From: an uncultured Candidatus Saccharibacteria bacterium
GTDB lineage: Bacteria; Patescibacteriota; Minisyncoccia; Phycocordibacterales; CAIZIN01
Assembly: GCA_964472605.1 (NCBI GenBank)
Contig: CAYYLG010000001.1
Span: forward strand, 11,119 to 66,160
DNA length: 55,042 nucleotides
Direction: 5' to 3'
A model generated the notes under the pieces. The model was not told the origin of the DNA. It did not search any database and was given only the letters and a program-made list of their open reading frames with translations. How positions within the stretch are numbered: the stretch's first letter is position 1; each line of letters begins with the position of its first letter. Below are positions 1 through 55,042 of this stretch, piece by piece. The translations under genes were made by a program, and so were the position numbers.

Positions 1-48
1 GAAGATGGATCTGATATTGCTTTTGTTCCAGATAGGGTTGATGAATGA
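1..48 (+). CDS. 3' end of an upstream ORF (partial; ...AFVPDRVDE*)
   Basis: Frame 1 is open from the window edge. Stop TGA at 46-48 overlaps the next ATG (ATGA). Confidence 0.35.
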   Translation, partial: EDGSDIAFVPDRVDE

Positions 49-203
49 GAAATAAATACCCTGGAAAATGTTATGTATGTGGTAAATGGGTGGAAAAGGG
101 TCAGGGTCATTTTGAAAGATATAAAGGTAGTTGGCGAGTGCAATGTGCTTGTCATCCAATCGAAAAAATAAAGAGTATTTCTGAGGAAGAAAAAAATGTA
201 TGA
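45..203 (+). CDS. small Cys-rich (zinc-ribbon-like) protein, 52 aa
   Basis: ATG 45 overlaps the upstream stop. Translation is MRNKYPGKCYVCGKW...RVQCACHP, with a CxxC...CxC pattern. It is below the ORF-track length cutoff. Confidence 0.5.
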   Translation: MRNKYPGKCYVCGKWVEKGQGHFERYKGSWRVQCACHPIEKIKSISEEEKNV

Positions 204-231
204 CTCAATGGACATGGGATAGAAATTTTAG

Positions 232-272
232 TGGCCAATAAGACTTGACTTTCACTTCCTATCGTATAAGAT
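232..272 (+). promoter_or_regulatory. promoter, TGGCCAA-N-TTGAC class
   Basis: TGGCCAA 232-238, TTGACT 245-250, possible -10 TAAGAT 267-272. It lies upstream of the 358 gene and tmRNA. Confidence 0.5.
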
Positions 273-357
273 TTTTACAAGATTGATTGAGGGGGTATGC
301 TCTATGTTGCATCGACAGACAGTCTTCTAAGTTACTTCAACTTAGGAGGCTTGAAAC

Positions 358-720
358 ATGTCCAGAAGTTACAAAAAGTATCCGTGCATTAAGGATTGCT
401 CCAAACACGGAAAACGTTTTGCAAACAAAAGAGTTCGCAGAACAAAAGACCTTCCAGACGGAAAAGCTTACAGAAAAGTCTACAATCCTTGGGATATTTC
501 TGATTGGTCTTTTTCCAAAACATGGAATGAATACTGGAGGGAACAAATACAGGATTGGGGATTGAGGTATCTTCCTTATCGCTGGAGTAACAAACCTCGT
601 GGTTATTGCGCAGCATGGACTTTTAGGAAGCAACCTGAAACTCATTGGTCAAAACAAGATCCAAGGCTTCATGAAAAAAAACATAGAGGACTTTGGAGGC
701 TGATTTACTGTAAGAAATGA
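358..720 (+). CDS. hypothetical basic protein (K/R/W-rich), 120 aa
   Basis: AGGAGG lies about 7 nt upstream of the ATG, and the ORF is uninterrupted. No family recognised. Confidence 0.7.
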   Translation: MSRSYKKYPCIKDCSKHGKRFANKRVRRTKDLPDGKAYRKVYNPWDISDWSFSKTWNEYWREQIQDWGLRYLPYRWSNKPRGYCAAWTFRKQPETHWSKQDPRLHEKKHRGLWRLIYCKK

Positions 721-727
721 AAACTTT

Positions 728-1334
728 GGGGCCGACCGGTTTCGACGGGGGCAACAGAGATTGGAACTGCAAGCGGAGCATGTCGCATCATCTCCTAAAA
801 CTGTGTGGCAACCAATTAAACGGCGCTGACACTTCTCTCGCTGTTGCTGCCTAATTAGGCGGCTTGGGTTCTAGCCGACCTCGAAACAGAATGGCTAGTG
901 ACTGATGGAAAGTCATCGGACTGAGGGAAAGACCTCTGACGCCCTGGAAAGACTGGTGGTGGATCGGGAGAGGTCACACTCTCTGCCCTTGACGGTGGGA
1001 AAGACCACAACCTTGTTAGTGGGTTAAACTAACTAAGCTTGTAGGGGTTCTAATCAACGGGTTCTCGGACAGGGGTTCAATTGTAATGGTTGCTTTACTT
1101 CGAAAGAAGTATTGAAAAACTGGGTGAATTCAGGGAAAGCTAAGTTCTTTTAAGAATATGCCAATCCTGAGCCAAGCTATCAGTACACTGGTAGAAGGTG
1201 CAGAGACTACTGGAGAGATTAAGTCCTCTTAATAACCAGCTAGAGCGCCCAGCGTCCTAACGTAAAGACGAGGATGAAGAGATAGTCCAAGCCAAATTGA
1301 AAAATTTGGATAACTTGTCCCCTCGGCTCCACCA
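728..1334 (+). ncRNA. ssrA: tmRNA (transfer-messenger RNA), intron-interrupted
   Basis: The 5' end is GGGGCCGACCGGTTTCGACGGGGG. Acceptor 728-734 pairs with 1324-1330, including G3:U70, and CCA is encoded at 1332-1334. The tag reading frame 807-854 gives GNQLNGADTSLAVAA followed by TAA. The T stem AGGGG 1071-1075 / CCCCT 1319-1323 is split by 236 nt. Confidence 0.85.
1082..1317 (+). mobile_element. group I intron (ORF-less) in the tmRNA T-loop
   Basis: Removing it restores the 7-nt T-loop TTCAATT. The 5' exon ends in U (CAAT can pair with GTTG 1089-1092, with a U.G wobble at the splice site). The last intron nucleotide is G1317. There are two GAAA-capped hairpins (1096-1111, 1292-1309). P7-like strands are present: CAGAGACTA 1201-1209 and GATAGTCC 1281-1288. 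A CAGGGAAAG element is also present. Confidence 0.7.
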
Positions 1335-1356
1335 AATTTCTAGGGAAATTCCCTAC

Positions 1357-1398
1357 GGCTCCAGAATGTAATAGAAATGCATTCTGGAGCCTTTTATT
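1357..1398 (+). terminator. rho-independent terminator after tmRNA
   Basis: GGCTCCAGAATG...CATTCTGGAGCC forms a 12-bp stem and is followed by TTTTATT. Confidence 0.75.
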
Positions 1399-1911
1399 AT
1401 GGAAGTTAAATGTGAAAATTGCAATAAGTTGTTCAGTAAAAAGAAAGCGGAAATAACAAGATCTAAAAGACATTTTTGTTGTTTAAGCTGCTCTGTTACT
1501 TGGAATAATAGAAACACAAAAAGAGTTGGTGGTCAAAAAACTTTTATAGTAAAATATGCTAGTAATAAAAAAGACGATTACACACACTTTAGATTTTTTA
1601 AGAAATGTAGTAAAAATTCAAATAGAAAAGAAAGTAAAATAACTTTAAAGGATTTGAAAGATTGTTGGAATAAACAAGATGGAATTTGTCCTTATACTGG
1701 AATTAAATTAATTCTTCCTATTAGTACAAAAGGTTTTGATCCAGTAGTTTCAAAAATTTATAGAGCAAGTCTAGATCGAATTGATAGTTCTAAACCATAT
1801 GAAGTGGGTAACATACAATTTGTTTCGACTATGGCTAATTATGCCAAGAATAACTGTAGTCATGAAGAGATGATCAAGTTTTGTAAGGTAATAGCAGGCA
1901 ACTGGAAATAA
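1399..1911 (+). CDS. HNH/His-Me finger homing-endonuclease-like protein
   Basis: N-terminal CxxC...CxxC. The C-terminal motif SLDRIDSSKPYEVGNIQFVSTMANYAKN is paralogous to the C-terminus of ORF 21909-22652. Confidence 0.65.
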   Translation: MEVKCENCNKLFSKKKAEITRSKRHFCCLSCSVTWNNRNTKRVGGQKTFIVKYASNKKDDYTHFRFFKKCSKNSNRKESKITLKDLKDCWNKQDGICPYTGIKLILPISTKGFDPVVSKIYRASLDRIDSSKPYEVGNIQFVSTMANYAKNNCSHEEMIKFCKVIAGNWK

Positions 1912-1952
1912 TGGCCATGTGACTTGACTTACCCTCTTTTAGGTTGTAGTAT
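1912..1952 (+). promoter_or_regulatory. promoter, TGGCCAA-N-TTGAC class
   Basis: TGGCCAT 1912-1918, TTGACT 1924-1929, then a 17-nt spacer and TAGTAT 1947-1952. Confidence 0.55.
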
Positions 1953-1992
1953 TTACCTACTTGAGGGCGATTTCTTTTTTGGATCAATAAAA

Positions 1993-3294
1993 TTGGCTAA
2001 AGATAAAAATCTTGGTATTCCTAAGTCTCAAATTGAGGAAGATTTTCCGGGTATTGAATGTGATTGGATCGAGGAAAGAGATCTTGAAGCTCAGTGGATG
2101 AAAACTTATAATGAAGTATTAGAGTTTGTAAAAGAAAATAAAAAACTTCCGCCAGACGATTCTTCTTATGGGCGTTGGTGTTCCACTCAAAGGACAGTTT
2201 TTAAAGGTAAATCAAGAGGAATATTGAATGAGAGAAGGGTTGATCTTTTAGAAAAACTTCCCTATAATGTTTGGTTTTGGGACTATAACAATAAAGCTTC
2301 TGCTGAACAACATCGTGAATGGATTCAGTTAGAAAAATGTGGGAGAGTTCAGTGGGAGAATGAAATTTGGAAAAAATATAAAAATCAAGGTGCATTATCT
2401 CATGCTTGTTCTAAATTTAATAAAGATTGGAACTGGTTTACTGGCATTCCAGACAAAGCTTCTGCTGAACAACATCGTGAATGGATTCAAAAAGAAAAAT
2501 GTTCTTGTGAAAAATGGAGAAAAAAAATTCATAAAAAATATTTAGATCAAGGTGCTGTTGTAGACCCTAGAAAAACATTTAATCTTCCTGCAAAATGGTT
2601 TATTAGAGAGATTAAATCATTAAAAGAACATGTAGAAAAAATAAGAGAATTGGGATGCGAAACACTCTCTCAATATAGGTTTTTATATAAAAAATTCTCT
2701 TTAAATGAGAATGATTTTATATTAGACGTAAAAAAATATTTCAAAAAAGACGATGAATATTTTACTGGTATTAAAAAAATACAACCAACATTTGAAAAAT
2801 ATATAAACTGGATGGTCGAAGAAAAATGTTATAGATACTATTCTTGGAAAAAATACTGGAAGAAGTACAGAGATCTTGGGGCGACAATTCTCCCTCATCG
2901 ACAATTGAATATTAGTGAGAAAACATTTCAAGATAAGCTAGACAAAGAATTAGGAAATAAACATGCTAGTGTAGATCAACATAGGGAGTGGATTTCAAAA
3001 GAAAGATGCACCATAAATGAATGGAGAACTATTATCTATAAAAAATACTCTCATCTAGGATCTCATTGTATGCCCGAGAAGTTGTATAACAAAAAACCAT
3101 CTTGGTTTACTGGGAACAAGGAGCAATGTAGGAGTAGAATTGTAAACTTGGATACAGGAGAAATTTTTGATTCTGTACCAGAAGCAGCCAACAAAACAGG
3201 GATCGGTAGATCCGGTATAGCTAACGTTTTATGCGGAAGGGCCAAAACCGCAGGTGGATATCGTTGGGAAAAGATCGAGGTCGAAGATGAGTAA
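1993..3294 (+). CDS. helicase-associated (HA) domain protein with ~54-aa internal repeats and a C-terminal NUMOD/IENR-like HTH
   Basis: The ORF is open from 1924, but a promoter overlaps 1924-1952, so the start was set at in-frame TTG 1993 (uncertain). An HA-like segment reads WMKTYNEVLEFVKENKKLP...WCSTQR...LLEKL. The repeated module is ASAEQHREWIQ.EKC...KKY..G. The C-terminus FDSVPEAANKTGIGRSGIANVLCGRAKTAGGYRW resembles DNA-binding tails of phage homing endonucleases. Confidence 0.6.
   Translation: MAKDKNLGIPKSQIEEDFPGIECDWIEERDLEAQWMKTYNEVLEFVKENKKLPPDDSSYGRWCSTQRTVFKGKSRGILNERRVDLLEKLPYNVWFWDYNNKASAEQHREWIQLEKCGRVQWENEIWKKYKNQGALSHACSKFNKDWNWFTGIPDKASAEQHREWIQKEKCSCEKWRKKIHKKYLDQGAVVDPRKTFNLPAKWFIREIKSLKEHVEKIRELGCETLSQYRFLYKKFSLNENDFILDVKKYFKKDDEYFTGIKKIQPTFEKYINWMVEEKCYRYYSWKKYWKKYRDLGATILPHRQLNISEKTFQDKLDKELGNKHASVDQHREWISKERCTINEWRTIIYKKYSHLGSHCMPEKLYNKKPSWFTGNKEQCRSRIVNLDTGEIFDSVPEAANKTGIGRSGIANVLCGRAKTAGGYRWEKIEVEDE
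2293..2502 (+). repeat. in-gene tandem duplication (162-nt period)
   Basis: The 35-nt string AAAGCTTCTGCTGAACAACATCGTGAATGGATTCA is identical at 2293-2327 and 2455-2489. AGAAAAATGT is also shared just downstream. Confidence 0.85.
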
Positions 3295-3988
3295 TCTACA
3301 TTCAGACTACAAACGCCTTCCTTTCTATAAATGCGAACGAAAGTTTGCGGATAGAAAACTTGGAATTATTGACACTTATAGAGAAATATTCAACAGACAA
3401 AGCGTTCCTAAAGATCAACAATATTGGTGTGTTTGTGCTCAGCAATGTGATGAAAACAATCCAAAAAGAGAACCGGGATCTGAATGTATGCAAATGATTG
3501 ATTCTGGTCTTATCACTCCTGAACAATGGCGTGGGGTAGATTGGGAAGAAGATCTGATTGAATTAAATAAGAGTGTATATCCCGAGATTTCTTGGACTTA
3601 TGGTGAATTGAGAGGGGTTATGGCTGAAGCTTGGCGGAATGAATCATTTAATCCCGCAATTATAAATTGTGATCTTCTTACTATGAAGAAAAAAAGTTGT
3701 ACTATTGTAGCCGCTATTATATCAATGCTTTTAGAAAGAGACATTACCAACTGTATGCTGGTAATGAATTCAGTTCTTTCTACTTGGCATCATAGAGAAG
3801 CAGAAGGGAATGCGGGTGGCGAGTTACAGGATCACATACATTTTCTTTCAAAAGATTTAGATTTTGCAATTGCTTTAATAGAAAAAAATTGGACTGTTTT
3901 TCCTAAAGCCTATTCTTATCCCGGAACAAAAGGTTCAGCTTCAACAATGGGTTCAATTGTCATTTACAGAAAAGAAGACCAATGCTAA
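3287..3988 (+). CDS. hypothetical protein (233 aa)
   Basis: ATG 3287 overlaps the upstream stop; the ORF track opens at 3254. No family recognised. Confidence 0.6.
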   Translation: MSNLHSDYKRLPFYKCERKFADRKLGIIDTYREIFNRQSVPKDQQYWCVCAQQCDENNPKREPGSECMQMIDSGLITPEQWRGVDWEEDLIELNKSVYPEISWTYGELRGVMAEAWRNESFNPAIINCDLLTMKKKSCTIVAAIISMLLERDITNCMLVMNSVLSTWHHREAEGNAGGELQDHIHFLSKDLDFAIALIEKNWTVFPKAYSYPGTKGSASTMGSIVIYRKEDQC

Positions 3989-6084
3989 TAAGCAAAAGAA
4001 ATGATTTTACTGGTAGGCGTGGTGTTGTCAGTAGACACAAAGTGTGGACTGATAAAAAAGCTATCCAGGAATTAATCAATAGTTTTTCATCTGAAGTTAA
4101 AGTTCTTCGTCCTTGGCAACAGAAGGCTTATAAAGTATATTCAGAAATGGATTGCAGACATTTTAGAATTCGTGCTTCTACTGGAAGTGGAAAAACTCTT
4201 CTTGCTAAAGCATTAATACTTAAATATTTGGAAGATAATCCGAACTGTATAGCTATTGTATCAGTTCCTCTTCTTGCTGTTTCATTTGGTTTTACAAAAA
4301 AAGAATCATTTAAGCTTGATAAAAATACTATAAATATTAATAGTCTAATCCCGAGAAAAGAACATAATTTTGCAGCAGCAGAAGAATATGTTGGATGCGA
4401 TAGTAAAATGAAAGATTTTGAAAGGGCTATTAAAAGCAGGACCGGTGTGGCTGCTAAGAATAGAACTTTTATTATTAGTCATGCCATTCTTTCAAAATTA
4501 GATCCAAAAAAATTAGAAAATTGTTTACTTATAGTGGATGAAGTTCATCATTCACTTGCTGTAGACAATAATATTTGTAATGGTATTGGAAAAAGAATTT
4601 CTTATTGCTGTGAAAAGGCAGAAGAAAAAAATATTGCAATGATTCATTTGACTGCCACACCAATTAGGGCAGATGGTGGATCTCTTGTCCCTGAAAAATA
4701 TGATAAAGATTTTAAATGTTTTGATCTTTACACCAATGATCACTTATATGAAAATTGTGCTGGAATGAGTTTTACATATGATTATTTTTTTCATGAAGGT
4801 GATTATCTTGGTGAAAACGGAGCCATTTCTAAGTTTTATAGTTATGAAAAACTTCCTCCTACAATTATTATTTTTCCACATACAAGTAGTACAAAATATG
4901 CCCCCTTTATCAAAGATAAAGAAATGTGGGTTAGAAAATCTATTGAAGCTATTGTTGGAAGAAAAATTTCAACAAAGAAAATATATACTAAAAAAGATGG
5001 AAAAGATAACAATCCTGATGTTCATGTGGATGAAGATGGAGTGATGAATATTCACAATGGTAAAAGGAATATTAGAATTGTTGATCTTTTAAACGGAGAA
5101 GGAGAAAATCAAAAACGAAGAAAAAAACTAACATCTTGGGTTTCTGACAGAAAAAATGGAGATACTGTTGATGTTGTTCTTGGCATGATGATTCCAAGGG
5201 AGGGATTTGATTGGGAAAGGGCAAGCAGGCTTATCCTTATTGGATATCAAAGTTCTCTTGTTCAAGTTCTCCAAATTATTGGTAGATTATTTAGGTTTCA
5301 TGAAGAAAAACTAGCAAATGGAAACATTGTTCAAATGTGTCAACTTTTCCCTTTTGTTGATCCTAAAAAATTAAAAGTAAACGAAATGGATTCAAAAGTT
5401 GGAGATTTTATGAATACTATTTTAATGTCAATGGTTATTGAAGCTATTTTTTCACCTCCAAACATTATTTATAAAATGAAAGGAAAGGAGAATAAAAAAA
5501 TACAAAAAAATAATGTTATGACTATTTTTATCAATAAGATTGGTGAAAGTAAAGCAATTTCAATTATCAACAAGTGCTTTTTAGAAGTTCTTATTGTAAA
5601 AAATATGTTTGCTCATAAAACAGAAACAGAAAAAACATCTATTCTTAAAAAAAGATTGTTTCAAATTCTTGGCGATCATAATGTCCCTACTGATTTAAAA
5701 GAACTAATGGTGGACTGTGTTGTTCAAATTGATAAAAATAGATCTTTTAATTCAAAAAAGATTATTTCTCCTAAACCAGGAATGGATGTCTCTGATCTTG
5801 AAGATATAGATACATTAAATAAGGTTATTTCTGGTGAGTGGGTAGAGCACTATTCAAATACGACTGACATAAAACTTCTTGATAGAATTCAAATAAGACT
5901 TACAAAAAGTAGGAATATGTTTAAATATCGTGAAATGAAAAAATGGTTTGATGCACATGGTAAAAGAAGACCCAATTCCAAATCTTCTGATCCAGAAGAG
6001 GCAAAACATGGAAAATTTTATGATTATATTTTAAAAAAGGAAAAGCAATCTCAAAGAAGAGGAGAGGAGTTCATTTTAAGATGA
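3982..6084 (+). CDS. SF2 DEAD/DEAH-box (Res-like) helicase
   Basis: Motif I ASTGSGKT, motif II LIVDEVHH, motif III LTATPIR, motif VI QIIGRLFR. Confidence 0.8.
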   Translation: MLISKRNDFTGRRGVVSRHKVWTDKKAIQELINSFSSEVKVLRPWQQKAYKVYSEMDCRHFRIRASTGSGKTLLAKALILKYLEDNPNCIAIVSVPLLAVSFGFTKKESFKLDKNTININSLIPRKEHNFAAAEEYVGCDSKMKDFERAIKSRTGVAAKNRTFIISHAILSKLDPKKLENCLLIVDEVHHSLAVDNNICNGIGKRISYCCEKAEEKNIAMIHLTATPIRADGGSLVPEKYDKDFKCFDLYTNDHLYENCAGMSFTYDYFFHEGDYLGENGAISKFYSYEKLPPTIIIFPHTSSTKYAPFIKDKEMWVRKSIEAIVGRKISTKKIYTKKDGKDNNPDVHVDEDGVMNIHNGKRNIRIVDLLNGEGENQKRRKKLTSWVSDRKNGDTVDVVLGMMIPREGFDWERASRLILIGYQSSLVQVLQIIGRLFRFHEEKLANGNIVQMCQLFPFVDPKKLKVNEMDSKVGDFMNTILMSMVIEAIFSPPNIIYKMKGKENKKIQKNNVMTIFINKIGESKAISIINKCFLEVLIVKNMFAHKTETEKTSILKKRLFQILGDHNVPTDLKELMVDCVVQIDKNRSFNSKKIISPKPGMDVSDLEDIDTLNKVISGEWVEHYSNTTDIKLLDRIQIRLTKSRNMFKYREMKKWFDAHGKRRPNSKSSDPEEAKHGKFYDYILKKEKQSQRRGEEFILR

Positions 6085-6953
6085 TTACTAAATCTATTAT
6101 TGAAGAGGATTTTCCTTGTATTTCACAAGACTGGCTTTATAGTCTTGATAAAACTTGGTATTTATATTTAGAAAGACTAAAACATATATTAAAACAAAAT
6201 GAAAATAAGATTCCTTCTGTTCATTCAAAAAATGAAGAAGAACGAATAGTAGCAGCATGGTGTAATAATCAAAGACAAAAAAGAAAAAAGGGAATTCTTT
6301 CCCAAGAAAAAATTAATATTCTTAATAATATTGATGCTTGGTATTGGGAAACCGAAGATTTTTATAATAAATGGAAAAAAACTTATGAAGAAGTAAGTAA
6401 TTTTTTGAAATTAAATAAAAGAAATCCATCTATTACTTCTAAGAATCTTGATGAAGTAAGAATTGCAACTTGGTGTCATCGTCAAAGGGCTTTAAAAAAA
6501 AAGTATGATGATATTTCTAGAAAAAATAGAGGGATAATGGATCAAAATAGAATAAATCTTCTTGAAAAATTGCCAGGATGGACTTGGGCATTAGAAGATA
6601 AATGGGATATTAATTTTGAAAAATTTAAAAAAGTAGTTGAAGAAAAAAAGAGACTTCCGATGAAGGGTGAGCACCTTTATAATTGGATGCAAACTCAGAA
6701 AAAAGCTTATGTAGGAAAGGGACAGGGCGCTTATATTGATGAGTATAGAAAGAGTAAGTTAGAGTCAATTAAAGAATGGATTTGGTGTAATAAAAAAATT
6801 GTATGGAAAAACTTAGATACAAATAAAGAATTTATGTCTTCTAAAGATGCTGCTGAATCTGTTGGTATTAAATACCCAAATATAATTCTTGCAGCAAAAA
6901 ATGGTAGAAAAGCAGGTGGTTATCGTTGGGCTCGAATAGAAGTGGCCGAATAA
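6081..6953 (+). CDS. protein with three helicase-associated (HA) repeats and a C-terminal NUMOD/IENR-like HTH
   Basis: Three repeats follow the pattern W..Y..L......P........W...QR....G.L......LL....W.W. The C-terminus FMSSKDAAESVGIKYPNIILAAKNGRKAGGYRW parallels the end of ORF 1993-3294. Confidence 0.65.
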   Translation: MITKSIIEEDFPCISQDWLYSLDKTWYLYLERLKHILKQNENKIPSVHSKNEEERIVAAWCNNQRQKRKKGILSQEKINILNNIDAWYWETEDFYNKWKKTYEEVSNFLKLNKRNPSITSKNLDEVRIATWCHRQRALKKKYDDISRKNRGIMDQNRINLLEKLPGWTWALEDKWDINFEKFKKVVEEKKRLPMKGEHLYNWMQTQKKAYVGKGQGAYIDEYRKSKLESIKEWIWCNKKIVWKNLDTNKEFMSSKDAAESVGIKYPNIILAAKNGRKAGGYRWARIEVAE

Positions 6954-6960
6954 CTTGACA
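6943..6960 (+). promoter_or_regulatory. promoter motif, TGGCCAA-N-TTGAC class
   Basis: TGGCCGA 6943-6949 and TTGACA 6955-6960 overlap the upstream stop codon. The -10 element is unclear. Confidence 0.45.
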
Positions 6961-7009
6961 GTCGTGCAGAATCATAGTCTGATAAAATTATCAGTTAAGG
7001 AAACCTAAA

Positions 7010-7216
7010 ATGAAAGAAAAAACAGCAGGGCAAAAGGCAGCAGAAACAAGACGTAAAAACATTGAAGCCATGACACCAGCACAAAGAGCAGAAGTTACTC
7101 GCAAGCGTCGTGAAGCAGCCAAGAAAGCAGTTGAAACAAAGAAACAAAATGAATTGAAAGCAAAACGTTCTGAAGCAGCCAAGAAAGCTTGGGAAACTAG
7201 AAGAGCAAATGCTTGA
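7010..7216 (+). CDS. small highly basic protein with repeated EAAKKA(V/W)ET(K/R) motif
   Basis: AAGGAAACC lies upstream of the ATG. The 68-aa ORF is locally GC-richer than its neighbours. Confidence 0.6.
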   Translation: MKEKTAGQKAAETRRKNIEAMTPAQRAEVTRKRREAAKKAVETKKQNELKAKRSEAAKKAWETRRANA

Positions 7217-7225
7217 TTGAACTTT

Positions 7226-7375
7226 GGGAGTGATCCACTATTGGTATCGTGGTTGTCGCCAAAAAACGGCACGGTAGGGTAGCAGAAACGAATGATATAC
7301 TAGTCCATTTCATTTGAATCTGTCCGAAATGGGGGACAAGCCTGTTCCTTGTGGGTTCAATTCCCACCACTTCCA
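7226..7375 (+). tRNA. aberrant 150-nt tRNA-like gene (acceptor, D and T arms canonical; anticodon domain unresolved)
   Basis: The acceptor GGGAGTG / CACTTCC has G3:U70 and discriminator A, with no encoded CCA. The D arm is CCAC-TATTGGTATC-GTGG. The T arm is GTGGG-TTCAATT-CCCAC. About 95 nt lie between them and contain hairpins TGTCG/CGGCA (8-nt loop CCAAAAAA), CCATTTC/GAAATGG (14-nt loop) and GGGGACA/TGTTCCT. Confidence 0.5.
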
Positions 7376-7391
7376 ATTTAAAAGATTAAAA

Positions 7392-7691
7392 ATGAAATAT
7401 ACATTAGAAGAAATAAAAAAACTCATAAAAGAATGTGAGCAAAGGGCTGAAAATAAAGAAAAACCTGTTCTTGATTGGGTTGATTATGAAGATCAATATG
7501 ATCACACTCTTGTTGATGGAGGTTGGACAGCAGCAGGTGCTATAGTTGGATATCCTGTAGATCAAACTACATTTTGTTCTGTTCACTATCTTCCTTATGA
7601 AGAGTATTGTATTTCAACAAGAGGAACAATTGCTGCAATGTTACTTGCTGAAGCTTTAATCAAAAGAGAAACTAAAAAATTATTTGAGTAA
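7392..7691 (+). CDS. hypothetical protein (99 aa)
   Basis: ATG 7392 lies just after the tRNA-like gene. The upstream part of the track ORF overlaps that RNA. Confidence 0.6.
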   Translation: MKYTLEEIKKLIKECEQRAENKEKPVLDWVDYEDQYDHTLVDGGWTAAGAIVGYPVDQTTFCSVHYLPYEEYCISTRGTIAAMLLAEALIKRETKKLFE

Positions 7692-7696
7692 TAACT

Positions 7697-7939
7697 ATGA
7701 AAAGAGAACATAAACATAATAAACTCTTTAGAGTTTTAAGGTTTATGAAAGTATGTGGTGACCACATCTCTGATGAAAATACTTGTGTTTATGATATTTA
7801 TTTAAATCCTTACAACCCATTGTCTTGGTTCTTTGCTATTATACAATTTGGAATAGCAGTTTTATTAAATGGAATTATATCAATTCCTGAAGCCTATAAG
7901 GAAACTGTTAATCTATTTAAAAATTACTATAAAACTTAA
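7697..7939 (+). CDS. small membrane protein (1 predicted TM)
   Basis: Contains the hydrophobic segment LSWFFAIIQFGIAVLLNGIISI. Confidence 0.55.
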   Translation: MKREHKHNKLFRVLRFMKVCGDHISDENTCVYDIYLNPYNPLSWFFAIIQFGIAVLLNGIISIPEAYKETVNLFKNYYKT

Positions 7940-7987
7940 ATGTCTTTTTAATTGATTTACCATTTTTTTCTTCTTTTTGGATGATGA

Positions 7988-8521
7988 ATGAAAAATAATT
8001 TTATTTATCAAGTAATCACTGATCCATCAGAAATTACATATGATATGTATCGATCATTTATTAAGCTCTCTTTTAGGGAAAAGGGAACAATGATTGATTC
8101 ATTAAATATGATTCTTGAAGATGCCAAAATTAACTCATTTTATTATAGAAAAAGGGCAGTAAAGTTTGGTTACTATAAAAATAAAAGAAGATTAGTTGTA
8201 ATCGTTCTTGTTAAAGAACGTGAAACCAAGCAAATAGTTGGTTGGACTTTACTTTTTGAAAAGTTAAATTTAAAAGGTGACGTTTACAAATCAAGAATAA
8301 TTTCAGGAAATGTATATGTAAAAGCTAGTTTTAGAAGGATAGGTCTTGGTACAAACTTAATAAAAAAATCTTTAACGTCTTGTAAAGATAAGAAAAAAGT
8401 TGTTCGTTTCTTTTCTCATGATAAACAATCAAGATCATTTCTATGTAGAAATGTATTACCGAAAAGTAATTTCAATATCGAGTATGGTGATTTTGTTTCT
8501 TATGATTTTACAAAATCCTAA
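7988..8521 (+). CDS. GNAT-family N-acetyltransferase-like
   Basis: Motif A-like segment VYVKASFRRIGLGTNLIKKSL. Confidence 0.5.
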   Translation: MKNNFIYQVITDPSEITYDMYRSFIKLSFREKGTMIDSLNMILEDAKINSFYYRKRAVKFGYYKNKRRLVVIVLVKERETKQIVGWTLLFEKLNLKGDVYKSRIISGNVYVKASFRRIGLGTNLIKKSLTSCKDKKKVVRFFSHDKQSRSFLCRNVLPKSNFNIEYGDFVSYDFTKS

Positions 8522-8549
8522 TTCTGCATTTTAATAATTAAGGTGAAAA

Positions 8550-8795
8550 ATGAGAGAAATTTTAGTACTGTATCCAGGATCTTCTTATGAAGAAACTATC
8601 ATGGCAGAAAACATAAGAGATGCTCGCCGTATTCTTAAAGAAAAGAATAATGGCAAGTCTGTTCCTAAAGGAACGGAGTTTCGATATGTAAATACTAATT
8701 ATATCTTTCCACCAAAAGATAAAAAACTTACAGAAAAACAAACTAAAAATACAGAAATAGCAAAGTCTTATCCTGGTTTATTTTCAGTCAAATGA
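8550..8795 (+). CDS. hypothetical protein (81 aa)
   Basis: AAGGTGA lies upstream of the ATG, and the ORF is tightly packed against its neighbours. Confidence 0.55.
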   Translation: MREILVLYPGSSYEETIMAENIRDARRILKEKNNGKSVPKGTEFRYVNTNYIFPPKDKKLTEKQTKNTEIAKSYPGLFSVK

Positions 8796-9268
8796 TAGAC
8801 ATGGAACCAATGTTCGAAAAAGACACTTATTATGATGAATTTCATTATAAAGTTGTTATAGATAATTCTTGTTCTGACGAAATAAAAGAAATCTGTATTA
8901 AATATTGGGATATTAAAGCAACCATGCCATATACCATATGGATTTATCAAATTAAAGAAATATGTTCTGATTATAATATTAATAGAAATAAATTATGGTC
9001 TATAGTAAAAGAAAATTCTTATGCCTATTTAAGGAAATGTAAACAATGCAAAGGTCCAATGGAAAAGTTTTATCTTAGAACACAAATTAATACCATGATG
9101 GAACGTAGAGATAATAGAAGAGTCTGCGATACCTGTAAAAGTTTAAATAAAGTTAAAGATCGTAAAATGGACTTTGTAGAATTTGAAATGATTGATAACT
9201 TTCAAAGAGAAGAAGTAAAATCTTTTGAACCAACATTTGGAAACAGAATAGATAATTTAGAATTATGA
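8792..9268 (+). CDS. hypothetical zinc-ribbon protein; C-terminal ...DNLEL tail
   Basis: ATGA overlap with the upstream gene. Contains CKQC...CDTC. Ends in the D-h-h-E-h tail shared by about 10 proteins. Confidence 0.6.
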   Translation: MIDMEPMFEKDTYYDEFHYKVVIDNSCSDEIKEICIKYWDIKATMPYTIWIYQIKEICSDYNINRNKLWSIVKENSYAYLRKCKQCKGPMEKFYLRTQINTMMERRDNRRVCDTCKSLNKVKDRKMDFVEFEMIDNFQREEVKSFEPTFGNRIDNLEL

Positions 9269-9271
9269 ATA

Positions 9272-9309
9272 TGGCCTAATTGATTGAACTAGTAAGTGTC
9301 GTGTATTAC
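9272..9309 (+). promoter_or_regulatory. promoter, TGGCCAA-N-TTGAC class (variant)
   Basis: TGGCCTA 9272-9278, TTGAAC 9284-9289, TATTAC 9304-9309. Confidence 0.4.
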
Positions 9310-9344
9310 AACGGTTTCATTGAGTTGAACGAAAGGAAATAAAA

Positions 9345-9869
9345 ATGGACATTAAAGGAATCACACTTGGTAAAGCGCTTCGTTTGCGTTCTACTGTAGC
9401 AAATAAGATTGCCACTGCCTCTGCTCGTGCAAGACAAACTGCGATTAGTCTTAGCACTGATCCGAAGCCTGATTTTGATGTAAAAGAACAGCTTAAAATT
9501 TTTACAGACGAACAGAGAAATCTTCGTGAACTTAAAGTCAAGACTACAGCGAAGTCTTTGAATACAAAAGTTCTTATTCCTGAAGACATTCCAGTTGATG
9601 AAGCTGGTAAAGAAGTTCCGGTGTATTGCGCCGTTCTTATTCGAGACGATCTCAAGGCTCGTAAAAAGCTTTTGGATGAACTTATTGCAATGCCAGTAAG
9701 TGTTGATCGTTATGAGTATTATGATACTTCTGAAGGACAGGAGCGTCCAGTAAAGAAAAGAAACTTTAGTTTTGAAGAAGCTATCGCTACTTCAGAATTG
9801 CTTCAGGAATCAATTGATACCATTGACGGTATTATTCAGGGAACTGATGCTACTGTGAAGTTTGAGTAA
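9345..9869 (+). CDS. hypothetical protein (174 aa), GC-richer, possibly highly expressed
   Basis: AAAGGAAA lies upstream of the ATG. Codon composition differs from the neighbours. No family recognised. Confidence 0.65.
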   Translation: MDIKGITLGKALRLRSTVANKIATASARARQTAISLSTDPKPDFDVKEQLKIFTDEQRNLRELKVKTTAKSLNTKVLIPEDIPVDEAGKEVPVYCAVLIRDDLKARKKLLDELIAMPVSVDRYEYYDTSEGQERPVKKRNFSFEEAIATSELLQESIDTIDGIIQGTDATVKFE

Positions 9870-9870
9870 T

Positions 9871-10120
9871 CTCTTCGGAGGTTGCTCAAAGCGGGCGTTG
9901 AAGTTGTGTCTGCCTCTCTAAAAGGCAAGGAATAGCCAGTTAAGCTATGGTCCTATTACAATTCGAAATGGGTGAGAATTATTTAGCACATGGATAAACT
10001 CACCACACGGATGCATAGGGAACTGTGCAAATGGAATCAGGGCACTGGGCACTCATGAACACAATTCAACGTTTCCGTGGGGATGGGAAGGTTGAGCCCT
10101 TGGGTTCCCTTCCCTCCCTA
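9871..10120 (+). ncRNA. structured intergenic RNA of unknown class
   Basis: There is no ORF and the region is visibly GC-richer. A 13-bp long-range helix forms between 9896-9909 and 10059-10071 (one bulged G) and encloses several hairpins: 9911-9927, 9928-9954, 9971-10006. A UUCG hairpin lies at 9871-9880. A 12-bp GC-rich hairpin lies at 10085-10114. Confidence 0.5.
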
Positions 10121-10143
10121 AATCTTCTTGGGAAAGACAGACA

Positions 10144-11181
10144 ATGAATCAAGAGTCATGTCCTACATGTGATTACCCTCTTGAAGGGGGAGTCTGTCTT
10201 CTTTGTGAAGAAGAGTCTCAAAAAAGAAAAGAAATAGATAAGTATTTGACTAATTCTCTAAAGAAGAGAATGGTTTCAGATTATGCTCTTCCAATTACAG
10301 TTTTTGAAGAACCTCATTTCTCATATCAAAGAGGATTGTATTCTCTTCGTTATGGTGTGGATCTAATTATTTCTTGCTTAATTGAAGAAATTAAAAAACA
10401 TGGTGGTGAAGATCAGTTTTTTCAGTGGGAAGCATCCGTAAGAAAAGCAGTTATTGATAAAATTCAAGAAAAAGAATCATATAAAAAGTTTAATTCTCAA
10501 GCTTTACCCCAAATCAAATTTGAAGTCTTTGATAGGCTTTATATTCAGCCAAACCATGATTGTATTTTTGTTTCATTTGACATGGTTAAAGCAAACTTTC
10601 AAGCTTTACGTCATTTTGACCCCGACATCTTTGATAACCAAAATAATTGGCCTGAATATTTAAGTCAATTTAGTACATCAATGTATTTGATGGGGTCTAA
10701 AAGATTTAGACAAATCATATTTGGAAATTTAAATCCAAAAAGACAACAAGCTTATCAAAAGGTATTAATTTCTAAAGTTCTTTCAATTGTAGAAAGATTT
10801 GATTTGGGAGAAGTGTGCTTTACAAGTCCAGATGAATTTGTTGTTAAAGTAAATCCAACTGGATTGGAAGAAAAGCTTTCTCTTATTAAAGAAACCATAG
10901 ACAAAGAAACTGGACTTAAAATTAGAGTTACACAATTTAAATTAAAACAGCTTAAACCATTTTCGTACTTTGTAAAAGTACAAGATACAGATAGTGTAAT
11001 TGATCGTTTAGACATAAAGTGTGTTCCCAGTGTATTTTTTGCACAAGCCTTTAAGAGAGCTTACAGTTTGTATCAACCAGAGTTCCCGGGAATTCCTTTT
11101 GATATAATATACCAAGACTTAGCCTTTTACTTTGAGAAAAGACTAGCTTATTTTGAAAAATCTTTGGAATTCATTAATTAA
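10144..11181 (+). CDS. hypothetical protein with N-terminal zinc ribbon (345 aa)
   Basis: N-terminal CPTCDYPLEGGVCLLC. No family recognised. Confidence 0.65.
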   Translation: MNQESCPTCDYPLEGGVCLLCEEESQKRKEIDKYLTNSLKKRMVSDYALPITVFEEPHFSYQRGLYSLRYGVDLIISCLIEEIKKHGGEDQFFQWEASVRKAVIDKIQEKESYKKFNSQALPQIKFEVFDRLYIQPNHDCIFVSFDMVKANFQALRHFDPDIFDNQNNWPEYLSQFSTSMYLMGSKRFRQIIFGNLNPKRQQAYQKVLISKVLSIVERFDLGEVCFTSPDEFVVKVNPTGLEEKLSLIKETIDKETGLKIRVTQFKLKQLKPFSYFVKVQDTDSVIDRLDIKCVPSVFFAQAFKRAYSLYQPEFPGIPFDIIYQDLAFYFEKRLAYFEKSLEFIN

Positions 11182-11193
11182 TAGGAGAACAAA

Positions 11194-11619
11194 ATGAGCA
11201 GAGAATTGATTTTAGTTTTTATTGGAATATTTATATTTATAGCTGGTATAGTACATTTGTATTTGCAATTTATTAAACGATCTGGCAATCCAGATTTTTC
11301 TGAATTTTCAATATTAAAAGGCAGTCTGCTCGAAGCATTTCTTCTTTGTGTTACTCTTGTATTTTATTATTTTTTATTTTTTGTAAATAATGAAAATAAG
11401 AATATAGTAAGACAAGATCCTCCAGTAGAAAGTTTTTCAACCATTCAACATTTCAATAATGTTTCTGATGAAAAAACAGATGAAGAATTGGCTAAAGATG
11501 CTGAAGCAAAAAAACATTCTTTATTAAAAGATGTTGAACGAGAAGGCGCTGAAAAAGAACGTCAAGAAGCAAATGACTATATTAATAGTGCTCTTAAAAG
11601 AGCAGAATCCTCAAACTAA
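11194..11619 (+). CDS. membrane protein (2 TM) with charged C-terminal tail; possible NfeD-like partner of the SPFH gene
   Basis: TAGGAG lies upstream of the ATG. Two hydrophobic segments are present. It sits immediately upstream of the SPFH gene. Confidence 0.55.
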   Translation: MSRELILVFIGIFIFIAGIVHLYLQFIKRSGNPDFSEFSILKGSLLEAFLLCVTLVFYYFLFFVNNENKNIVRQDPPVESFSTIQHFNNVSDEKTDEELAKDAEAKKHSLLKDVEREGAEKERQEANDYINSALKRAESSN

Positions 11620-11635
11620 TTTAAAGGAAACAAAA

Positions 11636-12547
11636 ATGAAAAAACTACTGCTTTTGCCTATTTTACTTCTGGGAATTTTCTTTCTTTCTGGTTGTAGTGA
11701 ACAGGTTCCTCCCGGTTTTAAGGGAATGGTTATAACCCGTTCTCAAGGTTTGACAGGAGAAATTCTAGAACCTGGTCGCCATGAATGCTGGGGTTTTGAT
11801 AGAATGGTTCTCATGGAAGATAGGGAACTTATTGTATCAGAAGACATGAGTATTTTATGTGCTGATGATTTGAATTTTAAATTTGACTTACAAGTTCGTG
11901 CTAGATTGAAAACTGCAAATGGTGATCAGTTTAAAGAAATTTTAAATAGACAGGGTTCTCAAATTCAATGGGAAGGTAGTGTTGGGACACTTGGCATTAA
12001 AGTTTTTTATGATACATATGTTCAACCATTAGCAAGATCTATTGCTCGTGATATTGTTTCTGGTTATGAAACAACACAAATTAGAGAGAATAGAGATCAG
12101 ATTACAAAAGCTATTCAAGAAGAGTTGCTTAAACTTACAAATGGTCCAGATTGTCCGATGATGATTACAATGGTAGTTACTTCTAATTTTGACTATCCTG
12201 ATATCATTACTGCTGCTGTAGAAAAAAGTAGAGAACGAGAAATTGCAATTAAAGAAGAACAGGCGAAACAAGCAGTTGAATTGCTTAAAGTTGAAAATCG
12301 TTTAAAGATTGCAGAAAAAGAAAAGATTACTCGTGTTGCTGAAGCTGAAGCAGAAGCAGCTTATAATAAAATCTTGGCAAATGGGCTTACACCAGAATAC
12401 CTAGAACTTCGTAGACTTGAAGCATTAGCTACTTTATACGAAAGTGTTGGTGTCGGTGATAAAGTAATTATTACAGATGGAAGTAGTAATACTCCAGTAT
12501 TTCAACTTCCCTTGCCGGAATCAACTCAGTTTAAGCCTGTTGAATAA
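11636..12547 (+). CDS. SPFH/Band-7 (prohibitin-like) lipoprotein
   Basis: Signal peptide MKKLLLLPILLLGIFFLSGC carries a lipobox. An SPFH-like core is followed by an E/A/K-rich coiled coil (AEAEAEAAYNKILA). Confidence 0.7.
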   Translation: MKKLLLLPILLLGIFFLSGCSEQVPPGFKGMVITRSQGLTGEILEPGRHECWGFDRMVLMEDRELIVSEDMSILCADDLNFKFDLQVRARLKTANGDQFKEILNRQGSQIQWEGSVGTLGIKVFYDTYVQPLARSIARDIVSGYETTQIRENRDQITKAIQEELLKLTNGPDCPMMITMVVTSNFDYPDIITAAVEKSREREIAIKEEQAKQAVELLKVENRLKIAEKEKITRVAEAEAEAAYNKILANGLTPEYLELRRLEALATLYESVGVGDKVIITDGSSNTPVFQLPLPESTQFKPVE

Positions 12548-12605
12548 AAGGTAAAAAAGAAAAAGGATAAAATTCCTGTCTTTGGGTAGTGTATAATTAC
12601 ATTGT

Positions 12606-12683
12606 TGCGGGGTGGAGCAGTCCGGTTAGCTCGGGTGGCTCATAACCACCAGGTCGAGGGTTCAAATCCCTCCCCCGCTACCA
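12606..12683 (+). tRNA. tRNA-Met (CAU), initiator-like
   Basis: Aligns almost base-for-base with E. coli tRNA-fMet as I recall it. Features: 1:72 mismatch (U:U), A11:U24, anticodon loop CTCATAA, T-loop TTCAAAT, encoded CCA. Only 2 of the 3 G:C pairs in the anticodon stem are present. Confidence 0.85.
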
Positions 12684-12738
12684 GAGATATCTCCTTAAAA
12701 ACCTCTCAGAGTGATGATTGAAGTTTTTAAGGGTTTAG

Positions 12739-12775
12739 CCCCCGACAGTCACTCCTCTCGGGGGTATATTTATTT
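12739..12775 (+). terminator. rho-independent terminator after tRNA-Met
   Basis: CCCCCGA...TCGGGGG stem followed by TATATTTATTT. An additional 10-bp hairpin CCTTAAAAAC/GTTTTTAAGG lies just upstream. Confidence 0.6.
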
Positions 12776-12776
12776 C

Positions 12777-12819
12777 TGGCCAATATCTATTGATAACAAT
12801 TCTTGTCGTAGACTTTAAT
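12777..12819 (+). promoter_or_regulatory. promoter, TGGCCAA-N-TTGAC class
   Basis: TGGCCAA 12777-12783, TTGATA 12790-12795, TTTAAT 12814-12819. Confidence 0.45.
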
Positions 12820-12856
12820 AGCTTCAGTTGTTTATAAATAGGAGAATTTAAAAATA

Positions 12857-13225
12857 ATGGGTATTAAAATTACACTTCAGCAACTTCTTGACTCTAAACC
12901 AGCATTAGAAAAGATTGCTAAACAAGATATTGATATTGTTCAATCTTTTAAGTTAGCAAGAGTAATAAGAGAATTGAATGACCATTTTAAAGATTATGAT
13001 GAGCAAAGAATAGCGCTTATTAAAAAACTTGGAACGGAGGATAAAGATGGTAATTTCGAAGTAAAGGGAGATGCTAAAGAAGAGTTTGTTAATGAAATGG
13101 AAAAGCTCTTTGGTATCGAAGTTGATCTTTCGTTTGAACCTTTTAAACTTTCTGAATTTAAAGGTATAAAGATCTCTCCCGGTGATGCATTAGGACTTGA
13201 GGTTATATTTGACTTGAATAATTAA
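12857..13225 (+). CDS. hypothetical protein (122 aa)
   Basis: TAGGAGAA lies upstream of the ATG, and two terminators follow the ORF. Confidence 0.65.
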   Translation: MGIKITLQQLLDSKPALEKIAKQDIDIVQSFKLARVIRELNDHFKDYDEQRIALIKKLGTEDKDGNFEVKGDAKEEFVNEMEKLFGIEVDLSFEPFKLSEFKGIKISPGDALGLEVIFDLNN

Positions 13226-13251
13226 TTTTTAGTTTAATTATTATATTAGTC

Positions 13252-13274
13252 AGAAGAGGGCTGTCCTCTTTTTT
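13252..13274 (+). terminator. rho-independent terminator
   Basis: AAGAGG-GCTGT-CCTCTT followed by TTTT. Confidence 0.7.
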
Positions 13275-13294
13275 AATTGTTAGATTAATTTAGT

Positions 13295-13318
13295 AAGAAG
13301 AAGGTCGTCTTCTTTTTT
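13295..13318 (+). terminator. rho-independent terminator (second of tandem pair)
   Basis: AAGAAGA-AGGTCG-TCTTCTT followed by TTTT. Confidence 0.7.
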
Positions 13319-13340
13319 AATTTATTAATTTTTAATTTTA

Positions 13341-13994
13341 ATGAAAATGTCTGTTATGTTACAGGCGAAGGAGTCGTTCCCAATGAATATTAATTTAGAA
13401 AATGAAAATGATAAATGGCATACTATTGAAGATGATTTAATTCCATTTATCGAAATAGAAGGTTTAGAACCAAAATCTTCTAATTTGGTTGACAATAATA
13501 CATTAAGAATAGCTAATAATATTGTATTAGATGAAGAGTTGGGGATTGTTGAAAAAACAAAACGATCTCTAACTCTTCTAATACAAGCTTCTTTAGAAAT
13601 GCAAAGAATTGCTAAAAATTCATCTTCTTTTAGAAGAATAGACAAAACTTTTTTAGATGAATTTTGTACTATTTATTTTAAAGGTTCAAGAAGGATTGGT
13701 CACACAACTAATGTGTTACAGGTATGTTCTCAACAGTTTTCTGGTAGAGAGCAGTATGTACATTATATAACAAAACAAATTGACTGCTATTCTTCTTTTT
13801 TAAGAGAAAAAAAGATACCTAATCATGTTTCTGCGGGTTCTTTTGAAAGTTTAAATACACTTAATAGTAGCTATGTTTGTTTAATAGTTGATCTTCCATT
13901 TTTAATGACAAAAGCACAAAGAATTAAATTAGAAAACTTAGCTTTAAGTTGTGCTCAGAAAAAAGAAGAATTTCTTTTAATTAAAGTGGGTTAG
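13341..13994 (+). CDS. hypothetical protein (217 aa); possible degenerate P-loop (GSRRIGHTT)
   Basis: Uninterrupted ORF. The P-loop resemblance is weak. Confidence 0.55.
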   Translation: MKMSVMLQAKESFPMNINLENENDKWHTIEDDLIPFIEIEGLEPKSSNLVDNNTLRIANNIVLDEELGIVEKTKRSLTLLIQASLEMQRIAKNSSSFRRIDKTFLDEFCTIYFKGSRRIGHTTNVLQVCSQQFSGREQYVHYITKQIDCYSSFLREKKIPNHVSAGSFESLNTLNSSYVCLIVDLPFLMTKAQRIKLENLALSCAQKKEEFLLIKVG

Positions 13995-13995
13995 A

Positions 13996-14013
13996 TGGCC
14001 AATTAGTTTGACT
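13996..14013 (+). promoter_or_regulatory. promoter motif, TGGCCAA-N-TTGAC class
   Basis: TGGCCAA 13996-14002 and TTGACT 14008-14013. The -10 element is unclear. Confidence 0.4.
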
Positions 14014-14143
14014 TGTGAGGCTAGAATGCGCTGTAAAGAAGGCTATAAAAGGGATAAATCAGATAGTCCCCGAATAGGAAAATGGTTAAAATTTTATTTC
14101 CTCAAAAGAACTTGTAGGAAAAAATCATTGAAGGAGAAAGAAT

Positions 14144-14861
14144 ATGAAAAAGAACAAAGATAAATCCTGGAGGTGTCTTTGACACCATTCAAATTTTGAT
14201 CCAACCCGGAGAGGGTGGAAAAGATTCTCAGTTATTTGCTGAAGATCTTTCTAGCATGTATCAAAAACATGCAAAGAGACATGGGCATGAAGCTCGAATA
14301 GTCTCTAGTACGACCAAACAAATTCAATTAGAGGTCGTTGGTAAAAATCCTTGAAGAGCATTCCGGTTTGAAGCCGGACTTCATAGAGTACAAAGAGTTC
14401 CTCCAACTGAAAAGGGTGGTAGAACTCATACTTCTATTATAACCGTAATTGTTCTTAAACAAAAAGAACAAAAGCCAATTGAAATTGATAAAAAAAATGT
14501 CGTAGTAAGTTACTACAAAGATTCCGGCGCTGGTGGCCAGCATAGAAATAAAACAATGTCTGGTGTTCGGTTACAATATTCAGGTATAACTATTGAATGT
14601 TGTGATACAAGAGATCAGAGAAAAAATAAAGAAATAGCCTTCGAGCGTTTGGAAGAAAAACTTAAGCAAAGGGAGCTTGGAATTGAAAGAGAAAAAAAAG
14701 AAAGAGAAATGTCCAAGCAAAATCCCAATTGTGGTAAGCGTGGAAATTTCTTAAGGAACTACAACTACATGAGAGATGAAGTTTCACAAGACGGTAACAA
14801 ATATAAGCTCTCTCAATTTTTGAGAGGAAATCTGGAGAAGCTTTATGGTGAAGCCGTCTAA
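14144..14861 (+). CDS. class-I peptide chain release factor, N-terminally truncated; needs a +1 frameshift at 14177-14183 and decoding/readthrough of in-frame TGA 14352-14354
   Basis: Assembled as join(14144..14179,14181..14861). Motifs: QPGEGGKDSQLFAEDL, GLHRVQRVPPTEKGGRTHTS (RF1-type PxT), SGAGGQHRNKT (GGQ), RDQRKNKE, RNYNY. AAGGAG lies upstream of the ATG. Confidence 0.75.
14169..14183 (+). promoter_or_regulatory. prfB-type programmed +1 frameshift cassette
   Basis: GGAGG-TGT-CTT-TGA-C has the same architecture as the E. coli prfB site AGGGGG-TAT-CTT-TGA-C: an internal SD, a 3-nt spacer, then CUU UGA C. Confidence 0.75.
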
Positions 14862-14936
14862 ATCTAAAAACATTGAAAACAAGTAGGGGTAGTTATACTA
14901 ACTTCCTCTACTAATTTTAAGAGGAGGTTGGTCCCA

Positions 14937-15155
14937 ATGTCTGAATTGACTGGAAGCTACAAACGATTAAAATCACTTACTCATCAAGTGATCACAAAAG
15001 AAACTGATTGCAGAATCGAAGAATCTGAAAGAGGAGAAATTGTAATCTATACTGGACTTGTAAGTAAAGGAACTCGTTATCGAGTTGCTAAACCAGAAGA
15101 ACAAATGGATTATATTCCTCCAGAAGAACTTCAAGAATATTTAGAACAAACGTAA
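14937..15155 (+). CDS. hypothetical protein (72 aa)
   Basis: GAGGAGG lies about 11 nt upstream of ATG 14937. Confidence 0.6.
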   Translation: MSELTGSYKRLKSLTHQVITKETDCRIEESERGEIVIYTGLVSKGTRYRVAKPEEQMDYIPPEELQEYLEQT

Positions 15156-15160
15156 ATTAA

Positions 15161-15178
15161 TGGCCAAATGGGTTGATA
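15161..15178 (+). promoter_or_regulatory. promoter motif, TGGCCAA-N-TTGAC class
   Basis: TGGCCAA 15161-15167 and TTGATA 15173-15178. Confidence 0.4.
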
Positions 15179-15187
15179 CGGTTAAGG

Positions 15188-15222
15188 GGTTGTGTCCTAC
15201 TAAGACACAACCTCTTTCCTTT
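15188..15222 (+). terminator. terminator-like hairpin embedded just downstream of the promoter motif
   Basis: GGTTGTGTC-CTACTAA-GACACAACC (9 bp) followed by TCTTTCCTTTT. Confidence 0.5.
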
Positions 15223-15239
15223 TGAAGGGATCATTAAAG

Positions 15240-15743
15240 ATGAATGAAATAGTCAAAAGTATTCAAGAAGCAAAAACAGAAGAAGAGATTAAATTCATTC
15301 TTGCTGGAGCTATGGTTGCTTCAAAACTTAATGAAGAAAAATTTAATGAAGCCAATGAGTTCTGTGTTGAATATACAAAAAAACTAGAAAAAGCTAAAGA
15401 ACGAGAAGAACGTAGAAAAAGAGAGAAGCCTTGTGTCCCAGCTTACCTTTTGTATTGGGAAGAATCAGAAAGAGGATGGGGAACTAGACCAGATGGGGTT
15501 ACTATTGCTCTAACAAAAGAAGATATTGCTTCTGCAATTAAAAGACACTGGGATAATGAAAAGAAACACAATCCTTCAGGAGAGACTCCTGATGAATATA
15601 CAAGACCTTGTGGAGATCCAAAACTAATTGTGATTTCTCCTGTATTGAAAGAAGAAATAGAAGAAACAAAATTTAAGTCTTTAAGGCTTTGGAATAATGA
15701 GTATTATAAATATAAGAAAAATGGAGAAATAATTGATGAATAA
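15240..15743 (+). CDS. hypothetical protein (167 aa)
   Basis: ATG 15240 chosen; the ORF opens at TTG 15222. No family recognised. Confidence 0.6.
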   Translation: MNEIVKSIQEAKTEEEIKFILAGAMVASKLNEEKFNEANEFCVEYTKKLEKAKEREERRKREKPCVPAYLLYWEESERGWGTRPDGVTIALTKEDIASAIKRHWDNEKKHNPSGETPDEYTRPCGDPKLIVISPVLKEEIEETKFKSLRLWNNEYYKYKKNGEIIDE

Positions 15744-16227
15744 TTACCTGGGACCAAAGGTAGGTGTGGGCGTATTTGTTCTCAATCCAGATATTGAGGA
15801 CACAAGGTTTATTGTTGCTAAAAGAATTAGTAAAGACAATCATGGAAATGGATTATGGAGTCTTCCTGGTGGCGGAGTAGATTATAAAGAAGATCCAATT
15901 GCTTGTGCCAAAAGAGAAGTGAAGGAAGAATTTGGTATTGAAATTGAAGAACCAAAAATCTTAATTCCTGTTCCTTACACCAATGATATAATGCCTTTAT
16001 CTAGAAAAGGCGAGCATTATATTACTTTATTTTTTGTTGCTCATATGATTTCTGGACAAAAACCAGAAATTCAGGAAGAAGATGGCGGAAAAAAACATTC
16101 TGAGTGGAAATGGGTGACCCCTACAGAGTTTCTTTATGAAGATATTGATTTATTTTCTCCACTTGATACTTTATGTAAGAATATACAGGTAATGGGATTT
16201 TTGAAGGGATTCCATGGCCATTGTTAA
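15733..16227 (+). CDS. Nudix hydrolase
   Basis: Nudix box GGGVDYKEDPIACAKREVKEEFGIE. Confidence 0.8.
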   Translation: MMNNYLGPKVGVGVFVLNPDIEDTRFIVAKRISKDNHGNGLWSLPGGGVDYKEDPIACAKREVKEEFGIEIEEPKILIPVPYTNDIMPLSRKGEHYITLFFVAHMISGQKPEIQEEDGGKKHSEWKWVTPTEFLYEDIDLFSPLDTLCKNIQVMGFLKGFHGHC

Positions 16228-16281
16228 ATTTATCGTGATGTTGGTATGCCACGCCAATCTTTATTATAAGAAAGTAAAAAT

Positions 16282-17874
16282 ATGATAAAAGGAAAATCTA
16301 GTTTAGATGGAACTCCAATTGAAAAACTGTCTGATTATAGTAGAAAAAAAATAATAAAAATTTGTGATGATTGTAAAATAGAACTACAAATTTCTTATTG
16401 TGATTTAATTTTATCAAGAAAAAAAAGAAAAAGTGATATTGATAGATGTCATAAATGTGCAATGAAAAATCAAAGTGGAGAAAACAATCCTTCTAAAAAA
16501 CAAAATACTAGAAAAAAAATTAGTGAAAAATTAAAAGGTAAAAGTAAAAGATTTAAAAAAGGTTTTAATCCAAGAATACATACAATCAGAATAAACACAG
16601 CAGGTTATGTACTTGTTCATGATTATAAAAATAACAAAAAAGAATTCGAGCACAAATTAATTATGGAAAAAAATATAAAAAGAAAACTAAAAGGGAAAGA
16701 ACAAATCCATCACATTGATGGTGATAAAAAAAATAATAATATAGAAAACTTACTTTTAGTTAATGATGCTTCAGAGCATATGAAAGTTCATTCTCAAATA
16801 GAAAATTTATTTTTTGAATTATATAAAAAAAATATTGTTTATTTTGATAATGAAAACAAATCGTATAAATTAAATCCTCTTATAGAATTGAGTAGGTTTG
16901 AAGAAAGTCTTGGATTTGAAAATATAGCAATAAAACAAAAAAAGCAAATATGTGTTTCAAGATTAGATGTAAATTTGAAAAGTGAAGTAATAAGGGATGT
17001 CTTTTTAGATGTTCCTATGATGGCTGCAAACATGAGTACGGTAACAAATGCTGAATTCATTATTAAGCTTTCAAAATTAGGTGCAATGGGTGTAATGCAT
17101 CGTGCATGTTCTGATGAAGAAATTTTATCTTCTATAGAAAAAATTTCAAAAGAATGTGAATGGGTTGCAGGCTCTATTGGTGTATCAAACAAAGATATTG
17201 ATTTATTTAAAAATATGATTATTAATGGTTGTAATATCATATTTATAGACATTGCACATGGTTATAGTGAAGCTGTTTTTGATATGGCTAAAAAAATAAA
17301 AAAGTATTCTCCCTTAACCAAAGTTGTTGTTGGAAATACAACAAATATAAATATGCTTTATGAATGTTATGAATTTATTGATGCGATAAAAGTTGGTATA
17401 GCTCAAGGTTTTGCTTGTGAAACAAAAAATACTGCTGGTTGTACTGAAAAACAATTTTCTGCTATTTATAAATTTAAAGAAGTTTCTAAAAAACTAGAAG
17501 TTCCAATTATTTCTGATGGAGGAATCAGAGAACCTTCGGATTTCGTTAAAGCTATTGGGGCTGGAGCGAATTCTATCATGGCGGGAAAAATATTTGCAGA
17601 ATGTCCTGAGAGTGCAGCAGAACTTGGAACAGACAAAAATAATAATCCAATAAAAATTTATGCAGGAATGGCATCACAATATATTCAAGAAGCTTGGAAA
17701 GGCGGTGTTAAAGAAGGAACTTGTACTGAAGGTGGTGTTCGGTATTTGTCACTTGGGTTGCCAATTAATAAAATGCTTGAAAAATACTCTGGTGCATTGA
17801 GATCTGGGATAACTTATGCAGGAGCAAAAGATATTAAATCTTATCAAAATAATGTTGAATTTATTAAAATATAA
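16282..17874 (+). CDS. guaC: fusion protein: N-terminal HNH endonuclease domain + GMP reductase/IMPDH-family TIM barrel
   Basis: Residues ~1-190 carry CxxC...CxxC and HHIDGDKKNNNIENLLLVNDASEHMKVH. Residues ~200-530 are collinear with GuaC from its N-terminus (LGFENIAIK, VPMMAANM, IDIAHGYS, VVGN, catalytic-Cys loop GIAQGFACETK, ISDGGIR, IMAG). Confidence 0.75.
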   Translation: MIKGKSSLDGTPIEKLSDYSRKKIIKICDDCKIELQISYCDLILSRKKRKSDIDRCHKCAMKNQSGENNPSKKQNTRKKISEKLKGKSKRFKKGFNPRIHTIRINTAGYVLVHDYKNNKKEFEHKLIMEKNIKRKLKGKEQIHHIDGDKKNNNIENLLLVNDASEHMKVHSQIENLFFELYKKNIVYFDNENKSYKLNPLIELSRFEESLGFENIAIKQKKQICVSRLDVNLKSEVIRDVFLDVPMMAANMSTVTNAEFIIKLSKLGAMGVMHRACSDEEILSSIEKISKECEWVAGSIGVSNKDIDLFKNMIINGCNIIFIDIAHGYSEAVFDMAKKIKKYSPLTKVVVGNTTNINMLYECYEFIDAIKVGIAQGFACETKNTAGCTEKQFSAIYKFKEVSKKLEVPIISDGGIREPSDFVKAIGAGANSIMAGKIFAECPESAAELGTDKNNNPIKIYAGMASQYIQEAWKGGVKEGTCTEGGVRYLSLGLPINKMLEKYSGALRSGITYAGAKDIKSYQNNVEFIKI

Positions 17875-17903
17875 ATTCATTCTCAAATCTTTTGGTGAAA
17901 GTG

Positions 17904-18668
17904 ATGAGTCAAGGTAAATCAGCCTATTATTCAAATGAAGTTGTTCTAGCTCCGAACAATCAGGTTCTTTTTAGAGGTTCTTCTAAAAAGGTAGATTGGT
18001 ATTTGGACAGGGATCTGGCTGAGATTGTAGAAGAAGGACCACCAAGAACCATTAGACTTCTATTTGAACCTAATGGGCCTGGATCTGGTGAAGACAAATA
18101 TTCTTTGTCTGAAAAAGAATCAAGATGTGTTGTATGTAAGACAGAGGAACAACTAACTCGTCATCATGTTGTTCCTATTTGTTATAGAACACACCTTCCA
18201 GAGGAATATAAGTCATACAATATGCATGATGTTGTTCTTCTTTGTGAAGGTTGTCATACTAGATATGAACATTTTGCAACACAATTAAAAAAAGAATTTG
18301 GAGATATTTATGACGCTCCACTTGAAGGAATTAAATCTGCAACTAGTAGAATTGTTGGTTATTGTAGAACCATACTTAAACATGAAGATAAATTACCAGA
18401 AAATATTAAAAAAGAAATGCTTGATGCTATTAAAGAAGAATTTGGTAATAATGATCTTCAAACGATTCAAGAATGTTCTAAGATTGGTTCAAAAGCCTTA
18501 ATTACTCATGGTGAGCTTGTTGTCTCTAGAATGAATGAAACTCCTCAAGAGTTTGTTGAAATTTGGAGAAAACACTTCATTGAAACAATGAAGCCACAGC
18601 ATCTTCCCAATGGATGGTCTGTAACTCGTAGTATCTATTACAACAAAGAAAGATCAAAAAATGAGTAA
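17904..18668 (+). CDS. HNH-motif protein (254 aa)
   Basis: Motif CVVCKTEEQLTRHHVVP...NMHDVVLLCEGCHTRYEH. Confidence 0.55.
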   Translation: MSQGKSAYYSNEVVLAPNNQVLFRGSSKKVDWYLDRDLAEIVEEGPPRTIRLLFEPNGPGSGEDKYSLSEKESRCVVCKTEEQLTRHHVVPICYRTHLPEEYKSYNMHDVVLLCEGCHTRYEHFATQLKKEFGDIYDAPLEGIKSATSRIVGYCRTILKHEDKLPENIKKEMLDAIKEEFGNNDLQTIQECSKIGSKALITHGELVVSRMNETPQEFVEIWRKHFIETMKPQHLPNGWSVTRSIYYNKERSKNE

Positions 18669-19083
18669 AGATTATATAAAAGCAAAAGAGCTAGGATTAA
18701 CTGATAAAAATCGTTGGGAGGATGGTATTGAACATCATCCAATGAGTGTAAGAGTTGTACGTTTTTTAATGGAACATGATTTCCATGATTATGGTGATCA
18801 TTTTTGTTGGAAGTTTGGAGGCGATGGTGATAATGGTGAAACTCTCGCCTTTCAAATGGATGCTTTTTTTGAAATGCTAGAACAAGAAAAGGATAATAAC
18901 ATGAAATTCTTAGGTAGGATCTTTTCTAAGAAAAAAAGATACATAGTAAAAGATTCTTATGACTCAGTTGTTATTTGGGACACTGTGGAAGATAAAGAAT
19001 ATATTGAAGTTGAAAACTGTTTTCATGGCGGATGGGAAGAAGCAAGAAAAAAAGCACAAAAAATAGCAGATAAAATGAACTGA
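18661..19083 (+). CDS. hypothetical protein (140 aa)
   Basis: Start overlaps the upstream gene; the ORF is uninterrupted. Confidence 0.6.
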   Translation: MSKDYIKAKELGLTDKNRWEDGIEHHPMSVRVVRFLMEHDFHDYGDHFCWKFGGDGDNGETLAFQMDAFFEMLEQEKDNNMKFLGRIFSKKKRYIVKDSYDSVVIWDTVEDKEYIEVENCFHGGWEEARKKAQKIADKMN

Positions 19084-19094
19084 GAGGATTAGAA

Positions 19095-19361
19095 ATGTTT
19101 GGTATTGAGAAGAAAATTAAAGATCTTATAGCTCAAGAAGTATCTAAAGTAATAGATACTCAAATTGAATATAAAATTAGAGAAGTTATTCAAAAAGAAG
19201 TTAAACAAAATTTAAAATTTGAACTTCATGAACTAGAAAAAAATAAGTGGTATATCAGCATTAAATGGAATGGTGATCTACTAGAAAGATTAGAATTGTA
19301 CTCAGTTCTTTTAGATCCAGATGAAATCTGTAAGATAGTGGCAAATAAATTGGCCAAATAA
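19095..19361 (+). CDS. hypothetical protein (88 aa)
   Basis: GAGGA lies upstream of the ATG. Confidence 0.55.
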   Translation: MFGIEKKIKDLIAQEVSKVIDTQIEYKIREVIQKEVKQNLKFELHELEKNKWYISIKWNGDLLERLELYSVLLDPDEICKIVANKLAK

Positions 19362-19390
19362 CTTGACAGCCATCATTAAGTGGATATGAT
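19351..19390 (+). promoter_or_regulatory. promoter, TGGCCAA-N-TTGAC class
   Basis: TGGCCAA 19351-19357, TTGACA 19363-19368, then a 16-nt spacer and TATGAT 19385-19390. Confidence 0.6.
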
Positions 19391-19416
19391 GAGAAAAACA
19401 TCAAAAGGGTAAGGGA

Positions 19417-20187
19417 ATGGATAAGACAACTTTGGGCGATAGAATGAAAAGATATGAGCAAAGTTCTCGTTTCGTTTTAACGAGAAGAATGCCCGTTATT
19501 ATTCGTATTGATGGAAATGCTTTTCATACATATACTAAAGGTTTCAGTCGTCCTTTTGATGATATTATCATTAAGTCAATGGTTGAAGCCGCAAAACAAG
19601 TTTCATTAAAAGTTCAAGGTTTTAAGGCTGCTTATATTCAGTCAGATGAAGCTTCTTTTCTTCTAACTGACTATGACAACATTGATACTGAAGCTTGGTT
19701 TGATTATAATGTTTCTAAAGTTGTTTCAATTTCTGCATCTATTATGACTGCTTATTTTAATGAAACAATTAAAAATAATTTGCAGTCTTATTTTTCTAAT
19801 CATCCTAAATCGAATGATAAAGAATATGAAGAAGTAAAGTCCTATTTTAATAGAAATGCTGGTAAAATAGCATTTTTTGATTCTCGTGTATTTAATATTC
19901 CAAAGGAAGATGTTATTAATTACTTCAAATGGCGTCAGATTGACTGGTTTAGAAATTCTTTATCAATGTATTGTGGAAGTTTTTATTCCAGTAAACAAAT
20001 GCATGGTAAAAATAGGGATGATCAGCATGAAATGTTATATGAAAAAGGTAAAAATTGGACTACGGATTTAGATAGTCAAAAGAAAAACGGAACTTTTTTA
20101 TATAAAAAAGATAGAGAGTTGATCCAAGATTCAGACTACATTGTTGAATTTGATAGTTTTTATGAAAAATTTGAAGGAATAAATTAG
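19417..20187 (+). CDS. Thg1-like protein (tRNA-His guanylyltransferase / 3'-5' polymerase family)
   Basis: Motifs GDRMKRYE, PVIIRIDGNAFHTY and AYIQSDEASFLL. The 256-aa length is full-length for the family. Confidence 0.75.
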   Translation: MDKTTLGDRMKRYEQSSRFVLTRRMPVIIRIDGNAFHTYTKGFSRPFDDIIIKSMVEAAKQVSLKVQGFKAAYIQSDEASFLLTDYDNIDTEAWFDYNVSKVVSISASIMTAYFNETIKNNLQSYFSNHPKSNDKEYEEVKSYFNRNAGKIAFFDSRVFNIPKEDVINYFKWRQIDWFRNSLSMYCGSFYSSKQMHGKNRDDQHEMLYEKGKNWTTDLDSQKKNGTFLYKKDRELIQDSDYIVEFDSFYEKFEGIN

Positions 20188-20192
20188 ACATT

Positions 20193-20237
20193 CTTAGAAT
20201 CTCCAAAGTACAATAGTATTACTTTGGAGGTTCTAAG
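20193..20237 (+). promoter_or_regulatory. RBS-sequestering hairpin upstream of the LAGLIDADG gene
   Basis: CTTAGAATCTCCAAAGT (20193-20209) pairs with ACTTTGGAGGTTCTAAG (20221-20237) over 17 positions with one non-Watson-Crick pair. The 3' arm contains the GGAGG SD and abuts ATG 20238. Confidence 0.6.
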
Positions 20238-21026
20238 ATGAATAAAGATGAAATAAATAAAACGATAGAACTTTATAGTTCTGGTATTGGAACAAACGAA
20301 ATTGCAGAAATATTAGGTTTTCATAGGTCTAGTATTCAATATAACTTAAAAAAACAAGGAATTAAACTAAGGCATAGAAGTCCTGGCAACAAATATAATG
20401 TATTTTATTTTGATAATTACACAGAAGAAAATTGTTATTGGGCAGGATTTATTTATGCTGATGGGAACGTTAGAAAAGATGGTTGCTCAGTAAATATTCA
20501 TCTTTCTTCTGTTGATTTAGAGGCTTTAGAATTTATAGCAAAAGCAACAAAATATAATGGAAATATAGAAAAATGTAAAGATGGTTCTGTCAGAATTTAC
20601 TTTACAGGTAAGTGGTTTCCGAATGCTTTAAAAGAAAATTATGGAATTGGTCCAAATAAATCTAAAGATGGTAGAATTCCAAAAAATTTAGACAAGAAGA
20701 GTTTTAAACATTTCATAAGAGGTCTTTTTGATGGAGATGGTTGCATTACTATTTCAACAGTTCCTACAATAAATTTTACTTTGAATAAAGAAGATTGTTA
20801 CTATCTTTCCAAGTATTTTTATAATAATTTAGATGTTAAATTAAAGCAAAAACATAAATATGCTAAAATAATGGACAAAGGTTCCTATGGTCAGATTCAT
20901 TACAGTGGAAAAAATGCTAAAAAAATATTAGATTGGATGTATTCTGAATCAACAGAAGAAACAAGGCTTAGAAGAAAATATGAATTATACAAAAAGTTAT
21001 GGTTGCAGAGATTGGGCGAGAAATAG
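20238..21026 (+). CDS. LAGLIDADG homing endonuclease with N-terminal HTH
   Basis: Two LAGLIDADG motifs, WAGFIYADGNV and IRGLFDGDGCI. N-terminal HTH GTNEIAEILGFHRSSIQYNLKK. Confidence 0.85.
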   Translation: MNKDEINKTIELYSSGIGTNEIAEILGFHRSSIQYNLKKQGIKLRHRSPGNKYNVFYFDNYTEENCYWAGFIYADGNVRKDGCSVNIHLSSVDLEALEFIAKATKYNGNIEKCKDGSVRIYFTGKWFPNALKENYGIGPNKSKDGRIPKNLDKKSFKHFIRGLFDGDGCITISTVPTINFTLNKEDCYYLSKYFYNNLDVKLKQKHKYAKIMDKGSYGQIHYSGKNAKKILDWMYSESTEETRLRRKYELYKKLWLQRLGEK

Positions 21027-21282
21027 TGTTCAAATGTATTCGAGGGCTTTCTTTTCACAGAAACAATTGCATGGAAAGAAAGTTCCAGATATGCACGAAT
21101 TGCTTTATGGTATTGGAAAAAATTGGGCAACCGATTTGTCTGATCAAAAAAAGAATGGAACTTTCATCATTGGAGATGAAATTAATTGTTCGGTATTACC
21201 GAACTATCAATCAATCTCAGAAGTAATTGATCCCTTGCTGAGGGGAAAAGAGAAAGAAGATGTTACTACAGAAACTTTATGA
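20980..21282 (+). pseudogene. displaced duplicate 3' segment of the Thg1-like gene
   Basis: DWARNSVQMYSRAFFSQKQLHGKKVPDMHELLYGIGKNWATDLSDQKKNGTF parallels residues ~175-230 of ORF 19417 (DWFRNSLSMYCGSFYSSKQMHGKNRDDQHEMLYEKGKNWTTDLDSQKKNGTF). It is in the same reading phase and diverged at the nucleotide level. Confidence 0.7.
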
Positions 21283-21874
21283 AAGAGGGCTTGTTCAGCC
21301 CCCAAAATTTCTTATTAGCAATATTCACTATATGACTATCATGGGTTCTTTAGCCTATGGTGTTTCTAGTGATAATTCAGATTTTGATGTTTATGGTTTT
21401 TGCATTCCTCCAAAGGAATTGATCTTTCCACATATCTCTGGAGAGATTCCAGGTTTTGGAAGGCAAATTCAAAGATTTGAACAGTGGCAACAACATCATA
21501 TTTTTGATCCTTCCGAAAACGCTGGAAAGGGTCGTGAATATGACTTTTCTATTTATGGGATTGTGAAATACTTCCAGCTTTGTATGGAAAACAATCCAAA
21601 CATGATTGACAGTCTTTATACACCCCAAAGGTGTGTACTGCATTCGACTGCTGTGGGTAATCTTGTTAGAGAAAATCGAGATTTATTCTTACATAAAGGT
21701 GCATGGCATAAATTTAAAGGCTATGCATATAGTCAGTTAAATAAAATGAAATCACATAATCGTCAAGGTGCAGATGAAATAAATGATTTTGAAAAAAATC
21801 ACAACATTTCACCAGATACAAGAATAGAAGAAATTGAAGAAGAAATAAAAAGGAGAAAGTTGGATTTGGTTTGA
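21260..21874 (+). CDS. nucleotidyltransferase (RlaP/PF10127-like), N-terminal fragment of a split gene
   Basis: Motif MGSLAYGVSSDNSDFDVYGF (GS...D.D) and KGAWHKFKGYAYSQL. The typical C-terminal half is missing. Confidence 0.65.
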   Translation: MLLQKLYERGLVQPPKFLISNIHYMTIMGSLAYGVSSDNSDFDVYGFCIPPKELIFPHISGEIPGFGRQIQRFEQWQQHHIFDPSENAGKGREYDFSIYGIVKYFQLCMENNPNMIDSLYTPQRCVLHSTAVGNLVRENRDLFLHKGAWHKFKGYAYSQLNKMKSHNRQGADEINDFEKNHNISPDTRIEEIEEEIKRRKLDLV

Positions 21875-21908
21875 ACTGTGTTTTAGATATAAAAGTTGGA
21901 GGTGTAGT

Positions 21909-22652
21909 ATGTCTAAAACAATTGGAAGTAAAAAAAGAATATATAATAAATTTAATCTTTCAAAAGAAATACTTAAAAAAGAATATAAAAAAATTGGTAA
22001 TTGTAAAAAAATAGGAGAAAAATATGGATATTCTGAAACAACAATAAGAAAGTGGATGAGAAAATTCAATATTTCTTTTAGAAAAACTTGGGATAGAGGT
22101 GGACACAATATATTTCCAATTAAAGGAAAACGTTTTGGAAAATTAGTTGTTTTAGAAAAACAAGAAAGAAGAGAGTTTGACAATACGGAAGCAAAATGGA
22201 TTTGTCAATGTGATTGTGGAAATAAAATTATTACAGGAAGTAATAGATTAAGAAAGGGGTTGACTAAAAGTTGTGGATGTTTAAGGTCTGATAGATTGAC
22301 ATATAATTCTGTTGGAGACCTTTCTCATGCATATTGGTCAAGAATAGTTAAAGGTGCAAAAATTAGATCTTTAGATTTTGATATTACACCAGAATACTGT
22401 TGGGATTTATTTGTAAGACAAAATAAAAAATGTGCATTGACAGGAGAAGATATATTTTTATTAAATCCTTATTCATCTCAACAAACAGCATCACTTGATC
22501 GAATTGATTCTTCAAAAGGTTATACAAAGAAAAACATTCAGTGGGTTCACAAAGCAATTAATAGATTAAAAAACAGTTTGTCAGAATCTGAATTAATTGA
22601 TTGGAGTAAAAAAATTCATGAGTTTCAAAACAGTAAAAGATCTAACGGATGA
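21909..22652 (+). CDS. HNH homing endonuclease with N-terminal HTH
   Basis: GGAGG lies upstream of the ATG. Motifs CQCDCGN...SCGC and SLDRIDSSKGYTKKNIQWVHKAINRLKN. Confidence 0.75.
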   Translation: MSKTIGSKKRIYNKFNLSKEILKKEYKKIGNCKKIGEKYGYSETTIRKWMRKFNISFRKTWDRGGHNIFPIKGKRFGKLVVLEKQERREFDNTEAKWICQCDCGNKIITGSNRLRKGLTKSCGCLRSDRLTYNSVGDLSHAYWSRIVKGAKIRSLDFDITPEYCWDLFVRQNKKCALTGEDIFLLNPYSSQQTASLDRIDSSKGYTKKNIQWVHKAINRLKNSLSESELIDWSKKIHEFQNSKRSNG

Positions 22653-23067
22653 AGAGCTTATTCAATATTATAATATTGCAAAAAGATATAAAAGAGCTTT
22701 TGATATTAAATCATTTAAATATGACAGGAAGTTCGCTTATCATGTTGTACGGCTTCTAAACGAAGTTGAACAAATCCTTATTGAAGGTACTCTTGATTTG
22801 GAGAGGAATAGAGAACAACTCAAATCTATTCGTAGAGGAGATTGGACTCTTGAACAGATCACTGAATACTTCGAGAGTAAAGAAAAAACTCTTGAAGATT
22901 TGTATGCAAAGAGTGATTTACCGCATTCTCCAGATGAAGAAAAAATTAAACAACTTCTTTTACAATGTATTGAGATGCATTATGGTAAACTTGATGCAAA
23001 TACTCTAGTAAGAGTTGATGAAGCTTCTCAAAAGCTTAAACGTATTAAAGAAATACTAGAGTCATAA
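22618..23067 (+). CDS. nucleotidyltransferase (RlaP-like), C-terminal fragment of a split gene
   Basis: YDRKFAYHVVRLLNEVEQILIEGTLDLERNREQLKSIRRGDW matches the C-terminal helical half of the family. The start is uncertain (22597 or 22618) and overlaps the end of the HNH gene. Confidence 0.6.
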   Translation: MSFKTVKDLTDEELIQYYNIAKRYKRAFDIKSFKYDRKFAYHVVRLLNEVEQILIEGTLDLERNREQLKSIRRGDWTLEQITEYFESKEKTLEDLYAKSDLPHSPDEEKIKQLLLQCIEMHYGKLDANTLVRVDEASQKLKRIKEILES

Positions 23068-23068
23068 A

Positions 23069-23791
23069 ATGGGTATTAGAGTAAGTAAAAGAATAGGATG
23101 GGGTTTGTGTGATCTTCAAACTGATGAAGATGGTAAAATTATTGATTCAAGAATAAATAAAGAAGGATATATTTTTGATAAGTATGATGAAAGATATTCA
23201 ATAGAAGGCTATTTTCAATTACTTGAAAAAGTATATCAAGATAGTAAAGAAGATCAAAAAAAATTTGATATTATTCTAGACTATTCTATGATGGATGAAA
23301 TGAAGAAAAGTAAAGTGCAATTATATGATTGTATTCGTCATAACTCAGAATTTGGGTTGGCTAATATTCTTCATTTTGTACCTCCTATTCATGTTGGTCG
23401 ATGGACTAGACATGACGATCAAATAGATTATTATGAAGAAACAATTAATCATGAACAACATCCAAGGTTTCAATTATTAAATAGAACAATCTATCCATAT
23501 GATCATTATATAGATATTGAAAGTTTAGATAAAGATGGATTTCCAACAAAAATTCATTTTTGGAATAGACTTCAAATGTTTCAAACTATTTTTGAGAAAG
23601 ATGTAATCAATAATAATGAAATAAAAAAATTAGAAGAAGTTTTTGGATTTGCTACTAGAGAAGAATTCGAACGTCGTATTATTCCAGCGATTCCAAATGG
23701 TTTAATTTTATTTCTTAAATATGCTAAAATTTTTACAGATGATAAATTTATTTTTGATCTTAGACCAATGATTTATGTCTATTGGGGTTGA
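23069..23791 (+). CDS. hypothetical protein (240 aa)
   Basis: TAAAATG junction with the upstream gene; the ORF is uninterrupted. Confidence 0.6.
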   Translation: MGIRVSKRIGWGLCDLQTDEDGKIIDSRINKEGYIFDKYDERYSIEGYFQLLEKVYQDSKEDQKKFDIILDYSMMDEMKKSKVQLYDCIRHNSEFGLANILHFVPPIHVGRWTRHDDQIDYYEETINHEQHPRFQLLNRTIYPYDHYIDIESLDKDGFPTKIHFWNRLQMFQTIFEKDVINNNEIKKLEEVFGFATREEFERRIIPAIPNGLILFLKYAKIFTDDKFIFDLRPMIYVYWG

Positions 23792-23815
23792 AAATAGAAT
23801 GTAGTGTCGTACTAT
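23788..23815 (+). promoter_or_regulatory. possible sigma70-like promoter (no TGGCCAA element)
   Basis: TTGAAA 23788-23793, then a 16-nt spacer and TACTAT 23810-23815. Confidence 0.3.
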
Positions 23816-23846
23816 TATAAAAGTAAATTATTAGATTGGAAGTTAT

Positions 23847-24689
23847 ATGAACGGAAAAGAAGCCTCCGCCATTCGTAAAGGGCGTATTTTAAAACACAAT
23901 CAAAAAGAAAGTCCAAAAATAAGCCAAAAATTTTGGTATGTTTGGTATCGACAGGGTATCTCAACTCGTTCTAATAAAGAAGAACCGAGAATTCTGTTTC
24001 AAACTTGTTGTACAACAAAAGAATCTGCTGAAGAACAAAAGGCCAAGCTGAAAGATTCTGGCCTTTTTAGAGATTGTGAATTAGGTATTTTAAGTTTTGA
24101 TGCAGATATTAGAAATTTTCATTACAGAAAAGAAATAACTTCAAAAGATAAGGCTGGTTTAAAAGTTTTAGAACTTAGAAATTTTATTGTTGCGGATACA
24201 GAAACTACTGGTTTTGCAAAGTGGGATCAAGTTATAGATTTAGCAGCAGTTAAAGTAGTAGATAATAAAATTGTTGATAAGTTTCAAAGATACATTATTC
24301 CTACTTGTAAACTGAAACCAGATTCTATTAAAGTACATGGACTTACACTAGAATTTCTTCAAAAAAATGGTATACCAGCAAAACAAGCTTTTAGTGAATT
24401 TAAAACATTCATTAAAAATGGAGGACCATTTGTTGGTCATAATATTGCCTTTGATAAAAGAATGATAGAAAGTCATTCCAATAAAGTTCGGGTTCCTATT
24501 ATTGTTGATATTGGATTTGATACTCAAAAAATAGCAGAGAAACTTCTTCATTTACCTGATTATAAACTGGCCAATATAGTTGATCTTTTTGATTTAAGAG
24601 GTGAACTTCAAGCTCACAGTGCTTTGGATGATGTTATAGGCACATTCAAAGTAGCAGATATTATGCGTGAGGTATATAAAGGTGCATGA
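23847..24689 (+). CDS. DnaQ-like DEDDh 3'-5' exonuclease with N-terminal extension
   Basis: ExoI VADTETTG, ExoII FVGHNIAFDKRMI, ExoIII HSALDDV. Confidence 0.8.
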   Translation: MNGKEASAIRKGRILKHNQKESPKISQKFWYVWYRQGISTRSNKEEPRILFQTCCTTKESAEEQKAKLKDSGLFRDCELGILSFDADIRNFHYRKEITSKDKAGLKVLELRNFIVADTETTGFAKWDQVIDLAAVKVVDNKIVDKFQRYIIPTCKLKPDSIKVHGLTLEFLQKNGIPAKQAFSEFKTFIKNGGPFVGHNIAFDKRMIESHSNKVRVPIIVDIGFDTQKIAEKLLHLPDYKLANIVDLFDLRGELQAHSALDDVIGTFKVADIMREVYKGA

Positions 24690-24871
24690 ATTGTCCTGAT
24701 AAAATACAAGATTATGGATTACCTATTTTTTATGATATTTATTTGACAGATGGAACAAGTTGTAAGGCTAGATTTGATCCTCACAGAAATGCCTGGATAA
24801 CACAAGGTAAAAATATTAAAATTTCTACTTTGCAGGTAGTTAAGTGGGAGAAATCTGGCCAAGTTACTTGA
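24686..24871 (+). CDS. hypothetical small protein (61 aa), paralog of the next gene
   Basis: ATGA overlap with the upstream gene. GLPIFYDIYLTDGTSCKARF parallels GKPIWYEILLKNGEVRTAF in the next gene. Confidence 0.55.
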   Translation: MNCPDKIQDYGLPIFYDIYLTDGTSCKARFDPHRNAWITQGKNIKISTLQVVKWEKSGQVT

Positions 24872-24895
24872 CTCTAAAATGTAAGCCTCTATAAT
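24856..24895 (+). promoter_or_regulatory. promoter, TGGCCAA-N-TTGAC class (best sigma70 match)
   Basis: TGGCCAA 24856-24862, TTGACT 24868-24873, then a 16-nt spacer and TATAAT 24890-24895. Confidence 0.65.
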
Positions 24896-24920
24896 GTGTC
24901 AAGATCTCTGGAGGCAAACA

Positions 24921-25136
24921 ATGATAGAAGCTGGCTTTATAGAAGGCATTCCTGCTCATTACACAAGAAATGGAAAACCAATTTGGTATGAAATTCTTTT
25001 AAAGAATGGAGAAGTTAGAACGGCTTTTCCTTCTGCTGAAACAAGGAATGAAATACTAATTGATTGGGTAGTAGCATCATCTCGGACTGAAATAATTTCC
25101 GATGAACAAGTCTCTGGTTGGAAAATGATCACTTAG
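24921..25136 (+). CDS. hypothetical small protein (71 aa)
   Basis: GGAGG lies upstream of ATG 24921. The track start at 24894 lies inside the -10 box. Confidence 0.55.
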   Translation: MIEAGFIEGIPAHYTRNGKPIWYEILLKNGEVRTAFPSAETRNEILIDWVVASSRTEIISDEQVSGWKMIT

Positions 25137-25150
25137 GAGTAAAGATCTCA

Positions 25151-26467
25151 ATGTCTTACAAGGCAATCGTTACAAGAATCACGAATATTGAACCGCATCC
25201 AAATGCGGATAGACTTCGTGTAACAAAAATCGCAGGATATAATGTCATTATTGGGTTAAATACTCAAATTAATGATCGTGTAATCCTCTTTCCTCCTGAT
25301 GGTCAGCTTTCTGAGATTTATGCAGAAAAGAACGACCTTGTTGGTTATGTTGATGAAGCAACTGGTGAACGTAAAGGTGGTTACTTCGACAAGAACCGTC
25401 GAGTAAAAGCAACTAGACTTCGTTCAATGAAGTCTGAAGCATATGTTGCTTCTATTGATTCACTTTTCTTTACTGGTGTGGATTTGACTTCACTCAAAGA
25501 TGGTTTTGAATTCGATGAAATTAATGGGTTCAAAATCTGTGAGAAGTATTATACACCTGCCACAAGAAAGGCAATGGCTTCTGGCAAAAAACTTCGGAAA
25601 GATAATGAACATTTCCGTAAGCATATTGACACTAATCAGTATCGCATTCGCAAGGGCGATATTCAGAAAGGTGCGCTGATTTTTATCAGCCAGAAGCTTC
25701 ATGGTACTTCTGCTCGTGGTGGTTTTGTTCTGGATACCAAGAAGATTCCACTTAATCTTTTTGCGAAGATGTGGAATGCAACAGCAGGAAAATTCTTTGG
25801 TTTTTTAAAACCAAAAGAGTTTACGGATTTCGATAGGCTTATCGGAACTCGTAATGTGATTCTTGATAATCCAGATTCAGAAAAGGGTTTCTACAGAAAC
25901 GCTGGATCAACGGAAGAATTTCGCTTTAAGGCTTTTGATTCTTTCAAAGACCTTCTTCGTAAAGGCGAGATTGTTTATTCAGAACTCGTTGGATTTGTGG
26001 ATGAGCGACTTCCAATCATGCCCTTTGTTACTACTTCAAAAAGTAGCAATAAAGAGTTGGTGAAAAAGTACGGAAAAGAAATGCGTTATCTTTATAACTG
26101 TGTTCCTGGTCAGTGTGATCAGTACGTTTACAGAATTACTCAAACTTCTGATGACGGACATCCAACTGAACTTTCTTATTACCAAATGGTAAGAAGAGCA
26201 AAAGAACTCGGTTTGAAGACTCCGCCACTTATGAGAGATCCGTTTGTTTTCGATGGTGATTTCGAAAAGCTTGATGAAATCGTTGAAACACTTACGGAAG
26301 GTCCAGACATCATTGATGATTCTCATATCAGAGAAGGTGTCGTAATTCGTGCCGAAAACCCCGATGGAACGACTGTATTTCTAAAGTCTAAGTCATTCGA
26401 CTTCCTTGTTTTGGAAGGTGTGGCAAAAGACAATGCAGATTACGTCGATCTTGAAGAAGTCTCCTAA
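25151..26467 (+). CDS. ATP-dependent RNA ligase with N-terminal OB/tRNA-binding-like domain (DraRnl/NgrRnl, Rnl5-like)
   Basis: N-terminal ITNIEPHPNADRLRVTKIAGYNVIIG. Motif I QKLHGTS, motif IV-like REGVVIR, motif V FLKSKS. AGGAG lies upstream of ATG 25151. Confidence 0.75.
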   Translation: MSYKAIVTRITNIEPHPNADRLRVTKIAGYNVIIGLNTQINDRVILFPPDGQLSEIYAEKNDLVGYVDEATGERKGGYFDKNRRVKATRLRSMKSEAYVASIDSLFFTGVDLTSLKDGFEFDEINGFKICEKYYTPATRKAMASGKKLRKDNEHFRKHIDTNQYRIRKGDIQKGALIFISQKLHGTSARGGFVLDTKKIPLNLFAKMWNATAGKFFGFLKPKEFTDFDRLIGTRNVILDNPDSEKGFYRNAGSTEEFRFKAFDSFKDLLRKGEIVYSELVGFVDERLPIMPFVTTSKSSNKELVKKYGKEMRYLYNCVPGQCDQYVYRITQTSDDGHPTELSYYQMVRRAKELGLKTPPLMRDPFVFDGDFEKLDEIVETLTEGPDIIDDSHIREGVVIRAENPDGTTVFLKSKSFDFLVLEGVAKDNADYVDLEEVS

Positions 26468-26471
26468 ACAT

Positions 26472-26505
26472 GAGGATGCCCTTTTGGGCATCCTCTAATT
26501 TCTCT
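26472..26505 (+). terminator. rho-independent terminator after the RNA ligase gene
   Basis: GAGGATGCCC-TTTT-GGGCATCCTC (10 bp) followed by TAATTTCTCT. Confidence 0.65.
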
Positions 26506-26517
26506 AAGGAAAAGAAT

Positions 26518-26892
26518 ATGAGAAAAGGAAATTTTAAATTAGGTTATATTCGAGACTATTCTGGTTATGTTGACTTCCTAATGGAAGTTAAGAAAGAATT
26601 TTATAATGACAATGATGACAATGAAGATTTTTATAATCTTTTGGAGCTTAGTCATTCTGAAATAGAATCTGATATGGAACATCAGGATGATGACAATTGG
26701 TTGCCAGATGACGTTTTGAAAAAATGGTTCTTAAAATTTGCTCAAGATGCCAAAGATCAAGCAACTCATGATGACATAAAAGTTTTCCCTGATGATATCT
26801 TTTATCCAGTGTATGTATGTTTTTATTGGGATGAAGATGAAGATACTCATCATATTATTTGGTATAAAGAACAAGAAGTTAAGAAATATTAA
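26518..26892 (+). CDS. acidic hypothetical protein (124 aa)
   Basis: AAGGAAAAG lies upstream of ATG 26518. The track start at 26470 lies inside the terminator hairpin. Confidence 0.55.
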   Translation: MRKGNFKLGYIRDYSGYVDFLMEVKKEFYNDNDDNEDFYNLLELSHSEIESDMEHQDDDNWLPDDVLKKWFLKFAQDAKDQATHDDIKVFPDDIFYPVYVCFYWDEDEDTHHIIWYKEQEVKKY

Positions 26893-26904
26893 AGGATAAA
26901 ATTT

Positions 26905-27951
26905 ATGAGAGAAGACATGGCAGATGAGGTATGGGACAATAAAGCGTTGGCCCATCATCCTCATGATCGTTGGGTAACTTCTGATGGAACTACCTTTTAT
27001 CCATCGGCAATAACTGTAGATAAAGTTCCTCCAGGCATGTATCGTGTACGATTCAACATGTCTATGGGACTGCCTTTTTTTGAAAGGCTTAAAATTAATA
27101 CCGAAGATCTTATTCAATTTCCTGGAACAAATTCAGAAACAATTATAAGAGAAATTCAAGATTTTTGGGAAAGAAAAGAACTTTTTGAGCAATATGAAGT
27201 TGCTTATAAAAGAGGAATCTTTCTTTATGGTCCACCAGGATCTGGTAAGAGTTGTATCATTAGACTTGTTGTTGCAGATCTTGTAAAAAATAGGGGTGGC
27301 GTTTGTCTTATTATGGGCGACCCTGAAACTTTCATGACTGGTCTTCGTAAATTTCGTGAGATACAGCCAGAGACTCCTGTTGTTGTTCTTCTTGAAGATA
27401 TTGATGAAATCTTGAGAAGATACAACGAATCTGAAGTTCTTAATATTTTGGATGGTTTGGAAAATGTAGATAATACTGTTTTCCTCGCAACAACCAACTA
27501 TCCAAAACGTTTGGGGGCTAGAATCATCAATCGTCCAAGTCGTTTTGATAAGAGATTTCTTATTGACTTTCCTACAATTGAAGCAAGAGAGATTTACCTT
27601 AAAAATCTTGCTAAAAGAGGAAATGTTCAAATCAACATTAAGAAATGGGCAAAGGATACTGAAAAATTCACTTTTGCTCATCTTAAGGAACTGTTTGTTG
27701 CAGTTGTTATTCTTGATAACGACTACGAAACATCCCTTGAGAGTCTTAAGAAAATGAGAATCATTCCTGAAGATCCTGAAGAGTTTGATGAAGTTGATTC
27801 TTCTGATCCAGATGATGATTGTGATGAAGATGATGAGGACGAAAACAAAGAAGATCAAGAGATTCCTGAAGCAGTTGTACAAGTCGCTCAGGAACTTCTT
27901 GGAATGATCAAAACCTCTATGAAAAATAGAGAAGTTAAAGATGAAGAATAA
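26905..27951 (+). CDS. AAA+ ATPase (classical AAA) with acidic C-terminal tail
   Basis: Walker A GPPGSGKS, Walker B VVLLEDIDE, second region of homology TTNYPKRLGARIINRPSRFDKR. Confidence 0.85.
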   Translation: MREDMADEVWDNKALAHHPHDRWVTSDGTTFYPSAITVDKVPPGMYRVRFNMSMGLPFFERLKINTEDLIQFPGTNSETIIREIQDFWERKELFEQYEVAYKRGIFLYGPPGSGKSCIIRLVVADLVKNRGGVCLIMGDPETFMTGLRKFREIQPETPVVVLLEDIDEILRRYNESEVLNILDGLENVDNTVFLATTNYPKRLGARIINRPSRFDKRFLIDFPTIEAREIYLKNLAKRGNVQINIKKWAKDTEKFTFAHLKELFVAVVILDNDYETSLESLKKMRIIPEDPEEFDEVDSSDPDDDCDEDDEDENKEDQEIPEAVVQVAQELLGMIKTSMKNREVKDEE

Positions 27952-27956
27952 TTGCG

Positions 27957-28004
27957 GGGCTTTGGAGAGTCCATCCTTTCCAAGCCCTGATAATTTCTTT
28001 TTTT
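27957..28004 (+). terminator. possible terminator
   Basis: Imperfect stem GGGCTT...AAGCCC followed by TTTCTTTTTTT. Confidence 0.35.
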
Positions 28005-28029
28005 ACTTTCAATAATATAGGAGAATGAG

Positions 28030-28557
28030 ATGCAATTTTATATACCATCAATTGGTGATCAAATTAGACTCCTTGAAGGCTGGCGTTTTAGATTATTTGC
28101 AGAATATAGAAACTCTGCTTTTGCTGCTGCCATTTTTGGATATGGAGTAGATGGTGTCGCTCAAAATGAAAAGAAAAGAGATTTTTTAACAGATTTACAG
28201 TCTGCTCAATTCAAACTTGATAAGTTAAAAAGCAAATCTCTTGTTCCAACTGCTCAAGGCTCTCCTCAATTTAGGGATATATGGGGAGCCAACGGAGATT
28301 TTTTAATTGTAACTCTTCCGAAGGGATTGATTCTTACTGTAGATAGAATCTATATCCGAAAAGGTAAAGAAGATTTTGATTCAATTACATTTAATGTTCC
28401 CAAGAAAACATCAAATGTAGAAGGTCTTAATGGAAGGTTTTGGGCAAAACTTTCTGATGTGAATAGATTGCAATTTGAAAAGTTTATTCCAGGCAAACAG
28501 TCTTGGATTAGCTCTGTTGATGAAGAGTATGATGAATTTGATTTAGTTGAAATATGA
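28030..28557 (+). CDS. hypothetical protein (175 aa); C-terminal ...FDLVEI
   Basis: TAGGAGAA lies upstream of the ATG. Ends in the shared C-terminal tail. Confidence 0.65.
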   Translation: MQFYIPSIGDQIRLLEGWRFRLFAEYRNSAFAAAIFGYGVDGVAQNEKKRDFLTDLQSAQFKLDKLKSKSLVPTAQGSPQFRDIWGANGDFLIVTLPKGLILTVDRIYIRKGKEDFDSITFNVPKKTSNVEGLNGRFWAKLSDVNRLQFEKFIPGKQSWISSVDEEYDEFDLVEI

Positions 28558-28796
28558 AAATAAGTTATGGAGATAAGTCCGCAGAAGTCCATCTAATAAA
28601 ATCAGATATTGATATTGGAAATTGGACTGTTAGTTTTGATTTTTCTGTTTTAGCTTCAAACCCTGAAGAGGCAGCAAAACTAATAGATATTCTTAAAATA
28701 GAATATGAAAATTTAATAAATCCTTCTCCAATTTCTGTAAACCAAATAGAACAAGAAATAGAAATTGAAGATTATTTTAAATTTATTGAAATATGA
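28554..28796 (+). CDS. hypothetical protein (80 aa); C-terminal ...FKFIEI
   Basis: ATGA overlap with the upstream gene. Ends in the shared C-terminal tail. Confidence 0.6.
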   Translation: MKISYGDKSAEVHLIKSDIDIGNWTVSFDFSVLASNPEEAAKLIDILKIEYENLINPSPISVNQIEQEIEIEDYFKFIEI

Positions 28797-29323
28797 TTAC
28801 ATTTAATGAAAATCAAAGAGTACATTTTGGATCAGATCTCTTAGATCTAAAGATGACTTATGAAAAGCCTTTGTTTGTTACTCACAAACCAAGAGGGCTT
28901 TGGTATGGATTTGGAGATTCATGGATTTCTTGGTGTTTCCGAGAAGGTTGTAATAGTTTTGTCAATAAAAGAAATAGTATTCATGAATTGAATATTGATT
29001 TAGAACAAATATTAGTAATTGATAGTAAAGAAAAACTTATAGAATTTTCAAACAAGTACGGAACTTCTATTTTAGGAAGAAAAAGTTTCAAAGGATTTAA
29101 AGAAAGTGTTGATTGGGCAGAAGTTATGTCTCAATACAAAGGGATTGAAATCTCACCATATTACCCTTCTTTTGATCTAGGTAATGACTTCTTCTGGTAT
29201 TTTGGATGGGATTGCGCATCTGGATGTTTGTGGGATTTATCTTGTCTAAAAGAGGAACCAAAATTATTATACAGTAAAGCCGATCAAACAGGATGGGATT
29301 ACAATGAAGTTGAAAAAGAGTAG
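28793..29323 (+). CDS. hypothetical protein (176 aa)
   Basis: ATGA overlap with the upstream gene. Contains the W-rich motif FWYFGWDCASGCLWD. Family not recognised. Confidence 0.6.
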   Translation: MITFNENQRVHFGSDLLDLKMTYEKPLFVTHKPRGLWYGFGDSWISWCFREGCNSFVNKRNSIHELNIDLEQILVIDSKEKLIEFSNKYGTSILGRKSFKGFKESVDWAEVMSQYKGIEISPYYPSFDLGNDFFWYFGWDCASGCLWDLSCLKEEPKLLYSKADQTGWDYNEVEKE

Positions 29324-29558
29324 AACCTGGTGTTTAAAAGAGAAGAAAAGGTTTTATACTGAATTTATTCCCAAATATAGTAAAGCAAGATTGGATTTCT
29401 CTTTCTTTGGTGAGATTATTAGACCTTTAAAAAAGTATAAGAGATTTAAAGTCGTAAGATGTCCAGATTGTAATCGTCGTTTAACTGTTTCTTCAGAATA
29501 TGATATGGATGGTTTTGAAATATATTATTATATACCACCGCATAAAAAAAGATCATGA
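29304..29558 (+). CDS. hypothetical basic protein with CxxC (84 aa)
   Basis: Start overlaps the upstream gene. Contains RCPDCNRR. Confidence 0.5.
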   Translation: MKLKKSRTWCLKEKKRFYTEFIPKYSKARLDFSFFGEIIRPLKKYKRFKVVRCPDCNRRLTVSSEYDMDGFEIYYYIPPHKKRS

Positions 29559-29980
29559 AATATAGTGCTTATCATAATTACAGTATGCATAAAAACTTAA
29601 TAATGTTTTTGTTGGAAAAAACTCCAACTAAATATTTTGATAAAAATGGTTATAATATATGTTTTGGTGATACAGTTAAAGTTCCTGTATTGAGGGCTAG
29701 TGAATGTAAGAAAATTAGAAACAAAAATCATGGTCTTTTTTATTTAAATGGTATTGTTGTACCAGAAAATATTGGTACTAAAAATTATGAACCACAAATA
29801 ATGTTTTGGTCAGAGGATGTATCTAAATTAACAAATCCAATTAGACCAGAGATATTCTCTCAACATCTTTTTTATGCTGAAGAATTGTCATGGAAAGAAG
29901 TTGAAATTACAAACAATAAGACGGAATTGTTGAGTAGACAAAATAATTTTGAAGATACTTTAGATTTTATAGAGATTTAA
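29555..29980 (+). CDS. hypothetical protein (141 aa); C-terminal ...LDFIEI
   Basis: ATGA overlap with the upstream gene. Ends in the shared C-terminal tail. Confidence 0.6.
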   Translation: MKYSAYHNYSMHKNLIMFLLEKTPTKYFDKNGYNICFGDTVKVPVLRASECKKIRNKNHGLFYLNGIVVPENIGTKNYEPQIMFWSEDVSKLTNPIRPEIFSQHLFYAEELSWKEVEITNNKTELLSRQNNFEDTLDFIEI

Positions 29981-29981
29981 A

Positions 29982-30500
29982 ATGGAAAGACCAGATTGGC
30001 ACACATATTTTATGTCAATTGCTTTTGTTGTAGCACAACGAAGTATTGATACAAGTACTAAAGTTGGATGTGTAGTTGTTAATAAAGAAAATAGTATATT
30101 GACAACGGGTTATAATGGGCCTCCTAGAGGAATGAAGGATATAAACATTCCAACTACTCGTCCAGAAAAGTATTCCTATATGTCTCATGCCGAAATTAAT
30201 GCGATAGCAAATGCAGCAAGACATGGAATTAGTTTGAGAGATTCTGTATTTTATGTAACAACTCCGCCTTGTGATGTTTGTTTTAGATCAATAATTAACT
30301 GTGGGGCTGAGAAAGTTATATATGGTCCAATTCCAACTGGTCAAGATCATCGTTATAATTTTGATACAACAATCAGGATGATGAAAGAGTCTGGAATCTC
30401 TCTTGTCTCTTTTGAGAGTCTTCATCCAGAGAATCCACTTGGTTTTATAGAAGTTTTAGAATCAATACCTCCATACCTTAAGAAAAAGATCGAAAAATAA
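29982..30500 (+). CDS. dCMP deaminase
   Basis: Motifs SHAEINAI and TPPCDVC (the zinc-binding HAE...PCxxC pattern). Confidence 0.85.
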   Translation: MERPDWHTYFMSIAFVVAQRSIDTSTKVGCVVVNKENSILTTGYNGPPRGMKDINIPTTRPEKYSYMSHAEINAIANAARHGISLRDSVFYVTTPPCDVCFRSIINCGAEKVIYGPIPTGQDHRYNFDTTIRMMKESGISLVSFESLHPENPLGFIEVLESIPPYLKKKIEK

Positions 30501-30502
30501 AC

Positions 30503-30543
30503 TGGCCAATTTGCTTGACAAGTGAATTAGTTTGGCCTAAACT
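30503..30543 (+). promoter_or_regulatory. promoter, TGGCCAA-N-TTGAC class
   Basis: TGGCCAA 30503-30509, TTGACA 30515-30520, then a 17-nt spacer and TAAACT 30538-30543. Confidence 0.55.
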
Positions 30544-30570
30544 GGTTCAAACCAGTGGGAGAGGTATCTT

Positions 30571-31437
30571 ATGCCGAAACAATCTTTGGAAGATATGGTT
30601 GCCTCAAAAATGGGGCGAATGGCTTTAAGTCTCTTCAAAAATGATGAAGAGTTTAAAGCTGCAAAAGATGCAGAAGACATTTGTAATCTTTTGAAGAAAC
30701 GTTCTAATGGTGATGTCCAAACGACACCACAAACAGTTCTTCGTATGATTAACAACTGGATTGCTAGTAATAAATGTAAGGCTTCTGATTTTGCAGAGAT
30801 ATTAAAAGCTTCAAAGAAAGGAACTGGACGTAAAGGTAAAATTAGTTTCCGTGAAGAGTTAGAAACTTATTATAAGAAAGATATTTGGAAAGTATTTGGA
30901 GAGAAACTGAGCGGTTGTAAGGATATCGCACAGGCTTTGTCTGTCTTGTCTCATGATTCAAATGGCAAGATTAAAACCAGTGAACAAACATTTCGCAAGA
31001 CAGTTGAAGCTGGAATTGAAGCAAATGAAATTCCAAAAGATGCTTCCTGGATTTCTATTGTACCAAAAAAACGTCGTAGAAGGACTGCTGAAGAAAAAGC
31101 TAAAGAAAGTTCTTCTGTTGAGTCAGACAATCTAGTCAATGCAAAGGTCCATTGCAAAAAATGTGGATTCACAGGTCAAAAGGTAGTCGCTATATATAAC
31201 AAGCATTGTGGTACTGCGCTTAAAGCACAACGCTGTGCTAAGTGTCAGTCGTGGGCAAGTGGTATTCTTACGTTTGAAGCATATGGCAAAGTTGTCAGTA
31301 AAACATGTACAACAGATCCTGATGGTTGTGTTGGTGAGGATTTCATTGATGAGAATTGGAATATTATTCCAAATCCTTTCATGGAATCTCCATCAAAAGA
31401 ACAATTAGATAAAATGAAAAAGAGGAAGGTTATGTAG
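30571..31437 (+). CDS. hypothetical protein with C-terminal zinc ribbons (288 aa)
   Basis: GGGAGAGG lies upstream of the ATG. Contains CKKCG...CAKC. Confidence 0.65.
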   Translation: MPKQSLEDMVASKMGRMALSLFKNDEEFKAAKDAEDICNLLKKRSNGDVQTTPQTVLRMINNWIASNKCKASDFAEILKASKKGTGRKGKISFREELETYYKKDIWKVFGEKLSGCKDIAQALSVLSHDSNGKIKTSEQTFRKTVEAGIEANEIPKDASWISIVPKKRRRRTAEEKAKESSSVESDNLVNAKVHCKKCGFTGQKVVAIYNKHCGTALKAQRCAKCQSWASGILTFEAYGKVVSKTCTTDPDGCVGEDFIDENWNIIPNPFMESPSKEQLDKMKKRKVM

Positions 31438-32936
31438 TGATAGAGAGAGCGCCTATTTTATTAGAGGATATAACTAGAGCAATAAATAGTTTCGAAGATC
31501 AAAAAAATATTATAGATGCTATTTTTTCAGAAATAGATTTTGTAATGAACTCTATTCCTGAATCTTTAATTAAAGATGATAGAGCATTAACTTTTCTTGC
31601 AGCATACTATTCGAATAAAACAGGCTCTAATACATTCTTAACCATTATCTTAGCTCTTTCATCTTTTTTAGGTGAAGATGAAGTTGATTTGTTATTAAAA
31701 GAGTTAGTTTTTTTAAATAGCGAAGATCTTTTAATAATAGAAGACACTATTAAAAATTTTAGAGATAATAATTTTTTATATAACAAGTTTTGTGAATGTG
31801 TTCAAGATGCAAAAAATTTGTGCTATAAAATTAATTTAAACAATAATAATTTTTCCACTAAAGTAGGTAAAGAGTTTTCTATATTCTACCTATTGTCTAT
31901 TGTATTTGGAAAAGAGAAGTTTGATTCAAATACTAAAATTTTAAAAGATTGTTGTATACTAACAAAATTTAAAGATATAAAAAGAAATTCTGTAAATATT
32001 AATGTTGGTAATTTGGTATTTATGGAAGAAAGATCTGTCTTTAGTGATAGGTCATTGTTTAAACCTTTAATACCAAAATCTTTAATGTTAGAAATTAGTG
32101 ATTTGAGCAAGTTCTCCAAATCAGCAGAAGATGCTGTTTTACTTTATTTTGAAGTATCTATTTCAGAAATAGAAAACTGGGAGATAGAGAATGATTGGAA
32201 GGTTTTGTCATTCAAACAGAGGATAAATATTCAAAATATAAAAAGGATAAAGTATGTTGGAGATCTAAGTTTCAAAACAAAGCATATTGAAAATTTCGAG
32301 AATATAAATCTTCCGTTTGATCTTTCTATCTATGATTTAAGTAATACTAAGATTATTTTTCCTTTTTATAACACTATAGAAAGACTTGAAAAAATTTCAA
32401 CCATCAAGCCCAACATAAAACCTGCTTTAAATACTTTAGATAAGGTTTTAGATATTGAGAGGGAATGTATAGTTAGATTTACAAAAATATCTATTTTAAA
32501 AACGTTCAAAGGTTTTGGTAATATAATTAACATATGTCATCAAGGAACATTTGAACCTTTCTTTTTCTTTGGAGAATTAAACTTACAAAAAATTCCTTCC
32601 GTATTCTCAGTTGGTATTCATGATGGAAGAAATTGGATAAATAATGACTTTAATATAAGTAAATTCTATTTAAAAGAAATGTCTGATTTCTGTTTAGACT
32701 TGATAGTTCAGAAACATGAAATTTCCTTATTTATAAAACCTTTTGATAAAAACAATTTTAATCCTATAATGATTAAAAGTGAAAAATTAAAAACAAATCA
32801 TGACTTTACCAAAAGCACTCTTTACCTTGGTTCGGCCAATAAAAATTATCGTTCATCAATAATGGATGTTGATGAGGTCTTTATGTATCATACCCCTCAA
32901 AATATAGGTGATTATTTAACTTCAGAAGTTTGTTAA
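31437..32936 (+). CDS. hypothetical protein with C-terminal LamG/concanavalin-like module (499 aa)
   Basis: GTG start overlaps the upstream TAG. C-terminal motifs VGIHDGRNW and STLYLGSANKNYRSSIMDVDEVFMY. The gene is very AT-rich. Confidence 0.55.
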   Translation: MIERAPILLEDITRAINSFEDQKNIIDAIFSEIDFVMNSIPESLIKDDRALTFLAAYYSNKTGSNTFLTIILALSSFLGEDEVDLLLKELVFLNSEDLLIIEDTIKNFRDNNFLYNKFCECVQDAKNLCYKINLNNNNFSTKVGKEFSIFYLLSIVFGKEKFDSNTKILKDCCILTKFKDIKRNSVNINVGNLVFMEERSVFSDRSLFKPLIPKSLMLEISDLSKFSKSAEDAVLLYFEVSISEIENWEIENDWKVLSFKQRINIQNIKRIKYVGDLSFKTKHIENFENINLPFDLSIYDLSNTKIIFPFYNTIERLEKISTIKPNIKPALNTLDKVLDIERECIVRFTKISILKTFKGFGNIINICHQGTFEPFFFFGELNLQKIPSVFSVGIHDGRNWINNDFNISKFYLKEMSDFCLDLIVQKHEISLFIKPFDKNNFNPIMIKSEKLKTNHDFTKSTLYLGSANKNYRSSIMDVDEVFMYHTPQNIGDYLTSEVC

Positions 32937-32939
32937 ATT

Positions 32940-34163
32940 ATGATAAATACTTTTTTTAAACTGCAAAAAATTAAAAAACTTTTAACTTCTATAGAATTTG
33001 AAGTAGAAAATCCTAGATTTTCGATCTGTAAAAAAATTCTTTTATTGAGAGAATTTTTGTTATCAGCAAAAGTCACACAGGCCCTTTTATTTGGTGGCTT
33101 TGTGAGAGACTATCTTTATTACAGAAGTTGGTATGTACTTAGAAACCTTTATACAAAAGATAGCGGCGATTTCGATATTAGTATTGATGAAAAAGATTTT
33201 TATAAGTTAAAAGCATATTGCAAGTCTGTTAATACTGATAAAAATTATGGATTTGTAATAAAGTATGAAGATGATTCTAAAATTAGTTTATATTTTTATG
33301 ATTTGGAGATGAAAGTAGATTTTTGTACATTTCATCCTAGTGAAACACATTTTTCTTGTTGTACAATGTCTTATGATATTATAAAATTAAAATTTCCTAT
33401 TTCCATAATTAAAAACAAATGGAATATAGATGCTATTTATAACTTTTGTATAGGAAAAAAGATAGTAGCAAATTTTAATAAGACCAAACCACAAGAAATT
33501 TTTACCTTTGATTATTATTCTGATTTATTATCCTTTTCCGAAAAATATAATTTAAAAATTGAAAAAGAAACATTAGAAGATTTTAAATATCTTGATCATT
33601 TTTTGAGCGAAAAAAAGAACTATGCATATCTACCAAAAGAAGTAAATAGATTACTCTCAAACAAAAGAAAAAGAAATTTTGTAGTTAATAATTTTCAAAA
33701 AATAAAAGATTTCTACAGTCTTATTGGTTGTTACAATATAGTAGATTATTTTTCTGAGATAGAGAATACTTTAAACCTTTCAACTTTAAAGAAGGAAAAA
33801 ATAAAAATATTAGAAGACTCAGTATTAGAATATTCTTTAAATACAAAGTATTGTATTAATGATTATGACGCTTTTAATATTTGTAAAAATGAAGATTTAG
33901 CAAACTCTATTTACTTTTATGTTTCTTTTAGGGGTGTTTTTTCTAACAATTTAGAAATCGGATTTCATGATGGTACTGACTGGAGAACAAAGCATTTTTT
34001 TATTCTGAGATCTGAAGAAATAAAATTCAATATTACCAATAATATTATTAAAGTATTTATAGATGAAAATGAAATATTTTCACATAGCTTATATGTTAAT
34101 TCTTTTCTTGTAAATTATGATATTAAAAGAAACAACGATTATGGGGTTTTGAAATGTTTATAA
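32940..34163 (+). CDS. polyA polymerase/CCA-adding-type nucleotidyltransferase head + LamG-like C-terminal module
   Basis: ALLFGGFVRDYL...SGDFDISID matches the GGxVRD...DxD pattern. C-terminal IGFHDGTDW parallels the corresponding segment of ORF 31437. Confidence 0.55.
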   Translation: MINTFFKLQKIKKLLTSIEFEVENPRFSICKKILLLREFLLSAKVTQALLFGGFVRDYLYYRSWYVLRNLYTKDSGDFDISIDEKDFYKLKAYCKSVNTDKNYGFVIKYEDDSKISLYFYDLEMKVDFCTFHPSETHFSCCTMSYDIIKLKFPISIIKNKWNIDAIYNFCIGKKIVANFNKTKPQEIFTFDYYSDLLSFSEKYNLKIEKETLEDFKYLDHFLSEKKNYAYLPKEVNRLLSNKRKRNFVVNNFQKIKDFYSLIGCYNIVDYFSEIENTLNLSTLKKEKIKILEDSVLEYSLNTKYCINDYDAFNICKNEDLANSIYFYVSFRGVFSNNLEIGFHDGTDWRTKHFFILRSEEIKFNITNNIIKVFIDENEIFSHSLYVNSFLVNYDIKRNNDYGVLKCL

Positions 34164-34996
34164 AGAAAACACATAAAATTTACTACAGTCTAAATGAAGT
34201 AATTGAAAAATTTAGAGAAGTTCAACCAAATAAGTTTACTGACATTGGTTGTGGTGTGTGCTTTATAAAATTTAAGGAAGATCTAGACGTAAGTAAGGTT
34301 GAAAAATTTTTAAAATACTATTGTATAGAGAACTCATGGAGCCCAGACCTTCCTTTAGAAACATTTTTTAAATATTTTAATGGAGATAAAGAGGACATTG
34401 AATTTTCAAACTTTATAGTAGATCAGTATAGTAAGTTTGGTTCTATTTCTGGTGGAAATCATTTTATTGAATATGGTAGAACAAGTGATAATCAAAACTA
34501 TTTCATTATTCATTCTGGAAATAATGGAATATATGAATATCTATATAAAAGATTTGGATCTTCAAAAGCAATCTTTATAAGTAAATTAATTGCCATTGAA
34601 AATAGAAAAGAAATAATGAACAAATTAATATATATCTTTAAAATAAGAAATATAGAAAAAAAATTTGATCAAGTTCATTATAATGCAATTAAAGTTGACA
34701 GTAATAGTGATTATAGACTTTTAAGAGGTGTTAGTAGAGCAGACGAATCTAATGGAAATATATTTTTAAATGGTCCTTGGAAAAAATCACTTTTAATTTA
34801 TCCTAACAAAAATGCCGAATATGTATCACATGGATTCGAAGAAATCGTTTTTGGTGAGGTCAATTATAAGAATAAAAAGAATTATTTCAATAAAAATTAT
34901 TTTAGAGAATATAAAGAAATTCCTATTTATGAAGAAATTAAAAGCTATTTAGAATTAAACCCTCTTGTTATTTCAAGACCTATAGGAATCTTTTAA
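34154..34996 (+). CDS. compact, divergent RtcB-like protein (280 aa)
   Basis: RtcB-like motifs occur in order: FTDIGCGV, SGGNHFIEYG, IIHSGNNG, VHYNAI...LLRGVSRA, VSHG, YKEI. It is about 130 aa shorter than E. coli RtcB, and the HGAGR motif is reduced to HGFEE. Confidence 0.5.
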   Translation: MFIKKTHKIYYSLNEVIEKFREVQPNKFTDIGCGVCFIKFKEDLDVSKVEKFLKYYCIENSWSPDLPLETFFKYFNGDKEDIEFSNFIVDQYSKFGSISGGNHFIEYGRTSDNQNYFIIHSGNNGIYEYLYKRFGSSKAIFISKLIAIENRKEIMNKLIYIFKIRNIEKKFDQVHYNAIKVDSNSDYRLLRGVSRADESNGNIFLNGPWKKSLLIYPNKNAEYVSHGFEEIVFGEVNYKNKKNYFNKNYFREYKEIPIYEEIKSYLELNPLVISRPIGIF

Positions 34997-35395
34997 ATGA
35001 AGACTTTAATTGTTATTTTAGGAATGCCTGGTTCTGGTAAAACAAAATTGATAAACAAATTGTTTGATCAAAATGTAAATCATGAAGGCTTTTTAAATAA
35101 AAGCTTTTTAATGATTGAAACAGAAAAATATACTGTAATAGAACACACTGGATTTAATGCAAAAGCAAGACATTTTATTCAAAGTTATGATGGCCCTGTA
35201 ATTCAAATTTTAGTAGATAAGCCTATTCTAAAATGTTTGTATAGTATTTTTTCTGATCTTTTTAAATTTAAAAGAAGTCTTTCTTCAACACTATCCAGAG
35301 TTAAATGTTTAATTTTTTACAAAATAAATGAAAAATATCTAGAATCTGAACAAAAGGCAATAAGGGTAATCTTTAATGATAATTTTAAACCCTAA
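34997..35395 (+). CDS. small P-loop NTPase/kinase (132 aa)
   Basis: Walker A GMPGSGKT at residues 9-16. Confidence 0.6.
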   Translation: MKTLIVILGMPGSGKTKLINKLFDQNVNHEGFLNKSFLMIETEKYTVIEHTGFNAKARHFIQSYDGPVIQILVDKPILKCLYSIFSDLFKFKRSLSSTLSRVKCLIFYKINEKYLESEQKAIRVIFNDNFKP

Positions 35396-37337
35396 AAAAT
35401 TTAGCTTTGAAATAAATAATTTTACTGATATTCTACACCTTACTGAAGGTGAAGTTATTACCTTTTTTAATTCTAAAAAAGAAGTTATTGCGCACTTGTC
35501 TAAAGTACGAAACGGATGTTATAAAGAATACGCTTATTCATTTAACTTGGGAACAAAGGGTAGATGGAGTAAAAACACTTGCTTCTTTAAAGCAGAGAGT
35601 AATATTGAATTTGAGATATTAGATAAGAATTGTATTTCAATTAATGGAAACAAAATAATATCAAAATTCTTTATAGATAACTTTAAAGAAGAGGTTTATG
35701 TTGTAATTGGAAAAAGAAAAGAATTAGAATTTAAAGGGAACGATCTTAGCATTCATATCGATATCAATAATTTTTTATATGAAAAATTAGAAAATTATGA
35801 AGATTTAGAAAATAAAAAATATCAGTTTGACTTTGGATTTGCGGCAGGAGTTGGAGATATTATTTGGGGATTGTGTAATAAAAAACATAATCTCTTTTTG
35901 TCAAATATGACATCAACAAAAAGAGGTAGAGATGCTGTTTTAGAATTTTATTCAGACATATACCATCTTGATATGGGCTATCTAAAACAACAGTATTATG
36001 ATTTTAAAAGATTTTATACCATTTTAAGTGAAGGCATAGAGTTAGATCCTGATCTAGAAATTAATTTTTGTGGACAAAATGTTAGATTAGAGGCTGGAAT
36101 ACCCTTCACTAATGAAGAAATAAAAAAAATAAGATTTCATTTAGAGTCAAGTAATTTTATAAAAATATTAGATTTTAATCATGATGCTGTTGAAGTAAGA
36201 ACTGGTGGAATCTTAGCAAATGTACTTTCAAATTTAGGTTATAAATCTATTCAAATAGGCGAGTATTCTAATTTTGATACAATCAATAAAGAGAATTATA
36301 TTGATACAAAAGACAACGTTGTTGATGCATATAGGACATTAAATTCAGCAAGATTTGTTTATGGTGAAGCATGTGGTTTCAATATATATGCTAGTCTTCT
36401 TGGAATTGATAATTTTGGTGTTTTGTATAGTGGTTTAGGCGGATTATCACTAACACTAGGGGACTTTAACCACATAAAAGAAGGCAAGACAAAAATTCAT
36501 GTAATAAATTTAGAAAATTCCTATAAAGATTATGGCTTGGAGGATGAAAGATTAAGAACTTCTAAAAGAATGTCCAATTATTTAAGTAATTGGAAAAACT
36601 CATATCATGAAGATGGTAATGTAATTTGTCCTGTTTGTTTCTGTAAGCAAAAAAAAGAAGATCACCTACAATATGAATGTAATTATTGTGGAGTGTTTGT
36701 AACTAAAACAAATAATAAGTTTGAATATAACGATAATTATTTAAAAATATACGATACATATCCATACGAAGAAATGAATAAGATAAGACAAACATTCATA
36801 ACAAATGGAAAAACTATTTTAGATTATGGATGTGGAAAAAGACATTTTGTAAATCATCTTTTAAATAATGGATATAACGCTTATGGATATGATGTAGTCC
36901 CAAATGAAGAGAATTTAAATTGGAGAGAATTGTTTGATAGAACTTATGATTACATTACTTTTTTCGATTCATTAGAACACATTGAAAATATTCATCAAGA
37001 GTTAATTCCACTTTTATGTTTGACAAAAAAAGTTATAATAACTATACCAAATGTAATTGAAGAAGCTACTTTAGACGATATTAAAAAATACAAACACTAT
37101 AAACCTGGAGAACACATACTACACTTTAAAAGAAAAACTTTAGAAATACTTATGTCAATGCACGGTTTCTCTTTAGAAAGTATTAGTTTTATAGAAAATG
37201 ATATTAGAAAATTCTCCTCAATGGGATTTAGTGTAGCTACATATATTTTTAAAGATTCAAGATCGTTTCATGTTCCATTTGAAATAAGACCCAAAATTAT
37301 AAAGGATTACTTTAAATATGAGAAACACTTTGTATGA
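35376..37337 (+). CDS. multidomain protein: N-terminal LamG-like module, central GT9-like (?) region, Cys4 ribbon, C-terminal class I SAM methyltransferase
   Basis: MTase motif I ILDYGCGKRHF, then YDYITFFDSLEHIEN. Cys4 ribbon CPVCFC...CNYCG. AAGVGDIIWG and GEACGFNIYASLLG weakly resemble glycosyltransferase family 9. Confidence 0.55.
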   Translation: MIILNPKKFSFEINNFTDILHLTEGEVITFFNSKKEVIAHLSKVRNGCYKEYAYSFNLGTKGRWSKNTCFFKAESNIEFEILDKNCISINGNKIISKFFIDNFKEEVYVVIGKRKELEFKGNDLSIHIDINNFLYEKLENYEDLENKKYQFDFGFAAGVGDIIWGLCNKKHNLFLSNMTSTKRGRDAVLEFYSDIYHLDMGYLKQQYYDFKRFYTILSEGIELDPDLEINFCGQNVRLEAGIPFTNEEIKKIRFHLESSNFIKILDFNHDAVEVRTGGILANVLSNLGYKSIQIGEYSNFDTINKENYIDTKDNVVDAYRTLNSARFVYGEACGFNIYASLLGIDNFGVLYSGLGGLSLTLGDFNHIKEGKTKIHVINLENSYKDYGLEDERLRTSKRMSNYLSNWKNSYHEDGNVICPVCFCKQKKEDHLQYECNYCGVFVTKTNNKFEYNDNYLKIYDTYPYEEMNKIRQTFITNGKTILDYGCGKRHFVNHLLNNGYNAYGYDVVPNEENLNWRELFDRTYDYITFFDSLEHIENIHQELIPLLCLTKKVIITIPNVIEEATLDDIKKYKHYKPGEHILHFKRKTLEILMSMHGFSLESISFIENDIRKFSSMGFSVATYIFKDSRSFHVPFEIRPKIIKDYFKYEKHFV

Positions 37338-37683
37338 AGAATTGACAAAAGATACAAGTACTTTAGGACTATCAATTAATGAGATAGCTTATATCGTTAA
37401 ATCATGGGGAGAAGACCGACAATTTGATACCCCTACTTCTTTAAAAACAAGAGAAGAAAGGATATTAATGAATGAAAAGCTTATGCTTGTAGTCACAGAA
37501 GTAGCAGAGGCATGTGAGGCTTTAAGAAAACTAGATATTGACGAAATGGAATTTGAGTTGGCCGATGTTGTAATCAGAGTTTTGAATCTGGCAGGATCGC
37601 TAGGCATTGATCTTGACAAGAGAATTGCTGATAAAATGGAAATCAATAGAGGAAGACCTATTAAGCATGGAAAAGACTGCTGA
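37318..37683 (+). CDS. mazG: MazG-like NTP pyrophosphohydrolase
   Basis: Motifs LVVTEVAEACEALRK and EFELADVVIRVLNLAGSLGIDLDKRIADKMEINRGR. Confidence 0.75.
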   Translation: MRNTLYEELTKDTSTLGLSINEIAYIVKSWGEDRQFDTPTSLKTREERILMNEKLMLVVTEVAEACEALRKLDIDEMEFELADVVIRVLNLAGSLGIDLDKRIADKMEINRGRPIKHGKDC

Positions 37684-37858
37684 AATGCCAAATCAATACT
37701 TGTTTGAAATTACTATGGAAACTATTGATGGTAAGAATTTTTGCATTAAAGCAAATCCAGAACAAATTCGTTATTTTCCAGATAAAAAGTTAATTCGGAT
37801 TTCCAATTTTGATGGCGAATATTATTCATCAAAATATAAAATAAAAGTAATTGGTTAA
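37667..37858 (+). CDS. hypothetical small protein (63 aa)
   Basis: ATG 37667 overlaps the end of mazG. The start is uncertain; the track opens at 37607. Confidence 0.45.
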   Translation: MEKTAEMPNQYLFEITMETIDGKNFCIKANPEQIRYFPDKKLIRISNFDGEYYSSKYKIKVIG

Positions 37859-38392
37859 ATGTCTACACCTTTTAAAATTAATCAAAAGGCATATATTATA
37901 TCGACTGCAATAACGATTGCTAGAGACTCTTTAAATCAATACCCAGTTTTAAATGAATATTATAAACAAAATAATGGTTATGAAATGTTTCGATATTTTA
38001 TTGGAATTGATTTAAAGAATAGTCATATATTAAAAGAAAAAATTTTAATCCAACCTACTTGGATTTTAAATATTTTAGAAGACACAAATGGAAAGCAGAA
38101 AGATATTAGAATTCATTTAGACAATAATTTTCCATTTTTAACAGAAAATAAAACAACAATAACACTTCAACAGATATGGGGAATTGTAGATGTTGCTTCA
38201 GTATACTCTCCAATGATAAGCTCTGATTTTATTTATCATTCAAGACTTGATGCAGAGCTTGTTATTTCTAGGTATGAATTAGGAACTGATGTAAATCCGT
38301 TCATTGAACTAAATAAAGAAAAAATAAATTCTACTGAAAATAATACTGGCCTATTGGATCTTGATTACATCAATCACATTGAGATATGTTAG
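37859..38392 (+). CDS. hypothetical protein (177 aa); C-terminal ...INHIEIC
   Basis: TAAATG junction with the upstream gene. Carries a near-terminal version of the shared tail. Confidence 0.6.
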   Translation: MSTPFKINQKAYIISTAITIARDSLNQYPVLNEYYKQNNGYEMFRYFIGIDLKNSHILKEKILIQPTWILNILEDTNGKQKDIRIHLDNNFPFLTENKTTITLQQIWGIVDVASVYSPMISSDFIYHSRLDAELVISRYELGTDVNPFIELNKEKINSTENNTGLLDLDYINHIEIC

Positions 38393-38431
38393 TGGTGAAA
38401 TTTGGCCATAGGCATAATGAAAGGTTCATAA

Positions 38432-39709
38432 ATGATTTTTCAAAAAATAGTTGATCAAAAAGGGACTCGGGGACTACTGGTCTTTATGTGGCAGTGTTTT
38501 ACAACAGTTACAAAGCGTCTTCAATCAAGTAAAGATGCTAGTTTTAAAATTCAAATGAATAAAAAGAACTTTGATGTTCTTTTGAATAACTTTCCTGAGC
38601 ATTTCAGAAGGGCAAACTCTGACTATTATTTTTGGGGTCAGAAAATTGATATTGAAGATATTGAAAGTGGAAATTTAATTCGTTTTTGCAAGAACGATGC
38701 AGTATCTTCACCCTTTATGGTAGTGACACCTGCTTCACCTATTTATGTAGAGTCTTTGGCAGATCTAAATAGTAAACAAGAGACCGCTTTTAGAGCCTTT
38801 CTTAAGCAGCAAGCTCTTAGAGATGTTTCAGATGAAAGATTTAAAACTTTATATGAAAAACTTAAGGAAAAATCAAATTCCAACTCTAATGTTGGAGAAG
38901 AATCTGTTGAACAACTAATGAATGCTTTGCTTGGTATTTTTAATGATATTTCTAGCAATAAGAAAGTAAAAGATCCAGATAAAAACGCTGATTATAAAAC
39001 AGCGAAAGAAATTGCCATTAGTATTTTTCCCAAAAATTTGGTGGATCAACTGGAAGCAAGTGGAAAAAGACTTAAGGACAAACTTCAGAGCACAGGAACT
39101 GATTTACTCAATCAGTTTAAACAAGAAGGAACATCAGTGCTTGAGGAGTTAAAGAAATTAGATATTGATGGCATCTTGGATTATTTGCTAAAAGACTTGG
39201 ATGCTATCCTTGATCAATTTGATGGTGATCTTGATGAATTGATTCGTGTATTAGAAGAAAAGTTTCCTGAACATTTTAAGACAAACAATCAAGATAACCT
39301 TTCTGAGAAAGAGACTTTTGAACAGAAAAACAATAAATCATCTATTAAAGCATATGCTGAAAGTATGATTCCTATTGCAATTAAGCATGTAGTTTATGGT
39401 TTTGATGTTTTAGAACATAAATCAACATTATTAATTACTGTTCAGTCTAGTGAAGATGAACTTTATTTAATTAGTGATGTTAAAGTTGGAGAAGTTAAAT
39501 TTACTTCTCATGGAAGAGACGTTCAAGAACTTGTCAACAACATAAATAAAAATTTAATTTCAAATTATAAAATGCTCTCTATAATAAATGCTTCTAAGGA
39601 TATTCAATCTGTTGGACTCACTGATCCTGTGGCTCAACGAAAGCTTCAACAAGAGATATTTATTAATGAACAATTCCTAAGTCAATTTAAAGTTATTTAT
39701 TTAACATAA
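38432..39709 (+). CDS. hypothetical protein (425 aa), central acidic/coiled region
   Basis: AAAGG lies upstream of the ATG; the ORF is uninterrupted. Confidence 0.65.
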   Translation: MIFQKIVDQKGTRGLLVFMWQCFTTVTKRLQSSKDASFKIQMNKKNFDVLLNNFPEHFRRANSDYYFWGQKIDIEDIESGNLIRFCKNDAVSSPFMVVTPASPIYVESLADLNSKQETAFRAFLKQQALRDVSDERFKTLYEKLKEKSNSNSNVGEESVEQLMNALLGIFNDISSNKKVKDPDKNADYKTAKEIAISIFPKNLVDQLEASGKRLKDKLQSTGTDLLNQFKQEGTSVLEELKKLDIDGILDYLLKDLDAILDQFDGDLDELIRVLEEKFPEHFKTNNQDNLSEKETFEQKNNKSSIKAYAESMIPIAIKHVVYGFDVLEHKSTLLITVQSSEDELYLISDVKVGEVKFTSHGRDVQELVNNINKNLISNYKMLSIINASKDIQSVGLTDPVAQRKLQQEIFINEQFLSQFKVIYLT

Positions 39710-39721
39710 GGACTTTTTATA

Positions 39722-40288
39722 ATGGAAATAACAGAGAACATAATTGTTACTTATGCTAGAAATATAATATATGGTTATACTCCAATGTCCGTACAATCTA
39801 ATTCTTTTTTAGGTTCAGTTATATCTATTAAAAAAGAATTGGATCGTCTTAAAGAATTTAACCTTGAGAGTGGAGACTCTGTTTTACCAAGGAAAAGATC
39901 AGTTGATGAAGCTATAAGAACTGCTGCAAATGTTTCTAGAGAAGATTGGAAACAGGTTACTGAATTTGTAAAAACAGATTTTAATGATTGGATAGTAATA
40001 AAAAAATGTCTTGATACTACTGAAACTTCGAGTATACTTGAATTTTTGAAATGGTGTTTAGACAATCGTTTTCATTTGTCTGACCTTAGAGTAAGAAACT
40101 ATTGTTCTCTTAGGATTAATGCAAAGAAAAAAACTAAAGTTGTAATTGCGGATCTAGATGGATTTCATGTTCAAACAGCATATGGTTCATTTACAACTAG
40201 ATTAATGCCAGATGTATATTCTGTAAAACTAGGAAAAGATGATCCAATTAATATTGAGCTATATAAGGATGTTGTTATAAATGAGTGA
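39722..40288 (+). CDS. hypothetical protein (188 aa)
   Basis: Uninterrupted ORF, tightly packed against its neighbours. Confidence 0.6.
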   Translation: MEITENIIVTYARNIIYGYTPMSVQSNSFLGSVISIKKELDRLKEFNLESGDSVLPRKRSVDEAIRTAANVSREDWKQVTEFVKTDFNDWIVIKKCLDTTETSSILEFLKWCLDNRFHLSDLRVRNYCSLRINAKKKTKVVIADLDGFHVQTAYGSFTTRLMPDVYSVKLGKDDPINIELYKDVVINE

Positions 40289-40649
40289 AATTAAAAAACA
40301 ACTAGCAGAAGCAAAAATAGCAGAAGGCAATAAGGTACGAGAAAGAATACAAAAGACAAGTGGTTTTGTTGAATTACCAAATAGACCCCTAAGAGTGCAT
40401 CCAATTGGAACTGTCAGAAATAGGGAAAAATATTTAGGTTCTGATCCATATAAAGATACTAAAAATCCAGAATGGCTAGAAATATTTTTAACTAGACATT
40501 CAAGTATTTCAATGAACACAGAATCAAATAGAAAATATTTATTTCCAGAAAAAGAAAAGATTGTTATTCAAAAATCTTATAAAAAGTATCCTCCTAAAAA
40601 AAGTAAACTTAGAAAATTTCTAGAGAATTTAATCAAACAAATTCCTTGA
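40281..40649 (+). CDS. hypothetical basic protein (122 aa)
   Basis: Start overlaps the upstream gene. Confidence 0.55.
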   Translation: MSEIKKQLAEAKIAEGNKVRERIQKTSGFVELPNRPLRVHPIGTVRNREKYLGSDPYKDTKNPEWLEIFLTRHSSISMNTESNRKYLFPEKEKIVIQKSYKKYPPKKSKLRKFLENLIKQIP

Positions 40650-40657
40650 GGAAATTA

Positions 40658-41410
40658 ATGAAATATATAATATCATTATTCAAAAATATTGAAGGTCGTG
40701 GATACTTTTTTAGAGATGCAGGAGATCATGTCGAAGAAATATATGATCTTGAAAAAGCAACAATATTCTCATCAAAGAAAGCAGCAGAAGAAGCTGTAAA
40801 GTCCACTAAAATGGAAGAATATTGTAAGATAGAAAAGTATGATGATCTTATAGAAGAATTTCTTAAATGGAAAGAAGCAGGAATGGTTCGTAGAACTATA
40901 CCTAAGATTAATAAAAAAGTTTCAAGACCTTATAATGGAGAGGGACTTGAAGAAGTTATAGAATTTAAAAAGTATCATCATACTCATGAAGCAGAAATTA
41001 CTTATGAACATTGGAAAACCTGGCCTTATTTAAGCAAATTCCTTGATAATTTTTATGATCATGAGTTTTATACAAATAGGAATTATACTGAATCTTATAT
41101 GACTTTCAAGATAAAGATTGAAAGAAATAAATCAAGTTTTGAAAAATTTAAGGAAGAATTTGATAGATTAATTCCTCATGTCACATACAAAATACCTGGC
41201 GAAACAAATGATGGTATACCAGTTGAGTATTTGTGTTTTTCTATTTTTGAACATACTTGTTCAGAACATGGTATTTATAACTTTTACTTCAATACGTTTG
41301 AGGATAAACACAAGATTGTAAAAACAACATATGGTCACACTCGTGACTATTTCCAAGGCACCTTTGAAGAGTGCTACAATGAAATAAAATCCGAACTTTA
41401 CTACGATTAA
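40658..41410 (+). CDS. hypothetical protein (250 aa)
   Basis: GAGGA lies upstream of ATG 40658; the ORF opens at TTG 40646. Confidence 0.6.
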   Translation: MKYIISLFKNIEGRGYFFRDAGDHVEEIYDLEKATIFSSKKAAEEAVKSTKMEEYCKIEKYDDLIEEFLKWKEAGMVRRTIPKINKKVSRPYNGEGLEEVIEFKKYHHTHEAEITYEHWKTWPYLSKFLDNFYDHEFYTNRNYTESYMTFKIKIERNKSSFEKFKEEFDRLIPHVTYKIPGETNDGIPVEYLCFSIFEHTCSEHGIYNFYFNTFEDKHKIVKTTYGHTRDYFQGTFEECYNEIKSELYYD

Positions 41411-41421
41411 GGAAAATTATT

Positions 41422-42198
41422 ATGAAATTAAATCTTAAGTGGCAACATGAAATTTGTGATACTGATTGTTATAATGAGATATTTTTCTCAACTACACATG
41501 AGTATAAAAATGCAACTATATTTGGTAGAATTCTTCCAATTCATGATGAAGAATTTAAATTCTTAGCTCAATTAAATATTGTTGTTGACAACGATGCTCT
41601 TCCAGTCGAAAGAAAGGTTAATACCTTTAAAGAGGGAATGGAGTGGGCAGAAAAGGCGGCAGCAAGAGAACTTCCTAAAATGCTTAATGAACAGCATTAT
41701 GTTCTTGGTTTCATTCCTATTCATGATGAGTCTGAGCCAACAAAAAGAAAAGTCCTTCTTATTAGAAAAAATCATCCTGATTATCAAGCTGGAAAACTAA
41801 ATGGCATTGGTGGAAAAGTAGAACCAGGTGAAGATCCACTAACAGCAATGGTTAGGGAATGTAAAGAAGAAGTTGTACCTAAAGAGTTTAATCCAGAAGT
41901 ATTTCCGTTGGAAACTCTAGAAAATCCAGATAACTGGAATAACTTTTATAATTTTAAATTTAAAAACAAGCAAACTGGAACTACAGGAATTGTCTATTGT
42001 TTTAGAATGACAAATTTAATTCCACAGGATTCTATACAAGAAGCAATTTTAAATCCTCCTACAGAAGAAAAATTAGAAGTTCATTATTTTGATGATATAA
42101 TTCTATCAACAATTAATGTAATGCCTAATCTTCCTCTGATTGTTCAGGCAATGAATTTTTATGGTTTAAATTTACCTGCAATTGAGGCTTGGGACTAA
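41422..42198 (+). CDS. Nudix hydrolase with N-terminal extension
   Basis: Nudix box GIGGKVEPGEDPLTAMVRECKEEV. Confidence 0.7.
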   Translation: MKLNLKWQHEICDTDCYNEIFFSTTHEYKNATIFGRILPIHDEEFKFLAQLNIVVDNDALPVERKVNTFKEGMEWAEKAAARELPKMLNEQHYVLGFIPIHDESEPTKRKVLLIRKNHPDYQAGKLNGIGGKVEPGEDPLTAMVRECKEEVVPKEFNPEVFPLETLENPDNWNNFYNFKFKNKQTGTTGIVYCFRMTNLIPQDSIQEAILNPPTEEKLEVHYFDDIILSTINVMPNLPLIVQAMNFYGLNLPAIEAWD

Positions 42199-42488
42199 TG
42201 AGAGAAGTTAAAGTTATTGAGCCTAAAGATGGTATCCCTGCTTGGATTTGGACAGGAAGTGGATATAGTGCAGGAATAATAGAAATTAAACAAAGTTTTA
42301 TGGGTAGTGGAAGAATGGTTTGGCCAGGTGGTAAAGGTTTATCATGTGATATTGAAAAAACAACTTTTTATTCACATCACCCAGAAACTGGAGTTTCTGC
42401 ACAAGATCAACTTCTTAAAGAATATACAAAATGTAAAAAAGAATATGAATGGTTTTATGATATTTTTGGAGACTTAGAAAGTACATAA
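42198..42488 (+). CDS. hypothetical protein (96 aa)
   Basis: TAATG overlap with the upstream gene; the ORF opens at TTG 42189. Confidence 0.55.
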   Translation: MREVKVIEPKDGIPAWIWTGSGYSAGIIEIKQSFMGSGRMVWPGGKGLSCDIEKTTFYSHHPETGVSAQDQLLKEYTKCKKEYEWFYDIFGDLEST

Positions 42489-42489
42489 A

Positions 42490-42990
42490 ATGCCTCCTGA
42501 AGATAGAAGAGATTCTGAATATTCTATATGGAATGACTCATTTGGTGGTTATGGCTATGGTTTTTCAACAGACTATAGTTTAGATCATTTTGATGTTGTT
42601 CTTCCTGATTTTAGTGAACTACAAACTAGAATAAAAGAAATTGAGGAAGAACGACGCCTAAGAGCGCTTCTTGAAAATAAAAAGAAGTTTGGTGAAATTT
42701 GGATACAAAACACAACGAATAGAGTTTTGCTAGTTCCTATTCTTAATGTTGGGTTGCCAATAGCAGAACCAATTAACTTAATGGAATATACGGATGTTAA
42801 TTTTCTTAAGGAAAATGCTTTAACAATTTTTGACTGGATTCAGCAACAATCTGGAGTAAGTGTTTGGTATCATAAACCAAATGAAAGACCTATTATTGGT
42901 GCTGAAAATATTAAAAATGTTGTAACTGGATTTAATCCTGAAGAAAAAGAAAATAATATTGATGATTTCACAGATTTGATTGAATTATAA
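42490..42990 (+). CDS. hypothetical protein (166 aa); C-terminal ...FTDLIEL
   Basis: TAAAATG junction with the upstream gene. Ends in the shared C-terminal tail. Confidence 0.6.
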   Translation: MPPEDRRDSEYSIWNDSFGGYGYGFSTDYSLDHFDVVLPDFSELQTRIKEIEEERRLRALLENKKKFGEIWIQNTTNRVLLVPILNVGLPIAEPINLMEYTDVNFLKENALTIFDWIQQQSGVSVWYHKPNERPIIGAENIKNVVTGFNPEEKENNIDDFTDLIEL

Positions 42991-43001
42991 AGGACAATTA
43001 T

Positions 43002-43232
43002 ATGGCTACTTTTTCTATTTCACAAGAGATTCATTTGTCGGCATTTTTACCAGACTCAAAGATGGATGCGGTTATTGTTATTAGAAGTAATAATAGAATG
43101 ACTCTTGAGTCGGATTGTATGGATTATGCATTTTCTCCAAGAGATGCAGATATTCTATCAAAAATGTTTAAGAAAGCTTCAAAAATAGCAAGACATACTA
43201 ACTTTCCAGAATATGAAACAATTGAAGTATGA
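43002..43232 (+). CDS. hypothetical protein (76 aa); C-terminal ...YETIEV
   Basis: AAGGA lies upstream of the ATG. Ends in the shared C-terminal tail. Confidence 0.55.
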   Translation: MATFSISQEIHLSAFLPDSKMDAVIVIRSNNRMTLESDCMDYAFSPRDADILSKMFKKASKIARHTNFPEYETIEV

Positions 43233-43489
43233 AAAATTGGATAACAAGAGATGGTAGAACTGTTGGTTTGCAGGATATGGATTCTACCCATTTAAGAAAT
43301 ATACTTAACTTAATGCAGAAAACTTCTCTAAAAAAAAGAATACCAATGAATCGAGTTAGGATTGGCAAGAACTCAGATATAACTTATTTGGATATTCAAG
43401 AAGCATTAAGGTTTGCGAAGCCAGTAAATAATTCTCAAATTAATACAGAAGATTCACCAGATAGTATAATTGATATGTTGGAAATATGA
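43229..43489 (+). CDS. hypothetical protein (86 aa); C-terminal ...IDMLEI
   Basis: ATGA overlap with the upstream gene. Ends in the shared C-terminal tail. Confidence 0.55.
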   Translation: MKNWITRDGRTVGLQDMDSTHLRNILNLMQKTSLKKRIPMNRVRIGKNSDITYLDIQEALRFAKPVNNSQINTEDSPDSIIDMLEI

Positions 43490-43499
43490 TAGAGTAATA

Positions 43500-43535
43500 T
43501 GGCCAACTTACTTGATTTGGTGTGGTCACTATAAG
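43500..43535 (+). promoter_or_regulatory. promoter, TGGCCAA-N-TTGAC class
   Basis: TGGCCAA 43500-43506, TTGATT 43512-43517, TATAAG 43530-43535 (short spacer). Confidence 0.4.
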
Positions 43536-43575
43536 AAAATTTATTTACTGGTGACTGAAAGGAAATCAAAAACCA

Positions 43576-44475
43576 ATGAAAAAAAATTCTAAAAGTTTTG
43601 ATATCTTTAAAAGACTTGGGTATGAGTCTGTAGAAAATCAAAAGGTTAAAACGCTTTTAGCGGGACAGTTGTTGGTTTCTATTCCTTGGTTAATTATTTG
43701 TTTTTTATTTATGTTAATCATTGAATGGTTATCACCAAACTTTTTTAACTATCCATATTTTTACTTAAACATTCAATCAATACTTTACTTCACTCCACTA
43801 TTTGCTTATGCTGCTGTCATGGCAGGATTATCAACATTAAGCATTGTTTCAACAGTTAAAGATGAGGAAAATTTTGCTTTAGGAATAGGAACTTCAGTTC
43901 TTGCTGGAACTTGGGAAGAATTAGGTTTTAGATGGATATTTATTTGTACCTCAATGGCCGGTATTGTAGTTATGAACTGGTTATTAGGTACATTTTTTAT
44001 TTGGTTTCTTGTTGTTTTCTTTTTTGGAATATCGCTTTTCCTACTTCTTGGTGGTGATGGATTTAAGAAGTTAATTTCAATAATACCATTTGGATTTGGG
44101 ATGCTTTTCTTTCATCTTGCAGGAAAAACAGATCCTTTACTTTGGTTATATGATGTTTTCTTTCTTCCAGTAACAAATTTCTTTACTATTGGTTTCTTTG
44201 AGAACATTTTGTATGGCGACTATCCAAAATTATTTATCTTTGGTATGATTGCAGCAAATGCAAAATTTAGGGATGGACATAAGTACCAAGGACCGATTGG
44301 TATTGTAAACTCTTGGTTTGTTGGTTTTATTCTAATGTACTGTATGCTTACCTATGGTTTGTTTACTGCTATTATTCTTCATATTATTTACGATCTAGAG
44401 TTTGATATTATCAGATATGTTGGTCGTAAATTGTATGGAACAAAGGGTTATGAAGTAACTATAGAAAATGCCTAA
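43576..44475 (+). CDS. CPBP-family (CAAX protease/Abi-like) intramembrane metalloprotease
   Basis: Multiple TM segments. Motifs GTWEELGFRW (EExxxR) and AIILHIIYD (HxxxD). Confidence 0.65.
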   Translation: MKKNSKSFDIFKRLGYESVENQKVKTLLAGQLLVSIPWLIICFLFMLIIEWLSPNFFNYPYFYLNIQSILYFTPLFAYAAVMAGLSTLSIVSTVKDEENFALGIGTSVLAGTWEELGFRWIFICTSMAGIVVMNWLLGTFFIWFLVVFFFGISLFLLLGGDGFKKLISIIPFGFGMLFFHLAGKTDPLLWLYDVFFLPVTNFFTIGFFENILYGDYPKLFIFGMIAANAKFRDGHKYQGPIGIVNSWFVGFILMYCMLTYGLFTAIILHIIYDLEFDIIRYVGRKLYGTKGYEVTIENA

Positions 44476-45301
44476 AATAAATGTATATTATAAAGAAGAA
44501 GACAAAAAAACAACTTGGTCAGATGTTAGAGGGAATAGGTATCTTGGATATTCCATTCACTACAAGTTATATAATCTTAAAACACATTGTAGAGCAAGAG
44601 ATAATAATATATTAATTACAACAGGAACTAATGATGAAAAATATTATATATTAAATCAGGTGTCTTGGAATAGTCTTGTAACTACATATGCTTGTCCAAC
44701 TTCTTATTCAAAAGGAAGTTTAGAAAATGTTTTCAAAAAACAATTAAGTCAAATTATTGAAACCTTCTATAATATAAAAGATAACTTTGTAAAAATAAGT
44801 TATCTAAGGAAAGAATACAAGATAAGAATATTTTGTGCAGGGTATCACTTTTATATAGAAAGACAAGGCAAAGAATACATTACTAGTTTCCCTGCTGCTT
44901 TTAACATAGAAACAAAAACATTTCAGAGATTATATTTAGCAAAATATTATGTACTAGCAGTTATTGTCGCTTTTTTAAAGCAAGAAAACTTGTTTAATAC
45001 AGAAGTTAAGTTTTCTTATAAAGAAGGTGATCTACCAGAAAGAAGCTCATATAATATTTCTAATCAAGTTATAGAAGAATTGTATCAAGAACAAATTCAA
45101 TTCAGGGGAATTAATAGAGAAGAATATTTAAAAACAATTGCAGAAGAACGTGCAAAATTAAAATATGAAGAAGAAAGAGAAAGACAAAGAGTTTTGTTTG
45201 AAGAAAAAAAGAAAAAAGAAGAATTAGAAAAGAAAAGAATTAAAATGCAAGAAAAATATAAGGATGTTGATGACTCTGACATTAGGTTTATTGAATTATG
45301 A
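44468..45301 (+). CDS. hypothetical protein (277 aa) with K/E-rich coiled region; C-terminal ...IRFIEL
   Basis: Start overlaps the upstream gene. Ends in the shared C-terminal tail. Confidence 0.6.
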   Translation: MPKINVYYKEEDKKTTWSDVRGNRYLGYSIHYKLYNLKTHCRARDNNILITTGTNDEKYYILNQVSWNSLVTTYACPTSYSKGSLENVFKKQLSQIIETFYNIKDNFVKISYLRKEYKIRIFCAGYHFYIERQGKEYITSFPAAFNIETKTFQRLYLAKYYVLAVIVAFLKQENLFNTEVKFSYKEGDLPERSSYNISNQVIEELYQEQIQFRGINREEYLKTIAEERAKLKYEEERERQRVLFEEKKKKEELEKKRIKMQEKYKDVDDSDIRFIEL

Positions 45302-45501
45302 TAATTAAGGATAGTGAGGTATTTAATGAATTTAGATTTCCAATAACTGAATTAAGAATTCGCATTCTTGATCCCACACCTCGGGTTGCTCATTTTTGGG
45401 TTCCAGCAAATCAGAATGAAAACTTTAATTTAAGAGAATTGGTGCCAAATCATTTAAAGAATCATTTTCCTACAATGAAATACAACAAAAATCAAGAATA
45501 A
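45298..45501 (+). CDS. hypothetical protein (67 aa)
   Basis: ATGA overlap with the upstream gene. Confidence 0.5.
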   Translation: MIIKDSEVFNEFRFPITELRIRILDPTPRVAHFWVPANQNENFNLRELVPNHLKNHFPTMKYNKNQE

Positions 45502-45516
45502 GGCCAATGCTTGATA
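45501..45516 (+). promoter_or_regulatory. promoter motif (variant AGGCCAA-N3-TTGATA)
   Basis: AGGCCAA 45501-45507 and TTGATA 45511-45516. Confidence 0.35.
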
Positions 45517-45533
45517 ATCATCTTAATATATAA

Positions 45534-45564
45534 GATCCTGCATATTGCGGGGTCTTTTTATTTT
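45534..45564 (+). terminator. terminator-like hairpin just downstream of the promoter motif
   Basis: GATCCTGC-ATATT-GCGGGGTC (8 bp including two G.U pairs) followed by TTTTTATTTT. Confidence 0.5.
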
Positions 45565-45574
45565 GGAGGTAAAT

Positions 45575-46447
45575 ATGGCAAAAAGAAGAAATTTTCCTGT
45601 TGAATTTGAATGGGAAAACGAGCAAAGGACTGCTAAATTTACAGATATTGCAGTACAAAGATATGATATTGAAGAAAGATCAATAATGGGCGACTTCAGT
45701 TGGAATCCTAACATACCATGTTATTATATTTATACTAAAAAATTTAATATTCTTGCGCTTACTTATAGTAGATTTAAAACCCCAAGGGTTGTTCAGCATT
45801 CAATTGCAGGATTTGAAAATAGAGTTGGTAATGAACATATTTTTTTACTATTACAAAGCACTGAAAATGAATTGGAAAACAATAAGTATGTAGTTCATGA
45901 TATGTTGAATCCAAAATTATTTTTTGAAAAGAATGATTGGATATTTTCAACCAGATCTAAGTTTTTAATAAATATAGCACAAATACCGGATATAGGCTTT
46001 TCTTCTGTTGATTTTGATACTTGGAGAAAATCTGCATTATTAGATTTTTTAAATGGATATATACATCATAATAATAGGTATCTTGAGCATATCTTTAACA
46101 CAAGAAGAAATAGAACTAGAAATGAAATAGGAACCGTTAGATTATTACATAGAAAAGACGATGATACAGGATATGAGGGTCATGTCTTTGGTTATAAATA
46201 TTATGTTGGAAAAGCAAAAGAATCTTCTGATGCTAGAAGACAATGCCAAGGCTTCTGTTCTTCTTTGGGAATAGAAACCAATCTATTTCATAATTATGCT
46301 GCTGCCGCTATCTCTCTTGAAGAAAAACTGGCCGAATATTGGGCAGAGAACTACAAGAGATTTAGAGTATATTATAGAGACCGGGATATCTTGCGTCCTA
46401 GACTAAAAACAATTCCAGTAAATAGATTAGATCAATTGGAGATTTAA
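45575..46447 (+). CDS. hypothetical protein (290 aa); C-terminal ...LDQLEI
   Basis: GGAGG lies upstream of ATG 45575. Ends in the shared C-terminal tail. Confidence 0.65.
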   Translation: MAKRRNFPVEFEWENEQRTAKFTDIAVQRYDIEERSIMGDFSWNPNIPCYYIYTKKFNILALTYSRFKTPRVVQHSIAGFENRVGNEHIFLLLQSTENELENNKYVVHDMLNPKLFFEKNDWIFSTRSKFLINIAQIPDIGFSSVDFDTWRKSALLDFLNGYIHHNNRYLEHIFNTRRNRTRNEIGTVRLLHRKDDDTGYEGHVFGYKYYVGKAKESSDARRQCQGFCSSLGIETNLFHNYAAAAISLEEKLAEYWAENYKRFRVYYRDRDILRPRLKTIPVNRLDQLEI

Positions 46448-46975
46448 ATGTTTTGTAATTCATATAATTTTTTAGATATGCCTCACTTATTGAAGCGTCG
46501 TCCAATGATGAGACATGTAAGAGGACGTAGATTTGATGAAGTTATGTCAATACAGCAGGAAGAAAGAGAAATTATAAATCAATATAAAGAAAAACTAAAA
46601 AACTTTATTCCTCTTGAAGTTAAAACAGATGCAAGTTGGGGAAACATTCAAAGTAAATGGATGGAAGACCTAAGAAGGCGAGGCCGTGGTCCCAGAATTA
46701 ATCCAAGGGACATTACACGCATTAGACAAGAGCTAGATGCCTATGTGACACTTTATCAATCCAATAAGCTTCTTAAACTCTATATGCTTGCAGAGAAGAT
46801 AGAGAAGAGGCAGTTAGGGTCTTTAGCTCCCTCAGAGCCCTTAAAGCCCCCAAGACGTTCGAGAGGGCTTCAGAATACCCTTCCAAGCCCCAATCCCTTC
46901 GATTCTCAAATCATTTTCTATGAGGATTTTCAAGAGATGACACAATTCTCTCCACCGCCTCCACAGAATTTATGA
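46448..46975 (+). CDS. hypothetical protein with basic middle and Pro-rich C-terminus (175 aa)
   Basis: TAAATG junction with the upstream gene. The 3' half is locally GC-richer. Confidence 0.6.
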   Translation: MFCNSYNFLDMPHLLKRRPMMRHVRGRRFDEVMSIQQEEREIINQYKEKLKNFIPLEVKTDASWGNIQSKWMEDLRRRGRGPRINPRDITRIRQELDAYVTLYQSNKLLKLYMLAEKIEKRQLGSLAPSEPLKPPRRSRGLQNTLPSPNPFDSQIIFYEDFQEMTQFSPPPPQNL

Positions 46976-46996
46976 GGAGATATTGGGAGAAGATAA

Positions 46997-47344
46997 ATGC
47001 ATTCTTTTGATTTTCCAAATCCTAAAAATCATGCTTTCTTCTACTTTGAAGAAATACCAATATACTATGATGAATATCAAGATGATGAGCCTGATGATCC
47101 TTTGGATTTTTTAGTTCATGAAATATTTGATTATAAGTTTTCCATTAGAAAATATGAACAGAAATTATTTTTAGATGATTCTATGGTTAATGGAAAATTA
47201 GTAGAATACTTTGATTGGGCAAGAGAAAAATATCAAGAAATAGTAGATTCAAAACAATATAGTTATGCTCTACATGCAGCAGAACTATTGTTTGACTATA
47301 TCCCAAGTAGTTTTTGGCTTAAAGAAATTGATAAATATAAGTAA
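46997..47344 (+). CDS. WxFP-family member
   Basis: GGGAGAAG lies upstream of the ATG. N-terminus MHSFDFPNPKNH. Confidence 0.65.
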   Translation: MHSFDFPNPKNHAFFYFEEIPIYYDEYQDDEPDDPLDFLVHEIFDYKFSIRKYEQKLFLDDSMVNGKLVEYFDWAREKYQEIVDSKQYSYALHAAELLFDYIPSSFWLKEIDKYK

Positions 47345-47597
47345 ACAATTTGATTTTCCTGATCCTGAAGCTTTAGAAGTAGAAGCTGATGGCGAAATAA
47401 AAAGGGTTTTTGAAGATGGTAGTATTGTTTGGACAAAAGATGGACATAGACATCGAGGATTTGATTTGCCCGCATTTATTTCAAGTGATGGAAGTAAATA
47501 TTGGTATAAAAATGGATGTATAAGTAGAGATTGTGGACCGGCTGTTATTCTTTTTACTGGAGAACAAATTTTTTATAAAAACGGAAAGATAATATAA
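47328..47597 (+). CDS. WxFP-family member with NG..HR..GPA (MORN-like) repeats
   Basis: KQFDFPDPEAL. There is no nearby ATG, so a TTG 47328 start is assumed. Contains WTKDGHRHRG...WYKNGCISRDCGPA...FYKNGKI. Confidence 0.45.
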   Translation: MINISKQFDFPDPEALEVEADGEIKRVFEDGSIVWTKDGHRHRGFDLPAFISSDGSKYWYKNGCISRDCGPAVILFTGEQIFYKNGKII

Positions 47598-47752
47598 TGA
47601 TTATAAAAGAAGAAGATTTAATTTCATATTTTAAATATCCCGAAAATTGCAATAGTAATCTGTTCATTAAGATTTCTAATTTATCACAAAAGGATAGAGA
47701 AAAGTTGCAAAGTTATTGGAATAATTTATGGGGAAATTTTTTTAATGTCTGA
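47597..47752 (+). CDS. small ORF, weak family member (51 aa)
   Basis: TAATG overlap with the upstream gene. Contains SYFKYPENCN. Below the track length cutoff. Confidence 0.4.
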   Translation: MIIKEEDLISYFKYPENCNSNLFIKISNLSQKDREKLQSYWNNLWGNFFNV

Positions 47753-48020
47753 GAATATAAATAATTTTGAATTCCCCAATAGAGCTAATTTTACTACTGA
47801 TATTGATGAGATTGATGTTATGAAATTAATGAATGCTTGGCGAAGAGGAGAAGTCCCAACAGAAACCGTTAAGCTTTGGATTGGTGTATCAAATGAAGAA
47901 GAGTCCAGGCAACTTGAAAGAGAAATAGAAGATGATTATAATCAAGGTTTAATTATTAATTATAGATTAAAAGAAAATTCTCATAGAGATATAAATCTTA
48001 GGTTTTTAGAAGATGAATAA
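47745..48020 (+). CDS. WxFP-family member (subfamily B)
   Basis: NNFEFPNRANF. Confidence 0.6.
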   Translation: MSENINNFEFPNRANFTTDIDEIDVMKLMNAWRRGEVPTETVKLWIGVSNEEESRQLEREIEDDYNQGLIINYRLKENSHRDINLRFLEDE

Positions 48021-48468
48021 GTTTGAATTTCCAAATATATATAATTTTCTTCCTGAAGAATTTGGTTTTCTTAACTATAGATTTATGCTTTCTGAAAATC
48101 TAGAAACAAATGAAGAAAAGATAAATAGGATTAGAGAAATTTTAGATAGACATTGTTTGGATTTAAGGAGAGTACTTAAAGAACATATAAATCTTAATCT
48201 TGAAGAAAAGATACAATGGATTGAAGAAGCATATTATACTGCCGAGATAGGTTATCTTTTAAGCGGAGATCCAAAATATTATAAAAAATCAAAATACTTT
48301 GAGTTACTACTTAAAGTATATAAAAATCCAGAAATGAAAAAAATGGAATTAAGAACAAGGCTAGAAGCTAAAAGACAAAAATCTATTGACAGAAAAACAG
48401 TTCAACAAATTATATCTAATGGGGATAGTTATTTATTAAATGATAATGAACGAATGGGATTTTCCTGA
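48013..48468 (+). CDS. WxFP-family member (subfamily A)
   Basis: MNKFEFPNIYNF. Confidence 0.6.
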   Translation: MNKFEFPNIYNFLPEEFGFLNYRFMLSENLETNEEKINRIREILDRHCLDLRRVLKEHINLNLEEKIQWIEEAYYTAEIGYLLSGDPKYYKKSKYFELLLKVYKNPEMKKMELRTRLEAKRQKSIDRKTVQQIISNGDSYLLNDNERMGFS

Positions 48469-48709
48469 TGCAGAAAATTATTTACATAAAGTTGAACATT
48501 TGATGGGCACTCAATACCAAGACTCAGATTGGATTGAGGGAGTTAGAATTGTTCTAAATAGAAATAAAAAACATAAATCAAAAGAAGAACATCAAGAGTT
48601 TGTTAAAAAAGTACTTATTATAGTTAATAAAGCATATGATAATACAGGAGCAAAAAGATATAGAGATTTTATTAGAGAAATAGAAAATGCATATAATATC
48701 AAAGTTTAA
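48440..48709 (+). CDS. WxFP-family member (subfamily A)
   Basis: MIMNEWDFPDAENY and an internal AYDNTG motif. Confidence 0.6.
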   Translation: MIMNEWDFPDAENYLHKVEHLMGTQYQDSDWIEGVRIVLNRNKKHKSKEEHQEFVKKVLIIVNKAYDNTGAKRYRDFIREIENAYNIKV

Positions 48710-48989
48710 CTTTCCAGATCCACATGACTTTTTACCTGATCATCTTTTTATAAAAGATAAAGATGATATTTTAGTTTCACCATTTGAAGAAAGATGGTGT
48801 AATGTTATGAACTGGGCATTAAAAGTAGAGCCTAAAACCGAAATAAAATATAAATACATAAAAATTCTAAAAGAAGCTTTTGAAATCACAGAATGTGATC
48901 ATATAAGAAATTTCTTATTAAGAAGAGATATAGAATTGCTTGTAGGTAGATTTAAATATTTTGAAGAGTATGGCCCTTATGTTAGATAA
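48687..48989 (+). CDS. WxFP-family member (subfamily A)
   Basis: SKFNFPDPHDF. Confidence 0.6.
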   Translation: MHIISKFNFPDPHDFLPDHLFIKDKDDILVSPFEERWCNVMNWALKVEPKTEIKYKYIKILKEAFEITECDHIRNFLLRRDIELLVGRFKYFEEYGPYVR

Positions 48990-49254
48990 AATAAAAATAG
49001 ATGAGAGCCTTCGATTTCCTGATCCAAAAAACTTTCATTTGGAAGCTTCTACATTTGGGGGTGTAAATTATTTGAATCCAAAATGGGCGGACAAAGCTTT
49101 TCAGTATTTCAAAGAATCTCTCCCAAAAACAAATATGGCTATACTTTTAAAAAGTAATATTTTGAGAGAACTTACTATAGCATATGACAATACTGGTGAT
49201 TTAAAATTAAAAAAAATAATAAAAGAAGTTGAAAATACCAGTGTAGTAATTTAA
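48979..49254 (+). CDS. WxFP-family member (subfamily A)
   Basis: ESLRFPDPKNF and AYDNTG. The start is uncertain; the ORF opens at 48961. Confidence 0.5.
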   Translation: MLDKIKIDESLRFPDPKNFHLEASTFGGVNYLNPKWADKAFQYFKESLPKTNMAILLKSNILRELTIAYDNTGDLKLKKIIKEVENTSVVI

Positions 49255-49264
49255 GGAAAGCAAA

Positions 49265-49858
49265 ATGAAAAACAAATCAAAAAATCTTCTGATTCTAGAA
49301 AATGGTTTTGAAATTCCATATTTCAAAAATCATTATACTTACCCAGCAACAAAGGGTAATAATTGTGAAAAATATATTAAAGAAATATCTAACTTTTCAA
49401 ATGATAGTTTAGAAAAACTTACAAAAGAAAATGTAGAGGAAGCTCAAGAAATAATTACTAAAGCAGAAGAAGCTTTACAAAATTGGAAAGAATTCGAAGA
49501 CTTTGAAAGTAATGAAATTATAGAAGTTAGAGATCTGGAAAAAGAACTTGAAAAATTAGAACATATGACTGTCTTTGATTTACATTTTCAATTATCAAGA
49601 AGCTATAAACAAGTTAGTCGTGTTTTCGATTTGTTTGATGATTTGTTTATAGTGTGCCATACTCATAAAGAATTATTAGATTGTTTTAAAAAAATAGAAA
49701 ATCTTTATAAAGTTTTAAATCAAAAATTAGAAAATGGTTTGGGTAAAAATGTAGGAAATTTAATCGTAAAAAGAAAAGAGGACACAGTTAGAAATACAGG
49801 AGAAACTAATGAATGTACAGGACAATCAACGAGTGTGGGAGAATATCAAACCACATAG
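49265..49858 (+). CDS. WxFP-family member (longer, 197 aa)
   Basis: NGFEIPYFKNH. AAGGAAAG lies upstream of the ATG. Confidence 0.6.
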   Translation: MKNKSKNLLILENGFEIPYFKNHYTYPATKGNNCEKYIKEISNFSNDSLEKLTKENVEEAQEIITKAEEALQNWKEFEDFESNEIIEVRDLEKELEKLEHMTVFDLHFQLSRSYKQVSRVFDLFDDLFIVCHTHKELLDCFKKIENLYKVLNQKLENGLGKNVGNLIVKRKEDTVRNTGETNECTGQSTSVGEYQTT

Positions 49859-49862
49859 AATT

Positions 49863-50156
49863 ATGCTAAACCATTGCTGGGATACTCCAGACCCCTATAA
49901 TTTTTTAGATTCTGAATGGATGTTTAATAGTACAATTGGCATAGATGTTAATGGAGAAAATTTTCATATTCCACTTTATACAACAGAATCACAGACAACA
50001 ACGCCTTCAAGGTGGACAAATGAACCAGTATGGCTAGAAGAAAGACCAGAAATATTATTACCAAGATTTGATTTTGGCCCTTACAATATAAGGGTAAGTA
50101 GTCCTGTAATTGATACAAGATTGACATATGGGATTATAACTTCTGTAGAGGCATAA
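49863..50156 (+). CDS. WxFP-family member
   Basis: MLNHCWDTPDPYNF. ATG 49863 was chosen because it does not overlap the upstream gene. Confidence 0.55.
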   Translation: MLNHCWDTPDPYNFLDSEWMFNSTIGIDVNGENFHIPLYTTESQTTTPSRWTNEPVWLEERPEILLPRFDFGPYNIRVSSPVIDTRLTYGIITSVEA

Positions 50157-50158
50157 AC

Positions 50159-50488
50159 ATGGAATGGGATTTTCCAAATTATGAAAATTATCTGTATCCT
50201 GTTGAATATTGTATATTTAAAACAACTTTGTTTGCAAATACAAGAGAACTAATATTTGATACAGATCATTTTACTAATACAGAAATGTGGATTAAAAGAG
50301 TTAGAATTATGCTACATCAAGATAACTCACACTTGAAGGGCTTTGATAAATTAAAAAGAATTGAAGAACTTAAAAAAATAAAGACAGACTGTACAAATGC
50401 TTTTGAAAACACAAATAATATTAAAATAAAACCTCTTTTAGCAGAGATAGACAGTCAAATGGAAATACTTTATAAGAGCGATAAATGA
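50159..50488 (+). CDS. WxFP-family member (subfamily A)
   Basis: MEWDFPNYENY and an AFENTN motif. Confidence 0.65.
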   Translation: MEWDFPNYENYLYPVEYCIFKTTLFANTRELIFDTDHFTNTEMWIKRVRIMLHQDNSHLKGFDKLKRIEELKKIKTDCTNAFENTNNIKIKPLLAEIDSQMEILYKSDK

Positions 50489-50703
50489 TGATTATATCAA
50501 TAGATAATTGGGCATACCCTTTTTTTAATAATTTTTGTGATTTAAAAGACATTAATTTAAATGAGGATATGTTTAATTTTATAGGAGAAAATTTAGTTTT
50601 AGTTAATAGCAAATACTGGCAAACACCAACAGAAGGAACTGAAGAGTGGAAAATTTTAAATGAATATTTTACGGAAAGAAATATTAGTTACATTTACGTC
50701 TGA
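50485..50703 (+). CDS. WxFP-family member
   Basis: IDNWAYPFFNNF, close to the partial last member IDNWTYPNFNNY. Confidence 0.55.
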   Translation: MMIISIDNWAYPFFNNFCDLKDINLNEDMFNFIGENLVLVNSKYWQTPTEGTEEWKILNEYFTERNISYIYV

Positions 50704-50878
50704 ATGGGAATATCCTAATTATAGGAATTTTCAAGAAAAAAAGTTAGGGATTGTTCCTTTAATTGAGATTGGAGAAGTAAATCTTCAGCCTTTACAAGCA
50801 AGTGCTATGAATTTAGTTAATTATTTGAGGTCAAGACATGGAATGGGAAATACCGAAGAAACAGAATCATTTACCTAA
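50660..50878 (+). CDS. WxFP-family member
   Basis: TSEWEYPNYRNF. The only ATG gives a 44-nt overlap with the upstream gene. Confidence 0.5.
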   Translation: MNILRKEILVTFTSEWEYPNYRNFQEKKLGIVPLIEIGEVNLQPLQASAMNLVNYLRSRHGMGNTEETESFT

Positions 50879-51464
50879 AGTTGAGCACGAACAGACTCTT
50901 ATTGACAATCCCGAATTGTGGGCCAAATCAATGAGAGATACTATTTTCGATATTAGACATGATTTTAAAAGACCAAAAGAAGATGAAAAGATTAATTGGA
51001 TTGCAACAAATATAAAAACAATTGTTGGAATACTTAATAGAATTAAACATGAATGTCAGAAAGCGTATGATGCTATTGGATACAAAGACATTCTTGAAAT
51101 CATAAAAGAATTAGACGAATTCCTAAAGAATCCACAAAACTTCCCTCTCGCAAATACAAATAAAAATAAAATGTATATTCCTGCATTTGAATATGGACTT
51201 TTAGGCCCGAATAATGAAAGAAAAAAGGGTGTAAAAATCCATATAAATGGTCCGTATTCTCAATCTATGGCCGATTTTATTGAAAATATCAGAAGCAACC
51301 CCGATTATTGGTGTGAATTCCATAACCTGGGATTTACTACATTAAAAAATAATGAAAATTATTATGCTTTTTATGACTGGATGCCACGAAAAGAATCAAT
51401 ACCAGCAAGAGAAATGCGAGAAAGAATAGAAGATTTACAGCGCAGAACAAATGGTGAAATTTAA
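50838..51464 (+). CDS. WxFP-family member (208 aa, subfamily A)
   Basis: MEWEIPKKQNH and an AYDAIG motif. Confidence 0.6.
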   Translation: MEWEIPKKQNHLPKVEHEQTLIDNPELWAKSMRDTIFDIRHDFKRPKEDEKINWIATNIKTIVGILNRIKHECQKAYDAIGYKDILEIIKELDEFLKNPQNFPLANTNKNKMYIPAFEYGLLGPNNERKKGVKIHINGPYSQSMADFIENIRSNPDYWCEFHNLGFTTLKNNENYYAFYDWMPRKESIPAREMRERIEDLQRRTNGEI

Positions 51465-51733
51465 TGGATAAAGAAACTAAAATTATATATAGCTTTGGAT
51501 TAATGATTTATCTTGAAGATATTCAAGATCCAATTTCTTTATCAGGACGAGTAAGCATAGATGAACATCTTAGTAATAGTGATAGAATTACTGATATAGA
51601 TAAATTTTATTCAAAGACATATACTGTTGGAGATATTGTAATTGTAGAAAATGCAAATGAAGTTAATAAATATTTTGCTCCAAGTCCCCTGTATATGATA
51701 AATAAATACCTTCATCAAGATGAAGACAACTAA
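51464..51733 (+). CDS. hypothetical small protein (no family motif)
   Basis: TAATG overlap with the upstream gene; 89 aa. Confidence 0.5.
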   Translation: MDKETKIIYSFGLMIYLEDIQDPISLSGRVSIDEHLSNSDRITDIDKFYSKTYTVGDIVIVENANEVNKYFAPSPLYMINKYLHQDEDN

Positions 51734-51953
51734 TTGGGATATCCCAGATAAAAAGAACTACTTTGAGTTCTTTAAAGAAGATAATATAGAATTACTTAAA
51801 AAATGGCGCAAGAAAGAAATTAGTTTAGAAAATTATCTTGACAGTATTCCAAAAGAATATTCCGAAGCTTTGATTAAATACTGTGAAGAAGAAAGAATTA
51901 ATTTAGTATTATACCTAGAGTCAGTATGCTGGGCACTATTTGAAGAAAATTAA
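51720..51953 (+). CDS. WxFP-family member (subfamily B)
   Basis: MKTTNWDIPDKKNYF and LENYLDSIPKE. Confidence 0.6.
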   Translation: MKTTNWDIPDKKNYFEFFKEDNIELLKKWRKKEISLENYLDSIPKEYSEALIKYCEEERINLVLYLESVCWALFEEN

Positions 51954-51964
51954 GGATAAATAAA

Positions 51965-52228
51965 ATGAAAATGTATATCATTGTAGATAATATTACCGGA
52001 CAAGCACTATCCAAATACTCTCCTCATTCAGAAGACCTCTGGGAATGGGATGGAGAATATATTGATGACTTTGGTGAGTATATGACTAATGTCGAAATTT
52101 TCGGCGCAGAAGAGGCAGATAAAGCAATTGAACACCTAATACAAGTCTTCGATCAAACAGATGGTCAAGATACCGACTTTGAGAAAGTAGAAGTTGAAAA
52201 AGCTAAAGTTTATAAATTGGCAGAATAA
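51965..52228 (+). CDS. acidic hypothetical small protein (no family motif)
   Basis: AAGGA lies upstream of the ATG; 87 aa. Confidence 0.5.
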   Translation: MKMYIIVDNITGQALSKYSPHSEDLWEWDGEYIDDFGEYMTNVEIFGAEEADKAIEHLIQVFDQTDGQDTDFEKVEVEKAKVYKLAE

Positions 52229-52458
52229 TGGAATTCGATTTCCCTAAACCAGAAAACCATACAGAATTCTTTCTTTTTAAAAGAAAGCATCACCCAATTC
52301 AATGTTATGAATTGGTTCTACATTCAAAGAAAGATTTAGAAGAATTGATACAAAAAGCTAAATTAAATAGTGAATGGTATGCGTATGTAGATACCCATGA
52401 AGAAATGATAAATTTTTTTGCAAAAGAAGTATGGAGAAATAAATATGCCATTAACTGA
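52228..52458 (+). CDS. WxFP-family member
   Basis: MEFDFPKPENH. Confidence 0.6.
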   Translation: MEFDFPKPENHTEFFLFKRKHHPIQCYELVLHSKKDLEELIQKAKLNSEWYAYVDTHEEMINFFAKEVWRNKYAIN

Positions 52459-52651
52459 AAAGGAAATAGAATTAACAGAAACACTCGGTAGTGTTTGGAA
52501 TGAGTTTCTTAAATTAGAACCAAAACATCCCCTAGATAATCATGAATTCGTTGATGCCATACACAAAGCACAACACCTAATCATGATTCGAGCGGCTAGA
52601 AGAGATCATCCAGATATCTTTTATACGGAAAAGAAAAATGAAAACAACTGA
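52445..52651 (+). CDS. hypothetical small protein (no family motif)
   Basis: GGAG lies upstream of ATG 52445. Confidence 0.45.
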   Translation: MPLTEKEIELTETLGSVWNEFLKLEPKHPLDNHEFVDAIHKAQHLIMIRAARRDHPDIFYTEKKNENN

Positions 52652-53075
52652 TTGGGACTTTCCAAACCCAAATCTACTAAGATCAACCAAAGTACCAAAG
52701 TTCTTTGATACCATACACACAGAACAACCAGAGAAATGGGCCTACCAATTTAAAGGTAGGCTCTATTTTAGTAGAGATACAGAAGCCACACTCTTTACAA
52801 GATTTGATGGCGAAAACTTCAGAGAAGAACAAGAAACTCAATTCAAATTCTATGGAGAAGTCCTCCTAGATCAACTACAAGAAGCCTATAATGATACCGG
52901 CTCGCTCGCAATTAAAAAAGTTATGCAAGATAAGTATTTTTTAGAATTTCTAGAAAAATTAAAAGATGAAAATACTAGAAACAAATTAGCAAAAAAAGCG
53001 CAAGAAGAACAAGAGAATAGGTTCTACTCACCAATAAACAAACCAATTGATTGGCAAATACCAAACGAGGAATAA
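52638..53075 (+). CDS. WxFP-family member (subfamily A); second motif copy at its C-terminus
   Basis: MKTTDWDFPNPN, an AYNDTG motif, and a C-terminal IDWQIPNEE. Confidence 0.6.
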   Translation: MKTTDWDFPNPNLLRSTKVPKFFDTIHTEQPEKWAYQFKGRLYFSRDTEATLFTRFDGENFREEQETQFKFYGEVLLDQLQEAYNDTGSLAIKKVMQDKYFLEFLEKLKDENTRNKLAKKAQEEQENRFYSPINKPIDWQIPNEE

Positions 53076-53078
53076 ATT

Positions 53079-53369
53079 ATGAATTGGCTACTACCTGAAA
53101 GCAAAAACTTTATCAACTCTCCAGAACAATATAGAAATCTACTTGAAGACTTTATGGATAGAAAAATCACAACAGAACAATATATGAATGCTATCCCACA
53201 AGAACAAAAAGATACCATCAATCAAATGGTAGAAGAAAAAGGACTTGAATTAGATCTTACTATTGCTACTATTCATTATGTCGTAACTAAGAATATTAAA
53301 AAATTAGATCAATTTTTGGCCGAAAAAGCTGTAGAGGATCTGGAAAATGAAGATTTGCAAGATTTGTGA
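53079..53369 (+). CDS. WxFP-family member (subfamily B)
   Basis: MNWLLPESKNF and EQYMNAIPQE. Confidence 0.55.
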   Translation: MNWLLPESKNFINSPEQYRNLLEDFMDRKITTEQYMNAIPQEQKDTINQMVEEKGLELDLTIATIHYVVTKNIKKLDQFLAEKAVEDLENEDLQDL

Positions 53370-53679
53370 ATGGGACTTTCCATCAGAAGAACTCTATAAA
53401 GAACAATTTTTTAGTAAATTCACAAACAATTTAGCAGAATCATTACTAAATAGATTAAATACTTCCTCATTTTATTATGAAAAACTTACTGATTCAGAAC
53501 TGTTAGAATGTTATGAACAAGGATATATAACAACAGTTAACTTACTTAACATAATACCAGCCGAAGCAAGAATTGAGGCTGTAAGATCAAATAGAACACA
53601 TGGAAATTTAACTCAAGATGATAGACAAAATATCGCCAATACAATTCGAAGATCAATGGGAATATCCAGAACCCCATAA
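53347..53679 (+). CDS. WxFP-family member (subfamily B)
   Basis: CEWDFPSEELY and NLLNIIPAE. Confidence 0.55.
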   Translation: MKICKICEWDFPSEELYKEQFFSKFTNNLAESLLNRLNTSSFYYEKLTDSELLECYEQGYITTVNLLNIIPAEARIEAVRSNRTHGNLTQDDRQNIANTIRRSMGISRTP

Positions 53680-53851
53680 CTTCTTTAATCGAATTAAATA
53701 CAAAAAAGAAAATGTCTTGGGAATAGGGGATGGAAAACCTGTCTTCTTCGATCTCACACTTAGATATGATGAAAAAGTAGACGAATTCTATATGCATCAA
53801 ATTAGACACCTGGAAAATCAATTAGCTAAGGAATTTGAATACTATGATTAA
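53618..53851 (+). CDS. WxFP-family member
   Basis: EDQWEYPEPHNF. The only ATG gives a 62-nt overlap with the upstream gene. Confidence 0.5.
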   Translation: MIDKISPIQFEDQWEYPEPHNFFNRIKYKKENVLGIGDGKPVFFDLTLRYDEKVDEFYMHQIRHLENQLAKEFEYYD

Positions 53852-54068
53852 AATCGCAGACGAATGGAGCTTACCTAACTTCAAAAACTTCGCTACACCC
53901 GAAGACTACGAAAGAATAGCAGAACTCTACCACACAAAAGAACTCTCAACATATCAAGTCTTTCAACTACTACCTAAAATGGCTGTACATAAACTTAAAA
54001 AAAGCATCCTGTTTAAAACAACGTATACAGGAGCAAGTTACCTCAGCCTCTTACCACAAGAAAAATGA
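53844..54068 (+). CDS. WxFP-family member (subfamily B)
   Basis: ADEWSLPNFKNF and YQVFQLLPK. Confidence 0.55.
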   Translation: MIKIADEWSLPNFKNFATPEDYERIAELYHTKELSTYQVFQLLPKMAVHKLKKSILFKTTYTGASYLSLLPQEK

Positions 54069-54136
54069 GAACTTCTAAACCAATTATATGAAATTAGAAC
54101 CAATAAAATACCTATAGAATTTTTCGGAGAATAAAA

Positions 54137-54538
54137 ATGGATGATAAATTATTTGAAAAACTAAGTTGGGAATACTCCCCCATCACAATAAAAGAAGTCA
54201 AAGAACATACCAAAACAGAAGATGTCTTTCATTGCCTTAAAGCAACATTAGGACTCTTTACACTCATTGTCTTCTATAGAACCGGATACATACCACCAAA
54301 TCACAATCTTAATAAACCATTCAAACCACTACAACCAACATCCAATGTCTTTAAACTAATGCTCTTTGGAGAATTGCCAATCCTAAACAACTACAAAACA
54401 GGCAAAGACCTACACGAAGATGTCACTCAATGCCAAAGAGAACTAGAAGATCTACTCCTAAAACATATAGAAGAATGCAACTCCTGGCCGCAAGAAATAG
54501 AAGATCAAAGAAAACAAGAATGGCTTAACAAAATATAA
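54137..54538 (+). CDS. hypothetical protein, weak family member (133 aa)
   Basis: GGAGAA lies upstream of the ATG. Contains LSWEYSP. Confidence 0.5.
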   Translation: MDDKLFEKLSWEYSPITIKEVKEHTKTEDVFHCLKATLGLFTLIVFYRTGYIPPNHNLNKPFKPLQPTSNVFKLMLFGELPILNNYKTGKDLHEDVTQCQRELEDLLLKHIEECNSWPQEIEDQRKQEWLNKI

Positions 54539-54595
54539 ATAGAATTTATTTTAAATAATTTCTGATTTTTTGCGCAAAAGTAAAAGGTTACTCAA

Positions 54596-54901
54596 ATGCA
54601 ATGGCACCCACCAGAACCACTTAACCACACACCATTCATCATAGCAGAAATAAATGGTATACCATTCGAGCACCCACAATGGCTCGCAACACTAAAAGCA
54701 TACTACGAAAATGCAATCAAACCTACATTAGATGGATTACCAGAACACTCACATAAATACTACCTGGTATCACAACTCACAAAAGCATACCTTGATACCA
54801 ATAGAAAAGATATCAAAGAATTCCTCACACAAGTACTACAAGAATATGATGAATACTTCGCTAAACACTCACATTACGGTAGAAGAGCTATAATAGAATG
54901 A
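54596..54901 (+). CDS. WxFP-family member (subfamily A)
   Basis: MQWHPPEPLNH and an AYLDTN motif. Confidence 0.6.
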   Translation: MQWHPPEPLNHTPFIIAEINGIPFEHPQWLATLKAYYENAIKPTLDGLPEHSHKYYLVSQLTKAYLDTNRKDIKEFLTQVLQEYDEYFAKHSHYGRRAIIE

Positions 54902-55042
54902 TTAAAATAGATAATTGGACATACCCTAACTTTAATAATTATGACGAATTCTATCCAGAAACACTCCCTCAAGAAAGTATCCTATATATCCCACAAAGAA
55001 TACCGGAATCAGAATTGTCTAATTATATTAGGATTAAACCTA
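54898..55042 (+). CDS. WxFP-family member (5' partial, runs off the window)
   Basis: ATGA overlap with the upstream gene. N-terminus MIKIDNWTYPNFNNY. Confidence 0.55.
   Translation, partial: MIKIDNWTYPNFNNYDEFYPETLPQESILYIPQRIPESELSNYIRIKP

Follow-up and report, generated by a model that had tools for sequence, protein, structure and literature searches.

The internal proteins of bacteriophage T4 retain merely a conserved 10-residue capsid-targeting sequence (CTS), which serves as a portable address tag, and gene content differs between related phages (PMC3012670; PMC9026906). In giant-phage virions, paralog families can reach 20 members, and their N-terminal propeptides are thought to target the proteins into the prohead (PMC5694885). 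Promoter-plus-stem-loop elements (PeSLs) lie between genes as recombining DNA cassettes, each with a sigma-70-like promoter and a stem-loop terminator (PMC2839356).

The locus described here occupies the end of a 55,042-nucleotide stretch of DNA, which we refer to as the window. From 46997 to the window edge at 55042, the ORF listing and gene calls on identical contigs define 27 tightly packed small ORFs, all on the + strand. Packing is operon-like: intergenic spacers are essentially absent, and adjacent ORFs overlap by 1-62 nt or abut. The initial annotation had claimed a tandem array of about 24 small genes sharing an N-terminal motif and continuing past the window. Both claims hold, as 23 of the 27 ORFs carry the motif (22 strongly, 1 weakly) and two further clear members lie past the window on longer contigs, at 55046-55279 (EWDTPKAINL) and 55276-55479 (EWELPHAYNY). 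Two degenerate members follow, after which the array stops, about 0.5-1.5 kb outside the window; in extended coordinates its end is reached by about 55.7-56.6 kb. Upstream and in the same direction are 47 kb of replication/nucleotide-metabolism type genes (helicase, GMP-reductase-like protein, RNA ligase, methyltransferase), and the array is located outside any recognisable head module. The array is part of a huge, uncultivated phage, which has a longest contig of at least 207 kb and a major-head-protein fragment 60% identical to its Bacillus phage G counterpart.

The consensus peptide, [WF]-[DE]-[FYIL]-P-x-x-x-N-[FYH], spans 9-10 residues near the N-terminus, and its W/F is encoded 2-15 codons downstream of the nearest in-frame start codon. 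The residue just before the W is commonly E, N, Q or D, and the motif often follows a strand of alternating hydrophobic residues (for example I-K-I-D-N). Every variant cited in the initial annotation is present in the array ORFs. The first member, at 46997-47344 (115 aa), has SFDFPNPKNH at 47006-47032. It is followed by 47328-47597 (89 aa from a TTG start, with an alternative ATG at 47265; QFDFPDPEAL at 47349-47375), whose body is predicted to be a beta-hairpin repeat, and by the weak member at 47597-47752 (51 aa, MIIK-type leader; YFKYPENCNS at 47630-47656). Further members are 48013-48468 (151 aa; KFEFPNIYNF at 48022-48048), 48687-48989 (100 aa; KFNFPDPHDF at 48705-48731) and 49265-49858 (197 aa; GFEIPYFKNH at 49307-49333). 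The ORF at 49809-50156 is 115 aa from its first ATG, with a likely true start at 49863 (97 aa) and CWDTPDPYNF at 49878-49904. Next come 50485-50703 (72 aa; NWAYPFFNNF at 50509-50535), 50660-50878 (72 aa; EWEYPNYRNF at 50705-50731) and 53618-53851 (77 aa; QWEYPEPHNF at 53657-53683). The first of these three pairs with 54898-55042 (NWTYPNFNNY at 54916-54942), which is cut by the window edge and in full encodes 51 aa, ending at 55053 with its stop 11 nt past the window.

Four interspersed ORFs are motif-free. Three of these are 51464-51733 (89 aa), 51965-52228 (87 aa) and 52445-52651 (68 aa); the fourth, 54137-54538 (133 aa), has only a degenerate SWEYSPITIK. Upstream of the array, a 67-aa + strand ORF at 45298-45501 with N-terminus MIIKDSEVFNEFRFPITEL, an MIIK-type leader and an F-R-F-P core is a possible degenerate outlier, with a matrix score of only 2.6 bits. 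A second tag family occurs in the window at the C-terminus, where nine ORFs end in D-x-[ILV]-E-[ILV]-stop.

To score the motif, we used a 10-residue position matrix in leave-one-out fashion on the 25 listed members. Scores reach at least 10.6 bits in 24 of 25, the lowest belonging to the weak member at 47597-47752, and outside the array that score is reached by only 4 of 60,109 six-frame 10-mers. Within the first 25 residues of 31 ORFs, 24 matches are observed where 0.05 are expected (Poisson P ~2e-55), an extreme enrichment. The family is without detectable relatives in public databases, in line with its initial description as unrecognised: none were found in Pfam, PHROGs, NCBIfam or 5.8 billion clustered proteins, among 1.84 billion representatives scanned exhaustively with HMMER, or in IMG/VR, JGI metagenomes and GTDB genomes. 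Small ORFs that lack homologues anywhere might be chance ORFs or debris, and their motif a compositional artefact. The motif enrichment makes this extremely improbable, as do the tight packing in a single direction, the confident folds predicted by AlphaFold, the identity of the array sequence across several independent assemblies, and codon usage, which is phage-like in the ORFs' own frame only. A codon model that had 27 long window ORFs as its training set gives 31/31 ORFs of the extended array their best score in their own frame. The standard genetic code fits, and all ORFs but one have TAA or TGA stops. The pI lies between 4.1 and 6.9 in 27/31 extended-array ORFs, and the proteins are hydrophilic and mostly acidic. 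The array is best explained as a lineage-specific tandem expansion of accessory proteins that are small, soluble and for the most part acidic.

Selection on the motif acts at the amino-acid level. Within its codons the first two positions are fixed, and the third varies freely. The Pro codon begins with CC in 25/25, its third base (A12/T10/C2/G1) matching background; Asn codons end in T14/C10, and W to F swaps require two base changes. The DNA core TGGGAYTTYCC noted in the initial annotation does recur, but it is the DNA that such an amino-acid motif imposes in an AT-rich genome. Recurrence of this core raised the possibility of a role in DNA or RNA, either as a PeSL-like handle for cassette shuffling, as had been proposed, or as an element of the translation-initiation region. 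One tag on unrelated bodies does imply some fusion events in the past. Across subfamilies, the members starting at 51720 (subfamily B) and 52638 (subfamily A) have MKTT[ND]WD[FI]P in common and resemble each other at the stop/start junction. The ORFs 46448-46975 and 52638-53075 each carry a vestigial motif copy at the 3' end. However, exact matches between members around the motif extend to 14 nt at most, with a median identity of 22/48. At 77-82% identity or better, repeats in the array region do not exceed ~22 nt; longer families, of 28-58 nt, show just 62-89% identity. The distance from motif to ATG, moreover, is not fixed relative to the initiation site. PeSL cassettes are impossible here, since the overlapping ORFs leave essentially no spacers and intergenic promoters or terminators are absent. 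A DNA- or RNA-level role of the core is thus largely refuted, and we regard it as very improbable.

Beyond the motif, the proteins differ. Subfamily A has seven members: 48440-48709 (89 aa; EWDFPDAENY at 48455-48481), 48979-49254 (91 aa; SLRFPDPKNF at 49009-49035), 50159-50488 (109 aa; EWDFPNYENY at 50165-50191), 50838-51464 (208 aa, with a C-terminal extension after the subfamily A domain; EWEIPKKQNH at 50844-50870), 52228-52458 (76 aa; EFDFPKPENH at 52234-52260), 52638-53075 (145 aa; DWDFPNPNLL at 52653-52679, its vestigial copy reading DWQIPNEE-stop at the C-terminal end) and 54596-54901 (101 aa; QWHPPEPLNH at 54602-54628). The five members of subfamily B are 51720-51953 (77 aa; NWDIPDKKNY at 51735-51761), 53079-53369 (96 aa; NWLLPESKNF at 53085-53111), 53347-53679 (110 aa; EWDFPSEELY at 53371-53397), 53844-54068 (74 aa; EWSLPNFKNF at 53865-53891) and, possibly, 47745-48020 (91 aa; NFEFPNRANF at 47766-47792). 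In an hhalign profile comparison, alignment of A with B is limited to a 14-residue N-terminal segment, and most BLAST pairs among members match at the motif only. Structure prediction on representatives, a check proposed in the initial annotation, gave a confident 3-helix bundle for subfamily A (pLDDT ~86-91; residues 28-85 of 48440-48709) with the tail at 49-57, and a 5-helix domain for subfamily B (pLDDT ~88-95; residues 17-74 of 51720-51953) with residues 1-13 below 50. The alignments behind these models are shallow (5-7 paralogs), so the low-pLDDT tail is weak evidence for disorder. With the beta-hairpin repeat, three kinds of body are predicted. The bodies of A and B are unrelated, the shared part being the N-terminal tag, and the conserved handle on variable bodies that had been described is borne out. 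The motif consensus is identical across subfamily A, subfamily B and singletons, which points to an external constraint.

It is possible that the motif is instead a structural element, inherited from a common ancestral small protein, and that it forms an N-terminal fold nucleus or cap (for example an aromatic-Pro turn) packing on each body, without a docking role, the bodies having diverged past recognition. Phage tandem paralogs diverge very rapidly. Subfamily A retains full-length similarity, including a second conserved block, AYDNTG..IK..I.E, which shows ordinary descent by duplication, and in a weak alignment the motif of 47328-47597 makes up the beta-repeat's first hairpin; the shallow alignments behind the AlphaFold models also favor it. 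However, both confident folds leave the motif unplaced at low pLDDT, the A and B profiles share the tag alone, and one consensus sits on helical and beta-repeat bodies alike. The linker between tag and body also varies, from 17 to 33 residues in subfamily A, with a 24-residue insertion in one subfamily B member. We therefore consider a structural element unlikely.

The initial annotation proposed diversified effectors with a common docking, export or packaging signal, which is plausible. We likewise tentatively favor, at somewhat less than an even chance, a short linear docking or address tag that would bring the diverse bodies to one partner. Each protein would consist of a short flexible N-terminal tail bearing the 9-10 residue peptide, a linker, and a folded body differing by subfamily, and the peptide would dock all of these bodies onto one common partner surface. 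This reading is supported by the presence of the motif in 24/25 listed members, always 2-15 residues from the start; by selection on amino acids, unrelated bodies, a variable linker and the absence of any subfamily-specific motif flavour; by the low-pLDDT tails on hydrophilic, mostly acidic proteins; and by the precedents of the T4 internal-protein tag and giant-phage virion paralog families. Both partner binding by the tail and the partner's identity are inferred. Capsid loading specifically would be an improbable version, because the array follows replication/nucleotide-metabolism type genes, the members have no conserved protease site following the tag, the distance from tag to Met1 is not fixed, and the proteins are acidic where T4 internal proteins are basic (PMC9026906). 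Alternatively, one hub encoded by phage or host might receive the tag, for instance a factor in replication or transcription, or a protease/unfoldase, although ~25 co-expressed proteins would compete for one site on a host hub.

Docking to a protease would be a special case. The motif would then signal processing or degradation, being read as a degron or a cleavage site at the N-terminus by one phage or host protease or unfoldase, so that the whole set would undergo maturation or clearance at the same point of infection. Consistent with this are the N-terminal, apparently exposed position, the leaders of 2-15 residues with E/N/Q/D common ahead of the W, an AAA ATPase encoded in the window at 26905-27951, and the T4 precedent of propeptides removed by gp21 (PMC9026906). 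However, no recognisable protease gene adjoins the array, and the members have no consistent T4 (L/I-x-E) or phiKZ (S/A/G-x-E; PMC5694885) cleavage pattern. We find such a signal quite unlikely.

Several known systems share features with the array. PeSL-flanked hyperplastic regions of T4-like phages are likewise stretches of a large phage genome whose genes are small, not conserved and probably non-essential, but their shared elements are DNA cassettes between genes, whereas the array has overlapping genes, no cassettes and a shared peptide. Host-takeover modules of small early genes (such as SPO1 gp37-60 or the T5 pre-early genes) are also long co-directional runs of small genes of unknown function in large phages; they are not known to share a common peptide tag. 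Oomycete RxLR, Plasmodium PEXEL and bacterial T6SS MIX effectors and encapsulin cargo-loading peptides all use one short conserved N-terminal address for many bodies that are unrelated or diverge fast, and the genes are often clustered, as in the array. Organisms, motifs and machineries all differ, and these are analogies of design only.

Giant-phage virion families (SPN3US paralog family B with ~20 members; phiKZ inner-body PF12699) resemble the array in being large and plastic sets of paralogs carried by a huge phage. Unlike the array proteins, theirs are larger and homologous over their full length, with propeptides often >100 residues long and S/A/G-x-E cleavage sites, and neither sequence nor profile comparison showed any similarity with the array. 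The closest analogy is the T4 CTS, although the array is not in that family. T4 internal proteins (IPI, IPII, IPIII, Alt) are small, mutually diverged accessory proteins keeping a ~10-residue N-terminal peptide. The CTS, however, is of the MKTYQEFIAE type, unlike the WDFPxxxNF of the array; it is exactly residues 1-10 and ends in the gp21 cleavage site, whereas the array tag floats. T4 has 3-4 such genes, and the array has ~25 in one uninterrupted run.

From 46997 to the window edge, the plus strand carries 27 ORFs of 51-208 aa that overlap or abut one another. Overlaps between adjacent ORFs measure 1-62 nt, and no more than two gaps come to about 60 nt. Gene calls on identical public contigs match this ORF listing. 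A nine-residue tag of the form [WF]-[DE]-[FYIL]-P-[NDEK]-x-x-N-[FYH], for example MIKIDNEWDFPNPENYL, stands near the N-terminus in 23 of the 27, and four interspersed ORFs lack it. The initial annotation had described an array starting at 46997 in which nearly every ORF is tagged and which continues beyond the window, and both points are borne out. The window forms the 3' end of a 65-kb ENA contig, and identical sequence is found in two further contigs that run past its end, one of 120 kb (L001/L006) and one of 4.8 kb (L003). Samples in which the phage is present are ERZ27283041, ERZ22308622, and SRR6837549. With the window numbering carried past 55042, two clear members lie at 55046-55279 and 55276-55479 and are followed by two degenerate ones, bringing the array to about 8.7-9.6 kb and some 25 clear members.

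The tag was scored with a 10-residue position matrix in leave-one-out fashion. A score of at least 10.6 bits is reached by 24 of 25 members and by 4 of 60,109 six-frame 10-mers outside the array. Within the first 25 residues of the 31 ORFs of the extended array, 24 matches are observed against 0.05 expected (P ~2e-55), confirming that the motif is conserved relative to composition. Its W or F lies 2-15 codons from the nearest start, behind a variable leader. In about half of the members, an alternating hydrophobic leader precedes the W/F, as in I-K-I-D-N-W, V-K-I-N-E-W, and I-I-S-K-F-N-F-P. Small overlapping ORFs might be non-genes, but we give this next to no probability, as a codon model trained on 27 long window ORFs favors the annotated frame in all 31 ORFs. 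Stop-codon recoding as the origin of false small ORFs was likewise rejected. All three stop codons are in use, so recoding does not create them; adjacent ORFs are in different frames, and the codon model fits.

What is conserved in the tag is the peptide. The first two bases of its Pro codon are invariant in 25 of 25 members and the third is A in 12, T in 10, C in two, and G in one; Asn is written AAT in 14 members and AAC in 10. At the W position, TGG alternates with TTT/TTC, a two-base change that keeps an aromatic residue. Around the tag, any pair of members shares at most 14 identical bases, with a median identity of 22/48, and the repeat families of the array region are either short or only 62-89% identical. 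The TGGGAYTTYCC-like core, initially reported as conserved DNA, is indeed present, but it follows from the peptide being encoded in an AT-rich genome and is not an independent DNA element. A DNA- or RNA-level element would also give members a common core, yet it is highly improbable given that synonymous sites are free, that exact words do not exceed 14 nt, and that intergenic cassettes are missing.

The same observations tell against the earlier proposal of a PeSL-like recombination handle. PeSLs are intergenic cassettes of an early promoter and a stem-loop terminator (PMC2839356). Hyperplastic regions built on them have repeated cassettes between genes, whereas the ORFs here overlap or abut. 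Promoter-like sites in the array region fall below shuffle expectation, and no terminator-like sites lie between array genes; the single plus-strand match sits inside ORF 52638-53075. Moreover, the shared PeSL element is conserved as DNA and long enough to recombine, in contrast to the tag. The comparison fails on two counts, in that the array has no intergenic promoter/terminator cassettes and what it conserves is not DNA. Even so, some fusion of the tag with new bodies, the protein parts behind it, must have taken place in the past. One trace is that the ORFs starting at 51720 and 52638, which belong to different subfamilies (B and A, respectively), share MKTT[ND]WD[FI]P and a similar stop/start junction. 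In-frame, tag-like vestiges also occur at the C-terminal ends of two ORFs, QFSPPPPQNL-stop at 46943-46972 in ORF 46448-46975 and DWQIPNEE-stop at 53049-53072 in ORF 52638-53075. These could be scars left where a fusion or deletion occurred at the tag. Both stand just before the next tagged gene.

Behind the tag, the proteins diverge. In an all-against-all BLAST, full-length similarity is confined to small groups, and most pairs match only at the tag. Subfamily A comprises seven members (48440, 48979, 50159, 50838, 52228, 52638, and 54596) with a second common block, AYDNTG..IK..I.E. Subfamily B has four to five (51720, 53079, 53347, 53844, and possibly 47745) with a common E-[IL]-[ST]-x-x-x-Y-x-x-x-[IL]-P, and the ORFs at 50485 and 54898 form a pair. 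Profile-profile comparison of A with B (hhalign) aligns only 14 N-terminal columns, and the predicted folds differ, upholding the original description of a conserved N-terminal handle on variable bodies. For the A alignment, AlphaFold2 predicts that residues 28-85 form a three-helix bundle (block pLDDT 86-91), while residues 1-26 score 49-57. For the B alignment, residues 17-74 are predicted to form a five-helix domain (block pLDDT 88-95), and residues 1-13 stay below 50. ORF 47328-47597 has a beta-hairpin repeat as its body, weakly resembling the CPAP G-box (E = 0.19). Between tag and body, the linker spans 17-33 residues in A, and one B member has a 24-residue insertion. The tag consensus is the same across subfamilies. 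Array proteins are hydrophilic and mostly acidic, with a pI below 7 in 27 of 31 ORFs and many at 4.1-5.5.

Peptide-level selection, an apparently flexible tail, unrelated bodies, and a consensus independent of the body are together best fitted by a docking motif. Under such a mechanism, a short linear motif on a flexible tail would take all array proteins to one partner. A docking or packaging function is plausible on these grounds, and we tentatively regard the tag as a putative docking tag in the general sense, a reading whose chance we put near, but not quite at, even. A purely structural N-terminal cap inherited from one ancestor would likewise leave one consensus on all members; set against the low-confidence tails of both models and the unrelated bodies, we consider it unlikely. 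Also compatible with a body-independent peptide, but quite improbable in our estimation, is a shared degron or processing site; prohead-protease sites of the type L/I-x-E are not conserved after or within the motif columns.

The family was not recognised at first reading, and it proved new to every database searched. Megablast found no near-identical DNA in GenBank phages. Among about 25 array and neighboring proteins, none gave a match above threshold in Pfam, PHROGs, or NCBIfam, and a Pfam scan of 20 array proteins returned nothing passing threshold, including PF12699 and its relatives. A word-indexed search of 5.8 billion protein clusters, queried with the A profile, a motif-anchored profile of 24 members, and the upstream neighbor gene, brought back nothing but proteins of this phage. 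When the A profile was run exhaustively with HMMER against 1.84 billion representatives, it recovered the seven query proteins and one spurious repeat protein. In IMG/VR, neither protein-seeded scans nor a degenerate DNA pattern for E-W-D-F-P-[ND]-x-x-N-[FY] gave a match. The pattern had three isolated matches in JGI metagenomes and five in GTDB genomes; with no second tag copy nearby, we attribute these to chance. The consensus tag peptide had no tblastn match in 50,697 phage genomes. Foldseek with both models against PDB, and with B against BFVD, gave nothing better than E = 1.5, and the best E-value of a PDB sequence search was at least 0.19. Natural variants of the array were not found either, as all recovered contigs are 99.97-100% identical. 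That no relative turned up among 1.84 billion representative proteins illustrates how far an expansion of this kind can be confined to one lineage, and where homology search reaches its limit.

The longest contig with array proteins measures 206,854 bp. The window also encodes a DEAD/ResIII helicase, an IMPDH/GMP-reductase-like protein with an HNH segment, an RNA ligase, an AAA ATPase, and a methyltransferase, along with a tRNA-Met, a tmRNA, and a group I intron. Immediately past the array, a 98-aa ORF shares 60% identity with the N-terminal portion of the major head protein of Bacillus phage G. The genome is thus that of an uncultivated huge phage with a distant link to phage G. Many of its starts follow purine-rich SD-like words, from which we tentatively infer a Firmicutes-like host. 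The tmRNA (735-1083; Rfam RF00023, 61.9 bits) received no ARAGORN tmRNA call and is directly followed, with a 16-nt overlap, by the intron (1068-1309; RF00028, 109 bits); possibly the intron interrupts the tmRNA gene. The HNH_3 segment lies in the N-terminal part of the IMPDH/GMP-reductase-like protein at 16282-17874. Two ORFs, 1924-3294 and 6081-6953, have 'helicase-associated' HA domains and end in ..GGYRW[EA][KR]IEV..; one of them also has an I-HmuI/NUMOD-like domain, making it a homing-endonuclease-like gene.

Both the composition and the edges of the array are uneven. The ratio C3/(C3+T3) is 0.06-0.24 in ORFs 46997-51733, like the rest of the window, and 0.24-0.64 in ORFs from 51720 on. 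Negative GC skew and high AT skew mark 51720-55042 as well as positions 9000-12200 of contig L001. Subfamily A has members in both compositional zones. The distal third of the array may have been imported from an unsampled relative, or may reflect a local mutational asymmetry. At L001 12417-13156, about 1.8-2.6 kb past the window end, three small ORFs carry fragments of a phage-G-like major head protein in permuted order. In sequence they match G residues 231-281, 10-76 (61% identity), and about 77-97; the middle of the protein is missing. All three begin separately with MSLII/MSIIK, similar to the MIIK-type leaders of the array edges, and a repeated stop/start junction of about 80 nt separates them. 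They may be what is left of a duplicated head gene, or else pieces of one that became fused to leaders of the array type. An N-terminal sub-class, M-(S)-I-I-K/N-x-x-x-h-h-x-x-[FYW]-x-[FYIV]-P, is found at both array edges and in the head-fragment ORFs (window 45298-45501 and 47597-47752; extended coordinates 55476-55682 and 55699-56607; L001 12667 and 12950). In appearance it is a degenerate or ancestral tag, but its matrix scores are low. Upstream, the best terminator-like hairpin of the region (45532-45556; an 11-bp stem, then a T-run) separates ORF 45298-45501 from ORF 45575-46447, whose start codon follows after only about 18 nt. Two genes ahead of the array, it is a possible boundary between transcription units. 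Some 7-8 kb beyond the array, L001 17800-19400 is a GC-rich island, 49-62% GC in a genome of about 30% GC, with overlapping ORFs on both strands.

A second motif was found at C-termini. The ending [ILVFM]-E-[ILV]-stop, in most cases together with an acidic residue at -5, closes nine of 106 plus-strand ORFs where 0.47 are expected (P = 1.5e-9), and is written across the nine as D/E-x-[ILV]-E-[ILV]-stop. The ORFs, all on the plus strand, are 8792-9268 (..DNLEL), 28030-28557 (..DLVEI), 28554-28796 (..KFIEI), 29555-29980 (..DFIEI), 42490-42990 (..DLIEL), 43002-43232 (..ETIEV), 43229-43489 (..DMLEI), 44468-45301 (..RFIEL), and 45575-46447 (..DQLEI). Of the six ORFs at 42490-46447 that reach 70 aa, directly upstream of the array, five belong to this set, and no array ORF ends in this way. 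The nine have no mutual homology and no Pfam match. In six, the ending reads GAA-[AT]TA-TGA and embeds an ATGA stop/start overlap (in one, the last codon begins with G). Coupling at the DNA level may therefore account for part of the signal, but at -3 and -5 it is the amino acids that are conserved. Gene 43576-44475, which lies among the C-terminally tagged ones, encodes a multi-pass membrane protein of 299 aa with a tag-like EWLSPNFFNY at residue 50 (13.7 bits). Its EExxxR and HxxxD strings, seen by eye, recall CPBP/CAAX-type proteases, a reading that Pfam does not support, with no match even at E = 10.

The C-terminal family suggests that terminal tagging is a possible general strategy of this phage. 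In its most far-reaching form, the phage would run its own peptide-tag sorting system with two portable address tags, one N-terminal on about 25 proteins and one C-terminal on at least nine. The tags would mark several dozen accessory proteins for defined destinations, either as prohead cargo for ejection or to a phage-built compartment or hub, and new coding fragments would gain function through fusion to a portable tag. The array-like leaders on the downstream head-protein fragments hint at such fusion. We regard this scheme as speculative and distinctly unlikely. Were the array tag an address peptide, about 9 kb of dark huge-phage genes would become tractable, since the partner of the tag would give the destination of all the proteins.

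Among known systems, a RiPP precursor array was considered and rejected. RiPP precursors consist of a leader and a short core peptide, with a modifying enzyme encoded alongside; array bodies belong to proteins of 50-208 aa with confident predicted domains, and no enzyme family turned up within the array or beside it. [quoted passage not shown] There too, conservation is limited to the tag, with diverse bodies behind it. Its first 10 residues are enough to bring a range of proteins, foreign ones included, into the prohead core, and gp21 then cleaves these residues off (PMC3012670, PMC9026906). The two tags differ in sequence, however, and the T4 tag occupies a fixed position in the first 10-20 residues and ends in the prohead-protease site L/I-x-E, whereas the array tag varies in position and has no conserved Glu or L/I-x-E within or after it. 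T4 internal proteins are small and basic (PMC9026906), in contrast to the mostly acidic array proteins, which matched no known internal proteins in Pfam, PHROGs, or NCBIfam. The array also follows replication and nucleotide-metabolism genes, not head genes. For these reasons of sequence, tag position, cleavage site, acidity, and gene context, we do not place the array in the T4 internal-protein family, and capsid loading specifically appears doubtful. If the tag is an address peptide of any kind, it would be only the second well-defined phage case after the T4 sequence, and its roughly 25 clients would be by far the largest set routed to one place. Like the T4 sequence, it might be used in engineering to load foreign proteins. 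Virion paralog families in giant phages have up to about 20 members (PMC5694885). The design, phage accessory proteins with a common terminal address peptide, is a known one; the array would be a new and much larger instance, in a family new to the databases searched.
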